Shown: positions 1-64,000 of the stretch, one piece after another
Numbering within the stretch: position 1 is the stretch's first letter
Layout of the letters: every line of letters starts with the position of its first letter
Assembly (NCBI GenBank): GCA_022703505.1
Contig: JAKLDN010000001.1
Coordinates: 219,389-283,388 of the forward strand
Direction of reading: 5' to 3'
Origin: Spirochaetota bacterium
Lineage (GTDB): Bacteria; Spirochaetota; Spirochaetia; Treponematales; UBA12059
DNA length: 64,000 bases
Notes under the pieces: generated by a model
The model's database searches: none
Seen by the model: the letters and a program-made list of their open reading frames with translations, nothing else
What the model was told of the DNA's origin: nothing
Program-made: the position numbers and the translations under genes

Positions 1-28
1 GCGTGTCTACCAGTTCCACCATCGCCGC
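1..28 (-). tRNA. 5' fragment of a class II tRNA (tRNA-Leu-like), truncated by the left window edge
   Basis: The reverse complement of 1-28 reads GCGGCGA-UG-GUG-G-AACUGGUAGA-CAC-GC. This gives a 7-nt acceptor arm, U8, A14, G18G19 and a UGGUAGAC D-loop with a 3-bp D-stem, as in bacterial tRNA-Leu. The anticodon lies outside the window. Confidence 0.55.
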
Positions 29-41
29 GCGGAACGGAGCT

Positions 42-71
42 TTTATACCCCGTCGGGGCCGCGAACGTCAA
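42..71 (-). promoter_or_regulatory. sigma70-like promoter for the edge tRNA
   Basis: The minus strand reads TTGACG (71-66), an 18-nt spacer, then TATAAA (47-42). It ends 13 nt upstream of the predicted tRNA 5' end. Confidence 0.45.
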
Positions 72-118
72 GCGCCGGATGGAGTCCCAAATGACGCGAA
101 GACATTGAAATCTGCCTT

Positions 119-1900
119 CTATTTGGGCAATCTGATCCCCTTCGGCCCCACCGGAAGCCTCTCCGCGGCCGCGGCTTCGGCTTTCGCCTCGCTGTCCGCC
201 TTGGCGGCGGCCAGGATGCTCGCCGCCCGAGCCAGGGCGGCGTCGATGTCCGGCAGGATGTTTTCGACCCCGATCGCCTCCACCAGGCCGAAGGACTCCA
301 GGGCTTTCCGGGGCTGGTCCCGAACCCCGGACAGGATGAGGGTCGTCCCGTGCCTGCGGCAGTACTTGTGGAAGGACGCGAGGGCGTTGAGACCCGTGGC
401 GTCCACGGCGGGCGCCTTGCGCAGTCGGAGTATGAAGGTCCTGGGGGGCTTTTCCAGGTCCGTCAGGGTGTCCTGGAGCAGGTCCGCGGTCCCGAAGAAG
501 AAGGGTCCCTCGATCTCGAACACCTCACAGCCCGCCGGCACGGTCTTGCGCCCCATGGCCTCGGGATCGTCGGGGGTGTCGGAATCCTCGGACTCCAGGA
601 TCTCCCGGATGGAGCTGACGCTGGAGGTCTCCGAGGTGCGGCGCAGGAAGAGGAAGACCGCCAGGAGCAGACCCACCTGGACGGCCACGGTCAGGTCGAT
701 GGCCACGGTCAGGACGAAGGTGGTCAGCATGACCGCCAGGTCGCTCTTCGGGGCCTTGCGCATCCCCAGGAACCGGGGCAGCTCGCTCATGTCCCAGGCC
801 ACCACCAGAAGGACCGCGGAAAGGCCCGCCAGGGGTATGGCCGAGGCGGCCTTCGATAGGAACAGGGCGAAGGCCAGGAGGACCAGGGAGTGGATGATCG
901 CGGAGACCGGGGACCGGGCCCCGTTCTTGATGTTCGTGGCGGTCCGGGCGATGGCCCCGGTGGCGGGGATGCCGCCGAAGAAGGCCACGGCGATGTTGCC
1001 GATCCCCTGGGCGGTCAATTCGGTGCCGGCGTTGTGCCGGTCCCCGGTCATGCCGTCCGCGACCACCGCGGACAGCAGGGACTCGATGGCCCCCAGGAGG
1101 GCGATGGTCAGGGCGCTGGGGAAGACCGCCCGGATGGTGGCCAGCCGGAGGTCCGGCAGGATCGGGCCGGGGAAGCCCCCCGGGAGCTCCCCGTACTTGG
1201 AGCCGACGGTCTCGACGGGGATCCGGAAGATCCAGACCGCCGCCGCCCCCAGGGCCACGGCGGTCACCGCCGCGGGCACCCGGGGTGCCAGCTTCCGGAT
1301 CAGGATGATGGCCGTGAGGGTTCCGGCCCCCACGCCCACGGTGGCGGGGGACAGGGTGGAGCCGTACTCGATCACCTCCCCGATCCGCTCGAAAAACTCC
1401 GCGTGGGGGTCCGGCACGGAAAGTCCCAGGAAATCCTTGAGCTGGCCTCCGGCTATGATGAGCCCGATACCGGTGGTGAATCCCGTGGTCACGGGATAAG
1501 GGATATATTTGATGAGCTTCCCGAGCCCGGACACCCCCAGGATCACCAAGATGATCCCGGCCAGGAGGGTCGCCGTGACAAGGCCACCCATCCCGTGCCG
1601 CACGATGACCCCCGCGATGATGACCACGAAGGCTCCGGTCGGACCGGAGACCTGGTAGCGGGAACCGCCCAACACGGCCATGAGGAAGCCGGCGATGACG
1701 GCGGTGTACAGGCCCTGGGCGGGGCTGGCCCCGGCCCCGATGGCGAAGGCCATGGCCAGGGGCAGGGCCACCACGCCCACGGTCAGGCCGGCGGTCAGGT
1801 CCTTGAAGAACATCTCCCGGGTGTACCCGGATCTAAGCACATGGAAAAGCTTCGGGGAGAAGGCCCCCCGCAGGAGGGATGAGAAGGATGATGGACTCAT
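119..1900 (-). CDS. SulP-family anion transporter with C-terminal STAS domain
   Basis: The 593-aa ORF has many TM segments (GLTVGVVALPLAMAFAIGAGASP, SRYQVSGPTGAFVVII). Its C-terminal STAS-like tail reads FILRLRKAPAVDATGLNAL. Confidence 0.9.
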   Translation of the reverse strand: MSPSSFSSLLRGAFSPKLFHVLRSGYTREMFFKDLTAGLTVGVVALPLAMAFAIGAGASPAQGLYTAVIAGFLMAVLGGSRYQVSGPTGAFVVIIAGVIVRHGMGGLVTATLLAGIILVILGVSGLGKLIKYIPYPVTTGFTTGIGLIIAGGQLKDFLGLSVPDPHAEFFERIGEVIEYGSTLSPATVGVGAGTLTAIILIRKLAPRVPAAVTAVALGAAAVWIFRIPVETVGSKYGELPGGFPGPILPDLRLATIRAVFPSALTIALLGAIESLLSAVVADGMTGDRHNAGTELTAQGIGNIAVAFFGGIPATGAIARTATNIKNGARSPVSAIIHSLVLLAFALFLSKAASAIPLAGLSAVLLVVAWDMSELPRFLGMRKAPKSDLAVMLTTFVLTVAIDLTVAVQVGLLLAVFLFLRRTSETSSVSSIREILESEDSDTPDDPEAMGRKTVPAGCEVFEIEGPFFFGTADLLQDTLTDLEKPPRTFILRLRKAPAVDATGLNALASFHKYCRRHGTTLILSGVRDQPRKALESFGLVEAIGVENILPDIDAALARAASILAAAKADSEAKAEAAAAERLPVGPKGIRLPK

Positions 1901-1935
1901 GATCCCTTAGCTGTACCCCCGCCGGGCTACCGGGG

Positions 1936-2490
1936 TCAAGTCCCCGGTATCGGCGGAAAATAGAGGTAATCCCGGAACGCGCCCCCGGGGTTCCTGTCTC
2001 CGTAGGGGTGGGAGGAGTTGGCGTTGGCGTGGCAGGCCTGGCAGAAGTTCGTCGTGATCACGGTTTCCTTCCCGGAAGCCATGTCCTTCACCAACCAGAG
2101 CCACCCCCCCCGGGCGTCGGGATCCCCGGGAGCCTTGACCATCACGTCCAGGGTCACGGGTTTTTCCCCGGGGGCGGGGCTGCCGGAGGCGTAGATCTCC
2201 TTGACCACCACGGTGCCTTCGGGGAACTCGAGGCGGCCTGAACCCGCCCCGCCCGCGTACTCCCAGCCCGGGGCGTTCACGTAGATCACCCGGGCCTTGT
2301 CCCCGTGTCCCGGGATCGTGTAGTTCAGAACCCGGTCCACGGGCTTGCGCCAGGAGGTCCAATCCGCGGGTACCCGGGACTTCGGGGTCGCGGGCCCGCA
2401 GGCCGAAAGGACCGCCAGGACCGCCAGGATCGTTGCGCAGGCGGGCAGGATCGCCGCGGCCGCGGCAGGAACGTGTCGGGCAGTCCTCAT
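1936..2490 (-). CDS. cytochrome P460-family heme-binding lipoprotein
   Basis: This 184-aa protein is read from an internal ATG of track ORF 1936..4002. It has a signal peptide with a lipobox (LAVLSAC) and a C-terminal CQACH heme-c motif. Its ATG overlaps the upstream stop (ATGA at 2487-2490). Confidence 0.7.
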   Translation of the reverse strand: MRTARHVPAAAAAILPACATILAVLAVLSACGPATPKSRVPADWTSWRKPVDRVLNYTIPGHGDKARVIYVNAPGWEYAGGAGSGRLEFPEGTVVVKEIYASGSPAPGEKPVTLDVMVKAPGDPDARGGWLWLVKDMASGKETVITTNFCQACHANANSSHPYGDRNPGGAFRDYLYFPPIPGT

Positions 2491-3932
2491 GAAGCGTCTC
2501 CTTCGGGTTCGAGAAGGTAGATCACGCTGGGGCCCTCGACCCCCTTCAGGGCCGTCTTGAAGGGACCCCGGAACGAGAACCCCGGCGGCGTGCCGGCCGC
2601 GTCCCGGGCGTCCCGGGCCACCAGGATCTGTCCCGGCTTGGCCAGGCCGCAGAGCCGGGCGGCTATGTTGACCGAGGCTCCGATGACGGTGAAGTCCGCC
2701 CGGCGGGCCGAGCCGATCATGCCCTGGATCACCTCTCCGCAGGCGATGCCCGCCCCCAGGGCCAGGCCGTCGTAGGCTTCTCCGCCTTTCCGGGCCGCGG
2801 CCATGATGGCAAGGGCGGCGGAGCAGGCCCGGGCGGGGCTGTCCTCCCCCGAGAAGACCGCCACCACCTCGTCCCCCACGAACTTGTCCACGTCCCCCTG
2901 GTGCTCGTGGATGATCCGGGACTGCTCCTCCAGGAGCTTGTTGAGGATTCCGACCACCCGTTCCGGGTCGTGGGAACCCGTATAAGAGGTGAAGCCCCGG
3001 ACGTCCGTGAAGAGCAGGGTCTTCCGGACCCGCTTGGGCTCCTGGGAATCCTGGATCGCCCCGAGGGTGCCCGCGGAGACGTACTTGGTCAGTTCGGAGC
3101 GCTCCCGGAGTCCCCGGACCATGTCGTTCACCTGCCGTCCCAGCCGGGCGATCTCGTCGTTTCCCCGGACGCTGACGACTCCTCCGAAGTCCCCCTGGGC
3201 CACCCGTTCGCAGACCTTTCCGATGGCCGCGACGGGGGCGGCTACTCCCCGGTTCATGATGCTCCCCAGCGCCGCGGCCAGGATGATGGTCAGGACCAGG
3301 AAGCCCGCGCCGCCGGAGGCCAGGGCGAGATTTTCGGACCGGACGAAGGAACTGACGTCGAACTGGACCCCGATGACTCCGCGGATGGTGTGGTCGGAGC
3401 CGTGGCAGGCCGTACACCGGGGAAGGTTGATGAGGGGCCGGTAGATCTTGATGTAGACCGCCGCATCGTCCTCCTGGCGGAAGAACACGTCCTGGGGGGG
3501 CATGGACACCGCCTTGGGAAAGTGGACGCTGTCCGCGGGCATCTGCATCTCCAGGGCCGGGGACGATCGGGGGGCGAACTTTTCCCTGCGGATGTTCGCG
3601 TTGACCTCCTGGATGGTCCGGTTGTCGGAGAAGGCAATCTCCCCGTTCCGCCGGAACAGGGAGATCCGGACCTTGGGGTTGGCGCCCTCGATCTCCCGGA
3701 AGAACTGCACCGCGATCGGGGCCTCCCCGGGAAGCATGAAGTTCTCGATGGCGGTCTGGAGCATGGCCGCTTCCTGGTTCAGGCTCTCCCGGGTGACCTC
3801 CTGCCGGGAACTCGTGAGCACCAGGCCGAACATCAGGGCCGCTATCCCGAGGCCGACCGTCAGGGCAATCACGAGGATCCGGATGATCTTGGCCGCCAGG
3901 GTCGTCGTGCGGTGAGGGCGCATCGTTTCCAT
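2487..3932 (-). CDS. membrane adenylate/guanylate cyclase: heme-c (CTACH, DUF3365/Tll0287-like) periplasmic sensor, HAMP, class III cyclase domain
   Basis: This 481-aa ORF has two TM segments flanking a domain with a CTACH motif. A HAMP domain follows (APVAAIGKVCERVAQGDFGG), then a cyclase core (LLFTDVRGFTSY, FVGDEVVAVF, TVIGASVNIAARL). Confidence 0.85.
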   Translation of the reverse strand: METMRPHRTTTLAAKIIRILVIALTVGLGIAALMFGLVLTSSRQEVTRESLNQEAAMLQTAIENFMLPGEAPIAVQFFREIEGANPKVRISLFRRNGEIAFSDNRTIQEVNANIRREKFAPRSSPALEMQMPADSVHFPKAVSMPPQDVFFRQEDDAAVYIKIYRPLINLPRCTACHGSDHTIRGVIGVQFDVSSFVRSENLALASGGAGFLVLTIILAAALGSIMNRGVAAPVAAIGKVCERVAQGDFGGVVSVRGNDEIARLGRQVNDMVRGLRERSELTKYVSAGTLGAIQDSQEPKRVRKTLLFTDVRGFTSYTGSHDPERVVGILNKLLEEQSRIIHEHQGDVDKFVGDEVVAVFSGEDSPARACSAALAIMAAARKGGEAYDGLALGAGIACGEVIQGMIGSARRADFTVIGASVNIAARLCGLAKPGQILVARDARDAAGTPPGFSFRGPFKTALKGVEGPSVIYLLEPEGDAS

Positions 3933-3968
3933 GTATACAGCCTAGAGACCTGGGGTCTAGAATGCAAT

Positions 3969-4775
3969 ATGCCCTTGAAAAGGAACGGCGGGATCGACGC
4001 ATATTCGGGGCTCGTCCGAGCCTATGAGGAACTCTTCCCGGTCCACCCCGGCACCGTGGGCTATCTGGCCCGGGCGGGCCTGGCTAACGGTGCCCGGGTC
4101 CTGGACGTCGGCTGCGCCTCCGGGGCCCACCCCCGGGCCTTCGCCGCCGCGGGGTACAGGGTCGTGGGGATCGACCCCTCGGAGGCCATGATCGAGGCCG
4201 CACGGGCTTCGGCCGCACGGGCGCCGACGCACCGCAAACCGGAGTCCGGTCCGTCTTCCGGCCCGAAGGGCCGTCCGGAAGCCCCGCGGTTCGAGACCGC
4301 AGGCATGCTCGACCTGGAGCGGCTTTTCCCGGCGAGGACTAGGGACGCGGTCACCTGCCTGGGGAACACCCTCCCCCACCTCCGGGACGAGGCCGAGGCG
4401 GAGGACTTCCTGCGGCAGGCCCGGTCCGTCCTGGCCCCGGGGGGCTTCCTGGTGCTTCAGGTCCTGAACTACCGCCGGATCCTGGCCGAACGGCCGGAAA
4501 GCCTGCCCCGTCTGGAGGCCGGGGCCTGGGTCTTCGAGCGGTCCTATCGGTACGGGGACGGCTTCGTCGAATTCCACACCCGGCTCATAGACCGGAGCCA
4601 TCGTACCCTCTCCGAAGGACGGACCCGCCTTTTGCCCATCTTCCCGGAGAGGATCGCGGACCTGGCGGCGGGCCGGGGCTTCCGGAGCGCCGCCCTGGAG
4701 TCCGGCTGGGACGGGGAGCCCTTCGACCCGGAGACCTCAACCCTGGCGGTTCTGCGGCTTAGCATCCCGGCTTGA
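3969..4775 (+). CDS. class I SAM-dependent methyltransferase
   Basis: Read from the internal ATG at 3969 of track ORF 2901..4775. It carries a SAM-binding motif VLDVGCASGAH and GFLVLQVLN. Confidence 0.8.
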   Translation: MPLKRNGGIDAYSGLVRAYEELFPVHPGTVGYLARAGLANGARVLDVGCASGAHPRAFAAAGYRVVGIDPSEAMIEAARASAARAPTHRKPESGPSSGPKGRPEAPRFETAGMLDLERLFPARTRDAVTCLGNTLPHLRDEAEAEDFLRQARSVLAPGGFLVLQVLNYRRILAERPESLPRLEAGAWVFERSYRYGDGFVEFHTRLIDRSHRTLSEGRTRLLPIFPERIADLAAGRGFRSAALESGWDGEPFDPETSTLAVLRLSIPA

Positions 4776-4783
4776 ATGCCGAA

Positions 4784-4988
4784 GGCGCGGATTATCCGGG
4801 GCAGCCGGTCGCGCTGCCGCGCGACCGATCAACCGTGGCGCGCCGCAGGCGCGGATTATCCGGGGCAGCCGGTCGCGCTGCCGCGCGACCGATCAACCGT
4901 GGCGCGCCGCAGGCGCGGATTATCCGGGGCAGCCGGTCGCGCTGCCGCGCGACCGATCTACCGTGGCGCGCCGCAGGCGCGCCACGGT
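4784..4988. repeat. 64-bp tandem repeat, 3.1 copies, ending in a 12-bp-stem hairpin
   Basis: Units at 4784-4847 and 4848-4911 are identical. The unit at 4912-4975 differs by one base (A>T at 4959). Each unit contains the hairpin CGGTCGCGC-TGCC-GCGCGACCG. The terminal hairpin ACCGTGGCGCGC-CGCAG-GCGCGCCACGGT spans 4960-4988. Confidence 0.95.
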
Positions 4989-7102
4989 TAGAACTCCTCA
5001 AATTCCGAATCCTCCGCGTCCCGGGGCTGTTTCAGGGTGATGCCCGTGGCGGCTGATCGGCTTTGCCGATCAGCCGGCGCCGAAGCAAGCTTCGGCGATT
5101 GTCCGGATCCGCCTTCCGGAGACGGCGCGGAAGTCTTCGCGCCCTTTGCCGCGGTCCGGGACGGTTTGGTAGAAGGGCTTCCCTGGACCGCCGGCCTGCT
5201 TCCCGCGGGAGGGGCGAGCCTCCGGGGACCCGCCGATGGGCGGACGGAGGGCTCCGAGGACCGGGAGGTCCGAACCGCCGACGCGCCGTCCAGCTTGAAG
5301 AAGGACACGGTGTCCGCCATGAGCTCCGCCTGGGAGGCGAGCTCCTCGCTCGTCCCCGCGAGCTCCTCGCTGGCCGAGGCGTTCTGCTGGACCACCATGT
5401 CCATCTGGGTGATGCCCTTGGCGATCTGCTCCGCCCCGCTGGACTGCTCGTTGGAGGCGGCGCTGATCTCCAGGATCAGGTCCGCGGTCTTCTTGATGTC
5501 CGGGACCAGTTCCGCCAGGAGCTTTCCGGCCTCCTGGGCCACCGACACGGAATCCCGGGAAAGGCCGTTGATCTCCTGGGCGGCCTTCTGGCTCCGCTCC
5601 GCGAGCTTGCGGACCTCGCTGGCGACCACGGCGAAACCCTTTCCGGCGTCCCCGGCCCGGGCCGCCTCGATGGCGGCGTTCAAGGCCAGGAGGTTGGTCT
5701 GCCGGGCGATCTCCTCGATGATGGAGATCCGGGAGGCGATCTCCCCCATGCTGTCCGAGGTCTTGGCCACGGCCTTGCCGGAGTCCTCGGCGTTCCGCGC
5801 CACCCGCTGGGCCAGGGAGTCCGCCTGGGAGGTGTTCTCCGCGTTTTGCCGTATCGTGGAGGCAAGCTCCTCCACGGACGCCGAGAGCTCCTCCACGCTG
5901 GCGGCCTGCTCGGTGGCGCCCTGGGAAAGGCCCTGGGCCGTGCTGGAGAGCTCCTGGGAACCCGTGGAAACCTGGCCGGAGGCCTGGCGGATGTCCGTGG
6001 CGATCCGGACCAGGGCCTCGATCATGTCGTTGATGGCCACCGCGATGGCCCCGACCTCGTCCCCCCGCTCCAGGACCTTGCGGGAATAGTCCGAGACCAG
6101 GCGGGCCTTGCCGAGCTCGCCCTGGGCCACGTGCTCCACCGAGACGCGGACATGGTCCACGGGCTTGGCCACGCTGCGGGCCACAAGTACGGAGATCAGG
6201 ATGGACAGGACCAGGGCCACGACGACTGTCACGGCCAGGACCTGGATGAGCTCCGTGGCTGTCTGGCGGATCTCCCGGGTCTCCTGGGTCAGGGCCAAGG
6301 CCCAGCCCGGACTGCTCGGGACCTTCACGAAGAAGGTGGTCACGTCCCGCCCGTCCGGGGTGCTGTAGTGACCCAGGCCGGATTCCTCGGCCAGGAAGCG
6401 GCGCCCGAGCTCCGACAGCCCCTTGTACCCCTTGGCGTCCGTCTCCGAGAGCACGAGGCTCATGGCCACGTCCTTGTTGGGGTGGGCGATCACCAGGCCG
6501 TCCTTGTCCGCGATCCAGCCGTACCCGGTGTGCCCGGACTTCATGGACAGGGCGATCTGGGACAGCTTGCCCAGGTCGATCTGGATGCCTACCAGGCCTC
6601 GCCGTCCCCCCGCGGGATCCAGGACCTCGTGGGCCATCAGGACCACCGGGAGGTTCGTGGCACGGGAGATCACGGCCTTGGAGATGAAGAACCGCTGGGT
6701 TCCGACCACCACGGCCTGGAAATAGTCCCGGTCCTTGACGTTCACCCGGGTCCCCAGGGAGGTGACCGCCTCCCCGTCCAGACCCGCGTAGAAGATCATG
6801 TCGATATCCTCGGAGACCTGGGCCCTTAAGGCCTTCATGAGCTCCTCGATGCGGTCTAGGTCCGCGGTCCGGACCTGGTCCCGGAAGGCCACCATGCGGG
6901 CGGTGGCCTCCATCTTCTTGATGAATTCCGCCATCTGGTCGCCCCGGGCCCGGGTCATCTGCCCCTGGAGCTCCGTCGTGAGTTCCGTGACACGACCGTC
7001 CACCAGGAGGGCGGTTATGATTCCCGTGGCCGCGAAGGCCGCGGCGATGAACACGCTGAAGATGAAGGCGATGCGGAAGGATAGGGAGCGTTTGCGGGCC
7101 AT
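4988..7102 (-). CDS. methyl-accepting chemotaxis protein (Cache-type sensor, HAMP, MA domain) with long C-terminal tail ending EFEEF
   Basis: The MA domain has the highly conserved hairpin ([41 protein letters not shown]). The start is placed at ATG 7102, which has a GGAGG 7-8 nt upstream. Confidence 0.9.
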
Positions 7103-7261
7103 TGGCACCTCCAAAAAAGTAGAGCCGTACACGTTCGGGTTTCACCCTGGCTTTTTGAAACGGTGCTGAATGGGAGGGCTCGGCTCCTGACATATACTCC
7201 GAATATGTCAGACATCACCGTCCTCAATTGAATTTTAGTGATTACCGGGGAAAAAGCAAAC

Positions 7262-7290
7262 AAAAAAAGGGGCCGGCCTGAGCCGGCCCC
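7262..7290 (-). terminator. rho-independent terminator downstream of the ABC ATPase gene
   Basis: The minus strand reads GGGGCCGGC-TCAG-GCCGGCCCC followed by TTTTTTT. Confidence 0.8.
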
Positions 7291-7322
7291 CGAGGGGTCG
7301 TCGCAACGGATCGGGCGGCGCC

Positions 7323-8438
<1,116 letters not shown>

Positions 8439-8471
8439 ACTTCCTCCGGATCGGGGTATCTTATGGAAGGC

Positions 8472-8500
8472 ATTGTACGGCGGATTTCCGGGTATGTCAA
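8472..8500 (-). promoter_or_regulatory. consensus sigma70 promoter for the ABC ATPase gene
   Basis: The minus strand reads TTGACA (8500-8495), a 17-nt spacer, then TACAAT (8477-8472). Confidence 0.6.
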
Positions 8501-8533
8501 AAAAAAGAGGGGGCGGCCGTCCAAAAAGCCGGC

Positions 8534-9304
8534 CTAGCTTCCTGGACGGCCGCGGAACCATGCCCGGGCGGCGATCCCGAAGGCCACCCCCAGGTTGAGG
8601 CTGGCCTTGGCTCCCCCCATGGGGATCGACACCCGGTATCGGCACCGGGCCAGGAGGTCCGGGGAAAGCCCGAGCTCCTCGGAACCCACGGCCAGGATCC
8701 CCCGTTCCGGGAAGGTAAAGCCATCCAGGGGCTCCCCGCCCAGCTCCAGGGCCACCAGGGGGCCCAGGCCGTCCAGGTCCGCGAGGGCCGCGCGGCGCCA
8801 GGGTACGGTCCGGGTGGTGCCCATGGCCGACCTCTCGGCCCGGGGATGGCCGGGATCGGCGCAGAAGGGGGACAGGAGGATCTCCGCCACCCCGAAGGCC
8901 TCGGCGCTCCGGAACACGGAACCCACGTTGAAGGGACTCCGCACGTCCTGGAGGTAGACCCGGAAGCCCGGCAGGACCCGGCGGGTCTCCGAGGAAAGCC
9001 CCGAGGCGTCCAGAAAGTCCCAGTCCGCGGCGTCCTTCCCGGTCAATCGGAGCATGTGGTGCCGGGCCTCGTTGCAGGCGCGCCGGGGGTCCTCCTCGAG
9101 CCGCAGGGCCAGGCGGCCCAGGTCCGAGCGTACCTCGGAGGGGACGGCCTCGTCCCGGGCAAGCAGATCTAAAAGGCCCCGGGCGTAGCGCCCGTCGATG
9201 TTCCCCCCGGCGCCCAGGGTCTCCTCCAGGGCCCGGAACTCCAGGGCGGCCTTCCGCAGCCGGTGGGAGGGGGTGAGGGTGGAGAGCTTGTGGAGGGGGA
9301 TCAT
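8534..9304 (-). CDS. SpoU/TrmH-family RNA 2'-O-methyltransferase
   Basis: SPOUT C-terminal motifs are present: ILAVGSEELGLSPDLL and IPMGGAKASLNLGVAFGIA. Confidence 0.8.
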   Translation of the reverse strand: MIPLHKLSTLTPSHRLRKAALEFRALEETLGAGGNIDGRYARGLLDLLARDEAVPSEVRSDLGRLALRLEEDPRRACNEARHHMLRLTGKDAADWDFLDASGLSSETRRVLPGFRVYLQDVRSPFNVGSVFRSAEAFGVAEILLSPFCADPGHPRAERSAMGTTRTVPWRRAALADLDGLGPLVALELGGEPLDGFTFPERGILAVGSEELGLSPDLLARCRYRVSIPMGGAKASLNLGVAFGIAARAWFRGRPGS

Positions 9305-9311
9305 GGGAGAA

Positions 9312-9445
9312 GGTGAACAGTGAATAGTGAATAGTGAATAGGTGACTCGATCGTCCTGGTTGATCTTCTCACCATAGCAAGAAGTCTTTCTCCATGCCTT
9401 AAATCAGTTCCACTATTCACCAATTTACCCATTCACCAATTCACG
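9312..9445. repeat. inverted GTGAAT hepta/octamer arrays (locus A)
   Basis: The left arm at 9312-9346 reads GGTGAACAGTGAATAGTGAATAGTGAATAGGTGAC. The right arm at 9408-9445 is its approximate reverse complement (CACTATTCACCAATTTACCCATTCACCAATTCACG). Confidence 0.85.
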
Positions 9446-9451
9446 TTCCCA

Positions 9452-10603
9452 TCAATACGCCGTCTTCATCATGTCGAACACGTCGTCGGTGGACACGGTG
9501 CGGGGCAGGTGGTTGGTCATGTCCAGGGTGCGGGCGTGCTCCGCGGTCTCCACCAGGCGCTCCAGTTCCAGGTCGAAGTCCTTGAGGCGGCTGGGGATCT
9601 TGAGGAGCCCCAATCGGGTGCGCACGGACTCCACGGCCTTGACCGCGGACTCGGCGGTGGTAAGTTCGGACACGTCCTCTCCCAGGAGGGGGGCCAGGGC
9701 GGCCACCTTCTCCAGCCGGCTCTTGGAGGCCCATTCCAGCATGTAGGGCAGGACCACCGCGGCCAGGCTGGCCTTGGGCACCTGGAACCGGGCGTTCAGG
9801 GCCAGGACCACCGCGGTCCCCAGGCCCAGGGAGCTGGAGGCCAGGCCGGCCCCGGTCAGGAAGGAGGCCCGGAGGGCGTCCGCCCGGACCGCCGGATCGT
9901 CCGGCCGGGTCTGGAAGGCGTCCACGCAGGAGGCGGCCAGGGCCACCGCCCGCTCCAGGAGCACGTCGGAGTAGAAGTTGGCCCGGGCGGACACGAAGCC
10001 CTCGATGGCCTGGAGCAGGACGTCCAGCATGCAGGCCGCCGCGGCCTTGGGGAAGAGCCCCGTGGACATCGAGGGGTCGAGGATCACGGCCCGGGTCGTC
10101 CCGGGAGAGGCGGCCAGGACCCGGGCCCGCCGGCCCCGGGCGTCCGTCAGGGCGCACTCGTCGGTGAGTAGGAAGGGATCCCGGTAGGTGGTGGGTACGG
10201 AGATGTACGGAAGCGGGCGGCAGGTCGGGGGAGTTCCGTCGATCCAGTCGTCCAGGGAGGCCGTCCCTGCGGCCGAGGCGGCCACCGCCCGGGCCGCGGA
10301 CAGGACTCGGACCCCGCCCAGGCCCACGACCCCGTTGGCCCGGGCCCCCCGGGCCAGGCGGAGGATGTCCTCCGCGGAGGCGGTGGTGGCGCCGTCCGGG
10401 ATTTCGTCGAACAGGATGGCCTTGGAGCCCCGATCCTCCAGGAGGGCCAGGACCCGGTCCACCGCCCGGGCCTCGTGGAGCATGGGATCCGCGACCACCA
10501 GGACGCGGTCCGAGCCGTAGGACGCAAGCAGGCTGGGAAGCTTGAGTAGGGTGTCCGGCCCCATGTAGGTTTCCGCGGGGACACGGAATCGGAAGTCTGC
10601 CAT
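9452..10603 (-). CDS. iron-containing (group III) alcohol dehydrogenase family protein
   Basis: This 383-aa ORF has the family layout: VLVVADP, GLGGVRVLSAARAV, and a C-terminal helical domain. Confidence 0.75.
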   Translation of the reverse strand: MADFRFRVPAETYMGPDTLLKLPSLLASYGSDRVLVVADPMLHEARAVDRVLALLEDRGSKAILFDEIPDGATTASAEDILRLARGARANGVVGLGGVRVLSAARAVAASAAGTASLDDWIDGTPPTCRPLPYISVPTTYRDPFLLTDECALTDARGRRARVLAASPGTTRAVILDPSMSTGLFPKAAAACMLDVLLQAIEGFVSARANFYSDVLLERAVALAASCVDAFQTRPDDPAVRADALRASFLTGAGLASSSLGLGTAVVLALNARFQVPKASLAAVVLPYMLEWASKSRLEKVAALAPLLGEDVSELTTAESAVKAVESVRTRLGLLKIPSRLKDFDLELERLVETAEHARTLDMTNHLPRTVSTDDVFDMMKTAY

Positions 10604-10632
10604 CTCGCTCGCCTCCGGAGGGGCATGTACGT

Positions 10633-10660
10633 AAAAAAGGCGGAAGACTCGCTTCCGCCT
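10633..10660 (-). terminator. rho-independent terminator downstream of flgM
   Basis: The minus strand reads GGCGGAAG-CGAGT-CTTCCGCC followed by TTTTTT. Confidence 0.8.
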
Positions 10661-10684
10661 GTGTTTCTCGCCGTGAACCGGACC

Positions 10685-10966
10685 TTACAGGAGCTGGTCG
10701 AGTATCCGGTCCGCCGTCGCGGCCAGGAGGGTCTCGTCCAGGTAGGCGGGGTCGTCGATCTTGGCCTTGAGCTCCGCGATCCGGTCCGCACGGACGTCCG
10801 GCGCGGCCTTGACCATCTCGATGACGCGGAAGAGTTCCGCCTTCTCCATCGCCTCGGAGGATACGGCGATGGAATCGCCCTTGGAGCCCTTGTCCGCCCG
10901 ATGGGGGCCGTCGGACTTCCGGGGGTTCTGTATCGGGTCGATAGGATGTAGTCGGTCGATCGTCAT
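10685..10966 (-). CDS. flgM: anti-sigma-28 factor FlgM
   Basis: The 93-aa ORF has a C-terminal FlgM signature: VRADRIAELKAKIDDPAYLDETLLAATADRIL. Confidence 0.8.
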   Translation of the reverse strand: MTIDRLHPIDPIQNPRKSDGPHRADKGSKGDSIAVSSEAMEKAELFRVIEMVKAAPDVRADRIAELKAKIDDPAYLDETLLAATADRILDQLL

Positions 10967-11019
10967 CGGGAAACCCCTGCCTTTCTCATCATGAGTATCG
11001 GCATCGATCCACGAATAGT

Positions 11020-11700
11020 TTATGCGTTTTTACCGCCGTATACAAGTACCGAGAACTCCCCCTGCACCTTTTCCCGGGATTCCAGGGCCGAACAGACCTC
11101 CCCGGGCGTCCCGGCCATGTACTCCTCGAAGGCCTTGGTCATCTCCCGGCCGGCGAAGACCCGGCACTCCGGATCCAGGTCGGCCAGGTCCAAAAGGAGT
11201 TTCAGGATCCGGTGGGGGGACTCGTAGACCACGAAGGCCTCCCCCCGGGCCAGGAGCTCCGCCAGCCGGGAGCGCCGTCGGCCCGGCTTCGGGGAGAGGA
11301 AGCCCTCGAAGAGGACGGATTTCACGGGAAGCCCCGAGGCGGACAGGAGGCAGGCGAAGGCCGAGGGCCCCGGTACGGGGACTACGTCGTGCCCCCCCTC
11401 CCGGGCCAGGGCGGCCGCCCGGGCCCCGGGATCGCTCAGGGCGGGAGTCCCCGCGTCGGAGCAGTAGGCCACGTCCTTGCCGGAGTCCAGGAGCCCCAGG
11501 ATCCTGCGGGCCCCCTTCTCCTCCTCGTAGGCGTAGCACGCGACCAGGGGCTTGCGTATCCCGAAATGGGTCAGGAGCTTCAGGGTGTGGCGGGTGTCCT
11601 CGCAGGCCACGGTATCCACGGACTTGAGGACCTCCAGGGCCCGGAGGGTGATGTCCTGGAGGTTACCGATGGGGGTGGCCACCATGTACAGCGTCGCCAT
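11020..11700 (-). CDS. rsmI: 16S rRNA (cytidine1402-2'-O)-methyltransferase RsmI
   Basis: The start MATLYMVATPIGNLQDITLRALEVL is the tetrapyrrole-methylase-fold RsmI N-terminus. The ATG at 11700 is chosen because the track ORF extension translates the repeat array. Confidence 0.9.
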   Translation of the reverse strand: MATLYMVATPIGNLQDITLRALEVLKSVDTVACEDTRHTLKLLTHFGIRKPLVACYAYEEEKGARRILGLLDSGKDVAYCSDAGTPALSDPGARAAALAREGGHDVVPVPGPSAFACLLSASGLPVKSVLFEGFLSPKPGRRRSRLAELLARGEAFVVYESPHRILKLLLDLADLDPECRVFAGREMTKAFEEYMAGTPGEVCSALESREKVQGEFSVLVYGGKNA

Positions 11701-11723
11701 GGGGGGAGTATAGCGGTTGGAAA

Positions 11724-11828
11724 GGTGAATAGTGAATAGTGAATAGGTGAATAGAGGGGCCACCCATTCACCCATTCACCCATTCACCCATTCACCCATT
11801 CACCCATTTACCTATTCACCTATTCACC
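11724..11828. repeat. inverted GTGAAT hepta/octamer arrays (locus B) between divergent genes
   Basis: The left arm at 11724-11754 has 4 units of GTGAATAG. The loop is AGGGGC. The right arm at 11761-11828 has 8 units of CCCATTCA / CCTATTCA, the reverse complement motif. Confidence 0.95.
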
Positions 11829-11849
11829 TTCCACGATATACTTCCCCCG

Positions 11850-12248
11850 ATGGACATCCTCCTGCGCGCCACCATCTACATCTCGGTCGCCGTCATCCTG
11901 CTGTGGATGTTCCTGGGCCTCTTCGGCCCGTACCGGCGGCGCCGGACCCTCCTCAAGGCGGGGGACAAGGCCGCGACGGAGGACCTGCCCCGGACCTGCC
12001 CCCTCTGCGGCGAGGTCCTGTCGCCGGGGCAGAGGGTCAAGACCCGGGTGAACCCGGGCCAAGGGGACAAGCTCATGCAGATCTTCGGCTGTCCCCACTG
12101 CTACCCCCCCAACATTGAATGCAAGCGGATCTGTCCGGTCTGCGAGAAGGAAGTCCCCCGGCAGGGCTACGTGATCGCCCGGCTCTTCGAGCATCCCGGC
12201 CGCAAGCACGTCCACGTCCTGGGGTGCTCGGGCTGCCGGAACACGTGA
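11850..12248 (+). CDS. small membrane-anchored Cys-rich (4x CxxC) zinc-ribbon protein, function unknown
   Basis: The 132-aa ORF has an N-terminal TM segment (IYISVAVILLWMFLGLF) followed by CPLC, CPHC, CPVC and CSGC. Confidence 0.6.
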   Translation: MDILLRATIYISVAVILLWMFLGLFGPYRRRRTLLKAGDKAATEDLPRTCPLCGEVLSPGQRVKTRVNPGQGDKLMQIFGCPHCYPPNIECKRICPVCEKEVPRQGYVIARLFEHPGRKHVHVLGCSGCRNT

Positions 12249-12276
12249 AATCCGGAAGACGGACGAAGGCGATACT

Positions 12277-13515
12277 ATGAAGGGCAAGCAAGTACAGAGA
12301 CTCCTCTTCCTGGCGGTGTTCCTCTTCCTGTTCCTGTTCGTGGCGCGGCTGTTCTCCCCCTTCTTCAGCATCCTGCTCTGGGCGGGACTCCTGTACGTCA
12401 TAACCTTTCCCTTCTACGACCGGGCGACCCGCTCGATCCCCGACAAGCCCCTGGGACGCTTCGCGCGCAAGCTGCTGGCGGGAGGCTTCGCCCTGGGCTC
12501 CGTCCTGGCCGCGGTCATCCCCCTGGTTTTTCTGGGCTCCACGTTGCTGGGCCAGGCCCGGGAGCTCGTCCACTCGATCGACGAGTTCCTGGAACGGAAT
12601 CCGGACTTCTTCCGGACCCTGGACACGGGCGGCCTGGCCATGCGCCTGCGGGACACCTCCGGAGGCCTCATAGACCTGACCGGGATGGACCTGATGTCGG
12701 AACTGTCCGCGGCGGTCACCCGCGGTGCGGAGACCTTCCTGACCGTCTCGGCGACCCTCCTCCGGGACACCGCGGGGTTCGTCGTCTCCCTGGCCTTCCT
12801 GACCTTCACCCTCTACTTCTTCTACGTGGACGGCAAGGATCTGATCCGTACCTTCGTGAACGCCGTGCCCATCGAGAACGCCTACACCGCCGCCTTCCTG
12901 CGAAGGTTCGGGGAGGTCGGTAAACACCTCTTCCGGGGCTACCTGCTCGTGGCCCTCTACCAGGGAACCGCGGCCTTCCTCATATTCCTGCTCTTCGGCG
13001 TGAAGGGCCCCCTGCCCCTGGGGTTCTTGACGGCCATAGCCTCCTTCGTGCCCATGGTGGGGACCACCCTGGTCTGGGGACCCGTCGGGGTCGCGCGCAT
13101 CGTATCCGGGGATCCGACGGCCGGATTCGCCATCCTGATCCTCTCCTTCATCCTGGTTTCCGGGGTGGACAACCTTCTACGGCCCCTCCTGCTCACGGAG
13201 CGCATCAAGATCCACCCCCTGCTGGTCTTCTTCTCCATCATGGGGGGCCTCCAGCTCTTCGGTCTGAACGGCCTCATCCTGGGGCCCATGATGCTGATGC
13301 TCTTCTTCACCGGGGTGGACCTCTTCGAGCAGGCCTACGGGACCCGGAAGTCCGGGCGCGGCGGAGGGGAATCCGACACCGCGGGGTCCCCGGCGGGGGT
13401 CGACGGGGATGCGGATGCCGGGACGGGCCCGGACGCCGGGGAGGGGGAAACCGAGGCGGCCCCCGAGCCTCCCGGAGTCAACGGTCCAGGGCCTCCAGGT
13501 ACGAGTCCGCGATAG
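12277..13515 (+). CDS. AI-2E family transporter (PerM/UPF0118)
   Basis: The 412-aa polytopic membrane protein has the typical family layout. Its C-terminal tail is Gly/Pro/Asp-rich. Confidence 0.8.
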   Translation: MKGKQVQRLLFLAVFLFLFLFVARLFSPFFSILLWAGLLYVITFPFYDRATRSIPDKPLGRFARKLLAGGFALGSVLAAVIPLVFLGSTLLGQARELVHSIDEFLERNPDFFRTLDTGGLAMRLRDTSGGLIDLTGMDLMSELSAAVTRGAETFLTVSATLLRDTAGFVVSLAFLTFTLYFFYVDGKDLIRTFVNAVPIENAYTAAFLRRFGEVGKHLFRGYLLVALYQGTAAFLIFLLFGVKGPLPLGFLTAIASFVPMVGTTLVWGPVGVARIVSGDPTAGFAILILSFILVSGVDNLLRPLLLTERIKIHPLLVFFSIMGGLQLFGLNGLILGPMMLMLFFTGVDLFEQAYGTRKSGRGGGESDTAGSPAGVDGDADAGTGPDAGEGETEAAPEPPGVNGPGPPGTSPR

Positions 13516-14305
13516 GCCGGTCCCCCGCCGTGTAGCCCAGGCGCCGGTCCGGCCGGTTGGCGCCGTGGAAGTCGCTGCCCGCGGTCACCCGGAAGCCCAG
13601 GTCCCGGGCCATCTTCTCCAGGCGCTGGCAGTGCCCCGGCCGGGCGGTCGGGTGCCAGGCCTCGATCCCCGCGATCCCCAGCTCCTTCCATTCCAGGAAG
13701 AGGGACCCCAGGCGGGACCAGGACACGAAGAGGGACAGGGGATGGGCCACGATGGGCAGGCCCCCGGCCTCGTAGATCACCCGGACCGCCTCCTTCAGTT
13801 CCAGGCATTCCTTGGCCACGTAGAAGGGCCGGCCCTTGCCCAGGTACTTGTCGAAGGCGTCCTGCTTCTTACGGACCACCTTCCGGGCGATCAGGAAATC
13901 CGCGATGTGGGGCCGGCCGATCATGCCCCCCGCGGCGGCCTCCCGGAGTTCCCCGTAGTCTCCCTCGATCCCCGCGGCCCGCATCCGCTCGAAGATCCGC
14001 TCGTTGCGCTCATCCCGGGACCGGGCCAGGCGTCCCACCGCCTCCCGGATGGCCCCCTCGGTATCCCGGAGGTCCAGGCCCAGGAGGTGGAACTCCCCGG
14101 GTGAGAAGGCCACCTCGATCTCCACCCCCGGGATGAAGCGGAGGCCCCTCCGCAGGGCTTCCGCCCGGGCCTCCGCCAGGCCCGAGAGGGAGTCGTGGTC
14201 CGTGAGGGCCAGGGCCGTGAGCTTGCGGTCCGCGGCCAGATCTGCCAGGGCCTCGGGATCGTAGGTCCCGTCGGAGGCGGTGGAGTGGGTGTGCAGGTCG
14301 ATCAC
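13478..14305 (-). CDS. PHP-domain phosphoesterase (TrpH/YciV-like)
   Basis: The N-terminus VIDLHTHSTASDGTY is followed by ALTDHDS. The GTG start at 14305 has a GGGGAG 8 nt upstream and overlaps the upstream stop (GTGA). Confidence 0.8.
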   Translation of the reverse strand: MIDLHTHSTASDGTYDPEALADLAADRKLTALALTDHDSLSGLAEARAEALRRGLRFIPGVEIEVAFSPGEFHLLGLDLRDTEGAIREAVGRLARSRDERNERIFERMRAAGIEGDYGELREAAAGGMIGRPHIADFLIARKVVRKKQDAFDKYLGKGRPFYVAKECLELKEAVRVIYEAGGLPIVAHPLSLFVSWSRLGSLFLEWKELGIAGIEAWHPTARPGHCQRLEKMARDLGFRVTAGSDFHGANRPDRRLGYTAGDRPIADSYLEALDR

Positions 14306-15108
14306 CGTGAAAGCTCCCCGGTGCGGCCGAAGACCCGGACCGGAACCCCCGGGGCGCGGCGGGACACGAGGTCCGCGGCGGCCGAAAGATCGGCTTCCGG
14401 CAGGGGGGAGGTCCGGCCCTCCGGGGAGGGACGGGCCTGGGTATAGAGGTGGATCTCCAGGAACCGGGCCCCCCGGCCGAGGACGTCCTCCACCAGCCCG
14501 GCGTAGTCGGCGAGGTCCGCGTCCGAGGGTCCCCGGCCGTCCAGGGTGCAGAGCATGGTCTGGACGATCACGGCATGGGCCGAGGAAAAGGACAGGATCC
14601 CCTCCACGACATCCCGGAAGGGGACGCGGCTGCGGCTCATCCGGCCGTACCACTCCTCGTTCCCCCCGTCCAGCTTGGCCCAGATACGGAGGCCCGCCTC
14701 GTCCACGCAGCGCCCCAGGAGGGCCGCGGTTTCCGGATGCCCCAGGGTGGTGGAATTGGTGATCAACACCAGATCCGCCCCGGGAGCCCAGCGGTCCCGG
14801 GCGGTCCGGATCGAGGCCAGGGCGGATCCCAGGTGGGGCGACAGGGTGGGCTCCCCGCTCCCGCTCAGGGTGAGGTCCCGGAGGGGAAGGTCCGGGGGGA
14901 AGGAGGGGTAGTCCACCTCGAAGAACTCAGCGAGCTCCCTGTCGAGATCCTCCGGCCGGAAGGGGGGCTCCCCGGGAAACGGGAAAATCTCGCAGTAGGG
15001 ACAGTCGAAGTTGCAGGTCTTGCGGTCCGGAAAGAGATCCACCCCCAGGGACAGGCCCCCGGCTCGGCGGGAGACCACGGGGTAGATCAGCTCCAGGGGA
15101 GTGAACAT
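14302..15108 (-). CDS. radical SAM domain protein
   Basis: A CNFDCPYC (CxxxCxxC) cluster motif lies near the N-terminus, followed by GSGEPTL. Confidence 0.8.
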   Translation of the reverse strand: MFTPLELIYPVVSRRAGGLSLGVDLFPDRKTCNFDCPYCEIFPFPGEPPFRPEDLDRELAEFFEVDYPSFPPDLPLRDLTLSGSGEPTLSPHLGSALASIRTARDRWAPGADLVLITNSTTLGHPETAALLGRCVDEAGLRIWAKLDGGNEEWYGRMSRSRVPFRDVVEGILSFSSAHAVIVQTMLCTLDGRGPSDADLADYAGLVEDVLGRGARFLEIHLYTQARPSPEGRTSPLPEADLSAAADLVSRRAPGVPVRVFGRTGELSR

Positions 15109-15237
15109 GGATATAGACTAACTCCGTAGCCGGGGACGGAGCAAGGAGGAGGTCCGGAGGATCTTCACAAGCCTCGTACTGCCGGCGCGGGAGGTACCTC
15201 TTGACAGGTACGCCGCGAGTGTGTTTCTATGCAAAGT

Positions 15238-15321
15238 ATGATTACCCTGGGTACGGGAAACATCAATCGCCTCCATCATCACGGGCACCACGGGTCGCGG
15301 TCGCGGCACGGCGGGAGGTAG
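15238..15321 (+). CDS. hisL: his operon leader peptide (27 aa, MITLGTGNINRLHHHGHHGSRSRHGGR)
   Basis: This small ORF is not in the track. Six of its 27 codons are His, five of them in HHHGHH at 15274-15291. It lies directly upstream of two terminator hairpins and hisG. Confidence 0.6.
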   Translation: MITLGTGNINRLHHHGHHGSRSRHGGR

Positions 15322-15356
15322 GATCGTACCGAGAGGTGCATCGAACCGAACGACGG

Positions 15357-15389
15357 GGCGCCGACCGCGAGGTCGGCGCCTTTATTTTT
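15357..15389 (+). terminator. attenuator terminator T1
   Basis: GGCGCCGACC-GCGA-GGTCGGCGCC followed by TTTATTTTT. Confidence 0.75.
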
Positions 15390-15390
15390 A

Positions 15391-15429
15391 GGGGCGCCGG
15401 CCGTAGTGGACCGGCGCCCCCGTTTTTTT
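15391..15429 (+). terminator. attenuator terminator T2
   Basis: GGGGCGCCGG-(10-nt loop)-CCGGCGCCCC followed by CGTTTTTTT. It ends 18 nt before the hisG ATG. Confidence 0.75.
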
Positions 15430-15447
15430 CGACGCGAGAGGACGGAT

Positions 15448-16314
15448 ATGGACGAAGCGAAGGTCTTGAAGATCGCCCTGCCCAAGGGGCGCATGCAGGA
15501 AGGGGTGTTCCGCCTCCTTTCGGACGCGGGCCTGCCCATCAAGGGGGACGAGCGGGACTACCGGCCCCGCCTCCCCTCCCCGGACCTGGACGCCAAGATC
15601 CTGAAACCCCGGAACACCCTGGAGATGCTCCACGCGGGCACCCGGGACCTGGGATTCGCGGGCTCCGACTGGGTGGAAGAGCTGGGGGTCGAGCTGACGG
15701 ACATGCTGGACACGGGGCTGGACCCCGTGCGCCTGGTGGCCGCGGCCCCGGTGGCCATCCTGGAGGACGGCCGCCTGCCCCGCCGCCCCCTGGTGGTGGC
15801 CAGCGAGTACGAGAACATCGCCCGCCGCTGGATCGCCGGCCGGGACCTGGACGCCACATTCGTCCGTTCCTACGGGGCCACCGAGGTCTTCCCCCCGGAC
15901 GACGCGGACTGCATCGTGGACAACACCGCCACGGGCTCGACCCTCCGGGCCAACGGCCTCGAGATCGTGGACGAGCTCCTGCGGAGCTCGACCCGCCTCT
16001 ACGCCAACCCCCGGTCCCTGGAGGACCCCTGGAAGCGGGACACCATCGAGGCCATCGTCCTCCTTTTGCGGAGCGTCCTGACCGCCCGCAGCCGGGTCAT
16101 GCTGGAGCTGAACGTGGACACCTACAAGCTGGACTCGGTCATCGCCATCCTGCCCTGCATGCGGGAGCCTACGGTCTCCCCCCTCCGGGGTGGGGACGGG
16201 TACGCGGTCAAGGTGGCGGCGCCCCGGGACTCCCTGGCGGCCCTGATCCCGGAGATCCGGAGGCGGGGCGGGACGGACATCATCGTCACCCAGCCCATGA
16301 GGATCGTGCCGTGA
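15448..16314 (+). CDS. hisG: ATP phosphoribosyltransferase, long form with C-terminal regulatory domain
   Basis: The start MDEAKVLKIALPKGRM and the motifs DLGFAGSDWV and DNTATGSTLRANGL are present. The C-terminal HisG_C-like domain implies no HisZ is needed. Confidence 0.9.
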   Translation: MDEAKVLKIALPKGRMQEGVFRLLSDAGLPIKGDERDYRPRLPSPDLDAKILKPRNTLEMLHAGTRDLGFAGSDWVEELGVELTDMLDTGLDPVRLVAAAPVAILEDGRLPRRPLVVASEYENIARRWIAGRDLDATFVRSYGATEVFPPDDADCIVDNTATGSTLRANGLEIVDELLRSSTRLYANPRSLEDPWKRDTIEAIVLLLRSVLTARSRVMLELNVDTYKLDSVIAILPCMREPTVSPLRGGDGYAVKVAAPRDSLAALIPEIRRRGGTDIIVTQPMRIVP

Positions 16315-17405
16315 ATACCGCGGACGAGCGGGACGGGTACCGGGCCCAGGAACGGCCGGTCGTAGGCTACGTCCCTCCCGCCCGGGACCCCCGGATCCGG
16401 TGGTTCCTGGACGCCAACGAGGGCCGCCCCTCCCGGGCCGCCCTGGCCGCCCTGGCGGGAGCGGCGACGATGGAAACCTCCCGCCGCTACCCCCGCACCG
16501 CGGAACTGGAGGCGGTCATAGCGGCCCGGCCCAAGGCGGGGTACGAGCCCCTTTCCCCCTCCCGGGTCCTGGTGACCGCGGGAGGGGACGATGCCATCGC
16601 CCGGGCCTGCCGGGTCTTCCTCAAGCCCGGGGACACCCTGGTGGTCTTCGAACCGGCCTTCGAAATGTACTCCATCGGCGCCCGCCTTTCGGGCGCCCGG
16701 ACCGTCGGGGTGCCCTGGCCCCCGGGGGAGCCCTTCCCCCTGGAAGCCGCGATCGAGACGGCCCGATCCTGCCGGGCCGCCGCTGTGGCCCTGGTCAATC
16801 CCGCCAACCCCGCGGGGGGACTGGCCTCCCCGGAGGTAACAGAGGAGCTGATGGACGCCCTCCCGGATACGAGCGTCTGGGTGGACGGGGCCTACGCGGA
16901 CTTCTCGCGGACCGATTCCCTGGCCGCGGCCCTGTCCCGGCCCAACGGCCTGGCCCTGCGGTCCTTCTCCAAGACCTACGGACTCGCGGGCCTGCGGGTG
17001 GGCTGGGCCGCGGGCACTCCGGAGACCATCGCGGCCCTGCGCGCCGCGGGGGATCCCTTTCCCGTGGCGGGCCCCTCCCTGGCCGCGGCCCTGGCCGCCC
17101 GGAGCCCCGAGGGGGAGGCGGAGACTTCCCGCATCGTGACCCGGCTGGTCCGGGAACGGGAGACCCTGTACCGCCTGCTCGGGGACCTCGGTGCCCGGCC
17201 CTATCCGTCGGAGACGAACTTCGTCCTGGCCCGGGTGAAGGATCCCTCGGGCCTCAAGGAAGCCCTGGCCTCTCGGGGCGTCGCCATCCGGGCCTATCCG
17301 GGGCGTCCGGGCCTCGAGGCGATGATCCGCATCAGCGGCCCCGCGGACCGGGAGGGCTTCGGAGTCCTGGCCCGGGCCCTGCGGGAATCGAAGGAGTACC
17401 TATGA
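16311..17405 (+). CDS. hisC: histidinol-phosphate aminotransferase
   Basis: The GTG start overlaps the hisG stop (GTGA). The PLP-lysine motif RSFSKTYGLAGLRVGW and NPANPAG are present. Confidence 0.85.
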   Translation: MNTADERDGYRAQERPVVGYVPPARDPRIRWFLDANEGRPSRAALAALAGAATMETSRRYPRTAELEAVIAARPKAGYEPLSPSRVLVTAGGDDAIARACRVFLKPGDTLVVFEPAFEMYSIGARLSGARTVGVPWPPGEPFPLEAAIETARSCRAAAVALVNPANPAGGLASPEVTEELMDALPDTSVWVDGAYADFSRTDSLAAALSRPNGLALRSFSKTYGLAGLRVGWAAGTPETIAALRAAGDPFPVAGPSLAAALAARSPEGEAETSRIVTRLVRERETLYRLLGDLGARPYPSETNFVLARVKDPSGLKEALASRGVAIRAYPGRPGLEAMIRISGPADREGFGVLARALRESKEYL

Positions 17406-18010
17406 GCGACACGATCTCCGTTCCGGCCCTTCGGAGGGCGTCCCTGCGTCGGGAGACCCGGGAAACCCGGATCGAGGCCTCCCTGGACCTCGCGCCCGGG
17501 GAGGTGAAGGTGGACACGGGCATCGGCTTCCTGGACCACCTCCTCTCGTCCCTGGCCTTCCACGGGGGATTCTCCCTGGCCCTGGCCTGCCGGGGGGACC
17601 TGGCCGTGGACGACCACCACACGGCGGAGGACTGCGGCCTCGTGCTGGGGGACCTCGTGCGCCAGGCCCTGGGGGACCGCTCGGGGATCCGCCGCTTCGC
17701 CTCCGCCTACGCCCCCCTGGACGAGGCCCTGGCCCGGGCGGTGGTGGACATCTCCGGCCGGCCATTCGCCCGTGTCGACCTGAAGCTGGCCCGGGACTCC
17801 GTCGGGACCCTGGCCTGCGAGAACATCCCCCACGTCGTCGCGAGCTTCGCGACCCGGGCGGGGATCACGGTCCACCTGGAGGTCCTGTACGGGGACAACG
17901 ACCACCACAAGGCCGAGGCGGCCTTCAAAGCCCTGGCCCTGGCCCTCCGGGAGGCCTGGGCCCTCTCGGGCTCCGGCGCGGTGCCCAGCGCCAAGGGGGT
18001 CCTGGCATGA
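17402..18010 (+). CDS. hisB: imidazoleglycerol-phosphate dehydratase
   Basis: There is an ATGA overlap with hisC. Motifs are GIGFLDHLL, DDHHTAEDCGL and GDNDHHKAEAAFKA. Confidence 0.9.
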   Translation: MSDTISVPALRRASLRRETRETRIEASLDLAPGEVKVDTGIGFLDHLLSSLAFHGGFSLALACRGDLAVDDHHTAEDCGLVLGDLVRQALGDRSGIRRFASAYAPLDEALARAVVDISGRPFARVDLKLARDSVGTLACENIPHVVASFATRAGITVHLEVLYGDNDHHKAEAAFKALALALREAWALSGSGAVPSAKGVLA

Positions 18011-19485
18011 GGACGGCCGTCGTCCGCACCGGCACCGCCAACCTGGCCTCCGTCCTGGCGGGGCTCCGGAGGGCCGGGGCCGAGCCCTACGTCACCGAGG
18101 ATCCCGGGGATGTCCTGCGGGAGGGCCGGGTGATCCTGCCCGGGGTGGGCTCCTTCGGGGCGGCCCTGGCCGAGCTCCGCTCCCGGGGCCTGGACCGGGC
18201 CCTGGCGGAGCGCTTCCGGGCCGGCAGGCCCCTGGCGGGGTTCTGCCTGGGCATGCAGCTCTTTTTCGAGGCCAGCGAGGAGAGCCCCGGGGTCCGGGGC
18301 CTGGCCCTCCTTCCCGGGACGATCCGGAAGTACCCCGACACCGTGCGCACCCCCCGGCTGGGCTGGGGGGCCGTCCTTCCCGACCCCGGCTCGGGCTGCC
18401 TGGAGCCCGGGTGGGCGGCCTTCGCCAACTCCTACCGCCTGGTCGAGCCGCCCCCGGGCCTGCGCACCGCCTGGGCGGATTACGCGGGCCCCTTCGCGGC
18501 CGCCCTGGAGAGGCCGGGCCTCCTCCTCTGCCAGTTCCACCCGGAGCTCTCCGGGGCCTGGGGGAAGGCCCTCCTTTCCCGGTGGCTCGAGGGAGCCGGG
18601 GCGGCGGACGGATTGACGGCCGAGGGCCCCGGGGCCCGGGTATCCCGCCCCCCCGCCGAGCCCCTGTCGGGCACCCGGTCCGTCCGGGTCATCCCCTGCC
18701 TGGACGTGGACGCGGGCCGCGTGGTCAAGGGCACCCGGTTCCTGGACCTCAAGGACGCGGGGGATCCCGCCGAGCTGGCCGCCCGGTACGAGGGCGAGGG
18801 GGCGGACGAGATCGTGCTATTGGACATCACCGCGGGGCTCGAGGGCCGGGCCACCCGGGCGGACACGGTCCGCCGGGTCCGGGCCGCCCTGGGCATCCCC
18901 CTGACCGTGGGGGGAGGGATCGGATCCGTGGCGGACGCGGCGGTCCTCTTCGAGGCGGGGGCGGACAAGGTATCCGTGAACTCCAAGGCCGTCCGGGATC
19001 CCGCCATCCTGACGGAACTGGCGGAGCGCTTCGGGGTCCAGGCGGTGGTGATCGCCGTGGACGCCGCGAGGCGACCGGACGCCGCAAGGCGACCGGACGC
19101 GGCCGGACGCCTGTCCGGCGCCAGGCCGGAAGGCGCCTCCCCCTGGGAGGTGACGGTGGACGCGGGGCGGACCCGGACGGGCCTGGACCCCGCGGCCTGG
19201 GCCCGCCGGGCCGTCGAGGCGGGGGCCGGGGAGGTCCTCCTGACCGGACGGGACCGGGACGGCACGGGGCTGGGCTACGACCTGGACCTGGTGTCCGAGG
19301 TGGCCCGGGCGGTGCCCGTGCCCGTGGTGGCCTCCGGGGGAGCGGAAACCCCCCGGCAGATGTACGAGGGTGTCGCGGCCGGGGCGGCCGCGGTCCTGGC
19401 GGCCGGGACCTTCCATTTCGGGCGCCGCACGATACACGAGGTCAAGGCATACTTGGCCGAAAGACAGGTGGAGGTAAGACCATGA
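18007..19485 (+). CDS. hisHF: fused imidazole glycerol phosphate synthase (HisH glutaminase fused to HisF cyclase)
   Basis: A single 492-aa ORF. The N-terminal half has GFCLGMQL and QFHPE (the triad glutaminase). A linker of about 30 aa follows, then the HisF half with RVIPCLDV and GADKVSVNS. Confidence 0.85.
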   Translation: MRTAVVRTGTANLASVLAGLRRAGAEPYVTEDPGDVLREGRVILPGVGSFGAALAELRSRGLDRALAERFRAGRPLAGFCLGMQLFFEASEESPGVRGLALLPGTIRKYPDTVRTPRLGWGAVLPDPGSGCLEPGWAAFANSYRLVEPPPGLRTAWADYAGPFAAALERPGLLLCQFHPELSGAWGKALLSRWLEGAGAADGLTAEGPGARVSRPPAEPLSGTRSVRVIPCLDVDAGRVVKGTRFLDLKDAGDPAELAARYEGEGADEIVLLDITAGLEGRATRADTVRRVRAALGIPLTVGGGIGSVADAAVLFEAGADKVSVNSKAVRDPAILTELAERFGVQAVVIAVDAARRPDAARRPDAAGRLSGARPEGASPWEVTVDAGRTRTGLDPAAWARRAVEAGAGEVLLTGRDRDGTGLGYDLDLVSEVARAVPVPVVASGGAETPRQMYEGVAAGAAAVLAAGTFHFGRRTIHEVKAYLAERQVEVRP

Positions 19486-20792
19486 TCGTTCCTTCCATAG
19501 ACCTGATGGGCGGCCGGGCCGTCCAGCTCGAGGGCGGAGAGACCCTCAGGATCGACGCCGGGGACCCCCGGCCCAAGGCCGCGGAGTTCTCCCGGGTCGG
19601 GGAGCTCGCCGTGATCGACCTGGACGCGGCCCGGGGGGAGGGGGACAACCGCCGCCTGGTGGAGGACCTCGTCTCGGCCTATCCCTGCCGGGTGGGCGGG
19701 GGCATCCGGGACTACGAGACCGCGGTCCGCCTCCTGGACGCGGGGGCCCGGAAGGTTATCCTGGGGACCGCGGCCCGGCCGGACCTCCTTTCGCGCCTGC
19801 CCCGGGACCGGGTGATCGCCGCCCTGGACGCCCGGAACGGGGAAGTTGTGGTGGAGGGTTGGCGAACCCGCACGGGGGCCTCCGTGGCGGACCGGATCCG
19901 GGAGTTGGCCCCCTACGTCGGGGGCTTCCTGGTGACCACCGTGGAACGGGAGGGACGGATGGCCGGGGCGGACCTGGCCGCGGCGGCGGACGTCGTCCGC
20001 ATAGCCCGGGAATGCCGGGAGGACCTCCGGATCACCTGGGCCGGAGGCGTCACGTCGGCCGAGGAAGTGGCCGAACTGGACCGCCTGGGGGCGGACGCCC
20101 AGGTCGGGATGGCCCTGTACTCCGGCAGGCTCTCCCTGGCGGAAGCCTTCACGGCCCCCCTGGCTTCGGACCGCCCCGACGGGCTCTGGCCCGTGGTGGT
20201 CTGCGACGAAGCCGGGATCGCCCTGGGCCTCGTGTGGGGCGACCGGGAGAGCGTGGCGGAATCCCTGAAGCGCGGCCGGGGGGTCTACCGGTCCCGGACT
20301 CGGGGGCTCTGGGAAAAGGGTGCCTCCTCGGGGAACACCCAGGACCTGGTCCGCATCGAGGTCGACTGCGACCGGGACGCCCTCCGCTACGTGGTCCGCC
20401 AGAACGGCGGCGGGTTCTGTCACCTGGGCACCCGCACCTGCTTCGGCCCCGACCAAGGCCTGGGGGCCCTGGACCGGACCATCCGGGGCCGCCAGGAATC
20501 CTCCCCCCCGGGTTCCTACACCCACCGGCTTTTCACGGAACCGGGCCTCCTGTCCGCCAAGATCCGGGAGGAGGCCGCGGAACTCGCGGAGGCGGAGGGA
20601 CCCGTCCGGGCCGCCGAGGAAGCCGCGGACCTCGTCTACTTCGCCCTGGTGAAGCTCCGGGCCGAGGGGGCGTCCCTGGCGGATGTGGAACGCATCCTGG
20701 ACCGGCGGGCCCTGAAGGTTGTGCGGCGCCCGGGGAACGCCAAGCCGGCGTTCCAGGAGGAGGGAGGCACCCGGTGGACCGGAATCCACTGA
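19482..20792 (+). CDS. hisA-hisIE: fused ProFAR isomerase / PR-AMP cyclohydrolase / PR-ATP pyrophosphatase (HisA-HisI-HisE)
   Basis: A single 436-aa ORF. The HisA part has MIVPSIDLMGGRAV and VIDLDAA. The HisI part has SRTRGLWEKGASSGNTQ, DCDRDAL and CHLGTRTCF. The HisE part has GSYTHRLF and EEAADLVYFALV. There is an ATGA overlap with hisHF. Confidence 0.85.
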   Translation: MIVPSIDLMGGRAVQLEGGETLRIDAGDPRPKAAEFSRVGELAVIDLDAARGEGDNRRLVEDLVSAYPCRVGGGIRDYETAVRLLDAGARKVILGTAARPDLLSRLPRDRVIAALDARNGEVVVEGWRTRTGASVADRIRELAPYVGGFLVTTVEREGRMAGADLAAAADVVRIARECREDLRITWAGGVTSAEEVAELDRLGADAQVGMALYSGRLSLAEAFTAPLASDRPDGLWPVVVCDEAGIALGLVWGDRESVAESLKRGRGVYRSRTRGLWEKGASSGNTQDLVRIEVDCDRDALRYVVRQNGGGFCHLGTRTCFGPDQGLGALDRTIRGRQESSPPGSYTHRLFTEPGLLSAKIREEAAELAEAEGPVRAAEEAADLVYFALVKLRAEGASLADVERILDRRALKVVRRPGNAKPAFQEEGGTRWTGIH

Positions 20793-22081
20793 GGCTCCGG
20801 CGCCTCCGTGCTGCGGACCTGGAACGGAAACCCGCCTCCATCCCCGACCCCGTGACGGCGGACCGGGCGGCGGCCATCGTGGCGGACGTTCGGGAGCGCG
20901 GGGAGGCGGCCCTCCTCGGGTACGCCCGGGAACTGGACGGCCTGGGGGAGGGGCCCCTGTACCTCGGTCCCCGGGACTTCCGGAAGGCATTGGACGCCCT
21001 GCCCCGGGATTCCCGGGAACTCCTGGAGCGGGCGGGGGCCCGGATCGGGGCCTTCGCCAAGGCACAAGCCGCCAGCCTCTCGGCCCTGGAGGTACCCGTG
21101 CCCGGGGGCTTCGCGGGCCACGAGGTCCTGCCCGTGGAGACCGCGGGCTGCTACGCCCCGGGGGGCCGGTATCCCCTGCCCTCCAGCGTCCTCATGACCG
21201 CCCTGACCGCCAAGGCCGCAGGGGTCGGGACAGTCTGGACCGCGAGTCCCCGGCCCGCCCGGGAAACCCTGGCGGCCTGCGCCGTGGCCGGGGCGGACGG
21301 CCTTTTGGCCGCCGGGGGTGCCCAGGCGATCGCCGCCCTGGCCTACGGGGCGGGGCCGGTTCCTCCCTGCGCCCGGGTGGTGGGCCCCGGCAACCGCTGG
21401 GTGGCCGCGGCCAAGCGCCTGGTGGCGGGGGACACGGTCATCGAGTCCGTGGCGGGCCCCAGCGAGCTCCTGGTCCTGGCGGACGACGGGGCCGATCCCG
21501 AGATCGCCGCCGCGGACCTCCTGGCCCAGGCGGAACACGACCCCGATGCGGTCCCCGTCCTTGCCTGCCGTACCGAGGCCTTCGCCGCCCGGGTGGAGGA
21601 AGCCCTGGAGCGCCGCCTGGCGGATCTCCCGACCGGGGAGGTCGCCCGACGTGCCCTGGACAACGGGGGGGTCCTGGTGGACCCGGACCTGAAGACTCTT
21701 GTCCGCGCGGCGGACGCCTTCGCCCCGGAGCACCTGGAGATCCTGTGCGAGGAACCGGAGGCCCTGGCCCGGAAGATCCGCAACGCCGGCGCCGTCTTCC
21801 TGGGCGCCGGGACCGCGGAGGTCCTGGGGGACTACGGGACCGGTCCCAACCACGTCCTTCCCACGGGCGCCCACGCCCGCCTGGCCGGGGGCCTCTCGGC
21901 CCTGTCCTTCCTGCGGGTACGGACCTGGATCCGGATCGACGACCCCGCCGACGCTTCGGAGCTCTACCGGGACGCCGCCGCCTTCGCACGGATGGAAGGG
22001 CTGGAAGCCCATGCCCGGGCGGGGGAAGTACGGGGTCGGCGGCCGGTGGACAGCGGACGTAAAGCGCCTGCGGGCGCGTAG
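20774..22081 (+). CDS. hisD: histidinol dehydrogenase
   Basis: The GTG start lies 6 nt after AGGAGGAGGGAGG. Motifs are GCYAPGGRYPLPSSVLM, GGAQAIAALAYG, AGPSELLVLAD, AQAEHD and NHVLPT. Confidence 0.85.
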   Translation: MDRNPLRLRRLRAADLERKPASIPDPVTADRAAAIVADVRERGEAALLGYARELDGLGEGPLYLGPRDFRKALDALPRDSRELLERAGARIGAFAKAQAASLSALEVPVPGGFAGHEVLPVETAGCYAPGGRYPLPSSVLMTALTAKAAGVGTVWTASPRPARETLAACAVAGADGLLAAGGAQAIAALAYGAGPVPPCARVVGPGNRWVAAAKRLVAGDTVIESVAGPSELLVLADDGADPEIAAADLLAQAEHDPDAVPVLACRTEAFAARVEEALERRLADLPTGEVARRALDNGGVLVDPDLKTLVRAADAFAPEHLEILCEEPEALARKIRNAGAVFLGAGTAEVLGDYGTGPNHVLPTGAHARLAGGLSALSFLRVRTWIRIDDPADASELYRDAAAFARMEGLEAHARAGEVRGRRPVDSGRKAPAGA

Positions 22082-22123
22082 TCGCCCGGAGACGCGCGGC
22101 GGCGGGCGGGGCTACGGGTTCAG

Positions 22124-22564
22124 TTACTTCCCGGAAACCGCTGCGGCCAGGTTCCTTCCCGCCTCCGCCAGGGCCACAATGTCCGAGGCGGAGGGCGTCA
22201 GGTTCACGATGAACCCGCCGCCCGCCAGGGCTGCGCCGGCCTTCCTCATGCGCTCTTCCCAATCCCGCATCCACTGCCCGTCCCCCCAGTCGTAGGAGCC
22301 GAACAGGAGGACCGGCTTGCCCTCGAGTCCTGCGGATTCGAGGCTTCGCACGAAGGGCTCCATCTCCTCCTCTTCGAGGGTCTCGGCCCCCATGGAGGGG
22401 CAGCCCAGGGCAGCCGCGTCGGCCGCCAGTACGGACCGGACGTCCGCGGACCCGACTTCGGACAGTTCCGCCTCGGCCCCCGCGGATCGGGCACCCTCGG
22501 CCACGGCTTCCGCCATGGCCTTGGTGTTTCCCGTACCGCTCCAGTACACGACTCGTATGGTCAT
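22124..22564 (-). CDS. short-chain flavodoxin
   Basis: The 146-aa ORF has the N-terminal FMN phosphate loop VVYWSGTGNTKAMAE. Confidence 0.9.
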   Translation of the reverse strand: MTIRVVYWSGTGNTKAMAEAVAEGARSAGAEAELSEVGSADVRSVLAADAAALGCPSMGAETLEEEEMEPFVRSLESAGLEGKPVLLFGSYDWGDGQWMRDWEERMRKAGAALAGGGFIVNLTPSASDIVALAEAGRNLAAAVSGK

Positions 22565-22647
22565 GGGACATACCTCCCTGAATAGTTAGCTAATTATAAC
22601 TTACCCCTTCGAGGGTCCTATTTCAAGCCTCCGGTACCTCTCCTATC

Positions 22648-22685
22648 CCGTTCACTTTCCACTGTCCACCGTCCACAGTCCACGG
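22648..22685. repeat. GTCCAC/TTCAC heptamer array (locus E) abutting a TATACT -10 box upstream of hppA
   Basis: The sequence CCGTTCACTTTCCACTGTCCACCGTCCACAGTCCACGG is immediately followed by TATACT at 22686-22691. Confidence 0.8.
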
Positions 22686-22751
22686 TATACTACCCCCGCG
22701 CCCGGGGAAGTCGACTCCGGGGCGATACACCAACGACGAAGGAGAGAAGCC

Positions 22752-24827
<2,076 letters not shown>

Positions 24828-24847
24828 ACATAGATAAGGAGACGAAC

Positions 24848-25633
24848 ATGGCAGACGAGAAACACCTGTACCTCATCATCCATCCCAACCATTCCCTGAT
24901 CGCCAGCGGCCTGGAGCCCGAGCACTTCGCCAAGCACTACGTCCAGGGCTCCACCCGGTACTTCGAGGGACGGCTGATCTTCGTGGAGATCGACCCGGCC
25001 TTCCGGCATCCCTACTTCGACATCGACTCCGCCTTTTCCCAGCTCGTCCCCCACGAGGACGGCCGGCCCAAGGCCACCAAGTTCATCAAGAGCTACCGGA
25101 CCCTGGAGCACGTGGACTACTCGGCCCTGGGCCAGCTGTTCATCTGCAATTCCCTGGGGGAGTTCGTGGCCCTGGAATCCTCGGAGTACGATCCCAAGGT
25201 GGAGGGGGACGACCTGTCCATCATCCTGGAGATCAACCCCATCAAGATGATGGTCCTCACGAAGTTCAACTTCATCGAATACTCCCGGTACATCACGGAT
25301 CCCCACCAGCCCAAGGGCGCCCCGTGCATGTTCTACACCCAGCTGGACTTCAACGCCGACGACTTCCTGGCGGAGTTCGACGAGAATCCCTTCATCCGCT
25401 GCTTCGTGCCGGGCATCCATCCCGCCCGTCTGCGGGCCGCCATCCAGGAGGTCCGGACCACACCGGGCAAGAACGTGAAGGGGCTGTCCCTGGACTGCCC
25501 CTACGACAAGATCTCCTACAAGTTCCTGCGCCACGGCTTCATGTTCGCGGCCCAGTCCGGGTACAAGTACTACCCCCTGAAATCCCTGGAGGACGTGGAG
25601 AGGGACTGGTACAAGTTCTGGAAGAACCTGTAG
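24848..25633 (+). CDS. hypothetical protein (no motif recognised), apparently co-transcribed with hppA
   Basis: The 261-aa ORF has an AAGGAG 7 nt upstream of its ATG and starts 20 nt after the hppA stop. Its residue composition is protein-like and non-repetitive. Confidence 0.65.
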
Positions 25634-25661
25634 ACCGGGGTTCCGGGCGGGGGACCGGCGC

Positions 25662-26288
25662 TTGAACGTGTTCCGGGAGCCGATCGAAAAGGGTGACATC
25701 ACCTCGGAAGCCGGCCTCAAACGGACTTTCCGCGCCCTGGCCCTCCGCCTTCACCCGGACACCTGCCTGGCCGGCGACGCCGCCGAGCGGTTCCTTCGGC
25801 TCCGACGGGACTACGACGAAGCCCTCCGGGAGCGGGGCTGGCACCGGCCCGCCCCCGCCCCGGGGGAGCCCTTCTCCTTCGAGGCTTGCGTCGACCTATT
25901 CGGGGAGCTCGTGGGGGGAAACTTCCCCGCGGATCCCCGGGTGGGCCGGACGAACCGGGCTTATCGTCAGCGGGCGGAACGGCTGGACACCCTTTTAGGG
26001 AGCCTGGGGGGCGATTACGTCGGCCTGTTCCGGAAGGCCGAGGGGGAGCTCGAAACCCTGCGGGGGGACGACATAGTAGACAACCCGGACTTCAACCTCG
26101 TGAAGATCTTCCTGTGCAACCTCTACGACTGGCTCTCGTCCCGGCACCGGTTCTCGGGTCACTACGTGCGGACGGCCTATCCCCGGGTCCGGGAGATCCT
26201 GGACCGCCGGGGCTGCCCCGCCTCGGCCCGGTTCCTGGAGTTCCTCCTGGCCGGGGGAGCGCGGCGCGCGGGGGCGTCCCGGGACTAG
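25662..26288 (+). CDS. J-domain-like protein (HPD motif)
   Basis: [15 protein letters not shown] followed by [14 protein letters not shown] resembles J-domain helices II and III. The start is a non-ATG codon (TTG at 25662 or GTG at 25668). The stop TAG lies inside a CTAG hairpin element. Confidence 0.55.
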
Positions 26289-26432
26289 GAGTTTGTCGGG
26301 CTTGTCCACCTAAATAGTAAAAAAATCGCATTTGTGCGATTTTTCTACCTTGCAAACTCCAAAGGAGCCGTATAATCGGGATTTTTAGCGCCTATCGGCG
26401 CTAAAAATCCACAAGTCCGACAGGCTCCCTAG
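26285..26432. mobile_element. composite of two CTAG-bounded hairpin elements (subfamily 2 forward, subfamily 1 reverse), MITE/REP-like
   Basis: 26285-26360 has GGAGTTTG...CAAACTCC outer pairing and an AAAATCGCA-TTTG-TGCGATTTT core. 26364-26432 is the reverse complement of the element seen at 44511 and 62045. Confidence 0.8.
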
Positions 26433-27061
26433 GGACGCTGGATATAGTCCGCTGCGCCGAAGAGCCCCAGGGTGCCGGTCCGCCACTCCTCGTGGGCCTC
26501 CATCACCAGGCGCTCCACCTCGGACCAGGATTCCGCCCGGGGGGGCGGCAGGTGGCGGTTCGTGGAATTCCCGAACACGATGGTACGGCAGCCCTGGGCC
26601 CGGAGGTTCTCCACGTTGGAGGGTGAGTCGTCGATGTAGACGTGGGCTCCCACGGCCCCCTTGTCCTTCATGAAGCAGAGGTCCCAGTAGGGGATGGCGT
26701 GGGCGTCCAGCCAGTCGATGGTCTGGGCTATTGCTTCCTTGTGGAAGTATTTCAGGAAGAGCCGGTGGGTGATGATGCGGATGCGGATCCCACGCTCGGA
26801 CAGCTTGCGCAGGGTGGCCGAGGCGCCCTTCACGGGGGGCAGGATCCGGAAGAGGTCCCGCTGGGTCACGGCGAAACGGTGGAGCTTCTCGTAGCCCCCG
26901 AACTCGTCCAGCCCCCACTCGGAAAGGCCGAAGGACACGTCTGTGGCCAGGGACTCGACCGGCCGGTCCAGCCACTCCGCCGCGATCTGCCGCATGCTGG
27001 TGTAGAAGTCCCCCACCACCCCGTCCAGGTCCACGCCCAGGATGAAACTGCTCTCGTCCAT
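26429..27061 (-). CDS. HAD-superfamily 5'(3')-deoxyribonucleotidase-like hydrolase
   Basis: The HAD motif I is GVDLDGVVGDF. The start is taken at MDESSFILG (27061); the track ORF extends to 27175. Confidence 0.7.
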   Translation of the reverse strand: MDESSFILGVDLDGVVGDFYTSMRQIAAEWLDRPVESLATDVSFGLSEWGLDEFGGYEKLHRFAVTQRDLFRILPPVKGASATLRKLSERGIRIRIITHRLFLKYFHKEAIAQTIDWLDAHAIPYWDLCFMKDKGAVGAHVYIDDSPSNVENLRAQGCRTIVFGNSTNRHLPPPRAESWSEVERLVMEAHEEWRTGTLGLFGAADYIQRP

Positions 27062-27197
27062 ACCCGCCAGTATGGCGCGCCCGCCGCCGTCCGTCCACTC
27101 CTCCTTGGCCCCACCAAAATCGCCTAAGCTAAACTTCGACGCGCACTCGCCGAAGGAGGCGCGGAATGCTACCATGGGCTTCCATCAGGAGGCTCCC

Positions 27198-27827
27198 ATG
27201 AACCTGAACCGGCCGGAACTGACCACCCAGGCGCTCTCGATCCTCCGGAACCCCGAGACCTTCCAGTGGTATTTCATTCCCTTGCTGGCCTTCACGGTCT
27301 ACGTCTACTTCAACGAGATCCAGAAAAAAAACTGGAAGGGAGTGGCCGCGGGGCTCTCGCTCTACATGGTCCACTGGCTCTACGAGATCGCCAACGCCAT
27401 GATCCAGCACTTCACGGGTCACGCACTCTGGACCGTCCCGGGCGGGACCTCCTTCCTGCTCCTGGTCGGAGTCGGCTGGGAACTCTCCCTGATGTTCGCC
27501 GTGGCGGGGCTCATCTTCTCCAAGATCCTGCCCGAGGACCCGAAGCTCAAGCTTTTCGGGATCAACAACCGGATCCTCTTCGCGGTCCTGAACGCGGGCT
27601 TCTTCTCGGTCTTCGAAATCTTCCTGGCCGCGACCCCCGCCTTCCATTGGGTTTACCCCTGGTGGGGGGCCTTCCCGGTCTTCGTCACCGTCTACATCCC
27701 CTTCTTCCTGGCCGCCAACCTCTGCCACGACTGGCCCCCGGTCAGGCAGCGGCGGTTCATCGGATCCCTGGCCCTGGTGAACGCGGTCCTGCTCCTGGTC
27801 TTCGCGGGCATGCTGGGGTGGATCTAG
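27198..27827 (+). CDS. integral membrane protein, function unknown
   Basis: It has 5-6 predicted TM segments. The start at ATG 27198 has an AGGAGG 5 nt upstream; the track ORF starts at 27042. Confidence 0.6.
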   Translation: MNLNRPELTTQALSILRNPETFQWYFIPLLAFTVYVYFNEIQKKNWKGVAAGLSLYMVHWLYEIANAMIQHFTGHALWTVPGGTSFLLLVGVGWELSLMFAVAGLIFSKILPEDPKLKLFGINNRILFAVLNAGFFSVFEIFLAATPAFHWVYPWWGAFPVFVTVYIPFFLAANLCHDWPPVRQRRFIGSLALVNAVLLLVFAGMLGWI

Positions 27828-27831
27828 GGCG

Positions 27832-28623
27832 ATGGGCCCCCTCTCCCTCCTGAAGACGGCCCGGCGACGCCGGATCCTGGAGCGGTCCCCGATCCCGGAG
27901 GAACTCTGGGACTGGGCGCTCAAGGAACACCGGATCTTCCGGAGTCTGGACCCGGAAGACTCCGCCCGCCTCCGGGAGCTCTCCACGATCTTCCTGGCGG
28001 AAAAGGAATTCCGCCCCCTGCCGGGCGCGGTGCTGGACGACCGCACCCGGGTTTCCATAGCCGCCCAGGCCTGCCTGCCCCTGGTCGGACTGGACATCGA
28101 CTGGTATTCCGACTGGACCACCATCCTGGTCACCCCCCGGGAGTACGAGGTCACCCGGCGGGACGTGGACGAGGCCGGGGTGGTCACGGAGTACGACGAC
28201 GAGCTGGCGGGGGAGGTACTCCACCTGGGCCCCGTGGTCCTGTCCCTCGAGGACGTGGAGGACTCGGGCTGGGGGGACGGTTTCAACGTGGTGATCCACG
28301 AGATGGCCCACAAGCTGGACGGCCGGGACGGTTCCTTCGACGGCTGTCCGCCCCTGCGGCGGGACATGGACGGCGAGGCCTGGCGCCTCGCCTTCACGGA
28401 GGCCTACGAGGACCTGCGAGCCAAGGTCGCCCGGGCACCCCGCCGGAGATCCCGGAGGCGGGGACCGCGCATCGACCCCTATGCCGCGGAGTCCCCGGAC
28501 GAGTTCTTCGCCGTGGCCTGCGAGTACTTCTTCGAGAAGCCGATCCTCCTGAAGTCCGAATACCCGGAGGTCTACGGCCAGCTCGTCCGGTTCTTCCGCA
28601 GGGACCCGCTGTCCCGGGATTGA
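27832..28623 (+). CDS. mtfA: MtfA-like zinc peptidase (M90 / DUF980)
   Basis: The motif VVIHEMAHKLD (HExxH) is present, with EFFAVACEYFFEKP at the C-terminus. Confidence 0.8.
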   Translation: MGPLSLLKTARRRRILERSPIPEELWDWALKEHRIFRSLDPEDSARLRELSTIFLAEKEFRPLPGAVLDDRTRVSIAAQACLPLVGLDIDWYSDWTTILVTPREYEVTRRDVDEAGVVTEYDDELAGEVLHLGPVVLSLEDVEDSGWGDGFNVVIHEMAHKLDGRDGSFDGCPPLRRDMDGEAWRLAFTEAYEDLRAKVARAPRRRSRRRGPRIDPYAAESPDEFFAVACEYFFEKPILLKSEYPEVYGQLVRFFRRDPLSRD

Positions 28624-28668
28624 ATCGTGCGGTCCTAGGCCGTCAGCGTAAGGTCCGGCCTCCTTCCG

Positions 28669-29190
28669 TCAGGATTCGGCCGGCGCCCGTATGAACCCCA
28701 GGGCCTGGCGCAGGGCTCCCAGGTGCCAGGCCGTGTGGGCCACGAGGCCGAAGATCCCCGTGGCGAACATCTCGTCCTCCAGAGGCTTCCCGCCCTCGAT
28801 GTACCGACGCAGGTCCGCGATCTCGGACTCCAGGGAGGCCACCAAGTCCGCCCATTCCCCGTCCGTCACGGACCGGACGGCCCAGCTGGAGGCCCAGTCC
28901 GCGGTCGGGTAGGGATTCTCGCCCCGGGAGGCCCGGTTGGCCAGGGACAGGGCGAAGCGCACGTGGTCGACATGGGAGGCGGCCGTCAGGGGATCCCCCG
29001 GGGCCAGGGGCCGGGAGGCCTCCCCGGCGGAGAGGCCCGCGACGGTTCCCAGGAGGCCGCACTCCGGGTCGTTGTCCACGTACCAGGTTCCGGCTCCCCG
29101 GGCCCCCCGGAACCCCTCGTCGAACAGGGCCAGGAGGGCCCTCGTCCAAGCCTCGCGCCCGATGATCGTTCGGTCCGTCGCTCCGTCCAT
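28669..29190 (-). CDS. DinB-family protein
   Basis: The 173-aa ORF has a DinB-like His pattern: SHVDHVRFAL and VAHTAWHLGALRQ. Confidence 0.65.
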   Translation of the reverse strand: MDGATDRTIIGREAWTRALLALFDEGFRGARGAGTWYVDNDPECGLLGTVAGLSAGEASRPLAPGDPLTAASHVDHVRFALSLANRASRGENPYPTADWASSWAVRSVTDGEWADLVASLESEIADLRRYIEGGKPLEDEMFATGIFGLVAHTAWHLGALRQALGFIRAPAES

Positions 29191-29229
29191 TCTCGCACCT
29201 CCCCGTTCCCTGTCTTACGGTTCCGGGGG

Positions 29230-30174
29230 CTAGGCCCCCGTCCGCTCCGTATTCGTAGCCGCCGCGCCGACCCCGGCCGAGGCCGGCGCCGTCCGCTCCG
29301 GGGCGTTCGTGATCCAGAGCCCCGCCAGGATCGCCGCGGCCCCGGCCGCCTTCGGAAGGCTCACGGGCTCCCCGCGGACGAGCACCCCCGCGGCCAGGGC
29401 GATCAGGGGCGTGAGGGCCCCGAAGACCGAGGCCTGGGCGGCCCGGAGCCGCGACAGGCTCAGGTTGACCAGGAAGAAGGCGAGCACCGAGGACAGGATC
29501 CCCAGGTACGCGACCGCGGCCCACGCCTCGGCGCCGGGCCGGATGCCCGGGGCCGCGGGACCGACCGCCAGCCGCTCGGCCAGGGCCGCCAGGCCGAAGA
29601 AGCCGGCCCCGGAGGCCATCATCGCCAGGGTGATCTCCACGGGGCCGTAGAACCGGCTGGCCCGGCGGGAAAACACGTTGTAGAAGGCGGCGCTGGCCAG
29701 GGCGCCCAGGACCAGGAGGACCCCGCCCGGTTCGTCGGCCCCTCCTCCCCCCCCGGCCGCGGCCACCAGGGAGACCCCCGCCACGGACAGGGCCAGCCCG
29801 GCGGTCCGGGCCCCGGAGAGCCTCTCCCGGAGCATCGGCACGGAAAGGGCCGCCACCGCGGCGGGCAGGGCCCCCAGGATCAGGCCCGCGGTGCTCGTCG
29901 AGGTCTCCCGGACCCCGAAGGTCTCGGAGGTGAAGTACAGGATCGGCTGGAAGAGGCACACCAGGACCAGGATGCCCCGGGGCTTGCCCCGGAAGTCGGG
30001 TTTCAGGATCCCGGCCGCGGACAGGGCCAGCAGGGCCGCGGTCGCCAGCCCGAAGCGCAGGGCCAGCAGGGTGAAGGGCGAGAAGGCCTCCAGGGCCGAC
30101 TTGGTCACCAGGAAGGAAAGGCCGAATATCGTGGACCAGGCGATACCGGCGGCATAGGCCGCTCGACTGTTCAT
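29230..30174 (-). CDS. EamA/DMT-family transporter
   Basis: The 314-aa ORF has 10 predicted TM segments arranged as two EamA-like halves. Confidence 0.8.
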   Translation of the reverse strand: MNSRAAYAAGIAWSTIFGLSFLVTKSALEAFSPFTLLALRFGLATAALLALSAAGILKPDFRGKPRGILVLVCLFQPILYFTSETFGVRETSTSTAGLILGALPAAVAALSVPMLRERLSGARTAGLALSVAGVSLVAAAGGGGGADEPGGVLLVLGALASAAFYNVFSRRASRFYGPVEITLAMMASGAGFFGLAALAERLAVGPAAPGIRPGAEAWAAVAYLGILSSVLAFFLVNLSLSRLRAAQASVFGALTPLIALAAGVLVRGEPVSLPKAAGAAAILAGLWITNAPERTAPASAGVGAAATNTERTGA

Positions 30175-30245
30175 GGAAAACCTCCCGACTCGGAGGTGAA
30201 CATACTATCCGACCGTGTCAGGATATGTCATACTTTTCGGGAATC

Positions 30246-31274
30246 ATGAACCGCCTGGACCGCGTCCTGTCCCTCCTCCAGCTCCTCCGGCAGGGGCGTC
30301 CCGTGTCCGCCTCCGTCCTGGCCCGGCGGTTCGGGGTATCCGTCCGCACGGTCTACCGGGACCTGGAGGCCCTGGCCGGACTGGGCCTTCCCGTCGAACC
30401 GGAGATGGGCAGGCGGGGCGGCTTTCGCCTCGGTCCGGGGTACTTCCTACCCCCTGTCACCCTCAACCCCGAGGAGGCGGTCAGCCTGCTCCTGGGCCTG
30501 TCCCTCGGCCGGGCTCTCCGGGTCCTCCCCTTCCCCGAGGGGACGGACGAGGCCGAGCGCAAACTGCTCGCGGTCCTCCCCGAGGAAACCCGACGGATCC
30601 TGGAGCGGGCGTCCCGGTTCATCGGCTTCGAGAAGGTCCCGCCGGACCTCCTGCATCCCGAGCGGGGCGCGCCGCAGTCCGTCGGCCAGGCCGTGGAGGA
30701 GGAGTCCCGGATCGTGGGCCGCTTCCTCCGGGCCGTCCTGTCCCGGTCCCGGCTCCGGATCTCCTACCGGTCCCCCTACCGGGACGGGACGGAACCCCTG
30801 CGGGAGATCGAGCCCCGGGGCATCCTGTGGGACCGGGACCGGTGGTACCTCGTGGGGGACGTCGAAGTCCGGTCCGGGGAACCCCGCCTGTGGCGGTCCG
30901 ACCGGGTCGTCGAGATGAGGCCCGGGCCGGCCATCCGGCCCACCTCCTCGGAGTTCGACGTGTCCGACCTGCTGGGACGGCGGTGGCTCGGAAAGGCCAT
31001 GGAACGGTGGCGGGCGGAACACCCGGTGCGGATAGCCCTGGGGGAGGCCCAGGCGGAGGCGCTGCGACGGGACTGGTACTACGGCCATGCCCTCTTCGAG
31101 GAGGGCCCGGACGGCCGGACCGTCCTGACCGTGGGGGAGGGGGAGTACGAGCGGATCGCTGCCTTCCTGCGCTGGCTGGGGCCCGGGGCCGAACTCCTGG
31201 AGCCCGCCGGCTGGCGCGACCGCTTCGCCGGGGAACTGGAGGCCATGGCGGAGGCCTACCGCCGGCCCGGCTGA
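30246..31274 (+). CDS. HTH-WYL domain transcriptional regulator (YafY family)
   Basis: MNRLDRVLSLLQLLRQGRPVSASVLARRFGVSVRTVYRDLEAL is a DeoR-type HTH. A downstream WYL-like segment reads RDRWYLVG. The track ORF starts 21 nt earlier, at 30225. Confidence 0.8.
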   Translation: MNRLDRVLSLLQLLRQGRPVSASVLARRFGVSVRTVYRDLEALAGLGLPVEPEMGRRGGFRLGPGYFLPPVTLNPEEAVSLLLGLSLGRALRVLPFPEGTDEAERKLLAVLPEETRRILERASRFIGFEKVPPDLLHPERGAPQSVGQAVEEESRIVGRFLRAVLSRSRLRISYRSPYRDGTEPLREIEPRGILWDRDRWYLVGDVEVRSGEPRLWRSDRVVEMRPGPAIRPTSSEFDVSDLLGRRWLGKAMERWRAEHPVRIALGEAQAEALRRDWYYGHALFEEGPDGRTVLTVGEGEYERIAAFLRWLGPGAELLEPAGWRDRFAGELEAMAEAYRRPG

Positions 31275-31337
31275 TGCCTCGGGATTTCCCCGGAACGCCC
31301 CTGGCCTGCCGCTCCCGAGAGAGATATACTCCCCGCC

Positions 31338-32417
31338 ATGGGCCTGGAATCCTGTTCCGTCGTCGTGAATCCCAGCCGGACGCCCCACCTGGTCCGGCGC
31401 CTCCTCGGGCTCCTGGAAAGGCACGGGGCCGGCCGGGTCGTCGTCACCCGGGACCGGGAACACTTCATCCGGGAGATCGAGGACTTCGCCGCGGGCCCCT
31501 TCCGGAACCTCATCGTCTGGGGCGGGGACGGATCGGCCCACGAGGCCCAGAACGCCCTGGTGAAGTCCGGCTGCTCCGGCAAGAACGTGGGGTTCCTCCG
31601 GGGAGGCTCCGGGAACGGGATCCAGGACTCCTACGAGGTGCCCTTCCCGATCGCCCGGCAGGTTGCCGCCTTCGCGGAGAGCGCGGTCATGGACTACCGC
31701 ATCGCCGTGGACCTCCTGGCCATCGACGACGGAAGCGGGGGCGCCCCCGTGTACGGCCAACTCTGCGGCCTGGGCTTCGACGTCCGGGTCCTGGAGCGCC
31801 GGGCGCGGCACCGGTCCCGGAAGACCGGGTCGGCCCGCCCGGGCCTGGCCAACTACGTCCGCTCGGGGCTCGGGCTCGTGGCCACGGAACCTCTCTCGGA
31901 CGGCCGGACCTACCGCCTGGACCTGGAGCGCGGCAAGTTCGCCCTGCGCGGCAAGCGCACCAACGCGGAGTTCCCCTTCGAGCGGCTTTCCCTGGACGCG
32001 GATCCCGTGATGATCGAGATGGGGACCCGGCCGTACTACGGGGGCCTGTTCAAGGTCTGCCCCGACGTGGTCTGCAACGACGGCTTCTTGGACCTCTACC
32101 TCTTCAATTTCCAGAACAAGCTGGACGTCCTGCGCAACGCGGTCTCCCTGTGGAACGGCTGGCACTCCCGGATCAATTCCCGCTTCGCCCGGAGATCCAA
32201 GCCCCTCATCGAGCGTTTCGAGATCAAGAGGGTATCCGTCTCCTCGTCGGAACCCTTCCTGTGGCACGTGGACGGGGAGGTACGGCTCTGCGAGCCCCGG
32301 AAGGACGGGCCGGCCCGGCTGGACATCGGCGTCCTCCCGGGGGCCTTGAGCTTCCTGGTGCCCGCGGGGTTCTGGCGCAAGTTCCACCCCTACGACGAAC
32401 GCCGCGATCCCTCCTGA
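31338..32417 (+). CDS. diacylglycerol-kinase catalytic-domain (YegS/LCB5-like) lipid kinase
   Basis: VVVNPSR, WGGDGSAHEA and GGSGNG are characteristic DAGK_cat motifs. Confidence 0.75.
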   Translation: MGLESCSVVVNPSRTPHLVRRLLGLLERHGAGRVVVTRDREHFIREIEDFAAGPFRNLIVWGGDGSAHEAQNALVKSGCSGKNVGFLRGGSGNGIQDSYEVPFPIARQVAAFAESAVMDYRIAVDLLAIDDGSGGAPVYGQLCGLGFDVRVLERRARHRSRKTGSARPGLANYVRSGLGLVATEPLSDGRTYRLDLERGKFALRGKRTNAEFPFERLSLDADPVMIEMGTRPYYGGLFKVCPDVVCNDGFLDLYLFNFQNKLDVLRNAVSLWNGWHSRINSRFARRSKPLIERFEIKRVSVSSSEPFLWHVDGEVRLCEPRKDGPARLDIGVLPGALSFLVPAGFWRKFHPYDERRDPS

Positions 32418-32491
32418 TTCCCCGTCGGCTTTCCGTCCCTCCGTCCACCGGTTTCCCTGCCCTCGCGCCCGCCTGGGATTCACGTCTCCGC

Positions 32492-32520
32492 TTGACCTTA
32501 TTTCGATATTTCGATATTAT
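32492..32520 (+). promoter_or_regulatory. sigma70 promoter with an overlapping AT-rich repeat/palindrome (candidate SdpR operator)
   Basis: TTGACC (32492-32497), a 17-nt spacer, then TATTAT (32515-32520). TTCGATAT occurs twice across the spacer and -10, and a TTCGAA palindrome follows at 32520-32525. Confidence 0.6.
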
Positions 32521-32550
32521 TCGAATTGTCGAACAATAGGAGGCGCCGTA

Positions 32551-32832
32551 GTGAACGACGTTTTCAAGGCCCTCTCCGATCCGACCCGGAGGGAGATCCT
32601 CCAGATGCTGAAGCGGCAAAGCCTGAGCGCGGGGCAGATAGCCTCCGCCTTCGACATCGGCAAGCCGGCCATCAGCCACCACCTGAGCCTTTTAAAGGCT
32701 TCGGACCTGGTGCAGGCGGAGCGGGACGGGCAGAACATCATCTATTCCCTCAACACCACCGTGTTCCAGGACGTGCTCGCCTGGGTATACGAGATGCGGG
32801 GAGCCAAGGAGAAAACCGATGAAGACGAGTAA
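32551..32832 (+). CDS. ArsR-family repressor, SdpR-like
   Basis: The GTG start follows AGGAGG. The wHTH reads FKALSDPTRREILQMLK ... GQIASAFDIGKPAISHHLSLLK. Confidence 0.85.
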   Translation: MNDVFKALSDPTRREILQMLKRQSLSAGQIASAFDIGKPAISHHLSLLKASDLVQAERDGQNIIYSLNTTVFQDVLAWVYEMRGAKEKTDEDE

Positions 32833-33520
32833 ATTCCTGCTGGCCATCGCGATCCTGTCCCTGGCCGGGACCGCCGTCGCCTATTTCTTCCTGCCGGAAA
32901 CCATCCCCATGCACTGGAACTTCCAGGGCGAGGTGGACTCCTGGGGGCCGCGGTGGAGCATCCTGGCCCTGGGCTGCCTGCCCCTGGGCGTCGCCCTCCT
33001 GATGGCCTGGCTCCCCCGGATCGACCCCCGGCGGGAAGCCTACGCCAAGCACGCGAAGACCTACGAGATCCTCCAGGTGATCCTCGTCCTCATGATGACG
33101 GGGCTGGTCTGGATCACCGTGGCCGCGGCCCTGGGCTCGACGCTGGACGTCAGCCTGGCCGTCCGCATCCTGATCGGGGCCCTCTTCATCGCGATGGGGA
33201 ACTACCTGGGCCGCCTCAAGCGCAACTACTTCGTGGGCATCAAGACCCCCTGGGCCCTGGCGGACGACGAGGTCTGGCGCCTCACCCACCGCCGGGGAGC
33301 CCTGGTCTTCGTGATCATGGGCGCTTCCTTCCTGCTCTCCCTGGCCTTCCGGCCGGGTTGGATCGTGGGAGCCGTGACCCTGGTTCCGACCATCCTGGGG
33401 GTCGCGTACGTGTTCGTGTACTCCTGGTGGGTCTGGAAAAAGCTGCGGGGGAACGAGAAGCCCGTCATCCCGGCGGCCTCCGGGCCCGAAGTCGGCAAGG
33501 ACAAGGAGGGATCCTCATGA
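32819..33520 (+). CDS. SdpI/YhfL-family membrane protein (DUF1648 plus SdpI)
   Basis: LPETIPMHWNFQGEVDSWGPRW and GNYLGRLKRNYFVGIKTPW are present. It overlaps the upstream gene by 14 nt. Confidence 0.8.
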   Translation: MKTSKFLLAIAILSLAGTAVAYFFLPETIPMHWNFQGEVDSWGPRWSILALGCLPLGVALLMAWLPRIDPRREAYAKHAKTYEILQVILVLMMTGLVWITVAAALGSTLDVSLAVRILIGALFIAMGNYLGRLKRNYFVGIKTPWALADDEVWRLTHRRGALVFVIMGASFLLSLAFRPGWIVGAVTLVPTILGVAYVFVYSWWVWKKLRGNEKPVIPAASGPEVGKDKEGSS

Positions 33521-34431
33521 GTCTGCACTTCACGAAGCGGGGCTGGGCCTACCTAGCCCTGGAGTTCGCGTTCGCGTGGGGAGCCTGCGGCATAGCCTGG
33601 GCCGCGGGCCTCCGCTCGGGCTCCCCGGCGTTCCTGGTGTTCGCGTCCTTCTTCATGCTGACCCCCCTCGCCACGGCGTTGATCGTATCGGCGGCGCGGC
33701 CTTCCGGCCTTCCCCTGAAGGAGGTCCTGGCCCTGCGGTTCCGGATGGGCTGGAAGAATTTCTTCCTTTCCTGGCTCCTCTTCCCGGCCCTGGCCCTGCT
33801 GACCCTGGGCATCTCCCTCCTCCTGCCCGGGGTCCGCTATGACCCTTCCATGTCCCAGCTGATCGAACGGCTGACCAAGGGCATGAGCCCCGAGAAGGTC
33901 GCGGAGCTCCGGGAGATGGCCGGGGCCGCGCCGCCCCTCCTCCTGACCCTGGTCCAGGGCCTCGCGGCGGGCATCTCGATCAACGCCGTCTTCGGGTTCG
34001 GGGAGGAGGCCGGGTGGAGGGGCTTCCTGGTGAAGGAACTCCGGGGTTCCTCCTTCTGGGGCGCATCGGTCTTCACCGGCGCCGTCTGGGGTCTCTGGCA
34101 CGCGCCGCTCATCCTGCAGGGGCACAATTACCCCGAGCACCGGGTCCTCGGGGTCTTCCTGATGATCCTGTTCTGCGTCCTGCTGTCCCCGGTCTTCCTG
34201 TACATCCGCCTCCGCTCGAAGTCCGCCGTGGCCGCCGCCGTCGCCCACGGGAGCATGAACGCCACGGCGGGCCTTTCCATCATGCCCCTGGCCGGCGGCA
34301 ACGACCTGACCGTCGGCATGACGGGCCTGGCGGGATTCGTCGCGGCCGCCGGCCTGCTGGCGGCGCTGTACCTCCTGGACCGAAGGGCGAAGGAGCCGCT
34401 GATGGCTTCCCGGCTCGGGGAGGACGCGTAG
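33517..34431 (+). CDS. CPBP (CAAX/Abi) family intramembrane metalloprotease
   Basis: There is an ATGA overlap with the SdpI gene. Motif 1 is GEEAGWRGF, motif 2 is WGLWH, and a distal His lies in AVAHGSMN. Confidence 0.8.
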   Translation: MSLHFTKRGWAYLALEFAFAWGACGIAWAAGLRSGSPAFLVFASFFMLTPLATALIVSAARPSGLPLKEVLALRFRMGWKNFFLSWLLFPALALLTLGISLLLPGVRYDPSMSQLIERLTKGMSPEKVAELREMAGAAPPLLLTLVQGLAAGISINAVFGFGEEAGWRGFLVKELRGSSFWGASVFTGAVWGLWHAPLILQGHNYPEHRVLGVFLMILFCVLLSPVFLYIRLRSKSAVAAAVAHGSMNATAGLSIMPLAGGNDLTVGMTGLAGFVAAAGLLAALYLLDRRAKEPLMASRLGEDA

Positions 34432-34538
34432 TCCGCCCCCGGAGCCCGGGCCGCGCCGAACCGGGCGGACGGGGCCGCTGCTCCGGGCCGTACCACCGTG
34501 CGGCGATGCAGGATGCCTGCATCCGACATCCGGCAATG

Positions 34539-34566
34539 TTGACAATTTAGATATAATTGCTACAAT
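34539..34566 (+). promoter_or_regulatory. near-consensus sigma70 promoter
   Basis: TTGACA (34539-34544), a 16-nt spacer, then TACAAT (34561-34566). It is followed by a 10-bp-stem 5'UTR hairpin ACGCCCGGTC-CC-GGACCGGGCGT. Confidence 0.6.
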
Positions 34567-34623
34567 GGAACGACGCCCGGTCCCGGACCGGGCGTACTCC
34601 TTAACCGCCGAGGCCGCCGAAGC

Positions 34624-36162
34624 ATGAAGGATCCAGGGGCCGTTTCCAAGGGAACCCGCGAGCAGGCCCTGCGCTATATCGACTACGCCTCCCTGCAGGA
34701 ACGCTTCGACGCCCTGGTGCGCGGCGGCTCGGACCTGAAGACCCGCCGGAAATTCATCACCGACGTCTTCCTGGCCAAGAACCGGGCCATCCGGGACCTG
34801 GATTTCCGCACCCTGGATCCCCGGTCCATCGAGGACGACTACCTCCGGCCCCGGAAGGACTTGAGCTCCTTCGTACTGCGGAACTGGGTGAACGGGGTCT
34901 TCCTCCCATCCCTGGAGCCGGACCTGACGGGGGGACTCTTCCTCTTCGGCCTGGGACGGATGTTCTCGGCGTACAACGACGTGGGGGTCCAGTCCTGTAC
35001 CGACGCGGACCTGAATTTCGTGATCCAGGACGAGGTGCCCCCGGCCGGACGGAAGGTCCTAGAGACGGAGCTCCGGAAACTCCGGAAGGAAGCCTTCGAC
35101 CAGTTCGGCATCCTCATCGAGATCCACCCGGAATACACCATCCAGGACGCGAGCGCCGTCTCCGCCTCCCTGACCCATCCGGATCCGGAGCGGCGTCTCG
35201 GAAGCGCCCTCTTCTACAAGAGCAACGAGAAGAGCATCTTCGTATTCAAGGACCACCCGGAGCTCCGGGCGCGGGTGTTTTCCAAGGTGAGCGCCTTGCC
35301 GGACTCCTGCCTCTTCGAGCACTTCCTGGGTCTCGGGAGCGCCAAGAACTCCTTCCTGAAGATCCGGATGGACCGGACCCCCCTCACGGTCCTGGAGGAA
35401 TACACCTGCGAGCAGATCCAGACCCGGGCCGTCATCGGATCCCGGGCCTTCGGCCAGTACTGCTTCAAGACCCTCCGGAAGGTCCCCTTCGCCTCCCCGC
35501 CGGTCTGGTACTTCTCCATGAAGTACTTCGTCAACCGGGTCTACGACTACGTCTGCGCCATGCGGAACATGGGGTACGGGCTCCCGCAGATCGGCTTCGA
35601 CTCCGAGGATTCCACGGGAAGCCCCGATCCGGACTACCTCTTCCTGCGCAACGCCCACAAGCTCATGCTCTATCTCCAGGAGCTCATCCAGCTGTCCATG
35701 GAGTCCTTCGGGATGGAGTGCGACTACTCCTACATCTCCCGGGCGAGGTTCCTGAAGTTCATGGAGATCGACGGGGACAAGTTCCGCAAGAATTTCCAGG
35801 AACTCGTGCTGGGAGGGAAGCTCCTGCCTCCGACAGCCCGGGAAAAGTTCCTGCGCCTCAAGCGCAAGATCGAGGAGAAGTCCCGGGACCGGATCGTGCA
35901 CTGCGACAAGAAGGACCTGGAAGCCTTCCCGGAGGGCTTCAAGTACGAGACGATCGACCGGGACTCCGCTCGCCGCAGGATCTGGGTGCCCTATTCCTGG
36001 GCGGACCTGGGATTCTTCGTGTTCAACGTGATCGCCGCCCGGATCGGCCAGATCGTGGACTCCCGGCTGGTGCCGCCCCTCGCGCGCTTGGACGCCCGGG
36101 CCGGCGCCCCGGAGCCCGAGGCCGGAAGTCCCGCCCGGAAACGCGCCCGGCGTTCGGCCTAG
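34624..36162 (+). CDS. putative nucleotidyltransferase (GlnE/GlnD/DUF294-like Pol-beta fold) with a large helical C-terminal region
   Basis: FGLGRMFSAYNDVGVQSCTDADLNFVI resembles the hG[GS]x(9-13)DxD NTase signature, as in GlnE (GKLGGRELNxxSDIDL). No other domain was recognised. Confidence 0.6.
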   Translation: MKDPGAVSKGTREQALRYIDYASLQERFDALVRGGSDLKTRRKFITDVFLAKNRAIRDLDFRTLDPRSIEDDYLRPRKDLSSFVLRNWVNGVFLPSLEPDLTGGLFLFGLGRMFSAYNDVGVQSCTDADLNFVIQDEVPPAGRKVLETELRKLRKEAFDQFGILIEIHPEYTIQDASAVSASLTHPDPERRLGSALFYKSNEKSIFVFKDHPELRARVFSKVSALPDSCLFEHFLGLGSAKNSFLKIRMDRTPLTVLEEYTCEQIQTRAVIGSRAFGQYCFKTLRKVPFASPPVWYFSMKYFVNRVYDYVCAMRNMGYGLPQIGFDSEDSTGSPDPDYLFLRNAHKLMLYLQELIQLSMESFGMECDYSYISRARFLKFMEIDGDKFRKNFQELVLGGKLLPPTAREKFLRLKRKIEEKSRDRIVHCDKKDLEAFPEGFKYETIDRDSARRRIWVPYSWADLGFFVFNVIAARIGQIVDSRLVPPLARLDARAGAPEPEAGSPARKRARRSA

Positions 36163-36182
36163 GAGCCTGTCGGACCTGCTAG
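36159..36182. mobile_element. remnant of a CTAG hairpin element (16 nt between two CTAGs)
   Basis: CTAG-GAGCCTGTCGGACCTG-CTAG matches the first 20 nt of the 62045 element. Both CTAGs serve as stop codons of the convergent genes. Confidence 0.7.
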
Positions 36183-36964
36183 GGCAACCGGGCCTCGAGT
36201 TCCCCCTCCCCGTCGAAGGACCAGGACAGGGCTCGCAGCGCCTCCAGGGGCAGGGCGGGACTCCGGACCGTCCGCAGGGAAACCCAGCCGACGGAGAACT
36301 CCCTCCCTTCCAGCACCCCCGTCAGGGGCCCCGGCTTCCGGGGGAAGTCCAGCAGTCCGCCCCCGCCGCCTCCGGTCAGCCGCGAGAGCCGATACCTCCG
36401 AGGGCCGAAGAGGGGGGCGAGAGGGCCGGCCAGGTCCAGGACCCGGGCTTCCAGGGCGCAGTCCGATCCCTCCACCCGCACCCGGGACAGCACGGGCACG
36501 GCGTTCCGGTCCGGCACGGCCAGGTCGCCGGAAGCCCCCGCCGCGGTCGCCTCGTAGGGCACCAGGCGGGCGACTTCCCGGCCGGGCACCAAGGGGTGCC
36601 AGACCGAGGTCTCCCCCGCGGCCAGGCCCAGGAAGGAGAGGACCAGCACGGCCAGGGGAATTCCGGCCCGGCCCGGGAAGAACGCGGACAGGCATCCCAG
36701 GGCCCCCCAGGCGCCCGCCCAGATCCAGAGCGTCCGGTCCGCGAGCAGGGGTTTGGGCGGAAGGATGAGGAGCGCCGCCAGGCAGGCGACCGCCGCCGCG
36801 AGCCCCAGGGAAACCCCGCTGAGAACCCGTCGGGGTTTGCCCCCCCGGCCTGACCGGCCGGCGCTCAGGGCGAGCAGGCAGAAGGCCGCCGCCGCCCCCA
36901 GGGAAAGCCCCCCGAGGGCCGCAGCGGCCCAGCCGGCGCCCGCGGCGGCCAGCTCAGAATCCAT
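36179..36964 (-). CDS. hypothetical membrane protein
   Basis: The 261-aa ORF has 3-4 N-terminal TM segments followed by a soluble domain. Its start overlaps the upstream carboxypeptidase stop by 11 nt. Confidence 0.5.
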   Translation of the reverse strand: MDSELAAAGAGWAAAALGGLSLGAAAAFCLLALSAGRSGRGGKPRRVLSGVSLGLAAAVACLAALLILPPKPLLADRTLWIWAGAWGALGCLSAFFPGRAGIPLAVLVLSFLGLAAGETSVWHPLVPGREVARLVPYEATAAGASGDLAVPDRNAVPVLSRVRVEGSDCALEARVLDLAGPLAPLFGPRRYRLSRLTGGGGGGLLDFPRKPGPLTGVLEGREFSVGWVSLRTVRSPALPLEALRALSWSFDGEGELEARLP

Positions 36965-38471
36965 AGATCTCCGCGTACTTGCGGTTCAGGTAGTCCACGA
37001 AATGAGCGGCGTCCAGGGGCTTGCCCGTCACCCGCTCGCAGAGCTCGTTCGGGAGCAGGGCCGCCCCGGGCGCGTGGATGTGCTTCCTAAGCCAGCCGAG
37101 CACCGAGGCGTAGTCTCCCTCCCGGAGGCGGCCGTCCAGGTCCAGGTCCTTCCGCAGGGCCTGGACGAACTGGGCGGCGTAGAGGTTGCCCAGGGAATAG
37201 CTGGGGAAGTAGCCGAAGAGCCCCGCGGACCAGTGGACGTCCTGGAGGCAGCCCTTGGCGTCGCTGGGCGGCTCGATCCCCAGGAGGTCCCGGGTCTTGG
37301 CGTTCCATGCCGCCGGGACGTCCTGGACGGCCAGGCGGCCCGAAAGGAGGTCCGCCTCCATCTCGAAGCGCAGGATGATATGGAGCCCGTAGGTGACCTC
37401 GTCCGCCTCGGTCCGGATCAGGGAGGGCTCCACCTTGTTGATCCCCCGCAGGAAGGCGTCCAGGGAGACCCCGGACAGGACCTCCCCCAGGACGGCCCGC
37501 AGGGCGGGATACTCGCGGCTCCAGAAGGGGCGGCTGCGGCCGACCACGTTCTCCCACATCCGGGACTGGGACTCGTGGATCCCCATGGACGCCCCGTCGG
37601 CCAGGCAGGTCCCCGCGTACTCCGCCGGGGGGTTCACCCCCTGCTCGTAGAGGGCGTGGCCGGTCTCGTGGATCGTGGAGAAGAGGCTGGAGAGGAAGTA
37701 CCCCTCGTCGTAGCGGGTGGTGATGCGGACGTCCGCCCGGCCCACGGTGGTGGTGAAGGGATGGGCGGTGACGTCCAGCCGGCCGCGGTCGAGGTCGTAG
37801 CCCAGGAGCTCCATGAAGTACCGGCTGGCCGCGGTCTGGGCGTCCTTGGGGCAGGGTTTACGCAGGAAGGAGTCGTCCACCTGGGGCCTGGACCGGATCC
37901 GGGCCAGCAGGGAGGAGAGGTCCTTCCGCAGGGGGTCGAAGACCCGGCGGACCTGCGCCTCGTCGCTCCCGGGCTCGAAGAGGTCCAGGAGTACGTCGTA
38001 GGGCTTCTTGGCCGGGTCCAGGCAGGCCGCGGCCCGGCGCTTGAGGTCCAGGATGCGCTCCAGGTGGGGCCGGAAGGCGGAAAAGTCGTTCTCGGAGCGG
38101 GCCCGGACCCAGGCGGACTGGCCGAGGCTCTGGGCCTTCGCGGTCTCGGTGACGAGGTCCGCGGGGAGCTTCACCTCCCGGGCGTAGGTCCGGTACAGGA
38201 CCCGCAGGAAGGCGCGGGCGTCGGGATCCAGGGACGGGTCCCCCCCGGGGTTGGAGTCCGAGCAGCCCAGGGCGGCCAGGTGTTCGCCGATCCGGGGGTC
38301 GACGGCCTTCTCGTGGGCCGATCCCTCCAGCCAGGCCAGCTGCTCCGCGCGTTCCTCCTCCGCCCCGGGGGGCATGTGGGTCTCCTGGTCCCAGGCCAGA
38401 AGGGACGCGATGTGGGCGACCAGGACGCGTTCCCGGTCCAGGTCGATCAGATTCTGCAATTCCGGTTTCAT
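36954..38471 (-). CDS. M32 carboxypeptidase (Taq type)
   Basis: HETGHALYEQG (HExxH), HPFTT and the IRTEADEVTY motif are present. The start is taken at MKPELQNL (38471). Confidence 0.9.
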   Translation of the reverse strand: MKPELQNLIDLDRERVLVAHIASLLAWDQETHMPPGAEEERAEQLAWLEGSAHEKAVDPRIGEHLAALGCSDSNPGGDPSLDPDARAFLRVLYRTYAREVKLPADLVTETAKAQSLGQSAWVRARSENDFSAFRPHLERILDLKRRAAACLDPAKKPYDVLLDLFEPGSDEAQVRRVFDPLRKDLSSLLARIRSRPQVDDSFLRKPCPKDAQTAASRYFMELLGYDLDRGRLDVTAHPFTTTVGRADVRITTRYDEGYFLSSLFSTIHETGHALYEQGVNPPAEYAGTCLADGASMGIHESQSRMWENVVGRSRPFWSREYPALRAVLGEVLSGVSLDAFLRGINKVEPSLIRTEADEVTYGLHIILRFEMEADLLSGRLAVQDVPAAWNAKTRDLLGIEPPSDAKGCLQDVHWSAGLFGYFPSYSLGNLYAAQFVQALRKDLDLDGRLREGDYASVLGWLRKHIHAPGAALLPNELCERVTGKPLDAAHFVDYLNRKYAEIYGF

Positions 38472-38564
38472 GGAATCCACCTCGTGGTCGTGCGAATGTC
38501 GCCCGGGGGACGGCGCGGGCCCCGGTCGGGTCGGGGCGGAGGAAATCCTACCACCCCCCGGACG

Positions 38565-38593
38565 TTGACGCAAGGCTGGAATCCCGCCACAAT
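38565..38593 (+). promoter_or_regulatory. sigma70-like promoter
   Basis: TTGACG, a 17-nt spacer, then CACAAT. GAAGGAG follows, then the GTG at 38612. Confidence 0.45.
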
Positions 38594-38611
38594 ACCCCGA
38601 AGGAGCGCCCC

Positions 38612-41257
38612 GTGAGCGACACCCCCGCGAAGAAACCCCGCACGTTCCTCCGTATCCTCGGGATCCTCCTGGCCCTGGTCCTGCTGGCGATCGCGGTCCT
38701 GTCGGCCGTTTCCTTCCTGGATCGGCAGCCGATCACGGACCTCGTCCCGGACGGATTTTCCGCCTACGTCCGGGTCGCCTCGGCCGGGAAATTCTTCGAA
38801 TCCCTCCTGGCCCTGGAAACCGCGGACGCCCTCCTGGCCGCCCCCGAGGCCGCCGGGGTCCGGGCCCTGGTGGACGCCCTGCGGCGGGATCCCTTCCTGC
38901 GGAGCCGGGCCTTCCGGATCCTCGCGGACGTGAGGATGGACGGGGCCCTGTACGGCCCGGCCTACCTGGCCGCGGTGGACCTGGGGATCCGCTCCGCCCT
39001 GACCCGGACCGCCCCCTTCTGGGGGCCCTGGCTGAGCATCCCGGGCCTGACCTACAGCCGCTCCTCCGGGACCTCCCGCTTCCTCTACCGGGCCGGGGAT
39101 ACGGTGATCCACGCCGCGGTCCGGAAAAACCTGCTTGTCCTCGCTGGGGACGAGGGGCTCCTGGAGCGCGCCCTGGCGTCGGGAGGAGCGGGACGGGACG
39201 CCGAGACCGCGGAGCTCCTGGCCGGCCGCGCCCCCCGGGACCTCCGCATCCTCCTGCGGACCGCGGAGCTCCTGGCCGGCTTCCGGGGCGATGCCGATCC
39301 GGCGGGCAGATTCCTGGCGGACCTCAAGCTTCCCGGGTTCGCCGCTGTGGACCTGAGCCTCTCGAACGCGGCCGTGCAGCTGACCCTGGAGCTTCCGGTC
39401 TCCTCGGACCGGGCCGCCCTGGCGGCCCTGATTTCCGCCCGCTCCCGGCCGCCGGCGGTCCTCTCCGTCCTTCCCGAGTCCTCCCGGTACTTTTCCGTCC
39501 TGGCCGCGGGAAGCCTGGAGCAGGTCCGGGACGCGGCCCTCCCCCTCCTGGGGGCCGAGGAAACCTGGAGGCAGGCGGATGCCGCATCCAAGGCCGCCCT
39601 GGGCATGGGCCTGGAGGACCTGCTCCTGTCCTGGTCCGGGGACGAGTTGGGGGCCTTCGGCCTTTCGGACCGGACCGAGCCCGTGTTCTTCCTGAAGGTC
39701 CGGGACGAGGCCCGAAGGCGCAGGGTCTTCCAGGAGGCCTTCCAGAGCGGCACCCTGGGGGAAGACTCCGCCGCGGTCCTGGACGGGATCCGGGTGCCCC
39801 GGATCGTCTTCCCCTGGTACATCCGGGCCCTCCTCGACGCCGCGGGCGCGGACGTCCCCCAGCCCTACTTCCTCGTGGAGGACGGCTACCTCCTCGTCTC
39901 GACCTCCGCGGAATCCCTGGTCTCCGCGGCCCGGGAAGCCCGGGCGGGGAAGACCCTGCCCCGGACGGATTCCTGGCGCCGGGTCTCCGCCGGGATCCCC
40001 GCGGACGCCGCGGCCATGATCTACTATTCCCTGGACCGGAGCGTCCCCTTCTTTCTCCGGGGAACGGGCCCCCTGGCGGAATTCCTCCGCCGCTACGGCG
40101 AGGGCACGGCCTCGATCCGCTTCGGGGACGGCCGGATGAAGCTGGCCCTCTCCGCGGTCGCCCTGGGCGGCCGGGGCACCCGGGACCTCCCCGGCTTCCC
40201 CCTCCGGACGGAACGGCGCCCCGTCGGGGGCATGGAGGCCGGCCGGGGCCCGGACCGCAGGGTCCGGCTCTACTGGATGGAGGAGGGCGGCACCCTGGTT
40301 TCCTACCTCCCCGCCTCGGGGATCCGGAAGGCCCTGAGCCTGGACGACTCGGGCCACTTCGTCCTGGAGACCCTGCCGGACGGCACCGTGGCGGCGGTAT
40401 GGGCGGTCTCCCGCAGGGGCACCGTCTGGAGGCTGGACCCGGATCTCGCGGCCTCGGAGGGCTTCCCGCGAGCCACCGGGGCCCGGCCGGCTGCGGCCCC
40501 GACCCTGGCCCCGGATCCCGAGGCCAAGGGCACCTCCCCGGCCCTCCGGCTCCTCGTCCCCCTCCGGGACGGGGGGATCCTCACCGTATCCTCCTCCGGG
40601 ACCGAGGGCTCCCTGCCGGTCACCTTCGAGGATCCCGTGTCCGTCCCGATCTCCCGCTGGAACGGATTCCTTGGAATCTACCCCAAGAGCTTCGACGGGA
40701 CCCTCTGGATCCTGGACTCCGGCGGCCAGGCCCTCCCGGGCTGGCCCGTCGCCCTCCCCGGGATCGGATACGGATCCCCGGTGCTCGCCCCCCTGGGATC
40801 CTCCTTCCGGGCCGCCTTCCTGACCCAGGCCGGCACTCTCTCCTGCTGGAACGACCGGGGCGAGCCCGTCCCGGGATTCCCCGTCGACCTGGAGGGAGTC
40901 TTCTACGGCACCCCGATCTTCGCGGCGGACGCCTACTGGGCGGTCTCCGAGTCGGGGACCCTCTACCGGGTGGGCCTGGACGGACGCCGGACCCGGACCG
41001 ACGTCCGGGGCCTGGGAAGCCGGGAACCCGTGCTCGCGGCGCGTGACGTGGACGGGGACGGACGGCCGGAAATCTTCGTGTCCGGGGACGGCAACGCCCT
41101 GTACGGCTTCGATGCGGACCTGGAGCCCCTGACGGGGTTCCCCGTCCAGGGAACGGGACGGCCCGCCTTCGCGGACCTGAACGGGGACGGCCGCCCGGAA
41201 CTGGTTTCCGCGGGGGTGGACGGAACCGTCCGGGCCGTCACCTTCCAAGCTCCCTGA
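38612..41257 (+). CDS. large N-terminally anchored exported protein with C-terminal FG-GAP/beta-propeller-like repeats
   Basis: The 881-aa ORF has an N-terminal TM segment. C-terminal repeats read PGWPV, PGFPV, TGFPV, DVDGDGRPEIFV and DLNGDGRPELV. Confidence 0.7.
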   Translation: MSDTPAKKPRTFLRILGILLALVLLAIAVLSAVSFLDRQPITDLVPDGFSAYVRVASAGKFFESLLALETADALLAAPEAAGVRALVDALRRDPFLRSRAFRILADVRMDGALYGPAYLAAVDLGIRSALTRTAPFWGPWLSIPGLTYSRSSGTSRFLYRAGDTVIHAAVRKNLLVLAGDEGLLERALASGGAGRDAETAELLAGRAPRDLRILLRTAELLAGFRGDADPAGRFLADLKLPGFAAVDLSLSNAAVQLTLELPVSSDRAALAALISARSRPPAVLSVLPESSRYFSVLAAGSLEQVRDAALPLLGAEETWRQADAASKAALGMGLEDLLLSWSGDELGAFGLSDRTEPVFFLKVRDEARRRRVFQEAFQSGTLGEDSAAVLDGIRVPRIVFPWYIRALLDAAGADVPQPYFLVEDGYLLVSTSAESLVSAAREARAGKTLPRTDSWRRVSAGIPADAAAMIYYSLDRSVPFFLRGTGPLAEFLRRYGEGTASIRFGDGRMKLALSAVALGGRGTRDLPGFPLRTERRPVGGMEAGRGPDRRVRLYWMEEGGTLVSYLPASGIRKALSLDDSGHFVLETLPDGTVAAVWAVSRRGTVWRLDPDLAASEGFPRATGARPAAAPTLAPDPEAKGTSPALRLLVPLRDGGILTVSSSGTEGSLPVTFEDPVSVPISRWNGFLGIYPKSFDGTLWILDSGGQALPGWPVALPGIGYGSPVLAPLGSSFRAAFLTQAGTLSCWNDRGEPVPGFPVDLEGVFYGTPIFAADAYWAVSESGTLYRVGLDGRRTRTDVRGLGSREPVLAARDVDGDGRPEIFVSGDGNALYGFDADLEPLTGFPVQGTGRPAFADLNGDGRPELVSAGVDGTVRAVTFQAP

Positions 41258-41273
41258 TCCCTAGGAGGCCCCC

Positions 41274-42416
41274 ATGAGCCCTGCCCGAACCACGGCCCGC
41301 CCGACCCGTCGGCCTTCCCGCACCTGTCCGGGGGCACCCGCTCCGCAGTCTTTCCCGGCCGCCCTGCGGGCCTGTCTGGCGGCCCTGGCCGCCGGGGCCC
41401 TGCTGGCCTCCTGCGCGACGGTCCAGAGGGACCTGACCGTGGAGCGCTTGCCCGAGGACGGATACGCCGTCCTGGATTCCCATGAACGGGATCTGGTGCT
41501 CCTGGAAGCCCAACCGGATCGGGCGGCCCTGGATGCCCTCCGGTCCCGCCTGGCCGAGACCGGCTCCCGCCCCGTCCTGGAGCGGACCTGGTCGGCGCGT
41601 CTGGCCGCCCTGGCCGGCCGGGCCGCCCTGCTGGCCCAGGACCGGCCCGTCGCGGACCGGGAACTCCGGAAGGCCCTCTCCCTGAACCCCGCGGACGAGG
41701 TCGCCCGGGTCCTGGAGATCCGGCTTGAGCGAAATGCCGACAAGCGGAAGGCCCTCCTGGAGGAGGCCCTGAAGACCGCGGAGACCCAGGTCCGCCTCCG
41801 GGCCGAGCTGGGCCGGATCCTCCTGGCCGAGGGGCGGTACGCCGAAGCCCTGGCCGCTTTCGACGCCTCCCTGCCCTTCCTCCCGGAGCCCTACGAAGCG
41901 GTCTACGGGGCGGAGCGTCGCCGGGCCCTGGCCCTCCGGGACGCCTCGGCGCCCGCGGGATCGGCCCTGCTCTCCGACCGGCCCGTATCCCTCCAGGACC
42001 TGGCCGCCCTGGTCCAGGCGGAGAGTTCCCTGGTCGACTTCCTGACCGGCGGCAAGGACTGGGCCCCCGGCATCCTCTTCGAGCGCCTTCGGGCCGGAGG
42101 TTTCTACCCCGATCCCGCGGCCCCGGGTACCGCGGCCGCGCGCCGGGGGGAGGCGGCCTTCCTGCTCTGGCACCTGGCGGCGAACCGGAGGAACGACCGA
42201 TCCCTCCTGCGCAGGTATTCCGACCGGTACCGGGCTCGGCCGAACCCCGCGAGCCCTGTCCCGGACGTGCCCCTGGAGGCCCCCTGGTTCGACTCGGTCC
42301 TGGGCTGCGTGGAGCGGGAGATCATGGAACTGCCGGACGGCCGGAACTTCCGCCCCCTGGATCCGGTCTCCGGTCTCGAGTTCTACCGCTGGCTCCGCCG
42401 AGCCGCGGACCTTTGA
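41274..42416 (+). CDS. lipoprotein with helical (TPR-like) repeats
   Basis: A signal peptide with lipobox (ALLASC) is followed by Ala/Leu-rich helical repeats. Confidence 0.6.
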   Translation: MSPARTTARPTRRPSRTCPGAPAPQSFPAALRACLAALAAGALLASCATVQRDLTVERLPEDGYAVLDSHERDLVLLEAQPDRAALDALRSRLAETGSRPVLERTWSARLAALAGRAALLAQDRPVADRELRKALSLNPADEVARVLEIRLERNADKRKALLEEALKTAETQVRLRAELGRILLAEGRYAEALAAFDASLPFLPEPYEAVYGAERRRALALRDASAPAGSALLSDRPVSLQDLAALVQAESSLVDFLTGGKDWAPGILFERLRAGGFYPDPAAPGTAAARRGEAAFLLWHLAANRRNDRSLLRRYSDRYRARPNPASPVPDVPLEAPWFDSVLGCVEREIMELPDGRNFRPLDPVSGLEFYRWLRRAADL

Positions 42417-42438
42417 TCCGGAGAGAGGGAAGGCGGCC

Positions 42439-44514
42439 GTGTACCTGCGGGAACTGACCCAGAGCGTGTCCGCCCTGAAGGGGGCGGGTCCTTCGGTCTG
42501 CGCCCGGCTGGCCCGGCTGGGGGTGTACACCGTGGCGGACCTCCTTCTCAGGGCGCCCCGGGCCTACGAGGACCGCTCCCGGGCCGTGCCCTTCCGGGAG
42601 GCCCTGCGGACCGGCCTCCCGGCGAACACGGTGGGGGTGGTGACCGCCCACGACTGGTTCGGCTACGGCCGGACCCGGACCCTCAAGATCCTGGTGGACG
42701 ACGGGACCGCCGTCGCCGCCCTGGTCTGCTTCAACCGGGCCTTCCTGGCGGACCGCCACCCCGTGGGCTCCCGGTCCCGGGTCACCGGAAACCTGGCCCT
42801 CCGGTTCAACGAGCTCCAGGCCGCCTCCTTCGAAATAGAGGCGGCCGCGGAGGGACAGGGCCCCGAGGCGGGGGTCCTTCCCGTCTACCCCCTCACGGAC
42901 GGCTTGGCCCAAGGTACCGTCCGGAAGCTCGCGGCCCGGGCCCTGGCCGAGTACGGCCGCCGGGTGGAGGACGAGGTGCCGGTCCGGATCCGGGAGCTCC
43001 GGGGCCTGCCGCCCAAGGCCCGGGCCTTGGAGGACCTGCACGCCCCGGGCGACCCGGAGGCCGCGGAGCACGCCCTCCGTGCCCTGGCCTACGAGGAGCT
43101 CTTCTACCTCCAGGTCCTGGTGCGCCGCAGGGCCGCCGCCCGGGCGGAGCGCCCCGCGGACCGGTCCGCGGGCCCCCCGGCCCGGGCGGGGCTCCGCCCC
43201 CGGCTCCTGGAGCGCCTCCCCTTCCGCCTTACCGCGGACCAGGAGAAGGTGGCCGCCGAGATCGCCGCGGACATGGAAAAGCCCCGCCCCATGGCGCGCC
43301 TCTTGCAGGGGGACGTGGGCTCGGGTAAGACCCTGGTCGCCTTCCTGGCGGCCCTGAAGGCCGTCGAGTCCGGGGGGCAGGCGGCCCTGATGGCCCCCAC
43401 GGAGCTCCTGGCCCGGCAGCACGCCCAGACCGCCGCCCGGCTCCTGGAGCCCCTGGGGGTGCGCCTGGCCTTCCTGACCGGCAACCTCCGGGACGCCTCC
43501 CGCCGTCCCCTCCTGGCGGCCCTGGCCGCGGGGGAGGTGGACTTCGTCCTGGGGACCCACGCCCTCTTCTCGGAGGACGTGGAGTACCGGCGCCTGGCCC
43601 TGGCGATCGTGGACGAGCAGCACCGCTTCGGGGTGCTCCAGCGCCTGGCCCTGTCCCGCAAGGGCGGCGCACCGGACCTGCTCATGATGACCGCCACTCC
43701 CATACCGCGGACCCTGGCCCTGACGGTCTACGGGGACCTGGAGGTTTCCACCATCCGGACGATGCCTCCGGGCCGGAAGCCCGTGGTCACCCACCTGGCC
43801 CGGCACGGCAACGAGGCCAAGGTCTACGAGTTCGTTCGGAAGGAGCTGACGGAGGGACGGCAGGCCTACTTCGTCTACCCCCTGATCTCCGGCAGCGAGG
43901 CCGGGTCGCTCAAGGACGCCGAGGCCATGGCCCGGCACCTGGCCGAGGAGGTCTATCCCGGGATTCCCGGAGGCCTCATCCATTCGAGGTTGCCGGACGA
44001 GGAGAAACGCTCCGTCATGGAGGCCTTCACCCGGGGCGGGCTGCGGTACCTGGTCGCCACCAGCGTGGTCGAGGTGGGCGTGGACGTGGCTGCGGCCACC
44101 TGCATGGTGGTCGAGCACGCGGAGCGCTTCGGCCTGGCGGCCCTGCACCAGCTCCGGGGCCGGGTGGGCCGGAGCGAGGCCCAGTCCTACTGCTTCCTGG
44201 TCTATTCCCGGGACCTCTCGGAGGAGGGAAAGCGCCGTCTCAAGGCCATGAAGGAGACCACGGACGGGTTCGCCCTGGCGGAGGAAGACCTGCGCATCCG
44301 GGGTCCCGGCGAGATCGCGGGCATCGCCCAGTCGGGCTCCCTGCGGCTGGCCTTCGCGGATCCGGTCCGGGACGCGGACCTCCTGGAAACCGCCCGCCTG
44401 GACGCCGCCGGGATCGTGGACCGGGATCCGGGCCTTTTGGAGCCGGAGCACCGGGTGATCCGGGAGGTCCTGGATCGGGCCAACCCCTTCCCTGCGGAGA
44501 GCTCCGGAGCCTAG
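42439..44514 (+). CDS. recG: ATP-dependent DNA helicase RecG
   Basis: There is an N-terminal wedge/OB region. Helicase motifs are GDVGSGKT, DEQHRFG and TATPIPRTL, followed by the TRG-region motif QLRGRVGR. The start is GTG. Confidence 0.95.
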   Translation: MYLRELTQSVSALKGAGPSVCARLARLGVYTVADLLLRAPRAYEDRSRAVPFREALRTGLPANTVGVVTAHDWFGYGRTRTLKILVDDGTAVAALVCFNRAFLADRHPVGSRSRVTGNLALRFNELQAASFEIEAAAEGQGPEAGVLPVYPLTDGLAQGTVRKLAARALAEYGRRVEDEVPVRIRELRGLPPKARALEDLHAPGDPEAAEHALRALAYEELFYLQVLVRRRAAARAERPADRSAGPPARAGLRPRLLERLPFRLTADQEKVAAEIAADMEKPRPMARLLQGDVGSGKTLVAFLAALKAVESGGQAALMAPTELLARQHAQTAARLLEPLGVRLAFLTGNLRDASRRPLLAALAAGEVDFVLGTHALFSEDVEYRRLALAIVDEQHRFGVLQRLALSRKGGAPDLLMMTATPIPRTLALTVYGDLEVSTIRTMPPGRKPVVTHLARHGNEAKVYEFVRKELTEGRQAYFVYPLISGSEAGSLKDAEAMARHLAEEVYPGIPGGLIHSRLPDEEKRSVMEAFTRGGLRYLVATSVVEVGVDVAAATCMVVEHAERFGLAALHQLRGRVGRSEAQSYCFLVYSRDLSEEGKRRLKAMKETTDGFALAEEDLRIRGPGEIAGIAQSGSLRLAFADPVRDADLLETARLDAAGIVDRDPGLLEPEHRVIREVLDRANPFPAESSGA

Positions 44515-44581
44515 GAGCCTGTCGGACTTGTGGATTTTTAGCACCGATAGGCGCTAAAAATCCCGATTATTCGGCTCCTAG
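44511..44581. mobile_element. CTAG-bounded hairpin element (subfamily 1), followed by a 5' fragment of subfamily 2 (44578-44597)
   Basis: CTAG-GAGCCTGTCGGACTTGTGGATTTTTAGCACC-GATA-GGCGCTAAAAATCCCGATTATTCGGCTC-CTAG. The first CTAG contains the recG stop. Confidence 0.8.
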
Positions 44582-44608
44582 GAGTTTGTCGCGGGCGCCG
44601 ACTCGGGC

Positions 44609-45832
44609 TTATCCCTCCCGGCGGTACACCAGGCCCGAGAAGCCGTCCCGTTTCCGCTCGAAGGCTCGGGTCCAGCCCGAAGGCTTGCGGCGGTCGAAGC
44701 GCCCGGCCTCGGTGGGGCGGCCGACCATCACGAAGGCCGACCCGGGGGCGGCGGACCGGGAAGCCCGTTCCCAGATAGGACCGATCCAATCGAACTCGGG
44801 GACCGGGTCCGGGAACTCCACGATCAGGTCGAAACCGCCCTCGAACGATTCCCCGGTTTCCAGTCCGTCGGATTCCGAGAGCTCCGGGGAAAAGCCCGCG
44901 GCGGCCAGGTTCCGGCGGGTCGCGGCGGTCTGCAGGCAGTCCCGGGAGACCAGCCGGAGTCTCTCGACCCCGAATCTTCCGCAGAGGTACAGGGCGAGAT
45001 GGCCCGGTCCGGGATTCCCGATCGACACGCGCCGGATCACGGCATCCCCGGCGGCACGGGCGCAGAGCCCCGCGGCCAGGACCGCGGCGTAGGAGGGGGT
45101 ATCGAAGTCCGGAAGCCCCCAGTACCCGGACAGAGGGTACCGGATCCCCGCCAGCTCGAAGGCCGAGCGGCAGCGCTCGTACACGGCCAGCTCGTCGGCC
45201 GCGGGGGGAAGCTCCGTCCCCCGGCCCCCGGCGATCACCGTATGCCCGGGTCCCGCCTCCTCCTCATGGATCTCCGCCCCCGAGGCCAGGGCCGCTGCCC
45301 GGACCGCCGGGGCGATGGGATTCACCACCACCAGGGCGAAACGGCCGTCCTCGGAGAGAGCGGACGGGAGGCGCCGCACGAAGTCCTCGATGACCGGGGG
45401 CCCGGCCTTGGCCGGAACGTTGGAGACGATCCGGTCGAAGCGGCGGCCCGCCAGGCCGGCCAGGGTCAGGCCCGTCCCCCAGGACGCGGGCTCAAGGCCG
45501 TTGGCCCGGGCGTTGCGCGCCGCGAAGGCCGCGGCCAGGGCGTCCCGGTCCCGGAAATGGATCTCCGAGCCCGGCGACGCCGAGCCCAGGGCGATCCCCA
45601 GGATCCCGACCCCGCAGCCCAGGTCCAGGAGTGACCGGGCGCCCTCCGCGAACCTCGAGCGTGCCAGGACCTTGAGCAGGAGCCTCGTTCCCCGGTCGAT
45701 GTCGAAGGAGCTGAACAGGGCGTGGGACAGGTCCAGCCTGAGCTCCCGGCCGGAATAGCGGAAGGAGACGGATTTATGGATGTAGGGGTCGAGGGAAGGG
45801 AGTCGGGCGGGGGACGCGAACGGTTCAATCAT
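44609..45832 (-). CDS. SAM-dependent methyltransferase with two MTS-like halves (RsmC/RlmG-like)
   Basis: LLDLGCGVGILGIAL and VSNVPAKAG are present. The start is ATG 45832, or alternatively TTG 45838. Confidence 0.7.
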   Translation of the reverse strand: MIEPFASPARLPSLDPYIHKSVSFRYSGRELRLDLSHALFSSFDIDRGTRLLLKVLARSRFAEGARSLLDLGCGVGILGIALGSASPGSEIHFRDRDALAAAFAARNARANGLEPASWGTGLTLAGLAGRRFDRIVSNVPAKAGPPVIEDFVRRLPSALSEDGRFALVVVNPIAPAVRAAALASGAEIHEEEAGPGHTVIAGGRGTELPPAADELAVYERCRSAFELAGIRYPLSGYWGLPDFDTPSYAAVLAAGLCARAAGDAVIRRVSIGNPGPGHLALYLCGRFGVERLRLVSRDCLQTAATRRNLAAAGFSPELSESDGLETGESFEGGFDLIVEFPDPVPEFDWIGPIWERASRSAAPGSAFVMVGRPTEAGRFDRRKPSGWTRAFERKRDGFSGLVYRREG

Positions 45833-45856
45833 GTCCAAGGGCTATTTCGGTATTCC

Positions 45857-45988
45857 GTGAATTGGTGAATTGTGAATAGGTGAATGGGAATGAAAGGTTG
45901 AGGAGCGAAGCCATGTCCGGGCATGCCTTCTGCCTGTCCAACCCCATTCACCCATTTACATATTCACCTATTCACCTAAGTATTCACC
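45857..45988. repeat. inverted GTGAAT hepta/octamer arrays (locus C)
   Basis: The left arm at 45857-45895 reads GTGAATTGGTGAATTGTGAATAGGTGAATGGGAATGAAA. The right arm at 45943-45988 reads CCCATTCACCCATTTACATATTCACCTATTCACC..TATTCACC and overlaps the efp stop. Confidence 0.85.
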
Positions 45989-46539
45989 CTCTCCTGGTAC
46001 TCGTTGGTCTCGGTGTTGACCAGGATCTTCTCGCCCTGCTTGATGAACAGGGGAACCCGCACCACCAGGCCCGTCTCGCAGACCACGGGCTTGGTCGCCC
46101 CGGAGACGGTGTCGCCCCGGACGTAGTTCTCGCTTTCCGCCACGGTGAAGACCATCTTGTAGGGGATCTTGATGTCGATGGCCTCGCCCTCGTAGAAGAG
46201 GATCGAGTAGGTCTCCCCCTCCTGGAGGTAGAACTTCTTGTCCTCGTGGCCCGGGAAGGGGATGAAATACTGCTCGAAGGACTCGTTGTTCATAAATATG
46301 TAGTTTTCGGCGTCCGAGTACTGGTATTGGCAGTCGATCAGGTCGACCTGGGCGTCCTCGACCTCGTCCTGGGTCTTGATGGTCTGGGTGACCACGTTGC
46401 CGTTCCGCATGTTCTTGGCCTTGACCCGGGCGAAGGCGGCCCCCTTGCCCGGGTTGACGAACTCCCGGTCCACGACGATGTGGGGATGGCTGTTGATGAG
46501 CAGGACGCTGCCCTTGGCTATGTCTCCGCCTCGGATCAT
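45976..46539 (-). CDS. efp: elongation factor P
   Basis: The 187-aa protein is read from MIRGGDIAKG. The modification loop NPGKGAAFARVK is present, with a conserved Lys at about position 32. Confidence 0.95.
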   Translation of the reverse strand: MIRGGDIAKGSVLLINSHPHIVVDREFVNPGKGAAFARVKAKNMRNGNVVTQTIKTQDEVEDAQVDLIDCQYQYSDAENYIFMNNESFEQYFIPFPGHEDKKFYLQEGETYSILFYEGEAIDIKIPYKMVFTVAESENYVRGDTVSGATKPVVCETGLVVRVPLFIKQGEKILVNTETNEYQERVNT

Positions 46540-46695
46540 GATGTACCTCTCGGATTGCGGCTCCGGGCCTGCGGGAATTAGGACGGGGCCGGGTTTACAT
46601 GGGATGGACTGCCCACGGTCCCCGGCTCGGTGCCGGGATTCCACGGGGACACAGCACTATGGCAAATTCGCCCGGTTTTGTAAAGCCGGCTCCTG

Positions 46696-48300
46696 CTAGA
46701 GGGCCGCGGCGACCACCCGGTTCCTGCCGGCCTGTTTGGCCGCGTACAGGGCCTTGTCCGCGGCCCGGATCAGTTCGAAGGGTCCCAGGGCCGAGGGCAG
46801 CGCGCAGGAATACCCCAAACTGATGGTGACCCTAATCTCGACGCCTTCGTGCACGAAGGCGGTATCCTCCACAGCCTTCCGGATCCGCTCGCAGTAGGCC
46901 GCAGCCTCCCCGGAACTCCGGGCGTTCAGGATGACCGCGAACTCCTCCCCCCCGTAGCGCCCGACGATGTCGCCGTCCCGGCCGGAACGGAGGATCAGCC
47001 CCGCCGTCTCCTTCAGGACCGTATCCCCGGCCTGGTGTCCGAAGGTGTCGTTGACGGACTTGAAGTGGTCGATGTCCATCATGACGAAGCAGACGGGACG
47101 GTCGTCCCGCCGGCTCCTCCGGATCTCGAAGTCCAGGAACTCCTCGATCTTCGCGTGGTTATAGAGGCCCGTCAGGCTGTCCCGGGCCGCGCTCTCCTTC
47201 AGGAGGCCCTCCCGGTCCCTCACCGCCTTGGCCATCCGGTTGAAGGTGTCCACGAGGTTGTCCAGTTCGGTGTTCGTCCGGGGAGCCTGGACCTCCGGGT
47301 ACTCCCGCTCCTCCAGGGTTCCCGCGGCTTCGGCCAGGGCCCGGATGGGGCGTATCAGCCGGGCGCTCAAGGCGTAGGCCAGGACGAGCTGGAGCACCAG
47401 GAGCCCGGCGGCGAACTGGGCGAAGAACTCCAGGAGGCGGGTGATGGGCAGGTAGGCCTGGTCGCTGCGGAGCTCCACCACCATGCCCAGGTTCAGGCGG
47501 GGACACCAGCCGTAGGCTCCGATGACGGTCCGCCCCGACTCGCCGCGGTACTTGGCGACTCCCTCCCTCCGGGCGACGGCCTCCCGTACCGCGAGGTTGT
47601 CCAGCACGGGGCCCTCCTCCGCGGTATCCGCGGGGGATCGGAAATCCGCCTCGGACGAGGCGGCCACCAGCCTCCGCTCCGGATCGGTGATGTAGACGGA
47701 GCCCAGGCTGCCCAGCCCCATGCTCTCCACGATGCGGACCAGGTCGGCCAGAAGGACCGTCCCCGCCAGGACGCCCCGGATCTCCCCCCGATACCGCAGG
47801 GGACGGCTGACCGCGAAGGCGTACCTCCCCGTCAGGCGGTTGCGGAAGACCCCGGAGACGAAGGCCCTTCCCTCCCGGGCCGCCTGGAAGTAGTCCCGGT
47901 CCGCCAGGCTCACCTTCCGGGCCGGGGGGCCGGATCGCCCGAACACCACATTCCCCTCCAGGTCCAGGAGGAGGGCATCCGAGAAGGAGTCCTTGGCTTC
48001 CAGGAGAGCCTTGAAGCGGTCGTGCGCGTCCGGGGCCAGGGGGGTCCCGGCCCGCTCCGCGTCGGATTCCAGGATCGAGGCCATCCATGCTATGTCGCTC
48101 TCCCGCTCGGCCAGCCAATCCTGCAAAGCCAGCATGACCGCGTCCCGGTAGAACCCCGCAAGCCCCGTCTCCCGGGTCTCGATTGCGGACTTGGTCCGGA
48201 AGTAGATTCCCGCCACCATGAAGGCGAAGATGAAGACGGTGAGCACGGCGAGAACGAGGAACTGCTGCCGGAAGAGCCGGCTCCGGAACATCGATTTCAT
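46696..48300 (-). CDS. diguanylate cyclase with periplasmic Cache-like sensor and HAMP
   Basis: It has a TM segment, a sensor, a second TM segment and a HAMP domain. The GGDEF domain includes RYGGEEF and RVTISLGY. Its ATG overlaps the epmA stop (ATGA at 48297-48300). Confidence 0.9.
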   Translation of the reverse strand: MKSMFRSRLFRQQFLVLAVLTVFIFAFMVAGIYFRTKSAIETRETGLAGFYRDAVMLALQDWLAERESDIAWMASILESDAERAGTPLAPDAHDRFKALLEAKDSFSDALLLDLEGNVVFGRSGPPARKVSLADRDYFQAAREGRAFVSGVFRNRLTGRYAFAVSRPLRYRGEIRGVLAGTVLLADLVRIVESMGLGSLGSVYITDPERRLVAASSEADFRSPADTAEEGPVLDNLAVREAVARREGVAKYRGESGRTVIGAYGWCPRLNLGMVVELRSDQAYLPITRLLEFFAQFAAGLLVLQLVLAYALSARLIRPIRALAEAAGTLEEREYPEVQAPRTNTELDNLVDTFNRMAKAVRDREGLLKESAARDSLTGLYNHAKIEEFLDFEIRRSRRDDRPVCFVMMDIDHFKSVNDTFGHQAGDTVLKETAGLILRSGRDGDIVGRYGGEEFAVILNARSSGEAAAYCERIRKAVEDTAFVHEGVEIRVTISLGYSCALPSALGPFELIRAADKALYAAKQAGRNRVVAAAL

Positions 48301-49286
48301 GGCCTTCGCAGGGCTCCCTCGTTCTCCGCCAGGATATCCGCGAAGGGATAGGGCAGTAGCCGGGACAGGTCGCGCTCCCCGGTCAAGGCCAGGACGAAGC
48401 GGTCGAAGCCCATCGCCACCCCGGAACAGGGGGGGAAGCCCGAGAACAGGTCGGGATACCCCGCGTCCACCCGATGCGGCACACGGGCGGTCCGTTTCCG
48501 TTCCGACTCCCGCTCAAAGGAAGCCCGGACGGCCCCGGGATCGGAGGCCTCGGTGTAGCAGTTGCAGAGCTCCATCCCCCCCGCGTAGAGCTCCCACCGG
48601 TCCTTCCAGGGGGTTCCGGGTATGTCCGCGGCCAGGCACTCGATCTGCGCCGGATAGCGCTCCAGGACCAGGGGGGCGTCCGCGGGGAGGGAGGGCTCCA
48701 CCAGGCTCAGGAAGACCTGGTTGAAGGCGTCCTCCCAGGAGGCCTCGAGGGGGACCAGGAGTCCCTTGCCGCGTCCTGCCTCCACCAGGGCTCCCCGGTC
48801 CTGGAGGGCTTCCAGGTCCAGGCCCGCGAGCTCCCGAAAGGCCTCGGCCATGGTCATCCGGCGGAAGGGCGGACGCGCCCAGGCCGGCGTATCGGGACCG
48901 GCGCAGCGCCGGAACAGCTCCTCCGTGAGCTGTCGGGAATCCCCGGAATCCGCCCCGACGGTGTAGTACTCCAGCATCGTGAACTCCGGGTTGTGCAGGC
49001 GGCCCAGGGACTCGGAATTGCGGAAGCATTTGCACACCTGGAAGACGCTGCGCCGGAGCCGGGCGATCAGGGGCTTCATCCAGACTTCCGGGGAGGGGAC
49101 CAGCCAGAGGTCCATGCGACCCAGGAAGGGGTTGTCGTACTCGGTGCGGAAGACCTCCAGGCAGGATTCCGGGATCAGGGCCGGGGCGAGGGCCGGGGTA
49201 TCCGTCTCCAGGTAGCCGCGCCCGAGGAAGAAGGCCCGGGTTTCCGTGAGGATCCTCGAGCGTTCCTCGAGAAGTCTCGTGTCCAT
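48297..49286 (-). CDS. epmA: EF-P beta-lysyl transferase (GenX/PoxA, class II LysRS paralog)
   Basis: The 329-aa ORF has class II aaRS core motifs: FRNSESLGRLHNPEFTMLEYY and GVAMGFDRFV. It lacks an anticodon-binding domain. Confidence 0.85.
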   Translation of the reverse strand: MDTRLLEERSRILTETRAFFLGRGYLETDTPALAPALIPESCLEVFRTEYDNPFLGRMDLWLVPSPEVWMKPLIARLRRSVFQVCKCFRNSESLGRLHNPEFTMLEYYTVGADSGDSRQLTEELFRRCAGPDTPAWARPPFRRMTMAEAFRELAGLDLEALQDRGALVEAGRGKGLLVPLEASWEDAFNQVFLSLVEPSLPADAPLVLERYPAQIECLAADIPGTPWKDRWELYAGGMELCNCYTEASDPGAVRASFERESERKRTARVPHRVDAGYPDLFSGFPPCSGVAMGFDRFVLALTGERDLSRLLPYPFADILAENEGALRRP

Positions 49287-49315
49287 GCGTTCCGCCCCGG
49301 AGTCCCGAACCGCGG

Positions 49316-49807
49316 CTAGACGCCGGCGGCGGCGGGTTCCGCGGCGCGGAGGACTTCCATGTCCTCGGAGTTGAAGATCCGGTCGATGTCCAGGAGGATG
49401 ACGAAGCCCTCGTCCCGCTTGCCGACACCCCGTATGAACTCCGTGGCCAGCCGGGTCCCGAATTTCGGGGCGGGTTCCACGCTCCCGGCCTCGATCTCCA
49501 CGACCTCGTGGACCGCGTCCGCCAGGGCCCCCACGACGACGGGACCCTCCGGCCCCTCCACCTCCATCACGATGATGCTGGTGTCCTTGGTGACCGGGGT
49601 CTCGGGCATCCCGAACTTGAGGCGGAGGTCTATGACGGGAACTCCCATGCCGCGAAGGTTGATGAGGCCCTTCATGTACTCCGCGGTCTTGGGCAGTTTG
49701 GTGATCTTGGTGTGTTCCAGGACTTCCCGGACCTTGGCGACGCCGATGGCGTACTGCTCGCCTTCCAGGGTGAAGGTCAGGTACTGGTTGGCTGTGGTTC
49801 CTTCCAT
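49316..49807 (-). CDS. cheW: chemotaxis coupling protein CheW
   Basis: The 163-aa ORF has YLTFTLEGEQYAIGVAKVREV and GLINLRGMGVPVIDLR. Confidence 0.95.
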   Translation of the reverse strand: MEGTTANQYLTFTLEGEQYAIGVAKVREVLEHTKITKLPKTAEYMKGLINLRGMGVPVIDLRLKFGMPETPVTKDTSIIVMEVEGPEGPVVVGALADAVHEVVEIEAGSVEPAPKFGTRLATEFIRGVGKRDEGFVILLDIDRIFNSEDMEVLRAAEPAAAGV

Positions 49808-49855
49808 GACGGTTCGCCTCCTAATCTTAGAGTTTATCGGTACGGACCGGCGGAG

Positions 49856-50839
49856 TCAAACCTGACCGGACCCGTGCAGTTTTCCCCGGGAATCCCGGGC
49901 CAGTCGGGCATTCCTCCGGATCAGGCTCGGGCCGAGCCAGGAAAGCCCCAGGGCGGTCCCCCGGAACCGGGACTTCAGATCCGGATCCCGGGCCGCCAGG
50001 ATGGCCTCGGGCTCCAGGCCCCGGCCCAGGGGTCCCGCGGATGCCTCCCGCACGACCCCCGGCCGGAACCGGGGGCAAGCGGCCAGGCAGAGGTCGCACC
50101 CGTACAGGATGCCCCGCCAGGCTTCCGCGATCGCCGGGGGCACGGGTCCCTCCGCCCCGGCCCAGTGCTGCAGGCATAGGGATCGGTCGATGCCCCCTTC
50201 CCTGCGGACCGCCCCGGTCGGGCAGGCCCGGACGCACTCCTCGCAGCCCCCGCACTCGGAGCCGGGTTCCCCGGAAGCCGGGGAACCCGGATGCTTCGAC
50301 AGGGTTCCGGCGGAAGGGTCCGGCTCGAAGGGCAGGATGAGGACCCCCAGGACGCAGCCCGGTCCGGCCCGCCTCTCCAGGATCAGGGTGTTCCGGCCCA
50401 CGGGCCCCAGCCCCGCGGCGAGCGCCAGGGGTTTTTCCGGCAGACGGGAGTTCACCGCGATCCGGAAGGAGTTCCGGGTGCCGGCGGCCGCGAGCCCCGC
50501 GGCACGGCCGGCCGCGGCCAGGATGTCCGAGAGTTCCCGGTACCAGTGGGCCCGGGCGAACCAGCCCAGGGCCGCCAGGGGCCGGCCGTCCCGGTCCCGG
50601 AAATATTCTTCGTCCAGGGACCCCGAGGGGCTGCCCGTCGTGTCGTAGTGCAGGGCCGCGGCCAGGGCGCCCCGGGCGGAGTCCAGGCCGTAGGACCCCC
50701 GGACGGCGGCCGGCACACCCTCGAGGGCCCCGGCCAGGCGGATGCCGTCCAGGAAGCCGAAGGACAGGACGCCCCGGGTCACGAGGGTGTCGGCGAGGAC
50801 GCGGGTGAGGGCGCTGTCGGGACCGCCGGGGGCATTCAC
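49856..50839 (-). CDS. queG: epoxyqueuosine reductase
   Basis: Two 4Fe-4S motifs are present: CGGCEECVRACPTGA and CDLCLAACP. The N-terminal cobalamin-domain layout is also present. Confidence 0.8.
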   Translation of the reverse strand: MNAPGGPDSALTRVLADTLVTRGVLSFGFLDGIRLAGALEGVPAAVRGSYGLDSARGALAAALHYDTTGSPSGSLDEEYFRDRDGRPLAALGWFARAHWYRELSDILAAAGRAAGLAAAGTRNSFRIAVNSRLPEKPLALAAGLGPVGRNTLILERRAGPGCVLGVLILPFEPDPSAGTLSKHPGSPASGEPGSECGGCEECVRACPTGAVRREGGIDRSLCLQHWAGAEGPVPPAIAEAWRGILYGCDLCLAACPRFRPGVVREASAGPLGRGLEPEAILAARDPDLKSRFRGTALGLSWLGPSLIRRNARLARDSRGKLHGSGQV

Positions 50840-50858
50840 GGCCGGAGGGGGGGCCGGG

Positions 50859-52091
50859 TCAGCGGAGGGCCTGGGCGGCCTTCCGGGCCTTCTCGATCTT
50901 CTGCATCTTGCGGTAGTACTCGGTCTGCTTCTCCACCTCGGTCACGTCGGAAAGCTGGATCTTGTTGTCCGCCACCTTGACCTTGCTGTTCTCCAGGAGC
51001 TTGTGCATCACCATGTTGCCCTCCCCGAGGGGCAGGCCCACCATGTTGATCAGCTCCTTGGGTCCGAAGTCGAAGACGTAGGAGGCCCCGGGCTTCAGGG
51101 GCACCCGGTTCTTCTCCAGCTGGATGAGGAGGGCGTCGTACATCCGGCCCAGGGGATCCGCGATGAGGGTGTTGGCCAGCTGCTTGTAGATGAACCAGAT
51201 CCGCTCGGCCAGGAGGGTCGTCAGGCGGGTGACGATCTGGGGCTGGGTCTGGACCATCCGCTCGAAGTTGGCCTTGTTGACCGCCAGGAGGTAGGCGTCC
51301 TCGAAGGCGATGGCGCTGGCGCTGCGGGGCTTGTTCTCCAGGATGGCCATCTCCCCGAAGATGTCCCCGGTCTTGAGCACCGCGAGGAGGACCTCGTTGT
51401 TGTCCACGATCTTGGTGATCTTCACGGAACCCTTCTGGATGATGTAGAGCTCCGAGCCCGTCATCCCCTCGGAGAAGATCATGGTGTCCTTGGGGTAGAA
51501 GCGGTTGAACTCCTCGTTGGACCCGTCCAGGTAGACCGCCTTGGAGTAGGGGGCGATCTTGCCCATCCGCTCCCGGGCGACCGCCACGTGGGGACCGTTC
51601 GGGCAGAACTTGAGGTACTGGTGGTAGGCGTAGAAGGCCTGGTTGTACTGGCTCTGCTTGGCGTAGTACTCCGCCACCCGGAAGAGATGGGAGGGGTCCG
51701 CCTCCGCCGTATTCTTGAGGGTCAGGCGGGTCAGGGCCTCGTCCAGGTAGCGCATCCGCTTGGAGAAGGCCATGATGATCTTCATGGCCACGGGGGTGTT
51801 CTTCTCGATGAGGGTCCCGTACTGTTCCCGGGCCACGGAGATGAGGATGCAGTCGGTCACCGCCTGGGCGGTCTCGATGTGGCTGTGGTTGGACATGGTG
51901 GACACGACGCCGAAGAAGTCGCCGGGGCCGTAGATGTTGCCCCCCTCCTCCTCCACCACCTCCACGTCCTTGGACACCCGGACCTTGCCCTGACGGATGA
52001 TGTAGAAGCGGTCGGCGCTCTGCTTGCCTTCCACAACGATGTATGAGTCTTTTTTAAAACTTACGAATGTCAGCTGGAGAGGACTTTCCAT
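50859..52091 (-). CDS. protein with two cyclic-nucleotide-binding (CAP effector) domains
   Basis: The N-terminal domain has GDFFGVVS, the C-terminal domain has GDIFGEMAIL...RSASA, and a helical middle region separates them. Confidence 0.85.
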   Translation of the reverse strand: MESPLQLTFVSFKKDSYIVVEGKQSADRFYIIRQGKVRVSKDVEVVEEEGGNIYGPGDFFGVVSTMSNHSHIETAQAVTDCILISVAREQYGTLIEKNTPVAMKIIMAFSKRMRYLDEALTRLTLKNTAEADPSHLFRVAEYYAKQSQYNQAFYAYHQYLKFCPNGPHVAVARERMGKIAPYSKAVYLDGSNEEFNRFYPKDTMIFSEGMTGSELYIIQKGSVKITKIVDNNEVLLAVLKTGDIFGEMAILENKPRSASAIAFEDAYLLAVNKANFERMVQTQPQIVTRLTTLLAERIWFIYKQLANTLIADPLGRMYDALLIQLEKNRVPLKPGASYVFDFGPKELINMVGLPLGEGNMVMHKLLENSKVKVADNKIQLSDVTEVEKQTEYYRKMQKIEKARKAAQALR

Positions 52092-52125
52092 CCCGCCTTC
52101 CGTATGACTGAGCTGTCTGGGCTAA

Positions 52126-52154
52126 AGTATAGATACCCCCGAATGACCTGTCAA
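52126..52154 (-). promoter_or_regulatory. consensus sigma70 promoter for the cNMP-binding protein gene
   Basis: The minus strand reads TTGACA (52154-52149), a 17-nt spacer, then TATACT (52131-52126). Confidence 0.6.
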
Positions 52155-52236
52155 TTGCGCGAGGTGCCCGGGCGCAAGCGCCCGGACACCTCGCGGCAAC
52201 GAAGCCCTGCGGGCTTCGTCGAATTTCAGGTACGGG

Positions 52237-53535
<1,299 letters not shown>

Positions 53536-53577
53536 TCCTTTTTTAACGGGACCGCGCCGCCCCGGATCTCGCCGGGA

Positions 53578-55263
53578 TCAGTACACCCCCGTGACTTCCA
53601 AATCGCTCCAGAACGAGCTGTAGGCCTCCAGCTTGCCGGACGCCTCCTCGTACAGGTCCTGGAGGGCGTACTGCCTCTCCTTGACCGCCGTGCGTCCGCC
53701 GGGGGTCATGGGCGCCAGCTCGACGACCCCCCGCGATATCGCCAGCCTCCGGTTGTCCAGGTTCCCGAAGTACTTGGCCCTGTCCTCGATGGGCGCGTCG
53801 AAGCCCGGTATCTGGGCCCCGGATCCCAGAACCGGATCCACGGGCACCCAGCCCAGGCCGTACAGGTAGTACTCCGTCCAGAAATGCCGGAAAACCCTCC
53901 GGTCGTTCCCGATCAGGAATCCGGATACGGGCAGGGCGGGCACGCCCCCGGCACGGAGCAGGGCGCAGTACAGCATGGCCATGGAGTAGGCGTCCGCGGT
54001 CTTGTCCTTCCAGGCGTCCAGGGGGGCCTCGTGGACATGGTCGGCGGTGTACTTCACTTCCTTAAGGAGCATAGAATACAACGCTTCCGCGATCCTGTGG
54101 GGATTTCTTTCGCGCCCGATCGCCTTCCGGGCCGCCGCGGCCAGGGTCGGATCCCCGGACGGGATCCGTCCGTCCGGGGCGGTGTACCGGGCGTAGAGAG
54201 CCGGGGCGGGTTCCGGAGGCAACCGTACTGCGTCCGCCCGGACGTCCGTGCTCACGGCATAGACCTGGGCGATGTACCCTTGGGACACCGTCACCGGGAC
54301 GTCCGTCCGAAGGTCCCGGAGGCGGTAGATGGCCACCCCTCGGTAATCGGGAACTATGGGCACGTGGGACTGGGAGAGGACCCGGACCCCCCGCTGGCTG
54401 GCGGATTCCACGGGCCGGGGGATCCAGAGGTAGAGCTCGTTCTCCCCCGAAGCCTTCACCTTGGTCAGGCTCACGAAGTAGGAGACCGCGTAGGTCCTCC
54501 GGTCGTGGAAGACCTTGGTCCCCGGCCCCCCCTCCACCCGGAAGAAGACGGCGTCGCTGGCTCCCTTTTCCGTCAGGACCCGGACCCCGCCGGAGGCGGC
54601 CCCGTCCGGGACCCGAACCCGGATCTCCTTGTCGGTCCAGGATTCGTAGGCCAGGGAGAGCTCCTCCGCCCGGGCGAAGGCGGAAACCTGCTCGGGTCCC
54701 GGATTGGAGAAGCCCGAATCCCCGGTCCAGGCGAATTCCACCCTGCCCTCGCCCCGGTTGGCCCCGAAGTTGAGGCCCGAGATCGTGAGCAGGGAGCCCA
54801 CGGTCCCCTGGGCCGCGGACAGTCCCTCGATCGCGGGACCGGACTTGGACGCCAGGAGCCCCTGGGGGCGGAGAGGAAGCCGGTCCCGGTTCATGAACAG
54901 CCGGGGGCGGCTGCGACCGCTCCGGGTCTGCACGTACACGAGCCCGGAGCTCACGGTCACCGGCACCCGCAGTTCGACCAGCCGATCGTTCCAGGACAGG
55001 TAGGAGGAGGCCGTGGGCGCCACCCCCGCGATCTCGACCCGGCTCTCCCCCCGCTCCTGCCCGAAGTTGCGCCCCACGACCCGCACCACGCCGCCGGGCT
55101 CCCCGATCGAGGGATCCAGAGCGACGATCACGGGCCGGGACCGCTCCGCGAGCAGGAGTTTCAGGGCGACGCCGGCCCCCGCGGCCAGGACGGCCGCCAG
55201 GGCAAGGGTTACCAGGCGCGCGCCCCGCTTGCGGTCGAGGCCGGCCGGGGAGGGCTTGCTCAT
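53578..55263 (-). CDS. membrane-anchored IPT/TIG-repeat protein with a C-terminal transglutaminase-like core
   Basis: The start MSKPSPAG at 55263 overlaps the upstream stop (ATGA). TIG-like repeats read GGVVRVVGRNFG and LLTISGLNFG. The TGase triad context is YCALLRAGGVPA and HFWTEYY..GWVPVDP. Confidence 0.75.
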   Translation of the reverse strand: MSKPSPAGLDRKRGARLVTLALAAVLAAGAGVALKLLLAERSRPVIVALDPSIGEPGGVVRVVGRNFGQERGESRVEIAGVAPTASSYLSWNDRLVELRVPVTVSSGLVYVQTRSGRSRPRLFMNRDRLPLRPQGLLASKSGPAIEGLSAAQGTVGSLLTISGLNFGANRGEGRVEFAWTGDSGFSNPGPEQVSAFARAEELSLAYESWTDKEIRVRVPDGAASGGVRVLTEKGASDAVFFRVEGGPGTKVFHDRRTYAVSYFVSLTKVKASGENELYLWIPRPVESASQRGVRVLSQSHVPIVPDYRGVAIYRLRDLRTDVPVTVSQGYIAQVYAVSTDVRADAVRLPPEPAPALYARYTAPDGRIPSGDPTLAAAARKAIGRERNPHRIAEALYSMLLKEVKYTADHVHEAPLDAWKDKTADAYSMAMLYCALLRAGGVPALPVSGFLIGNDRRVFRHFWTEYYLYGLGWVPVDPVLGSGAQIPGFDAPIEDRAKYFGNLDNRRLAISRGVVELAPMTPGGRTAVKERQYALQDLYEEASGKLEAYSSFWSDLEVTGVY

Positions 55264-55781
55264 GGAGTCTTGGGAGCTTCGGAAGCCTGGGCCGCGGGGG
55301 GGGCGGGCATCTGATACGGCTGGACGACGATGACCACCCTCAAGGGGGCCTTCCCCTTGCCCTCCCCGAGGGGATAGAAGGCCACGGGCTCCCCGAAGGC
55401 TACTTTGAGGGTATTGAGGGTCGTATGGTAGTGGACGGAATCCTTGTCCTTGATCCAGACCTGGGCCTGGGTCACCAGCATGAGCCCCTCCGGCCCCTGG
55501 TAGGGTGTCACGTGGATCAGGACGGCCAGGGATTCCCCGACCAGCTTGACGGACACCGCCGAGCCCGGGAGGGTCGACTTCACTTCCCGGGCTTCCCATG
55601 CGGGCGCCGTGGGGCTCTCGGGGACCTGGGTGTGCACCGTCACCGTGAGGGCCTTGTCCCGGAGGGCTTCCGGGATGCCCGGGGTCGATTGGGCGTGCAC
55701 GGAGGAGACGGCTACGCTCAGGGCCAGCATCGCCATGCCCGGGAAGGCGCCCCAGGCCGGCCGGGACCGGGGAAGGGTCAT
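55260..55781 (-). CDS. secreted hypothetical protein
   Basis: The 173-aa ORF has a signal peptide (AMLALSVAVSSVHAQ). ATGA overlaps occur at both ends. Confidence 0.6.
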   Translation of the reverse strand: MTLPRSRPAWGAFPGMAMLALSVAVSSVHAQSTPGIPEALRDKALTVTVHTQVPESPTAPAWEAREVKSTLPGSAVSVKLVGESLAVLIHVTPYQGPEGLMLVTQAQVWIKDKDSVHYHTTLNTLKVAFGEPVAFYPLGEGKGKAPLRVVIVVQPYQMPAPPAAQASEAPKTP

Positions 55782-56332
55782 TTTCCGCCCTCTAGGATCA
55801 TGGGAGCCAGGTCGGGGGCCTTCATGAAGACCGGTTTGCCGAAGGATTCCAGGCCCGCCCCCGGGGGAAGCTGGACGGTGACGGTGATGCGGGAATCCTG
55901 GGACTCCAGGAATTGCAGCACGGATTCCATGGCCGTGGCCTGGTTCGGCGCCGGGGTCAGTTCGGAGGCGGCGAAGACGGCCATCCGGAGGGCGGAGTTC
56001 TCGCGCCGGGAGGTGACGACCAGGGTGGAAAGGACCGCGAAGGCCAGCATCGCGGCGGCGGCCACGGGGAGGGGCACCGCGAACCGGGCCCTCCAGAGGG
56101 GATCGAATCGGCGGCGGCGGGAGGTTTCGACCAGGCGGCTCCAGACGGCCTCCCGGGCGGCATCGGGATCGGGGCCCTTCGTTTCGGACAGCCCGTCCGA
56201 AACGGACCGGTACTCCCGAACGATCCGGGAACACGGTTCGCAGGATTCAAGATGCTTCAGAACCTTCTCGTTCCACGGGGACGGAACCTCTCCGTCCGCG
56301 AACGCGGAGAGAATCTGGCGGTCAGGACACAT
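55778..56332 (-). CDS. anti-sigma factor (zf-HC2 type, single TM)
   Basis: The N-terminal H-x3-C-x2-C motif is HLESCEPC. A central TM segment follows. Confidence 0.8.
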   Translation of the reverse strand: MCPDRQILSAFADGEVPSPWNEKVLKHLESCEPCSRIVREYRSVSDGLSETKGPDPDAAREAVWSRLVETSRRRRFDPLWRARFAVPLPVAAAAMLAFAVLSTLVVTSRRENSALRMAVFAASELTPAPNQATAMESVLQFLESQDSRITVTVQLPPGAGLESFGKPVFMKAPDLAPMILEGGK

Positions 56333-56867
56333 CCCGGTTACCCTCCCGGAACAGGGAAAGGAGCGCTTCCCGGGCCCGGAACACCCGGACCTTCACGTTC
56401 CCCTCGCTGATACCCAATACCCTGCCGATTTCCTTGTAGTTCAACAGACCGTATTCCTTCAGTACGAGCACCATTCGGAGGTTCTCCGGCAGCATCTCGA
56501 GCTTTTCCTTCACTTCCTCCGCGGTGAACCGCCGGAGGGTCTCGTCTTCGGCGGACGAGGATTCCTCGTCGGACTCCCGGAAGTACCGCTCGTATGCCCT
56601 GGCTTCCCGCCCCTTCCGCTTGGCCCAATTGAGGGCGTTGTTCTTGACGACCCGGATGAGCCAGTACTTGGCGTCATCCTGGGAAGGGAAGGGAATACTC
56701 TTCTGCATCAGCCGTTCGAAAGAGTCGTGCACTACGTCCTGCGCGGCCTCCTCCGAACCGGTGATGCGGTACGCTATCCGGTAGAGCAGGGTGAACGCCG
56801 CGTCGTAGAGCGCGCGAATCCGCTCCGGGCCGAACCCTTCCTCCCTGTTAAACAAAACCCCGCTCAC
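56322..56867 (-). CDS. ECF-type sigma-70 family factor
   Basis: Region 2 reads AQDVVHDSFERL. Region 4 reads LKEYGLLNYKEIGRVLGISEGNVKVRVFRAREAL. Confidence 0.9.
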   Translation of the reverse strand: MSGVLFNREEGFGPERIRALYDAAFTLLYRIAYRITGSEEAAQDVVHDSFERLMQKSIPFPSQDDAKYWLIRVVKNNALNWAKRKGREARAYERYFRESDEESSSAEDETLRRFTAEEVKEKLEMLPENLRMVLVLKEYGLLNYKEIGRVLGISEGNVKVRVFRAREALLSLFREGNRDVS

Positions 56868-56883
56868 GATCGTTACAGGGCCT

Positions 56884-58314
56884 TCACGAGAGCTTCCAGG
56901 TGGTGCCGGAGGGGCCGTCCGTCAGGAGAACCCCCTCGGCCTTCAGTTCGTCCCGGATCGCGTCCGCCCGGGCCCAGTCCTTGGCCTTCTTGGCCGCGGC
57001 GCGCTCCGCGATGCGGCGCTCGATCTGGGCGGCCCGCTCGGGAGAGGCCGCCTTCTCCTCCGGGGCGGCTTCCGCGGCTTCCCGCAGCCCCAGGCCCAGG
57101 ACCCGGTCCATGTCATAGGCCCCGGCCAGGGCCTCCGGGGGGGTAACTTCGGGGTCCCGGAGAAGCCCCCACAGGTCCGCCAGGGCCCGGGGAAGGGCCA
57201 GGTCCTCGGCAAGGTGATCCGCGAAGGCGTCCAGCCAGACCCGGGCCTTGCCGTCCGCGGGGACGGCCGGCGCCGGCTCGGCCTGGGACCGGAGGGTCCG
57301 GAGGCGCTCGCCCAGGGAGCGGCGGGAGGCCCGGGCGGAGTCCAGGGCCTCGAAGGAGAACTGGAGCTGGGACCGGTAGTGGCCACCCAGGCAGAAGTAC
57401 CGGTAGTCCAGGGGCTCGTATCCCGCGTCCGTCAGGGACCGGAGGGTCAGGAAGCTCCCGGAGGACTTGGACATCTTGCCTTTGCCCATCACAAGGAACT
57501 CCCCGTGGAGCCAGTACTTGACCCAGGGCTTACCGGTGGCGGACTCGGACTGGGCTATCTCGTTGGTGTGGTGGATGGGGATGTGGTCGATCCCGCCCGC
57601 GTGGATATCGATGCTCTCGCCCAGGTACTTCATGCTCATGGCGGAGCACTCGATGTGCCAGCCCGGGTACCCGCTTCCCCAGGGGCTGTCCCAGACCAGG
57701 GCCTGGTTCTCGAACTTGCCCTTCGTGAACCAGAGCACGAAGTCGTAGGGATTGCGCTTGTTGGCGTCCACCTCGATCCGGGCCCCGGCCTTGAGGTCCT
57801 CCAGGTTGAGGAGGGCGAGCCGGCCGTAACCGGGGAACCGGGACACGTCGAAGTAGAGGTTGCCCCCTGCGAAATAGGTGTACCCGTTGGCCTCGATGCG
57901 CCGGATGAGATCGATCATGTCGGCCACATGCTCGGTCGCCTTGCAGACCACGTCGGGGCGCCGGATGTTGAGGAGCCCGGTGTCCCGGAAGAAGGCGTCC
58001 GTATAGAACCGGGCGATCTCCAGGACGCTCTGGCCCCGCTCCCGGGCGCTCTTCACCATCTTGTCGTCCCCGGAGTCGTCGTCCCCGGTGAGGTGCCCCA
58101 CGTCCGTGATGTTCATCACGTGCCGAACCTCGTATCCCAGGTACCGGAGGGCCCGGGCCAGGGTGTCCTCGAAGACGTACATGCGGAGGTTGCCGATGTG
58201 GGCGAAGTTGTAGACCGTGGGCCCGCAGCCGTAGAAGCCGACCTTTCCGGGATGTACGGGTTGGAACTCCTGGAGTTCCCTGCCGAGGGTGTTGAACAGC
58301 CGGATCGGGTGCAC
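56884..58314 (-). CDS. cysS: cysteinyl-tRNA synthetase
   Basis: HIGN (HIGH), KMSKS and the Zn-ligand context are present. The start is probably GTG 58314, which has an AGGAGG 7 nt upstream; the track start is TTG 58320. Confidence 0.95.
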   Translation of the reverse strand: MHPIRLFNTLGRELQEFQPVHPGKVGFYGCGPTVYNFAHIGNLRMYVFEDTLARALRYLGYEVRHVMNITDVGHLTGDDDSGDDKMVKSARERGQSVLEIARFYTDAFFRDTGLLNIRRPDVVCKATEHVADMIDLIRRIEANGYTYFAGGNLYFDVSRFPGYGRLALLNLEDLKAGARIEVDANKRNPYDFVLWFTKGKFENQALVWDSPWGSGYPGWHIECSAMSMKYLGESIDIHAGGIDHIPIHHTNEIAQSESATGKPWVKYWLHGEFLVMGKGKMSKSSGSFLTLRSLTDAGYEPLDYRYFCLGGHYRSQLQFSFEALDSARASRRSLGERLRTLRSQAEPAPAVPADGKARVWLDAFADHLAEDLALPRALADLWGLLRDPEVTPPEALAGAYDMDRVLGLGLREAAEAAPEEKAASPERAAQIERRIAERAAAKKAKDWARADAIRDELKAEGVLLTDGPSGTTWKLS

Positions 58315-58349
58315 GGGCAAGCCTCCTGGCGGCGCCGGGAACGGCCTCG

Positions 58350-58379
58350 TTGCGGGCCGTGAACGATTTCCTGTACAAT
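58350..58379 (+). promoter_or_regulatory. promoter placing the murB ATG at the transcription start (leaderless candidate)
   Basis: TTGCGG, an 18-nt spacer, then TACAAT (58374-58379). Seven nt follow before the ATG at 58387, with no SD. Confidence 0.45.
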
Positions 58380-58386
58380 TCGGGAC

Positions 58387-59310
58387 ATGCCTACGGTACG
58401 GGAATTCCTGGAAAAAATCAAGTTCGACGGCCCGGTGAGCTACGGCGAGCCCATGTCGGGGCGCACGACCTTCCGGATCGGGGGCCCCGCGGACGCCCTC
58501 GCCGAGCCCCGGACCCGGGAATCCCTGGCCGCCCTGCTCTCCGCCGCCCGCTCGGAGGGCCTGCCCGTCTTCCTCCTGGGGGGCGGGGCCAACCTCCTGG
58601 TTCGGGACGGAGGGATCCGGGGCCTCGTGGTCTCGACCCGGGGGCTGGCGGGGCTTCGGATCACGGAGGCGGGGATCGAGGCGGAGGCCGGGGTGCCCGT
58701 CACGGACCTCGTAGGCGCGGCCGCGGAGGCGGGCCTGTCGGGCCTGGAGTTCGCGGCGGGCCTGCCGGGTTCCGTGGGAGGGGCCGTCTACATGAACGCC
58801 CGGTGCTACGAGCGGGAGTTCGCGGACCTCATGACCCGGGTGGACTACCTGGACTCTCGGGGGAATTTAGGCTCCCTGGTCCCGGCCAAGGGCGAATGGG
58901 CCTACAAGAGCACCCCCTTCATGCCGGGCGGGCTCCAGTCCGGCTCCGTGGTCCTGGGCGCGGAATTCCGCCTGAGACCCGGGGAAAAACCCGCCATCCT
59001 CTCCCGGATGCGGGAACTGGAGGCGGACCGGGCCGCCAAGGGGCACTTCGACTTCCCCTGCGCAGGCAGCGTCTTCAAGAACGACCGCCGCTTCGGCCGG
59101 CCCACGGGCAGGATCCTGGACGAGCTGGGCTTCCGGGGCCGCGCCTTGGGCACCGCGGCGGTCTCGGAAAAGCACGCCAACATCTTCGTGAATCCCGGCT
59201 CCGCCACCGCCGCGGACATGCTCGCCCTTATTGAGCAGGCCCGCCGGGAAGCCCGGGAGCGGTACGGTTACGAGCTGGAGACGGAGGTGGTCATAGTCGG
59301 TGAACCGTGA
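58387..59310 (+). CDS. murB: UDP-N-acetylenolpyruvoylglucosamine reductase
   Basis: The FAD-binding PCMH domain has TFRIGGPA and LGGGANLL. The C-terminal part has AGSVFKN. Confidence 0.9.
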   Translation: MPTVREFLEKIKFDGPVSYGEPMSGRTTFRIGGPADALAEPRTRESLAALLSAARSEGLPVFLLGGGANLLVRDGGIRGLVVSTRGLAGLRITEAGIEAEAGVPVTDLVGAAAEAGLSGLEFAAGLPGSVGGAVYMNARCYEREFADLMTRVDYLDSRGNLGSLVPAKGEWAYKSTPFMPGGLQSGSVVLGAEFRLRPGEKPAILSRMRELEADRAAKGHFDFPCAGSVFKNDRRFGRPTGRILDELGFRGRALGTAAVSEKHANIFVNPGSATAADMLALIEQARREARERYGYELETEVVIVGEP

Positions 59311-59435
59311 ACGGTGAACATAGGACAGTGGACGGGAAGGTGCGACCGTAACCCGCCGCATTCCGCGCCGATGCGTGGAACTCGGCCGCGTTCGTGTGCC
59401 GCTTCCGTCCACTGACCACCGTCCACCGTTTACAG
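59299..59435. repeat. inverted GTGAAC/GTGGAC heptamer arrays (locus D)
   Basis: The left arm at 59299-59336 reads GGTGAACCGTGAACGGTGAACATAGGACAGTGGACGG and overlaps the murB stop. The right arm at 59405-59435 reads CCGTCCACTGACCACCGTCCACCGTTTACAG. Confidence 0.8.
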
Positions 59436-59471
59436 CTTGCGTTCCCCGCTATCTCGCATTAGCATATACAT

Positions 59472-62048
59472 ATGGACCTCACGCTTCCCGTCACCGACCC
59501 GGTCGGCGTCTTTTTTATTCTCTTCGCCGCCCTCTTCGCGGCCCCCATCCTGGCGGAACTGGTCCGACTGCCCGGACTGGTGGGGACGGTGCTCGCGGGA
59601 ATGCTCCTGGGACCCCACGCCCTGGGACTGCTCGACGCCGGCGCCTTCCTGGAAACCCTGGGAGGCTTCGGCCTTCTGTACATCTTCTTCACCGCGGGAC
59701 TGGAGCTCGACCTCCGCAAGCTTCGCCGGAAATCCGCCGACGCCGTCGTCTTCGGGGGGCTGACCTTCCTGATCCCCCTCGGGCTGGGGTACGCGGCGGG
59801 GATCCTGGTGTTCGGCCTGCCCGTGGTGCCCGCCGTCCTGTTCGGAAGCCTCTTCGCCTCCCACACGATGCTGCCCTATCCCATCGTCCAGGCGATGGGC
59901 CTGTCCGGAAGCCGGGCGGTGTACGCCTCCGTCGGGGCCACGACGATAACGGACATCCTGGCCATGTTGGCCCTGGCCCTCACGACCGCCGGTTCCGGTC
60001 CGGGCTGGGAGTTCTGGCTCAAGACCCTGGGGATCCTCACCGCCTGGACCGTCGGGGCGGCCCTGCTCCTGCCGCCGCTCATCAGCCGGTTCTTCCGGCG
60101 GATCAAGTCCGGTGGGTCTTCTGAGTTCCTCTTCGCCCTGGCGGTGGCCTTCTTCTGCTCCGCCGCCGCGGCCCTGGCCGGGATCGAGCCGGCCGTGGGA
60201 GCCTTCGCCGCGGGCATCCTCCTGAACCGCCACATTCCCGAGCGCAGCGGCCTCATGTCCCTGCTCAAGTTCGCCGGGGATGCCCTGTTCATCCCCCTGT
60301 GCGTGCTGTACATAGGCGTCCTCACCGATGCGAGGGCCCTGCTCACGGACGGGCGCATGGCCGCCCTCGCCGCGGTCATGCTGGGGGTGGTGCTGGTCTC
60401 CAAGTACGCCTCCTCCCTCTTCCTCAAGCCCCTGTTCGGCTTCTCCCTGGGGGAGGTGAACATCTCCTTCGGGCTTTCCGTCAACCAGACGGCGTCCACC
60501 CTGGCCGCCGCCCTGGTCGGGTATCGGCTGGGACTGCTCGGGGAGGCCGTCTTGAACGGGACGGTGGTCATGTTCATCGTGACCTGCGCCCTGGGACCCT
60601 TCGTCACCCGAAGGGCCGCGTCCGCCCTGGCGGTGGAATCCACCCGGGGGCAGGCGGGACCCGGGCTCACGGGGGAGCGGATCCTGATCGCGGTCTCCAA
60701 TCCCGGCACCCTCCGCCCCTTGACGGACTTCGCGTTCCTGATGCGGGACCCGAAGTCTCCGGAGCCGGTCCTGCCGGTCTGCGTGGTCCAGGACTCGCCC
60801 AACGCGGACCGGGACCTGGAGCAGGCCGAGACGGTCCTGGCCCAGGCCATCGCCCAGGGCGTGGCCGAGGGAGTCCCGGTCAAGCCCTCCACCCGGGTCA
60901 GCCTCAACGCGGCGGAAGGCATCCTGCAGGCCGCCGAGGACCAGGAGGCCACGACGGTGCTGGTGGGATGGAACCGCCCGCCCCGGCCGTCGGGGGCCAT
61001 CTTCGGGGACGTCATCGACCAGGTGGTGGCGGGAGGCCGCCACCTGACCGTCGTGGCCCGCCTGCGCAGGCCCCTGCCGGAGTCACCTTCCCTGGTCCTG
61101 GTGGTCCCGCCCTTCGCGGAGAGGAATCCCGGAGCGGCCCGGGCCTACGCCCTCATGCGGCGGATCCTGGGCGGCGTTCCCGCCAAGCTCACGGTGTTGA
61201 CCCTGGCCTCCGACTCCTCCGGGGTCCGCGATTCCCTGCGGCGCATCCGGGGAGCGGCTCCCCACATCCAGGAGCTGGAATCCTGGAAGGAATTCTCCGG
61301 TGCGATCGCCAAGCAGCCCGAGGGAACCGCCTTCCTCTTCCTCTGTCCCCGGCCGGGACGCCTGGCCTGGCATCCCTACCTGGAACAGCTGCCCCGGGAC
61401 GCGGCCGAGGCCTTCCCGGACTCGACCCTGATGGTGACCTACCTTCCGGACGAAGGAGGCGGCGCGGAGAACTACCCGGCCGCGGCCGCGGAGTCCGTCT
61501 CGGGTCCGGCCGGGGAGGCGGCCGGCCCCGCTGCGGAAGGCACGACGCCCGCGCCGGCTCCGGCCGCCGAGGGGATACCCGAGCCCGCTGCTCCTCCCGA
61601 CTCCTCGGACCTCTTCTATCGGACCCTGGCCGGGTCCGGCCGGGTCATCCCCGACTTGCCCGCGGCGGCCGTGGTGGACGCCGTCCGGATCCTCCTGGAA
61701 CGGGGGTTCCCGGGCGACCGGAGGAGCGTGAACCGCCTGACCGGGATCTACGCGGAGATAGCCCAGAAACAGCCCATCGAGCTGGCCCCCGGAGTCCTCC
61801 TCCTGCACGCCCACGTGGACAATATCGAGGAGCCCCGCATCCTGATCGGAGCCAAGCCCGCGGGACTCCGTCTGCTGGCCCTGGAGGAGCCCATCCGGAT
61901 CGTGGTCCTGCTCTGCGCGCCGAGTTCCCAGTCCCCGGAGGACCACCTCCGGACCCTTTCCCTGATCGCCCAGGCCCTGAAGCGCCCGGAACGGGTGGCC
62001 CGGATCCTGGCCGCCAAGACCGAGGAGGATCTCCGGGAAGACTCCTAG
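59472..62048 (+). CDS. CPA2-family cation:proton antiporter fused to a Usp-like region and a C-terminal PTS EIIA(type 2) domain
   Basis: The N-terminal 380 aa or so form a Na_H_exchanger-type membrane domain. The C-terminal part has LLLHAHV and IRIVVLLCAP, characteristic of EIIA-Ntr/Fru-type domains. Confidence 0.85.
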   Translation: MDLTLPVTDPVGVFFILFAALFAAPILAELVRLPGLVGTVLAGMLLGPHALGLLDAGAFLETLGGFGLLYIFFTAGLELDLRKLRRKSADAVVFGGLTFLIPLGLGYAAGILVFGLPVVPAVLFGSLFASHTMLPYPIVQAMGLSGSRAVYASVGATTITDILAMLALALTTAGSGPGWEFWLKTLGILTAWTVGAALLLPPLISRFFRRIKSGGSSEFLFALAVAFFCSAAAALAGIEPAVGAFAAGILLNRHIPERSGLMSLLKFAGDALFIPLCVLYIGVLTDARALLTDGRMAALAAVMLGVVLVSKYASSLFLKPLFGFSLGEVNISFGLSVNQTASTLAAALVGYRLGLLGEAVLNGTVVMFIVTCALGPFVTRRAASALAVESTRGQAGPGLTGERILIAVSNPGTLRPLTDFAFLMRDPKSPEPVLPVCVVQDSPNADRDLEQAETVLAQAIAQGVAEGVPVKPSTRVSLNAAEGILQAAEDQEATTVLVGWNRPPRPSGAIFGDVIDQVVAGGRHLTVVARLRRPLPESPSLVLVVPPFAERNPGAARAYALMRRILGGVPAKLTVLTLASDSSGVRDSLRRIRGAAPHIQELESWKEFSGAIAKQPEGTAFLFLCPRPGRLAWHPYLEQLPRDAAEAFPDSTLMVTYLPDEGGGAENYPAAAAESVSGPAGEAAGPAAEGTTPAPAPAAEGIPEPAAPPDSSDLFYRTLAGSGRVIPDLPAAAVVDAVRILLERGFPGDRRSVNRLTGIYAEIAQKQPIELAPGVLLLHAHVDNIEEPRILIGAKPAGLRLLALEEPIRIVVLLCAPSSQSPEDHLRTLSLIAQALKRPERVARILAAKTEEDLREDS

Positions 62049-62115
62049 GAGCCTGTCGGACCTGTAGATCTTTAGCGCCTATCGGCGCTAAAGATTCCGA
62101 TTATCCGCCTCCTAG
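62045..62115. mobile_element. CTAG-bounded hairpin element (subfamily 1)
   Basis: CTAG-GAGCCTGTCGGACCTGTAGATCTTTAGCGCC-TATC-GGCGCTAAAGATTCCGATTATCCGCCTC-CTAG. The first CTAG contains the antiporter stop. Confidence 0.8.
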
Positions 62116-62123
62116 TCCCGCCC

Positions 62124-63974
62124 CTATTCCGCCATGGACACCACGGCCAGGGCGCCCCGTCCGGCGTTCAGGGCGATGACCGAGGAGATCTCCATGACGT
62201 ACTCCGGGGGGAAGCCCAGGGCCGCCTCCAGACGCCGGACCAGGTCCTGCGCCCCCTCCGGGTCGTGGGCGTGCACCACCGCGTAGTTCCGGAGCTTCCC
62301 GGACCGGTGCTTGGCCAGGGTCATATCCAGGATCCTTTTCAGGTTGGCCTCCACACTGAAGGCCTTGCCGTACAGTTTCGAGGAGCCGTCCCTCTCCAGG
62401 GACACGATGGGCTTGAGGTTCAGGATCTTCGCGGCCAGGCCCTGGAGGGGGCTGACCCGGCCGCCCCGGACCATGTAGCGCAGGGTCCGCACGGAGACCA
62501 GGATGTCCGCCTTGTCGGACCAGGCCGGAAGGTCCGCCAGGATGCGGTCGTGGGACCGGCCCTCCGCCACGGCCCGGGCGGTCCGGAGGACCACGAGGCC
62601 CAGGGAGCCGGACAGGTGTCGGGAATCCACGACGTCGATGCGCTTCCCGGTCTCCGCCGCGACCTGTTCCGCCGCGCGCCGGCTGGCCTCCAGGGTGCCG
62701 GAAAGCTTTCCCGCAAGATGCACCGCGATGATCGAATCGTAACGTTCCGCCAGGAACCGGTAGGTCCGGAGGAAGACGGCCCCCGAGGGCTGGGAGGACT
62801 TGGGGAAGGACGGGGCCCTGTCCGCGAGCTCGTAGAAACGCTCCGGGGAGAGGGTCCTGCGGTCCAGGTATTCCACCTCCCCCACCCGGATATGGAGGGG
62901 CACGACGTGGACCTGGTATTCCTCCAGGAGCGCCGCGGGAAGGTCGCAGCCCGAATCCGTGACCACGGCGATGGGGTATTTACGGACATGGGCGGTCAGG
63001 AACTGCTCCTTCATGTCGTCCACCTTCTGCTGGAGGACGTCCCCCCGGGCGGACAGGCGTTCGATCAGGTCCGCCGGACGGTCCGTGTGGATATGGATCC
63101 GGAGCTTCCTGCGGTTCCCGGCCACGATCAGGGAATCCCCCAGGTCGGAGACCTCCGACCGTATGGATTCCGGGTCCAGGTCCCGGCCCACCACCAGGGC
63201 TTCCGTGCAGTACCGGTGTCTGAGTTCCGAAAGGTCGTGGAGGTCCGGGGCTTCCCCTCCCGGATCCAGGTCCGAGATGTCCAGGGCTTCGTCCGCATCC
63301 TCTCCGCCTTCCACGTAGGAGTGGGCCCCCGCCACAAAGGCGACGAAGCCGGAAGCCCCCGCGTCCACGACCCCGGCGGCCTTGAGCTCCGCCAGGCGGT
63401 TGGGGGTGTCGGCCAGGGAGCTGTGCAGGGCCGGAAGGGTGCCCCCCAGGAGTTCCCGGAAATTCCGTGCCCGGCCGAGCTCGGCCCGCAGGGCGGCCGC
63501 CCAGTCCCCGATCAGGGACAGGATGGTGCCGTCCCGGGGGTTGGAGATGGCGGAACGGGCCCGGGAATAGGCGTTTTCCACCGCGGCCACGAACTTCTCC
63601 ATGCTGATGGTGGCCGCGTCCGTGAGGGCCTCGTAGAATCCCGAGATGAACTGGGCGAAGATGACCCCCGAGTTCCCCCGGGCCCCGGCCAAAGCCGCGT
63701 CGGCTATGTTCTCCATGGTCTTGCCGGCGGAATCCGTGGGCCGGGAACTCTCCACCGCGGAGGCCAGGGTGGCGGCCAGGTTGGTACCGGTATCGCCGTC
63801 GGGCACGGGAAAGACGTTGATCCGGTCCAGCTCCTTGCGGACTCCCAGTACGCGCCGGGCCCCCGCCCGGAATACCCGGTAGATCTGATGTCCGTCGAGT
63901 TCGTGCATCGGTCCTCCACGTTCGGCTGAAACCGCCGGTGCCTCATCGCGAATCCAAGGATACTGGTTCGACAC
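62124..63974 (-). CDS. DAK2 (DhaL-like) domain fused to a DegV fatty-acid-binding domain
   Basis: The N-terminal part has PDGDTGTNL and ARGNSG (DhaL/FakA-N type). The C-terminal part has IAVVTDSGCDLP and the DegV layout. The true start may be ATG 63908 (MHELDG). Confidence 0.8.
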   Translation of the reverse strand: MSNQYPWIRDEAPAVSAERGGPMHELDGHQIYRVFRAGARRVLGVRKELDRINVFPVPDGDTGTNLAATLASAVESSRPTDSAGKTMENIADAALAGARGNSGVIFAQFISGFYEALTDAATISMEKFVAAVENAYSRARSAISNPRDGTILSLIGDWAAALRAELGRARNFRELLGGTLPALHSSLADTPNRLAELKAAGVVDAGASGFVAFVAGAHSYVEGGEDADEALDISDLDPGGEAPDLHDLSELRHRYCTEALVVGRDLDPESIRSEVSDLGDSLIVAGNRRKLRIHIHTDRPADLIERLSARGDVLQQKVDDMKEQFLTAHVRKYPIAVVTDSGCDLPAALLEEYQVHVVPLHIRVGEVEYLDRRTLSPERFYELADRAPSFPKSSQPSGAVFLRTYRFLAERYDSIIAVHLAGKLSGTLEASRRAAEQVAAETGKRIDVVDSRHLSGSLGLVVLRTARAVAEGRSHDRILADLPAWSDKADILVSVRTLRYMVRGGRVSPLQGLAAKILNLKPIVSLERDGSSKLYGKAFSVEANLKRILDMTLAKHRSGKLRNYAVVHAHDPEGAQDLVRRLEAALGFPPEYVMEISSVIALNAGRGALAVVSMAE

Positions 63975-64000
63975 CCCCGCGGCAATAAAAATTGCAGGAA

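Follow-up and report, generated by a model that had tools for sequence, protein, structure and literature searches.

Do two unusually long reading frames in the histidine operon of an uncultured bacterium encode genuine multi-domain enzymes, or are they artefacts of assembly or idle by-products of operon compaction? Histidine biosynthesis is a textbook case for gene fusion shaping pathways, and the question is raised by a 64,000-nucleotide stretch of Spirochaetota DNA (the window), in which positions 18007-19485 and 19482-20792 appear to encode a HisH-HisF protein (HisHF) and a HisA-HisI-HisE protein (HisAIE), respectively. Judged from sequence and predicted structure, it is very probable that both frames specify real, functional multi-domain enzymes of the operon, with HisAIE representing one conserved family and HisHF a fusion born within the lineage.

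The fused frames belong to the chromosomal histidine operon of this bacterium, which is ordered His-rich leader peptide, hisG, hisC, hisB, hisHF, hisAIE and hisD (Table 1). Searches with Pfam and NCBIfam profiles bore out the domain content that a first-pass annotation had assigned to both fused ORFs, and its count of nine gene-equivalents in six ORFs holds, with hisD as the sixth. The four-nucleotide overlaps which it had described (GTGA at hisG/hisC; ATGA at hisC/hisB, hisB/hisHF and hisHF/hisAIE) are all seen in the sequence. The most likely start of hisG is ATG 15448, downstream of the leader terminators, while that of hisD is GTG 20774, preceded by the Shine-Dalgarno sequence GGAGGAGGGAGG and giving a 19-nt overlap with hisAIE in another frame; an identical 19-nt hisAIE/hisD overlap is annotated in the relative L081. 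As also reported in the first-pass annotation, no histidinol-phosphate phosphatase is recognisable within the operon, and the Pfam and NCBIfam profile search detected no phosphatase domain in hisB. A neighbouring gene on the reverse strand (13478-14305) was considered as a PHP-type histidinol-phosphate phosphatase (HisJ/HisK) and rejected: HisJ-family models and structures were not matched, its best NCBIfam models were 3',5'-nucleoside bisphosphate phosphatase and RNase RNM (both below cut-off), and its nearest PDB chains were 2yb1 and 7ug9.

Table 1. Features of the histidine operon and its leader (positions within the window).
Feature	Position	Strand	Basis and remarks
Leader ORF, MITLGTGNINRLHHHGHHGSRSRHGGR followed by stop	15238..15321	+	Sequence reading; five His within six codons, a sixth His later
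Tandem GC-rich hairpins T1 (15355-15389) and T2 (15391-15428)	15355..15428	+	Candidate attenuator terminators; U-run after each
hisG, long-form ATP phosphoribosyltransferase	15448..16314	+	Pfam, NCBIfam; HisG and HisG_C domains
hisC, histidinol-phosphate aminotransferase	16311..17405	+	Pfam, NCBIfam; GTGA overlap with hisG
hisB, imidazoleglycerol-phosphate dehydratase only	17402..18010	+	IGPD 200 bits; ATGA overlap with hisC
HisH glutaminase module, aa 1-195	18007..18591	+	TIGR01855 132 bits (cut-off 105)
H-F linker, ~30 aa, aa 196-225	18592..18681	+	Alignment; length and sequence hypervariable in relatives
HisF cyclase module, aa 226-492	18682..19485	+	TIGR00735 297.5 bits (cut-off 294.55)
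HisA (ProFAR isomerase) module, aa 1-225	19482..20156	+	Pfam 135 bits; predicted fold
HisI (PR-AMP cyclohydrolase) module, aa 226-325	20157..20456	+	PRA-CH 86 bits; no variable linker to HisA
HisE (PR-ATP pyrophosphohydrolase) module, aa 326-436	20457..20792	+	PRA-PH 63 bits; TIGR03188 60.8 bits (cut-off 42.7)
hisD, histidinol dehydrogenase	20774..22081	+	Pfam; probable GTG start

The region upstream of hisG contains a conserved candidate His-rich leader-peptide attenuator. Leaders of this type are shared with three spirochaete relatives (L001, L081 and L083), and of 63 related loci, 41 have an ORF with a run of His codons 5' of hisG, as against one of 63 on the antisense strand. The predicted energies of T1 and T2 are -25.5 and -27.8 kcal/mol, respectively, and that of an alternative pairing between segments 2 and 3 is -27.0 kcal/mol; an anti-terminator arrangement (0:1 plus 2:3) would be possible, albeit thermodynamically not favoured. 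In each of the four spirochaete leaders the segment at 15292-15306 is able to base-pair with the 5' half of the T1 stem, and the leader ORF and both terminators are conserved among relatives, the element occurring in Spirochaetota, Planctomycetota, Myxococcota and other phyla. Its layout, a short His-run ORF followed by terminator hairpins, resembles the gamma-proteobacterial his leader (Rfam RF00514) and the candidate Firmicutes his attenuators (PMC9413887), from which it differs in having two tandem terminators and in lacking an Rfam match.

HisHF is, as initially described, one open frame of 492 aa with an intact HisH-linker-HisF arrangement, in which Pfam detects GATase and His_biosynth (219 bits) domains and the motifs GFCLGMQ, QFHPE and RVIPCLDV lie at aa 78, 176 and 227, respectively. 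The Cys-His-Glu triad of class-I glutamine amidotransferases is present in the HisH module (Cys80, His178 and Glu180, invariant among 22 sequences), and the catalytic Asp pair of HisF (D11 and D130 in the T. maritima enzyme) is kept in RVIPCLD and AVD. The HisF module also carries an 18-nt tandem duplication at 19060-19095 (DAARRP twice). An AlphaFold2 model of the chain (pLDDT 89, pTM 0.89; linker residues 200-209 with pLDDT below 50) superposes in its entirety on yeast HIS7 (1ox4/1jvn) with a TM score of 0.83, and the glutaminase is predicted to dock on the base (N-terminal face) of the cyclase barrel, as in HIS7. HisHF would therefore be expected to tunnel ammonia as the HisH:HisF heterodimer does, and presumably acts as a covalent imidazole-glycerol-phosphate synthase.

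HisAIE is likewise intact in one frame of 436 aa, as had been proposed, with Pfam matches to His_biosynth (aa 1-217, 135 bits), PRA-CH (aa 250-321, 86 bits) and PRA-PH (aa 329-409, 63 bits). The metal ligands of HisI (D295, C296, D297 and D299 in the DCDRD motif, C313, H314 and C320) and the acidic EExxE/ExxD motifs of HisE (E363, E364, E367, E380 and D383) are invariant across relatives. The A-I junction (...LAEAF.APL.SDRPDGLWP...) and a VEREG motif are conserved, the junction ranking with the best-conserved parts of the whole chain, and AlphaFold2 predicts a confident fold for the chain (pLDDT 90.7, pTM 0.84). HisAIE should perform steps 2 (HisE), 3 (HisI) and 4 (HisA) of the pathway. HisHF and HisAIE keep all their catalytic residues but one, an Asp of HisA that is consistently replaced by Glu, and it is on this module that a different reading bears: the barrel might be a scaffold, or a paralogue resembling HisF or PriA that serves some other purpose, with ProFAR isomerisation performed by a gene elsewhere. 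The module scores below the curated NCBIfam HisA cut-off (138 against 229 bits), by sequence it matches PDB chains of HisF-LUCA and HisA about equally (66 and 72 bits), and it has Glu157 at the position of Asp176, the general acid of Salmonella HisA (on beta-6). However, the same HisA profile (TIGR00007, 138 bits) far outscores the HisF profile (34 bits), and the predicted domain is structurally nearest to HisA/PriA, with a TM score of 0.84 (rmsd 1.9 A) to Salmonella HisA compared to 0.71-0.75 to HisF in Foldseek comparisons. In addition, D7 (presumably the catalytic Asp on beta-1), D116 and E157 do not vary between phyla, Glu could on chemical grounds plausibly act as the general acid, and nearly every locus already has a HisF in the operon and otherwise lacks only HisA. 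A barrel without isomerase function is thus very unlikely, and we retain its assignment as HisA.

It was also considered that hisH and hisF, or hisA and hisIE, had been joined artificially in this contig by an error of sequencing or assembly, either a frameshift or the loss of a stop codon. Indel errors do occur in high-GC metagenome assemblies, and neighbouring genes in unfused relatives overlap in different frames, so that one indel could be enough to give the appearance of a fusion. Against this, the same frames are fused in many independent assemblies from several sources, the linkers of HisHF proteins with 77-99% identity differ in length by whole codons only (multiples of three nucleotides), the A-I junction is strongly conserved, and third-position GC, which at ~0.9 in the reading frames of the operon constitutes a coding signal, persists at that level throughout both fusions. 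An assembly error is, consequently, effectively refuted as an explanation, and the chance that it applies is negligible.

With both fusions regarded as real, their distribution was found to differ. The A-I-E architecture is present in all of the best 120 homologues, and is full-length in each of the best 80 loci from species-representative genomes, which cover at least eight phyla and include members of Spirochaetota, Myxococcota, Planctomycetota, Geminicoccaceae, Gemmatimonadota, Acidobacteriota, Krumholzibacteriia and Fimbriimonadaceae. The Geminicoccaceae carriers include the cultured Marinimicrococcus flavescens. HisAIE is 55-94% identical to bacterial and Amoebozoan members, the order hisG-C-B-H-F-AIE-D is conserved in almost all A-I-E loci, and larger fusions of the type A-I-E-D (L048, L070, L072, L078 and P0255 in bacteria) and F-A-I-E are sporadic. 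On sequence grounds HisAIE is a single conserved and putatively trifunctional family with tightly joined A, I and E modules, as defined in the present analysis rather than by curation. The suggestion that a hisA-hisIE fusion was undescribed stands only in part: hisA is indeed absent from the fused genes (hisD, N, B, H, F, I and E) of the main reviews (PMC10138114), but the linkage is in print for the heptafunctional histidine protein of Acanthamoeba (Rice et al. 2018, PMC6029752) and is noted in passing in a study of archaea, for four MAGs (PMC11237513), and the family is large and spans many phyla.

Conversely, HisH-HisF is a recurrent, lineage-specific fusion of overlapping genes. The view that it is the hallmark of eukaryotic HIS7 proved overstated, as the best 120 homologues of the present protein are fused bacterial proteins and bacterial HisHF has been on record since 2007 (PMC1963479). 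Membership of the HIS7 lineage was rejected, with 28-29% identity to HIS7 as opposed to 52-55% between the HisF module and solved prokaryotic HisF structures. Moreover, hisH and hisF are still two genes, with a 4-nt overlap, in L083, a syntenic locus of a spirochaete relative, indicating a fusion independent of HIS7. H-F is fused in approximately nine of 75 loci, which are scattered over the AIE tree and whose linkers (9-40 aa) are not homologous; where the two genes are unfused, their overlap is 7 nt in 31 of 63 loci, 4 nt in 10 and 1 nt in 8. It appears that hisHF arose within the spirochaete lineage through loss of the stop/start overlap of translationally coupled hisH and hisF, and similar joining may have happened separately in other lineages with the same operon. 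Since the neighbour-joining trees are star-like and without support values, it is uncertain how often H-F fused independently and in which direction any transfer between bacterium and amoeba took place. Both fusions are recurrent in many uncultured bacteria and in amoebae and may therefore be considered poorly described rather than fundamentally new.

If the fused proteins are functional, their activities would be supplied in a fixed ratio of 1:1, and the selective benefit could lie in proximity channelling of PR-AMP and ProFAR. Alternatively, the fusions may be near-neutral products of operon compaction which provide fixed stoichiometry at most, without kinetic channelling. Overlapping, translationally coupled genes such as hisH and hisF easily lose a stop codon, and the scatter of H-F fusions, their unconstrained linkers of variable length and the sporadic nature of the further fusions would fit repeated neutral events. 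HisH and HisF, however, obligately form a 1:1 complex and need this stoichiometry in any case, and the A-I-E junction is fixed and sequence-conserved, without a variable linker, in at least eight phyla and in eukaryotes. Together with the compact model of HisAIE, this junction suggests that the interface between the domains is under constraint and that they are not just loosely tethered. The kinetics of Acinetobacter HisIE favour proximity channelling of PR-AMP, while the same study cautions that channelling is neither required nor guaranteed by fusion alone, with AROM as an example (PMC10242683). A neutral origin is accordingly a possibility to be taken seriously, if not one that we would expect to prevail, and functional fusion remains the preferred reading.

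A widespread and conserved HisA-IE trifunctional enzyme would constitute a sixth fusion type beyond those covered by the reviews, and a natural system in which to ask if covalently linking three consecutive steps channels intermediates. HisAIE is named only 'phosphoribosyl-ATP diphosphatase', and neither the curated model for HisA nor that for HisIE picks it up; when genomes of Planctomycetota, Myxococcota and Spirochaetota undergo automated metabolic reconstruction, the hisA step may be wrongly called missing. The architectures furthermore form a graded series, from separate genes through HF plus AIE to A-I-E-D, F-A-I-E and H-F-A-I-E-D, which ties the bacterial operon to the polyproteins of Amoebozoa.

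Like yeast HIS7 and plant HISN4 (1jvn, 1ox4), HisHF combines in a single chain a glutaminase, at the N-terminus, and a (beta/alpha)8 cyclase, at the C-terminus, but at 492 aa it is shorter than HIS7 (555 aa) and is without the extra HIS7 segments. It shares its single-chain prokaryotic nature with the fusions on record in delta-proteobacteria (PMC1963479) and in Archaeoglobales and sulfate reducers (PMC11237513). The delta-proteobacterial proteins described in 2007 reportedly share HIS7-type insertions and cluster with plant sequences (PMC1963479), whereas the present linkers are short and non-homologous, the joining being repeated within one operon type. HisAIE has the I-then-E order and the metal-binding and EExxE motifs in common with bifunctional HisIE (PDB 6j2l/6j22, Acinetobacter HisIE and Medicago HISN2), from which it is distinguished by an additional N-terminal HisA barrel, joined without a linker, and by a HisIE score below the NCBIfam equivalog cut-off (NF002747; 122 against 187 bits). 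Fungal HIS4 (HisI-HisE-HisD) and the bacterial A-I-E-D proteins listed above both extend HisIE by fusion, but HIS4 has no HisA module, while hisD in the window is a separate, overlapping gene in another frame.

A close parallel is found in Amoebozoa, where A-I-E occurs within H-F-A-I-E-D, A-I-E-D-C-HAD and A-I-E-G fusions. The homologues compared, from Amoebozoa other than Acanthamoeba, show 55-58% identity to HisAIE along all of A-I-E, and over H-F the identity is 43% for the protein of Paramoeba, which has the same module order. It is tentatively proposed, with more doubt than confidence, that the hisG-C-B-H-F-AIE-D operon was the direct source of such polyproteins (the heptafunctional Acanthamoeba enzyme, H-F-A-I-E-D of Stygamoeba and Paramoeba, and A-I-E-D-C-HAD of Protostelium), having been transferred whole and welded into one ORF with HisA-IE as an obligate channelling core. 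If so, the window would represent a living intermediate (HF / AIE / D) in a stepwise series from operon to polyprotein. The Acanthamoeba protein, ordered H-F-A-I-E-D(-G), is collinear with hisHF, hisAIE and hisD, the modules being spread over three overlapping genes in the bacterium and united in one polypeptide of 1,350-1,680 aa in Amoebozoa.

The his operon of the window lies in a region of approximately 68–75% G+C, and its genes display a third-position GC content of 0.89–0.95 in the frames tabulated below. Pfam and NCBIfam searches of the two fused ORFs agreed with the domain content that a first-pass annotation had read from the sequence alone. The 492-aa product of hisHF comprises a GATase/HisH module (aa 4–195) and a HisF module (aa 226–491), with the HisH and HisF motifs named in that annotation located at aa 78, 176 and 227, and the 436-aa product of hisAIE comprises His_biosynth/HisA (aa 1–217), PRA-CH (aa 250–321) and PRA-PH (aa 329–409) modules. 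The junction overlaps (GTGA, ATGA, ATGA and ATGA) are exactly as it had written them. At the hisAIE/hisD junction (CTGA) no ATG, GTG or TTG is present at 20789, and the likely start of hisD is a GTG with a strong Shine-Dalgarno sequence, resulting in a 19-nt out-of-frame overlap with hisAIE that is also annotated in a relative. A one-base indel in this overlap (20774–20792) would yield a HisA-HisI-HisE-HisD (A-I-E-D) fusion like those found elsewhere.

Features of the his locus in the window, and single-frame A-I-E-D fusions at four related loci (L-numbers)
Feature	Coordinates	Strand	Remarks
PHP gene	14305 (probable GTG) to 13478	-	TrpH/YciV pAp-phosphatase/RNase AM group
radical-SAM gene	15108-14302	-	divergent from the his operon, with the PHP gene
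His-rich leader ORF	15238-15321	+	27 codons; HHHGHH; MITLGTGNINRLHHHGHHGSRSRHGGR*
hisG	mechanical ORF from 15406; most likely ATG 15448, to 16314	+	Pfam/NCBIfam
hisC	16311-17405	+	Pfam/NCBIfam
hisB	17402-18010	+	Pfam/NCBIfam; dehydratase domain only
hisHF (492-aa ORF)	18007-19485	+	
hisAIE (436-aa ORF)	19482-20792	+	
hisD	likely GTG 20774, to 22081	+	Shine-Dalgarno GGAGGAGGGAGG upstream of start
A-I-E-D frame, L048	8293-11088		
A-I-E-D frame, L070	4708-7362		
A-I-E-D frame, L072	7752-10523		
A-I-E-D frame, L078	7602-10721		

Both fusions are real. An assembly artefact that artificially joins adjacent genes was ruled out for either ORF by comparison with homologues from independent assemblies (drawn from NCBI, ENA, JGI and Logan): the best 120 homologues of the 492-aa protein are all fused HisH-HisF proteins, and among HisHF proteins 77–99% identical to that of the window the linker ranges from approximately 20 to 55 residues, always in frame, while the flanking domains stay conserved. 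The HisH-HisF fusion, which had been regarded as a eukaryotic hallmark, is a known and recurrent bacterial architecture. Similarly, the A-I-E architecture, for which a database search had been proposed, is present in all of the best 120 homologues of the 436-aa protein. When GTDB was scanned with one genome per species, at least 528 candidate loci were obtained, and the best 80, in which the full-length fusion was checked, all align with the query from residue 1 to approximately 407–436.

In HisAIE, D7 and D116 of the HisA module are invariant, and the general acid Asp176 of the Salmonella enzyme aligns with Glu157, within an invariant VEREG motif; DCDRD, Cys313, His314 and Cys320 of HisI and E363, E364, E367, E380 and D383 of HisE are likewise invariant. 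The HisA module is divergent, scoring 138 bits against a cut-off of 229 for the NCBIfam HisA model, and in plain sequence comparison with solved structures it is nearly as close to HisF as to HisA. An AlphaFold2 model of the chain predicted a compact fold (pLDDT 90.7, pTM 0.84) whose HisA part superposes on Salmonella HisA and M. tuberculosis PriA with a TM of 0.84 and an rmsd of 1.9–2.1 Å, the fit to HisF being poorer (TM 0.71–0.75). The C-terminal part of the model fits Medicago HISN2, and in this structure comparison no solved chain spanned more than about half of HisAIE. HisI structures are dimeric and, by analogy, HisAIE is probably a HisI-mediated dimer. The protein would convert PR-ATP to PRFAR, three steps on one chain, and the benefit of such a fusion would lie in fixed stoichiometry and possibly in proximity channelling. 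Kinetic analysis of Acinetobacter HisIE supports proximity channelling of PR-AMP, although the same authors caution that channelling does not follow from fusion alone (PMC10242683).

HisA-IE proteins form a large family, under-described by annotation pipelines. Among the matches listed, the closest is locus L001 of an 'uncultured Spirochaetes bacterium' MAG (94%), and the best 80 loci also include Treponema, Krumholzibacteriia, Fimbriimonadaceae, Acidobacteriota, Myxococcota (Polyangiaceae, Nannocystaceae and Bradymonadales), Planctomycetota/Phycisphaerae, Gemmatimonadota/Longimicrobiales and Geminicoccaceae, the latter with the cultured Marinimicrococcus flavescens; the homologue search identified Engelhardtia mirabilis as another cultured carrier. 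When the window proteins were mapped onto stop-to-stop ORFs of the best 80 loci, the order G-C-B-H-F-AIE-D (letters denoting the respective His modules) was observed nearly everywhere. HisA-IE proteins of different phyla are 55–66% identical and the A-I junction (...LAEAF.APL.SDRPDGLWP...) is kept without length variation, which suggests that a single ancestral fusion has since spread both vertically and horizontally. The constraint on this junction argues for a functional interface. A 131-aa query spanning the junction, searched against 1.84 billion cluster representatives, identified 32 representatives at E <= 1e-30, and approximately half of the best 150 span the junction. Neither of the curated NCBIfam equivalog models, for HisA and for HisIE, recovers the 436-aa protein, and the source databases name such proteins only 'phosphoribosyl-ATP diphosphatase' or 'HisIE'; as a consequence, automated pathway reconstructions of carrier genomes may seem to lack the hisA step.

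In HisHF, Cys80, His178 and Glu180 of the HisH module are invariant among 22 fused relatives, and the Asp of RVIPCLD and the Asp after beta-5 (AVD) of HisF are conserved. The predicted structure (pLDDT 89, pTM 0.89) is disordered in the linker at residues 200–209, and the enzyme would deliver ammonia through the barrel, as the HisH:HisF heterodimer does. The whole model superposes on yeast HIS7 (TM 0.83), yet sequence identity to HIS7 is only 28–29%, while the cyclase half is 52–55% identical to Thermus, Pyrobaculum and reconstructed HisF. Judged from the model and these identities, HisHF would thus work like HIS7 without belonging to its lineage. Descent from the eukaryotic protein was ruled out by the same values together with the unfused, syntenic locus L083. 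An 18-nt tandem duplication (19060–19095) encodes two copies of DAARRP in a variable HisF loop that directly follows the catalytic Asp; P0121, a relative with 98% identity, lacks it, and P0122 has it. Additionally, the HisHF alignment places an LGWG motif (window 18340–18360, HisH aa ~112–120) in the spirochaete clade of the window (the query through P0135, 64–99% identical), where other HisH proteins, including those of more distant Rectinemataceae/Spirochaetaceae MAGs, carry a GWN motif near the HisF interface instead.

Among the best 80 of the at least 528 candidate loci, hisH and hisF share one frame in only about nine (L001, L005, L007, L008, L010, L026, L069, L076 and possibly L051). These fusions are scattered over the AIE tree and their linkers (9–40 aa) are unrelated in sequence; such an unconstrained linker argues for a simple tether. 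Of two spirochaete relatives, a Rectinemataceae MAG (L081) is H-F fused, and a Spirochaetia MAG (L083/L084, AIE 63% identical) encodes HisH (241 aa) and HisF (295 aa) as separate proteins in an upstream synteny common to the window (TP_methylase, AI-2E transporter and the PHP gene on the opposite strand). With respect to gene arrangement, this unfused syntenic relative is taken as decisive for recurrent H-F fusion. A small indel would suffice for such an event, since hisH and hisF overlap in unfused loci (by ATGCTGA in 31/63, by 4 nt in 10/63 and by 1 nt in 8/63).

Directly upstream of hisG, the His-rich leader ORF is followed by two tandem GC-rich terminator-like hairpins, each with a U-run (element 15238–15428), and together these form a candidate leader-peptide attenuator without an Rfam match. 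Rfam identified no His_leader, T-box or riboswitch in 12000–24000 or in eight related loci, and the single weak match, TLS-PK3 (E = 0.41), was attributed to chance. Of 63 related loci, 41 carry His-run ORFs ahead of hisG, compared with 1/63 in antisense, 0.4/63 in shuffled and 2/63 in coding controls. They are situated 100–370 nt (mostly 140–250) upstream of hisG, contain 4–9 consecutive His codons and are accompanied by a conserved terminator stem (...CGCCGGCC...); examples were noted in L003, L008, L029, L041, L054, L074 and about 35 other loci. Carriers include Planctomycetota, Myxococcota, Acidobacteriota, Gemmatimonadota and Krumholzibacteriia, and no His-run leaders were found in the Geminicoccaceae/Alphaproteobacteria loci. 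The classical 1:2 / 2:3 / 3:4 arrangement can be seen in other phyla. Pairing of the segment immediately behind the His codons with the 5' arm of the first terminator is possible in four spirochaete leaders (-17 to -21 kcal/mol). A pairing between segments 2 and 3 is likewise possible (-27 kcal/mol). A duplex search suggested a possible anti-terminator (15292–15306 with 15355–15366, plus 2:3), whereas folding the leader on simple thermodynamic grounds, with ribosome masks, yielded none. The availability of the 0:1 and 2:3 pairings allows a model whereby stalling of a ribosome near the start of the His run would let both pairings form, so that transcription would read through both terminators.

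As the first-pass annotation had noted, no histidinol-phosphate phosphatase is recognisable in the operon. The divergent PHP gene was ruled out as the missing enzyme on the basis of its TrpH/YciV grouping, its 4-nt overlap with the end of the radical-SAM gene and general synteny: its adjacency to hisG is kept in L001, L010 and L083 and absent in L081, and is ascribed to conserved synteny. Among ten small ORFs in the window, the only other candidate was an NT5C-type (HAD superfamily) 5'-nucleotidase (26429–27175, minus strand), 4.3 kb downstream of hisD, and near the operon no further small gene of phosphatase type was seen. No histidinol-phosphatases are known from the NT5C family.

While the fusions and their domain reading stand, their novelty is less than first supposed, as HisHF is known, HisA-IE is a large family and A-I-E occurs inside an amoebal polyprotein. 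Fani et al. (2007) described five his fusions, along with three HisHF sequences of delta-proteobacteria (PMC1963479), and in 2021 and 2023 papers from the Fani group the fused genes are hisD, N, B, H, F, I and E, with hisA absent (PMC8305728, PMC10138114). In a 2024 survey, four archaeal MAGs are noted for 'HisA/F fusions with HisIE' and Archaeoglobales for HisHF (PMC11237513). No publication on a stand-alone bacterial HisA-IE enzyme was found within an incomplete literature coverage, in which explicit fusion names gave only unrelated matches. The value of the finding lies in the fusion series and in the link between bacteria and amoebae.

The junction query and a concatenated HF+AIE query revealed amoebozoan transcript-encoded polyproteins built on an A-I-E core (P0260, P0258, P0317, P0393, P0394 and P0395): A-I-E-D-C-HAD in Protostelium nocturnum (1501 aa), A-I-E-G in Clastostelium recurvatum (777 aa), an N-terminally truncated (A)-I-E-D-C in Arcella intermedia (1242 aa) and H-F-A-I-E-D in Stygamoeba regulata (1620 aa) and Paramoeba atlantica (1351 aa). 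Metagenomic proteins of 687–1359 aa display F-A-I-E, F-A-I-E-D and H-F-A-I-E-B architectures. Over approximately 425 residues, A-I-E of Protostelium and Clastostelium is 55% and 58% identical to that of the window, and Stygamoeba and Paramoeba reach 49% over the concatenated query; in Paramoeba the H-F region is 43% identical and the HisF C-terminus lies only about 20 residues ahead of the HisA N-terminus. A neighbour-joining tree, with very short internal branches lacking support values, groups the amoebozoans together, either inside the bacterial family or beside it. More distant single-chain fusions (31–38% identity; P0419 and P0427, ~933 aa; P0400 and P0405, ~860–900 aa) combine HisH with one or two His_biosynth barrels, HisI and, in some, HisE, and are probably independent super-fusions. 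The published heptafunctional protein of Acanthamoeba has the same module order as the amoebozoan polyproteins, HF-A-I-E-D-G (PMC6029752). Furthermore, A-I-E-D occurs in one frame in some bacteria, at the four tabulated loci and in protein P0255, and this HisA-I-E-D protein of approximately 850 aa represents a HIS4-like extension of the HisA-IE family.

Follow-up and report, generated by a model that had tools for sequence, protein, structure and literature searches.

In the 64-kb window (the whole stretch of DNA that was analysed, from a Treponema-lineage host), a non-coding segment of 148 nt, 26285-26432, lies fully between the stop codons of two convergent genes, an open reading frame on the forward strand (25662-26288) and a 5′-nucleotidase (NT5C) gene on the reverse strand (26429-27175). 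The segment begins and ends with CTAG (26285-26288 and 26429-26432); its features are collected in Table 1. Inside the CTAG sequences lie two ends of 17-18 nt, GAGCCTGTCGGACTTGT and GAGTTTGTCGGGCTTGT, which are inverted repeats of each other and share the form CTAG-GAGYYTGTCGGRCTTGT. They enclose two modules that meet at a short junction. In module 2, on the left, the GAGTT-type end GAGTTTGTCGGGCTTGT is followed by an 11-nt spacer and then by hairpin 2, whose arms (26317-26330 and 26335-26348, 14 nt each) are 93% complementary around a TTTG loop. The tetranucleotide CTTG separates this hairpin from the inner repeat CAAACTCC (26353-26360), all 8 nt of which are complementary to GGAGTTTG (26288-26295), the tip of the GAGTT end. 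On the 3′ side of the AAA junction, the order is GGAGCC, GTATAATCG, hairpin 1, ACAAGTCCGACAGGCTCC and CTAG. The sequence features that the initial annotation had listed for 26285-26432 are all present, as seen with a repeat finder and by reading the sequence. This includes the large palindrome that it described between two convergent stops. The repeat finder pairs 18-nt arms at the extremities (26288-26305 and 26411-26428) with 83% complementarity, and both CTAG sequences supply a TAG stop.

Table 1. Features of the element at 26285-26432 and of the related copies in the window
Feature	Position	Strand	Basis or remark
Left flanking CTAG (target site or duplication)	26285-26288		TAG is the stop of ORF 25662-26288 (+)
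Terminal inverted repeat, GAGTT type, GAGTTTGTCGGGCTTGT; outer end of module 2	26289-26305	+	Repeat finder; IS1182-family ends; at least 113 loci
Hairpin 2, GTAAAAAAATCGCA-TTTG-TGCGATTTTTCTAC	26317-26348		Repeat finder; covariation; run polarity
Inner short repeat CAAACTCC, complement of the GAGTT-end tip GGAGTTTG	26353-26360		Nearly invariant
Module junction, AAA within CAAAG	26361-26363		Lineage-variable; CTAG in no aligned copy
Inner short repeat GGAGCC, complement of the GAGCC-end tip	26364-26369		Sequence and near-invariance
Hairpin 1, GGATTTTTAGCGCC-TATC-GGCGCTAAAAATCC; perfect 14-bp stem, adjoins the terminal repeat	26379-26410		Repeat finder; covariation
Terminal inverted repeat, GAGCC type; minus strand GGAGCCTGTCGGACTTGT, extra G beside CTAG	26411-26428	-	
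Right flanking CTAG	26429-26432		Complement is the TAG stop of the NT5C gene 26429-27175 (-)
Remnant CTAG-GAGCCTGTCGGACCTG-CTAG, 24 nt, lone terminal repeat	36159-36182	+	
Solo half-element: GAGCC end, hairpin 1, GGCTC; CTAG on both sides	44511-44581	+	Left CTAG is the stop of ORF 42439-44514
Degenerate GAGTT-type end fragment, direct orientation; CTAG common to the 44511 copy	44582-44615	+	nhmmer E = 0.36, weak
Solo half-element, CTAG-flanked	62045-62115	+	Left CTAG is the stop of ORF 59472-62048

Parts of the element are over-represented in the window. The hairpin-1 arm GGATTTTTAGCGCC has six matches with up to two mismatches (0.17 expected) and TGTCGGNCTTGT has six with up to one mismatch (0.62 expected). 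As RNA of either strand or as DNA, the whole element has fold z-scores of -7.8 to -10.1 against shuffled sequences, with minimum energies of -72.9 and -69.9 kcal/mol as RNA and -38.5 kcal/mol as DNA. In these predicted folds pairing between the two terminal repeats closes a multiloop around both hairpins. The outer stems of the two modules are outcompeted by this pairing in the minimum-energy fold.

The two-module unit of about 148 nt is present in more than 40 copies in at least 10 Treponema-lineage genomes, with at least 17 loci in one Treponema MAG. The 35 copies that were aligned, all from Treponema-lineage MAGs, are 144-169 nt long and have one end of the GAGCC type and one of the GAGTT type; the terminal repeats are kept in every one. 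The standard order in this lineage is GAGCC end, hairpin 1, GGCTCC, a variable junction, GGAGTTTG, hairpin 2 and the inverted GAGTT end. Nearly all copies have CTAG on both sides; the duplication is either 4 bp or the central TA. Element lineages diverge down to about 70% identity to the window copy. With a pattern specific to the lineage of the window element, a metagenome scan gave six distinct loci on contigs of 64-69% GC, five bipartite and one a solo half 1, all flanked by CTAG. The five bipartite copies are 87-98% identical to the window copy in unrelated flanks. The copies at loci L042 and L051 (95% and 91% identical) likewise align over the element alone, their flanks being without homology. 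The half that the initial annotation regarded as a second subfamily, and which it allowed might be a chance similarity unique to this locus, is thus real and recurs joined in the same way in many genomes. Its description as a second subfamily joined to a copy of the first is superseded, the pair being one mobile unit with terminal inverted repeats.

The ends identify the kind of element. The end pattern CTAGGAGYYTGTCGGNCYTGT (21 nt including CTAG), scanned in one genome per species, occurs in at least 113 stretches from many phyla, including Treponema, other spirochaetes, Parabeggiatoa, KSB1, Akkermansiaceae, Burkholderiales and Nitrospirae; viral contigs gave no match. Most of the matches listed are inverted pairs 44-273 nt apart that bound small elements. 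Among the listed loci a transposase gene lies beside an end only in a Nitrospirae MAG (locus L090), where the end adjoins a gene of 451 aa cut by the contig end. Its product matches the NCBIfam model IS1182 (NF033551) with 368.6 bits (cut-off 270) and also Pfam DUF772, DDE_Tnp_1_6 and DDE_Tnp_1. No full-length element was found among the listed loci, all long end 'pairs' being neighbouring MITEs. Three annotated relatives of this gene belong to complete IS1182-family copies of about 1.55 kb, all on plasmids, with the ends CTAG-SAGYCTGTCGGRCTT...GTCCGACAGRCTS-CTAG: ISAzo2 of Aromatoleum aromaticum EbN1, on plasmid 2 (CTAG-CAGCCTGTCGGGCTT...AGTCCGACAGGCTG-CTAG), a Pseudomonas aeruginosa plasmid copy (CTAG-CAGCCTGTCGGACTT...AAGTCCGACAGGCTG-CTAG) and a Methylobacter plasmid copy (CTAG-GAGTCTGTCGGACTT...GTCCGACAGACTC-CTAG). 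Judged by this agreement of sequence, the conserved motif is the terminal inverted repeat of a branch of the IS1182 family (ISAzo2 type), with CTAG as its apparent target, and a widespread 17-nt end motif with CTAG flanks can be tied to that branch. The initial annotation argued that a fold is selected rather than a protein-binding sequence; the architecture CTAG-GAG..TGTCGG.CTTGT that it listed is this IS1182-family end, a sequence of the protein-recognised kind, and the argument is not supported on this point. As IS630 elements target CTAG, an IS630/Tc1-mariner origin was suspected at first. It was rejected, the transposases between these ends being of the IS1182 family (DUF772, DDE_Tnp_1_6) and not DDE_3. 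The IS1182-family elements with matching ends are all in other phyla than the window element, and a tblastn search for an IS1182 transposase gave no match, either in the window or in 8-kb pieces of Treponema-lineage loci. Literature searches gave no prior description of IS1182-derived MITEs or of a CTAG target for the IS1182 family.

The segment has the features of a MITE: it is non-coding and shorter than about 300 bp, has terminal inverted repeats and a flanking duplication, occurs at multiple unrelated sites and carries the ends of a transposase-encoding element. In all likelihood 26285-26432 is one copy of a bipartite IS1182-type MITE of a high-GC Treponema-lineage host from anaerobic digesters. 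An IS1182-family transposase, supplied in trans, would bind both ends and excise the unit, which would then insert at the palindrome CTAG and leave CTAG on each side. With ISAzo2-type insertion sequences of Aromatoleum and their Pseudomonas and Methylobacter relatives it shares terminal repeats of the SAGYCTGTCGGRCTT type and CTAG on both sides. Unlike these elements of about 1.55 kb that code for a transposase, it has 148 non-coding nucleotides, and its two internal hairpins are absent from IS ends of the ISAzo2 type. As a MITE it is of an ordinary, known kind; what is unusual is how well its internal hairpins are conserved.

Variation in the hairpins was counted on stem-anchored alignments, each hairpin fixed at its base, because MAFFT misaligned the variable arms; 38 distinct hairpin-1 and 24 distinct hairpin-2 sequences were used. 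RNAalifold on the MAFFT alignment gave the end-to-end pairing and a small central stem, and did not recover the variable hairpins. The hairpin-2 counts were done in Python, and MAFFT gapped four rows of that set. In hairpin 1, 91.0% of the cells are in standard pairs versus 69.1% in shuffles, with none of 500 shuffles reaching the observed value, a comparison biased towards pairing by the placement of the 3′ arms with a hairpin finder, the margin still being large. The same bias applies to hairpin 2, where 86% of the cells are paired versus 64% in shuffles, again reached by none of 500. Controls in which the partners were slid by 1-3 columns fall to 31-50% for hairpin 1 and 41-55% for hairpin 2. 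Both sides change in 12 of the 14 pairs of hairpin 1, whose stem tops include AGCGCC/GGCGCT, GCTCC/GGAGC, GCGGT/ACCGC and GTCTGACCACT/AGTGGTCAGAC. The covariation of the inner hairpins is genuine and strong across genomes, and is mildly interesting. The outer stems GGAGCC/GGCTCC and GGAGTTTG/CAAACTCC are 98.8% paired and almost invariant; only a single pair shows a two-sided change, found in two copies of one MAG. This is conservation and not covariation. The claim of covarying outer and inner stems made by the initial annotation therefore stands for the inner hairpins, far above shuffles, and is not supported for the near-invariant outer stems. Its own evidence, a comparison of module 1 with module 2, was not evidence of covariation, the positions compared not being homologous.

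In bacteria, the templated correction of quasi-palindromes is well established as a source of mutation. Covariation alone is no proof of selection on structure, because templated mutation also keeps the complementarity of palindromes. The element could be a MITE with functionless hairpins whose complementarity is kept by intrastrand template switching and not by selection, a possibility of some standing that we regard as somewhat unlikely. In the hairpin stems nearly every pair is Watson-Crick and wobble intermediates are few, and both strands are equally palindromic, as this process would leave them. In most other phyla the internal hairpins of same-end MITEs do not exceed the length expected by chance, the exception with long internal hairpins being a Burkholderiales/Thiomonas family, so transposition itself needs none. 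On the other side, the position of the hairpins, their length class and their opposite A/T polarity are kept down to about 70% identity, which suggests a further constraint, and stem mismatches remain unrepaired in decayed single copies. Selection on the structure of the hairpins is plausible.

The hairpins also keep the polarity of their flanking runs. Hairpin 2 is preceded by an A-run and followed by a T-run in 22 of 24 variants, an arrangement that reads alike on both strands and has the form expected of a bidirectional terminator, and it lies 30-60 nt beyond each stop codon. Its core stems have energies of -5.5 to -8.5 kcal/mol; the window copy, at -5.5 kcal/mol, is weak, and a simple consensus terminator scan of the window did not flag it. 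The most likely role of hairpin 2 would be that of a weak bidirectional intrinsic terminator, a property that would make insertion between convergent genes tolerable or even useful. Hairpin 1 has the opposite polarity (T-run, stem, A-run) in 11 of 13 variants and hence cannot terminate on either strand. Since same-end MITEs of other phyla mostly lack long internal hairpins, the transposase does not generally require them, and they are cargo specific to this spirochaete MITE lineage. In the fullest form of this idea the hairpins are functional cargo, forming a 3′-end cassette for CTAG stops in which hairpin 2 terminates transcription and hairpin 1 or the stem formed by the ends stabilises or processes the transcript; as a whole this is doubtful. 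Were it true, the convergent stops would be regenerated with both genes insulated from mutual read-through, and selection on the RNA or DNA fold, beyond the mutational upkeep of palindromes, would explain the covariation. If the hairpins do work as terminators or stabilisers, the element would be a compact natural case of mobile 3′-end cassettes in spirochaetes.

It is very unlikely that the two halves are independent short elements of two subfamilies brought head-to-head by chance insertion. Each half does have its own terminal complementarity (GGAGCC/GGCTCC and GGAGTTTG/CAAACTCC), half 1 is found alone with CTAG on both sides, and adjacent insertions, expected since insertion regenerates CTAG, are seen at locus L069 and at window position 44578. 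However, the junction is CTAG in none of the 35 aligned copies, and the pair, with its halves always oriented alike to each other, recurs as a unit at dozens of unrelated sites spread over 10 or more genomes. Module 2 alone was never found among the more than 100 end matches listed, and the inner ends are without the TGTCGGRCTTGT part of the terminal repeat. An ancient origin of the bipartite unit from two head-to-head elements may well have preceded its present spread as a single MITE.

The solo copies at 44511 and 62045, 71 nt each, which would belong to the first subfamily of the initial annotation, are half-length derivatives. Half-elements have only about 5 nt of an end at their inner side. 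As a conjecture from their sequence, they may have lost module 2 by deletion between the short direct repeats CTCC...CTCC. Such a deletion, from the end of module 1 to the outer end of module 2, would leave exactly ...GGCTCC-TAG. The 62045 copy has a compensatory T-A to C-G change in one pair of hairpin 1. A profile made from 35 related elements found no further copies within the window.

It is highly improbable that the selected feature is the fold of a structured RNA (a small RNA or a cis-acting 3′-UTR element), with the repeats being RNA genes and not mobile DNA. The strong covariation of both hairpins, the very stable predicted folds (z-scores of -8 to -10) and the position of copies just 3′ of stop codons would all suit an RNA. 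On one strand G-T mismatches exceed A-C mismatches by about 26 to 11 among hairpin variants, a trend only, drawn from non-independent events that include some module-2 hairpins and double-counted copies. Against this, a search of the window at Rfam gathering thresholds gave no match, and an E-value search of 26150-26560 gave a sole weak hit, to isrK, at 17.1 bits versus a cut-off of 50. The best-conserved parts are the transposon ends common to IS1182-family elements of other phyla, the copies, bounded by CTAG at each end, can face either way with respect to the adjoining genes, and the near-total Watson-Crick pairing of the stems is expected of DNA palindromes. For annotation, an apparent structured-RNA candidate becomes a mobile element, which averts a false call of a new RNA family.

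REP/BIME sequences consist of palindromic units that lie in inverted pairs at gene 3′ ends, have a conserved GTAG head and are associated with a RAYT gene. The element can scarcely be one of these, mobilised by a RAYT (IS200/IS605-like) enzyme: it does lie between convergent genes with two inversely oriented hairpin units, and the hairpin-2 stem starts with GTAG and ends with CTAC in some lineages, but this base is not conserved across lineages, and the element has what REP/BIME sequences are without, namely true terminal inverted repeats of a DDE insertion sequence, identical to IS1182-family ends, and a flanking duplication of CTAG.

Parallels to the bipartite MITE are the Correia elements of Neisseria (CREE/NEMIS) and the ERIC sequences of enterobacteria, which are high-copy MITEs of about 100-160 bp with terminal inverted repeats. 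They have a TA-containing target and are co-transcribed with neighbouring genes. They are reported to influence termination, promoters and, by way of the stem that their ends form, RNase III processing. The window element resembles them as a short, high-copy MITE with terminal inverted repeats and a TA-containing target. It differs from them in its end sequences, its presumed transposase family, its CTAG target and its two separate hairpins with opposite A/T-run polarity. A MITE census reports, for a Spirochaetes cluster consisting mainly of Leptospira, Sediminispirochaeta and Treponema, an average of about 145 conserved MITEs per genome, mostly intergenic (PMC11602168). The main text of that report mentions neither IS1182 nor hairpins or terminators. 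Within the IS1182 family, transposition of the staphylococcal IS1272 is reported to target inverted-repeat DNA and to replace the target inverted repeat without target duplication (PMC5678879). Unlike IS1272, the window element has a 4-nt palindrome on both sides. By analogy, the targeting by IS1272 would fit a preference of the IS1182 family for palindromic targets such as CTAG.

CTAG is scarce: the 64-kb window, at 69% GC, contains it 22 times. The tetranucleotide contains TAG on both strands, and with few other CTAG sequences available at this GC content insertions land at stop codons, in many cases those of convergent genes. Targeting of CTAG together with its duplication accounts for the position of the element between two convergent stops, both TAG stops being regenerated, so that the insertion is harmless. 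In 22 of 43 elements a long open reading frame takes its stop from one or both of the flanking CTAG sequences, and 7 of the 43 have such a stop at each flank; in the high-GC lineage a stop codon at the CTAG flank is nearly the rule. Each of the four window copies has a long open reading frame that ends with the left CTAG, and the next gene is convergent. The CTAG sequences of the remnant at 36159-36182 are the stops of the convergent ORFs 34624-36162 (+) and 36179-36964 (-). The locus thus shows how an element that targets CTAG can insert harmlessly at overlapping convergent stops.

In a related species (locus L135), in which NT5C is 88% identical and the neighbouring 261-aa gene 91% identical, the NT5C gene ends in a bare CTAG without an element, next to a locus whose far flank is rearranged. 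This bare CTAG fits an unoccupied target. No clean pair of filled and empty sites was found among relatives at the NT5C locus with 79-88% identity: those at 84-88% NT5C identity have a bare CTAG with the far flank rearranged, and at 79-83% synteny is lost. The NT5C homologues are from Treponema or Spirochaetaceae. The window is 100% identical to contigs from anaerobic-digester metagenomes and 99.9% identical to a contig of MAG GCA_035914875.1, and all six conspecific contigs carry the element.

The terminal repeats of the bipartite element also occur with very little between them and in other bacterial groups, and whole bipartite elements can lie in tandem, among stretches from other genomes and contigs that carry the same end motif (L numbers in the table). 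Three minimal elements consist of hardly anything beyond the two terminal repeats and show that the ends require very little surrounding sequence. The single CTAG shared by two tandem bipartite elements in L069 is expected if every insertion regenerates a target. The L116 copy combines GAGCC-type tips with an unchanged inner repeat, and complementarity between tips and inner repeats is therefore not maintained in all copies.

Elements bearing the ends and related sequences
Feature	Location	Strand or orientation	Details
Lone terminal repeat	window 36159-36182		24-nt remnant, CTAG-GAGCCTGTCGGACCTG-CTAG
Degenerate GAGTT-type end	window 44578-44615	direct	CTAG in common with the solo half-element
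Two bipartite elements in tandem	L069:1-279		one CTAG common to both
Bipartite copy	L116:7758-7905		GAGCC-type tips at both ends; inner repeat still GGAGTTTG
Minimal element	L055:12-63		52 nt, CTAGGAGCCTGTCGGACTTGTTTCTTGTGAAACAAGTCCGACAGGCTCCTAG
Minimal element	L107	minus	39 nt
Minimal element	L019		45 nt
MITE family, Burkholderiales and Thiomonas	L091:1558-1726, L114:815-984, L057, L018		169-170 nt
Short element	L099		about 90 nt; opposite end CAGCC-type

In the Burkholderiales and Thiomonas MITEs the ends are the same as those of the spirochaete element and enclose a central hairpin (TTTTTGCCCCATAGC...GCTATGGGGCAAAAA), whose order of T-run, stem and A-run is the polarity of hairpin 1 of the spirochaete element. 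A self-folding GAGTT end (GGAGTTTGTCGGACTTGTGTTCGACAAACTCC) is found in five stretches from Streptomycetaceae-labelled and Burkholderiales MAGs (L016, L064, L070, L099 and L109), where it is followed by TTAA or TAA, not CTAG.

Within the window, both CTAGs of the 24-nt remnant are stops of convergent ORFs; the remnant may represent the footprint left by excision, or what remained after a deletion. A similar lone end lies at position 46 of L127. An insertion of roughly 12 nt apparently interrupts the degenerate GAGTT-type end (GAGTTTGTCG-CGGGCGCCGACT-CGGGCTTAT), which suggests that the regenerated CTAG was hit by a second insertion, followed by deletion.

Relatives of the window organism share gcCTAGaccccgcg directly beyond the 5'-nucleotidase gene NT5C (L135:1050-1070, L137:2740-2755). 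In L135, the CTAG within it provides the stop of NT5C and that of a short opposite-strand ORF, which resembles the middle portion of the window's 208-aa ORF; the latter extends about 70 residues further.

A weak Rfam match to isrK on the minus strand at 26319-26401 (17.1 bits against a gathering score of 50, E = 0.2) was set aside as a chance, hairpin-driven hit.

Follow-up and report, generated by a model that had tools for sequence, protein, structure and literature searches.

CTAG-bounded hairpin repeats in a spirochaete contig are probably MITEs related to IS1182-family insertion sequences

The Window and Its Repeats

The window analyzed here, a 64-kb stretch of a spirochaete contig with a GC content of 69%, contains a small family of short, non-coding repeats of 45-55% GC. 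The inventory comprises one complete 141-nt element with two hairpins, two 65-nt elements corresponding to one half of it (the A-half), and two solo-end remnants, all bounded by CTAG (Table 1). The 14-mer GGAGCCTGTCGGAC has four exact matches in the window, at 26415-26428 (minus strand), 36162, 44514, and 62048, whereas for a random 14-mer we calculate about 0.0005 chance occurrences per 128 kb. Three of these copies reach 65 nt, with a mutual identity of 86-97% (repeat families D17, I1, and I2) and thus a divergence of 3-14%. Neither an unfiltered nhmmer search nor the covariance model found extra copies in the window, and the ORFs listed across the elements are flanking frames running into them. 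A preliminary description, made from the sequence alone, had proposed a family of CTAG-bounded hairpins of about 70 bp at four loci. The repeats are real, but the unit is 65 nt long and represents half of the 141-nt two-hairpin element.

The tetranucleotide CTAG is five-fold depleted in the window, with 22 sites against 110 ± 9 expected, and eight of the 22 bound the elements. Six TAG stop codons lie inside these CTAGs, and, as had been described, all six coincide with the end of an ORF, namely 25662..26288(+), 26429..27175(-), 34624..36162(+), 36179..36964(-), 42439..44514(+), and 59472..62048(+). The ORF positions also confirm that all four loci are placed between convergent genes. The gene call identifies 42439..44514(+) as recG, the gene at 26429 encodes an NT5C nucleotidase, and the one ending at 62048 encodes a Na/H-exchanger fusion protein (Na/H-exchanger-EIIA-Usp). 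In the preliminary description 25662..26288(+) was taken to encode a J-domain protein.

Table 1. Repeat-related features of the window.
Feature	Position	Strand	Remarks
CTAG flank of full element	26285..26288	.	TAG 26286-26288 is the stop of plus-strand ORF 25662..26288
Complete two-hairpin element (probable MITE), 141 nt	26288..26428	-	nhmmer match to full-length profile 1-151, E 2e-33
X-half of full element	26288..26360	-	Hairpin 2 at 26317-26348 (A-run, stem, loop, stem, T-run)
A-half of full element, 65 nt	26364..26428	-	Covariance model R1 71.8 bits; 97% identical to 44514-44578 (I1)
CTAG flank	26429..26432	.	CTA 26429-26431 is the TAG stop of the minus-strand NT5C 5'(3')-deoxyribonucleotidase gene
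CTAG + 17-nt solo A-end remnant GGAGCCTGTCGGACCTG (36162-36178) + CTAG	36159..36182	+	R1 21.8 bits, E 0.002
CTAG flank	44511..44514	.	TAG 44512-44514 is the recG stop codon
A-half element, 65 nt	44514..44578	+	R1 70.9 bits
Shared CTAG (44578-44581) + 11-nt solo X-end remnant GGAGTTTGTCG (44581-44591)	44578..44591	+	L146 reads CTAG-CGGGC
CTAG flank	62045..62048	.	TAG 62046-62048 is the stop of the Na/H-exchanger-EIIA-Usp gene
A-half element, 65 nt	62048..62112	+	R1 57.3 bits; precise empty site in L280
CTAG flank, duplicated copy	62112..62115	.	No stop here; the downstream minus-strand gene stops at 62124-62126

Architecture of the Elements

The complete element has the outer ends GGAGCCTGTCGGACTTGT (the A end, at 26428) and GGAGTTTGTCGGGCTTGT (the X end, at 26288). 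By manual count the 18-nt ends agree at 15 of 18 positions and form an imperfect inverted repeat. Its two halves meet at an AAA (26361-26363), and hairpin 1 of the A-half (26379-26410) has a 14-bp stem and a 4-nt loop. This locus is not an A copy lying beside a different subfamily but one 141-nt composite, which recurs with the same junction in many contigs (L126, L127, L130, L169, L192, L225, and L257). One base is in surplus at 26428/26429, where CTAG-GGAGCC is found and not CTA-GGAGCC, and it is in surplus whether the duplicated target is CTAG or TA. Short-read contigs break 30 nt into this copy, as a repeat would predict.

The other three loci hold only parts of the element. The locus at 36159, listed earlier as a hairpin element, has no hairpin, only a 17-nt end remnant between two CTAGs. 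In the 44514 copy hairpin 1 is found at 44532-44563 with one A/C mismatch, which is polymorphic (G in L003). The supposed second element of a different subfamily, starting at 44578, belongs to the same family: it is what remains of an X end, 11 nt long and directly followed by the original flank CGGGC. Hairpin 1 of the 62048 copy (62066-62097) has the loop TATC, the flipped form of the GATA loop in other copies. The terminal repeat of both 65-nt elements is just 6 bp (GGAGCC/GGCTCC), and on their own neither would count as having TIRs.

Copies in Other Genomes

The search for further copies that had been suggested earlier found them in abundance: nhmmer detected 83 full copies and about 21 A-halves in contigs outside the window, the full copies (at least 83) in contigs from Treponema, termite gut or sludge. 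The intact unit is about 141 nt in the lineage of the window and about 151 nt in termite-gut Treponema, and 13 TIR pairs are conserved across 72 aligned full copies. Among 76 distinct full copies, for which the search pattern left the right flank unconstrained, this flank is TAG in 61 and TA in 69, while in seven it is TAA, TAT or TAC; the element in L140 sits in CTA...TAA.

A-halves without an X-half also occur in unrelated contigs, at least 10 of them directly followed by TAG, and 14 of about 17 clean ones followed by TA. Tandem insertions that share one CTAG are common (L157, L186, L195, L223, and L260), further deletion derivatives are found in L157 (at 2884), L249, L185, and L267, and in L158 a half and a full copy differ from each other by 1 nt.

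The end sequence is conserved across at least five phyla. A literature search for it found nothing beyond a Geobacter sulfurreducens primer. When viral contigs were scanned with the bare 14-mer the matches were mostly due to chance, and the CTA-flanked 18-mer was, among the matches listed, present only in L015, L062, and L123. These three loci end at the 18-mer match, with no IS readable there. Matches from the genome scan in L128, L129, L132-L134, L137, and L142-L144 (Bradyrhizobium, Acidisphaera, Eubacteriales, and Alphaproteobacteria) were rejected as chance, since they have no CTA flank and are located in sequence that looks coding.

Empty Sites and Target-Site Duplication

All four loci of the window have CTAG on both sides of the insert, while at three of them relatives with 84-92% protein identity have a single, empty CTAG or CTAA. 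At recG the site is empty with one CTAG in L145 (90% identical RecG), L149 (89%), and L146 (84%), and filled in L001-L003 and L148 (98%). At 36159 the window carries a 20-bp insertion where the relative L145 has a single CTAA. The clearest case is the 62048 copy, which is a precise 68-bp insertion relative to L280 (92%): CTC-CTAG-TCCC in the latter corresponds to CTC-CTAG-[64 nt]-CTAG-TCCC in the window. For the 26285 locus no empty site was found; the relatives are non-syntenic there, and contigs with an identical protein stop inside the element. It had been suggested earlier that CTAG is a target-site duplication and that empty sites should be compared, and the single sites of the relatives bear this out. 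The duplication may be all four bases, or formally the central TA alone. Both leave CTAG on each flank and they are indistinguishable, since the first base of the element is G and the last is C. Relatives as close as 98-100% identity (RecG) were compared at the recG locus alone, where all these contigs are filled and no sign of recent movement was seen.

These comparisons also change the view of the stop codons. The element ends were originally thought to supply stop codons to the flanking genes, but in the empty sites the stops are already present. They are conserved through the duplication, not created by the element. The flanking TAG terminates ORFs of 80 codons or more on 15 of 74 A sides and 15 of 67 X sides, compared with 2-8 in control frames. 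The equal numbers on the two sides indicate that there is no directional bias, as expected for neutral insertion.

Insertion Sequences with the Same Ends

When the transposase of L135 was searched by tblastn against the 64-kb window and the first loci, no transposase was found in the window, as had been noted before, or near the window copies. A search for a transposase with matching terminal repeats had been proposed, and full-length ISs that share both the termini and the CTA...TAG flanks do exist. Five such copies, from metagenomes or MAGs, have the 14-18-nt end GGAGCCTGTCGGAC(TTGT) as their terminal inverted repeat. L135 (WPAE01000196.1) contains a 1560-bp IS with the structure CTA-GGAGCCTGTCGGACTT...AAGTCCGACAGGCTCC-TAG, and its 449-aa ORF scores 355 bits on NF033551 (IS1182), for which the cutoff is 270 bits. 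The ORFs of L245, L211, and L238 score 363, 349, and 298 bits, while the broken ORF fragment of L263 gives 145 bits, which is below the cutoff. The ends of L135, L245, and L211 match the element end identically over 14-16 nt. The left end of L263 is identical to the A end at 18 of 18 positions, and on the right it has the X end in its GGGC variant. The IS of L238 adjoins a copy of the short element; this metagenome contig comes from a set rich in the elements.

Related ends, G(G/C)AGCnTGTCGGAC, are found in plasmid-borne IS1182 elements of cultured bacteria. Wherever an annotation exists for the plasmid ISs identified with the L135 transposase, it reads IS1182, and the four that were examined carry ends of this related type. 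ISAzo1 of Aromatoleum and the ISs of Methylobacter and Persicobacter have CTA...TAG flanks, while for Pseudomonas putida pKF715A the left end and its CTA flank alone were found. In total, seven of the nine ISs examined have CTA...TAG flanks; in L238 and the P. putida copy one end lacks it or was not found. The IS5-type partner suggested earlier thus holds in part: the transposase is not of IS5 proper but of IS1182, which is IS5-related and a separate family (NCBIfam NF033551). The IS1182-family member ISPse1 has 16-bp inverted repeats and a 4-bp direct repeat (PMC3281130), and members of the family target palindromes (PMC5678879, PMC8027508).

Hairpin Structure

The whole element is strongly stable, with a mean folding energy of -59 kcal/mol and a z-score of about -9. 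RNAalifold applied to a MAFFT alignment of the full copies recovered the TIR stem alone, because the subgroups differ in hairpin register. In its place hairpin pairing was counted register-free and with a model-based alignment. In hairpin 1, 12 of 13 pairs vary on both sides and 91% of the cells are paired, counts that understate the pairing since the covariance model sets the window subgroup imperfectly in register; the whole-structure covariation measures were reached by none of 500 shuffles. A strand-asymmetry test for RNA function was negative for both hairpin 1 (23 G:T against 28 A:C mismatches) and the whole element. The hairpin loops occur flipped (GATA and TATC). Pairing that is kept through many compensatory changes, without strand bias and with flipped loops, points to palindromy at the DNA level. 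In the top strand of the X-half, G:U pairs are in excess (122 against 25) with no difference in energy.

A scan for terminators and promoters at three loci gave no site in any element, and the single terminator-like hit (26644-26658) lies outside. Hairpin 1 has a T-run on its 5' side and an A-run on its 3' side on both strands, the wrong order for an intrinsic terminator. Hairpin 2, present in the window only in the 26288 copy, has a terminator-like layout (A-run, stem, T-run), but the scan absorbs the runs into the stem and makes no call. The elements had also been proposed for comparison with known RNA families, and the whole window has no Rfam 15 match at gathering score. The best match of the full element at E ≤ 1 is isrK, with 17.1 bits against a threshold of 50 (E 0.11), which is not credible.

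Origin of the Elements

Taken with the repeat structure, the duplicated target, the empty sites, and the covarying hairpins that were observed, the ends shared with IS1182 ISs make it very likely that the hairpin repeats are MITEs, and remnants of these, related to IS1182-family ISs, inserting at CTAG and regenerating TAG stops. The suggestion in the preliminary description that they are non-autonomous mobile elements inserting at CTAG has thus gained support from empty sites, from copies elsewhere, and from ISs with the same termini and flanks. A transposase, presumably acting in trans, would insert the element into the palindromic CTAG and duplicate it, so that both flanks read CTAG again. 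In a 69% GC genome many of the surviving CTAGs would be TAG stops, including the overlapping stops of convergent genes. Insertions here would be harmless to the proteins because the duplication leaves each flanking gene its own intact TAG, and the surviving copies would consequently sit exactly on stop codons. Purifying selection is therefore the probable reason for this placement. The 65-nt elements at 44514 and 62048 have only the A end and hairpin 1 and most likely arose from full copies by deletion, the proposed route being slippage between two CTCCT stretches, one at the inner junction and one, CTCCT(AG), at the outer end. The stretches 36162-36178 and 44581-44591 are solo ends left after the rest of an element was lost.

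A possible but fairly improbable alternative is that the 65-nt A-half is itself the minimal mobile unit, with GGAGCC...GGCTCC ends, the CTAG target and the same transposase, and that the 141-nt element arose by fusion of tandem A and X mini-elements. The half-only copies in unrelated contigs followed by TAG or TA, the precise insertion at 62048, and the common tandem insertions sharing one CTAG would all fit, as would the short terminal repeat of each half (GGAGCC/GGCTCC in A, GGAGTTTG/CAAACTCC in X) and the inner A end, which keeps TCGG at a shifted position. However, a microhomology deletion between the CTCCT repeats gives an identical CTCC-TAG boundary, other deletion derivatives exist, and the 6-bp repeat is far below the 16-18-bp TIR of the ISs. 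The halves are also nearest to co-resident full copies: the 44514 element is 97% identical to the A-half of the full copy and 86% to the 62048 element, and in L158 the two forms differ by a single nucleotide.

It was also proposed that the elements are REP-like 3'-end structures serving as bidirectional terminators or mRNA-stabilizing hairpins; the host would then maintain them between convergent genes, with the transposon features being secondary. The position of all four loci, the high stability, the compensatory changes in hairpin 1 and the layout of hairpin 2, which resembles a bidirectional terminator, speak for this, but we consider it highly unlikely as an origin. Orthologous sites in relatives with 84-92% identity lack the elements, and the stops there overlap or are closely spaced; the ends are identical to those of IS1182 ISs, that is of DDE-type transposons, across phyla; the scan, which absorbs the runs of hairpin 2 into its stem, calls no hairpin a terminator, and the runs around hairpin 1 are in the wrong order. 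Two of the copies named in the preliminary description lack hairpin 2, and strand asymmetry, orientation bias relative to the adjacent gene and a credible Rfam match are all absent. The elements may still have a secondary effect on the host. MITEs of the IS630/Tc1-mariner type are less probable still. This family prefers CTAG and duplicates TA, with which the G...C ends of the element in a CTAG target would be compatible, as would the seven TAA, TAT or TAC flanks and the CTA...TAA site of L140. Against this, all the full-length elements with these ends that were found code for transposases of the IS1182 family (the four intact ORFs at 298-363 bits, and the L263 fragment also matches), the plasmid ISs give the same picture, and in searches not aimed at IS630 no element of that type with GGAGCCTGTCGGAC termini was met. 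That the repeats are REP or REPIN elements moved by a RAYT (IS200/IS605-like) transposase seems next to negligible: they are indeed short, palindromic, extragenic, multi-copy, and located at gene 3' ends, but a target-site duplication is present where the empty sites have a single CTAG, the 16-18-bp termini match DDE-type IS1182 elements, and in place of a 20-40-nt REP or an inverted pair of these the unit measures 141 nt and contains two hairpins that differ from each other.

The compensatory changes conserve hairpin 1 far beyond what a decaying relic needs, and a plain MITE model leaves this unexplained. Because hairpin 1 covaries symmetrically on the strands, loops are flipped, CTAG-bounded halves recur, and the end sequence is found in at least five phyla, we leave room for a broader reading of the IS1182-related MITEs, which we regard as speculative and rather doubtful. 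The CTAG-targeting IS1182 subgroup and its MITEs would then form a pan-bacterial system that prefers TAG stops, including the shared CTAG of overlapping convergent genes. The hairpins might be selected for transposition, for instance as a structural signal in a family that recognizes palindromes, or for the host, for instance as bidirectional terminators or insulators by which convergent genes are uncoupled. The 65-nt unit could be the smallest functional substrate, and the flipping of loops might reflect an active cruciform or template-switch process.

Relation to Known Elements

The elements explain why several genes of this spirochaete end in CTAG, why short-read assemblies break at these positions, and why low-GC hairpins are found between convergent genes. 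For annotation it follows that such hairpins should be masked as repeats and not listed as sRNAs or terminators. Through these data a large IS1182 subgroup is linked to the widespread end G(G/C)AGCnTGTCGGAC and to strict targeting of CTAG, and the stop-preserving geometry is a clean example of how target choice together with purifying selection would place mobile DNA at gene ends. Current understanding is not overturned by these elements.

Correia elements (CREE) of Neisseria, about 100-150 bp long, are likewise MITEs with TIRs, and their duplication contains TA; they are very abundant, gene-adjacent and co-transcribed. They can act as terminators or processing sites, and their effects on the host have been demonstrated experimentally. 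To our knowledge their sequence is unrelated to that of the window family, their partner transposase is unknown, and they have no specificity for CTAG or stop codons. REP/BIME elements and REPINs are likewise extragenic palindromes at gene 3' ends, often between convergent genes. However, REPs are 20-40 nt, have no target-site duplication and are linked to RAYT (HUH) transposases, while the window elements are flanked by a duplicated CTAG and end like a DDE-type IS.

ISAzo1 and the other IS1182 ISs (NF033551; L135, L245, L211, L263, and L238) share the terminal G(G/C)AGCnTGTCGGAC(TT) and the CTA...TAG flanks with the window elements. They are 1.5-1.7 kb and encode a transposase, whereas the window elements are non-coding and 65-141 nt, and only the first 16-18 nt are common to both. 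An IS1182-derived MITE has already been described, MITEPye1 of Paracoccus yeei (PMC11578231), and the window family, though tidy, is an ordinary example of a mobile element of known kind. MITEPye1 is non-coding, intergenic, and multi-copy, with 18-bp TIRs matching IS1182 ends, 4-bp direct repeats, and a stable stem-loop. The likeness is drawn from the published description, and the host is an alphaproteobacterium as opposed to a member of the Spirochaetota. To this single described IS1182-derived MITE is now added an abundant family from Treponema and other spirochaetes. While MITEPye1 is present in 1-3 copies per chromosome, the window family is abundant and has a strict CTAG target, a two-hairpin body and many half and deletion derivatives.

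Structure of the Elements

The hairpin elements had been proposed to be non-autonomous mobile elements (MITEs). This is supported, with three refinements: an IS1182 partner family, a 141-nt unit and pre-existing stop codons. They appear to be spirochaete MITEs, an abundant family that belongs to the IS1182 group, and not a new kind of system.

Direct reading of the four loci shows that three have a 65-nt unit in common. It starts with GGAGCCTGTCGGAC(C/T)TGT, continues with a stem of 13-14 bp (an A/T run and a GC core) whose two arms enclose a 4-nt loop, and ends with CGATTAT-N-CG(G/C)CTCC. The three long copies are pairwise 86-97% identical (repeat search), and the 14-mer GGAGCCTGTCGGAC occurs exactly four times in the window, the fourth at 36162. 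The CTAG-bounded hairpin repeat of the preliminary description is thus real, but its unit of about 70 bp at four loci is a 65-nt half of a 141-nt MITE, and locus 36159 holds a remnant. What was taken for an element of a different subfamily at 44578 is a remnant of the X end, 11 nt long. Neither an nhmmer profile nor an unfiltered covariance model search found further copies in the 64-kb window. The GC content of the elements is 45-55%, compared with 69% for the window.

At 26288-26428 the 65-nt unit (A-half) is joined by TTT to a second hairpin-bearing part (X-half), which terminates in ...ACAAGCCCGACAAACTCC. The X end is an inverted, slightly diverged A end (GGAGTTTGTCGGGCTTGT vs GGAGCCTGTCGGACTTGT). 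A genome scan found the composite with identical junction in spirochaete MAGs (Treponema sp. AS27yjCOA_177, Treponematales JTS-AC310, Treponema sp. Po218_bin16 and Spirochaetia MS495-2), and a metagenome scan found 76 distinct full copies with lengths of 124-182 nt (139-157 nt in most), predominantly from activated-sludge contigs and sets where the element is very abundant. Since the composite recurs in this way, the 141 nt are a single MITE with imperfect 18-bp terminal inverted repeats (TIRs).

Repeat copies in the window, related elements and recG 3' ends of relatives
Feature	Location	Sequence	Remark
65-nt copy	44514-44578 (+)		A-half only
65-nt copy	62048-62112 (+)		A-half only
65-nt copy	26364-26428 (-)		A-half of 141-nt element
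17-nt A-end remnant	36162-36178		two CTAGs around it
11-nt X-end remnant	44581-44591		abuts CTAG common with 44514 copy
7-8-bp arrays	9315-9350/9396-9462; 11720-11755/11755-11837; 45853-45888/45935-45985; 59302-59337/59408-59449; 22658-22699
L263 IS	90-1576	left end GGAGCCTGTCGGACTTGT; right end GGAGCCTGTCGGGCTTAT	left 18/18 identical to MITE A end; right the GGGC variant typical of X end
L245 IS	528-2190
L211 IS	4-1549
L238 IS	1036-2561		adjoins MITE copy at 861-1012
ISAzo1	Aromatoleum aromaticum EbN1	end GCAGCGTGTCGGACT	flanks CTA...TAG
Plasmid IS	Methylobacter	end GGAGTCTGTCGGAC	flanks CTA...TAG
Plasmid IS	Persicobacter	end GGAGCCTGTCGGAT	flanks CTA...TAG
pKF715A IS	P. putida	end GCAGCCTGTCGGTC	only left end and its CTA flank found
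161-bp MITE family	L125 4578-4738; L136 7087-7247; L140 209-369; L141 3848-4000
~250-bp MITE family	L161, L172, L229, L239
recG 3' end	L001-L003		RecG 100%; filled
recG 3' end	L148		RecG 98%; filled, X remnant included
recG 3' end	L145	GGAGC-CTAG-GCCCGG	RecG 90%; single CTAG is stop of both convergent genes
recG 3' end	L149	GGAGC-CTAG-GCTGCC	RecG 89%
recG 3' end	L146	CGC-CTAG-CGGGC	RecG 84%
recG 3' end	L147		RecG 84%; different stop codon, without element
recG 3' end	L150		RecG 80%; different stop codon, without element

Relationship to the IS1182 Family

L135, a contig of 1566 bp in an Ignavibacteria MAG, reads CTA-GGAGCCTGTCGGACTT ... AAGTCCGACAGGCTCC-TAG. Its 449-aa product has the Pfam domains DUF772 and DDE_Tnp_1 and scores 355 bits on the NCBIfam model of IS1182 transposases, NF033551 (cutoff 270 bits). 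Four more full-length ISs with such ends were found among the metagenome loci. Three (L263, L245, L211) are flanked by CTA...TAG on both sides, while L238 differs in having CCA, with a left end that is degenerate. The encoded transposases share 39-57% identity with the L135 protein; those of L245, L211 and L238 score 298-363 bits, and a fragment of the broken L263 ORF 145 bits. When plasmids were searched by tblastn with the L135 protein, annotated IS1182-family elements of cultured bacteria were retrieved, four of which were examined (see the table). The end sequence together with a CTAG flank therefore characterises a large subgroup of IS1182 that crosses phyla.

MITE families with the same CTA-GGAGCCTGTCGGACTT ends and unrelated bodies were also observed, one of 161 bp, hosted by Nitrospiraceae and Gammaproteobacteria MAGs, and one of about 250 bp. 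L177 is a further locus of this kind, and such MITEs are present in other metagenomes too. The first 16 nt of the Geobacter sulfurreducens primer OmcE_fwd, GAGCCTGTCGGACTTGGAAAT, are identical to the element end (PMC11077965, Table 2), and this match suggests that a copy of the IS/MITE end lies upstream of omcE in this species' genome.

Empty Sites and Target Duplication

The source organism is a spirochaete; the named relatives of its RecG, 62-65% identical, come from Treponema, Rectinemataceae and Spirochaetes MAGs, and the relatives of the nucleotidase NT5C are likewise spirochaetal. Empty sites in closer relatives hold a single CTAG or CTAA at three loci. At recG, CGGGC at 44592-44596 is the original flank, since L146 has it directly after its only CTAG. 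At 36159, L145 reads GGC-CTAA-GGCG vs GGC-CTAG-GAGCCTGTCGGACCTG-CTAG-GGCA in the window. At 62045, L280 (92% identity) reads GGCTC-CTAG-TCCCCGCCCCTATTCC, relative to which the window, GACTC-CTAG-[64 nt]-CTAG-TCCC-GCCCCTATTCC, has a precise 68-bp insertion. In L145 the convergent pairs overlap by 4 nt (12073-12076 and 3745-3748), one CTAG or CTAA being both stops, which insertion has separated in the window lineage. For locus 26285 a search for a syntenic relative found none; three short-read Logan contigs with identical NT5C (L273-L275) all end 30 nt into the MITE (window 26399-26428), a repeat-induced assembly break and the usual signature of a repeat.

These empty sites show that insertion duplicates CTAG and that the stop codons are older than the elements, contrary to the earlier view that the element ends supply them. 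The element begins with G and ends with C, and duplication of the 4-bp CTAG or only of the TA within it would consequently give identical sequences. The shorter duplication fits slightly better in a few cases, such as the L140 element flanked by CTA...TAA and the 7/76 copies where the unconstrained flank is TAA, TAT or TAC. Family precedent favours 4 bp: direct repeats of this length accompany the 16-bp inverted repeats of ISPse1 (PMC3281130) and the 18-bp TIRs of MITEPye1 (PMC11578231), which resembles the window MITE in TIR length and IS1182 derivation. Palindromic GGCC is the target of the family member ISPsy36 (PMC8027508), and inverted-repeat structures are that of IS1272 (PMC5678879).

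Association with Stop Codons

As first described, the TAG stops of six convergent genes lie within the element-bounding CTAGs, according to both the ORF list and the gene calls of identical contigs. CTAG is strongly depleted in the window (22 sites vs 110 ± 9 in shuffles), and element boundaries account for eight of the 22. Of the remaining 14, most are likewise the ends of long open frames, as gene calls confirm for cheW (49316) and a GGDEF gene (46696). Among the 76 full copies outside the window, the flanking TAG ends an open frame of at least 80 codons in 15/74 cases on the A side and 15/67 on the X side, compared with 2-8 in two control frames. The association is thus genuine, at an enrichment of about three-fold, though it is not universal and has no orientation preference. 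The simplest reading is that a strict CTAG target, the scarcity of CTAG inside genes and the loss of disruptive insertions act together, so that surviving copies would sit exactly on TAG stops, the duplication leaving an intact TAG for each neighbour.

Hairpins

The whole element folds into a TIR stem and two hairpins (mean -59 kcal/mol, z about -9 vs shuffles). Hairpin 1 forms at least 12 out of 13 contiguous pairs in 71 of 87 distinct A-halves (shuffles 2/1740), and 50 different 5' arms occur. In a model-based alignment (101 distinct sequences; structure-fitted and hence leaning towards structure), both members change in 12/13 hairpin 1 pairs; paired cells amount to 91% for hairpin 1 and 93% for all 19 pairs (36-55% with partners slid), and double changes to 171 cells vs 53 ± 9 when shuffled, the observed value being reached in 0/500.

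Mismatches in hairpin 1 show no strand bias (23 G:T vs 28 A:C), both strands have similar folding energies, and the elements have no match in Rfam. Within three stem classes the hairpin 1 loop is found both ways round (GATA 6 vs TATC 2; AAATA 4 vs TATTT 2; AAATA 2 vs TATTT 2). It is flipped at 62080-62083 relative to 44546-44549 and 26393-26396, and the orientation differences also involve six retrieved loci (L139, L158, L186, L204, L260, L265). The elements are otherwise co-oriented, so the hairpin head must have been inverted repeatedly. Together with the maintained pairing, these features point to a constraint or correction that would act on DNA, by palindrome/cruciform formation or template switching, and not to a strand-specific RNA. 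On both strands of hairpin 1 a T-run precedes the stem and an A-run follows it, and it is thus unlike a terminator. In hairpin 2, present within the window only in the full copy, the order resembles that of a terminator; a terminator consensus scan called neither hairpin.

Halves, Remnants and Other Repeats

About 21 A-half-only copies were found in other contigs (nhmmer), at least ten directly followed by TAG. A half could arise by deletion between two CTCCT repeats, one at the inner junction (GGCTCC-TT...) and the other at the outer terminus (...AAACTCC-TAG). The same CTCC-TAG boundary would result if the half transposed on its own, but its terminal repeat is only 6 bp. Halves are similar to the full copies that reside with them: the 44514 copy is 97% identical to the A-half at 26428 and 86% to 62048, the L158 half differs by one base from the full copy in that locus, and deletion derivatives are common (L157 2884, L249, L185, L267 and a bare TIR-TIR in L255). 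We therefore favour deletion, with moderate confidence. The L255 hairpin (1675-1710, Ga0265303_10037544), CTA-GGAGCCTGTCGGAC-TTG-TCCGACAGGCTCC-TAG, has 31 nt between CTAG flanks and may represent a minimal element or else the footprint of an excision or deletion. As insertion recreates two CTAG targets, tandem arrays with one common CTAG arise (L157, L186, L195, L223, L260), as does the A-half with X remnant at 44511-44591.

Intergenic regions of the window also contain paired inverted arrays, up to about nine tandem units, built from a 7-8-bp unit (on one side GTGAATAG / GGTGAATGG, on the other the complement CCCATTCACC). They resemble a further repeat family, unrelated to the MITEs, or clustered binding sites for a regulator. 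At 4778-4981 a G+C-rich 64-nt unit is repeated three times in tandem with 97-99% identity (repeat search, family D4).
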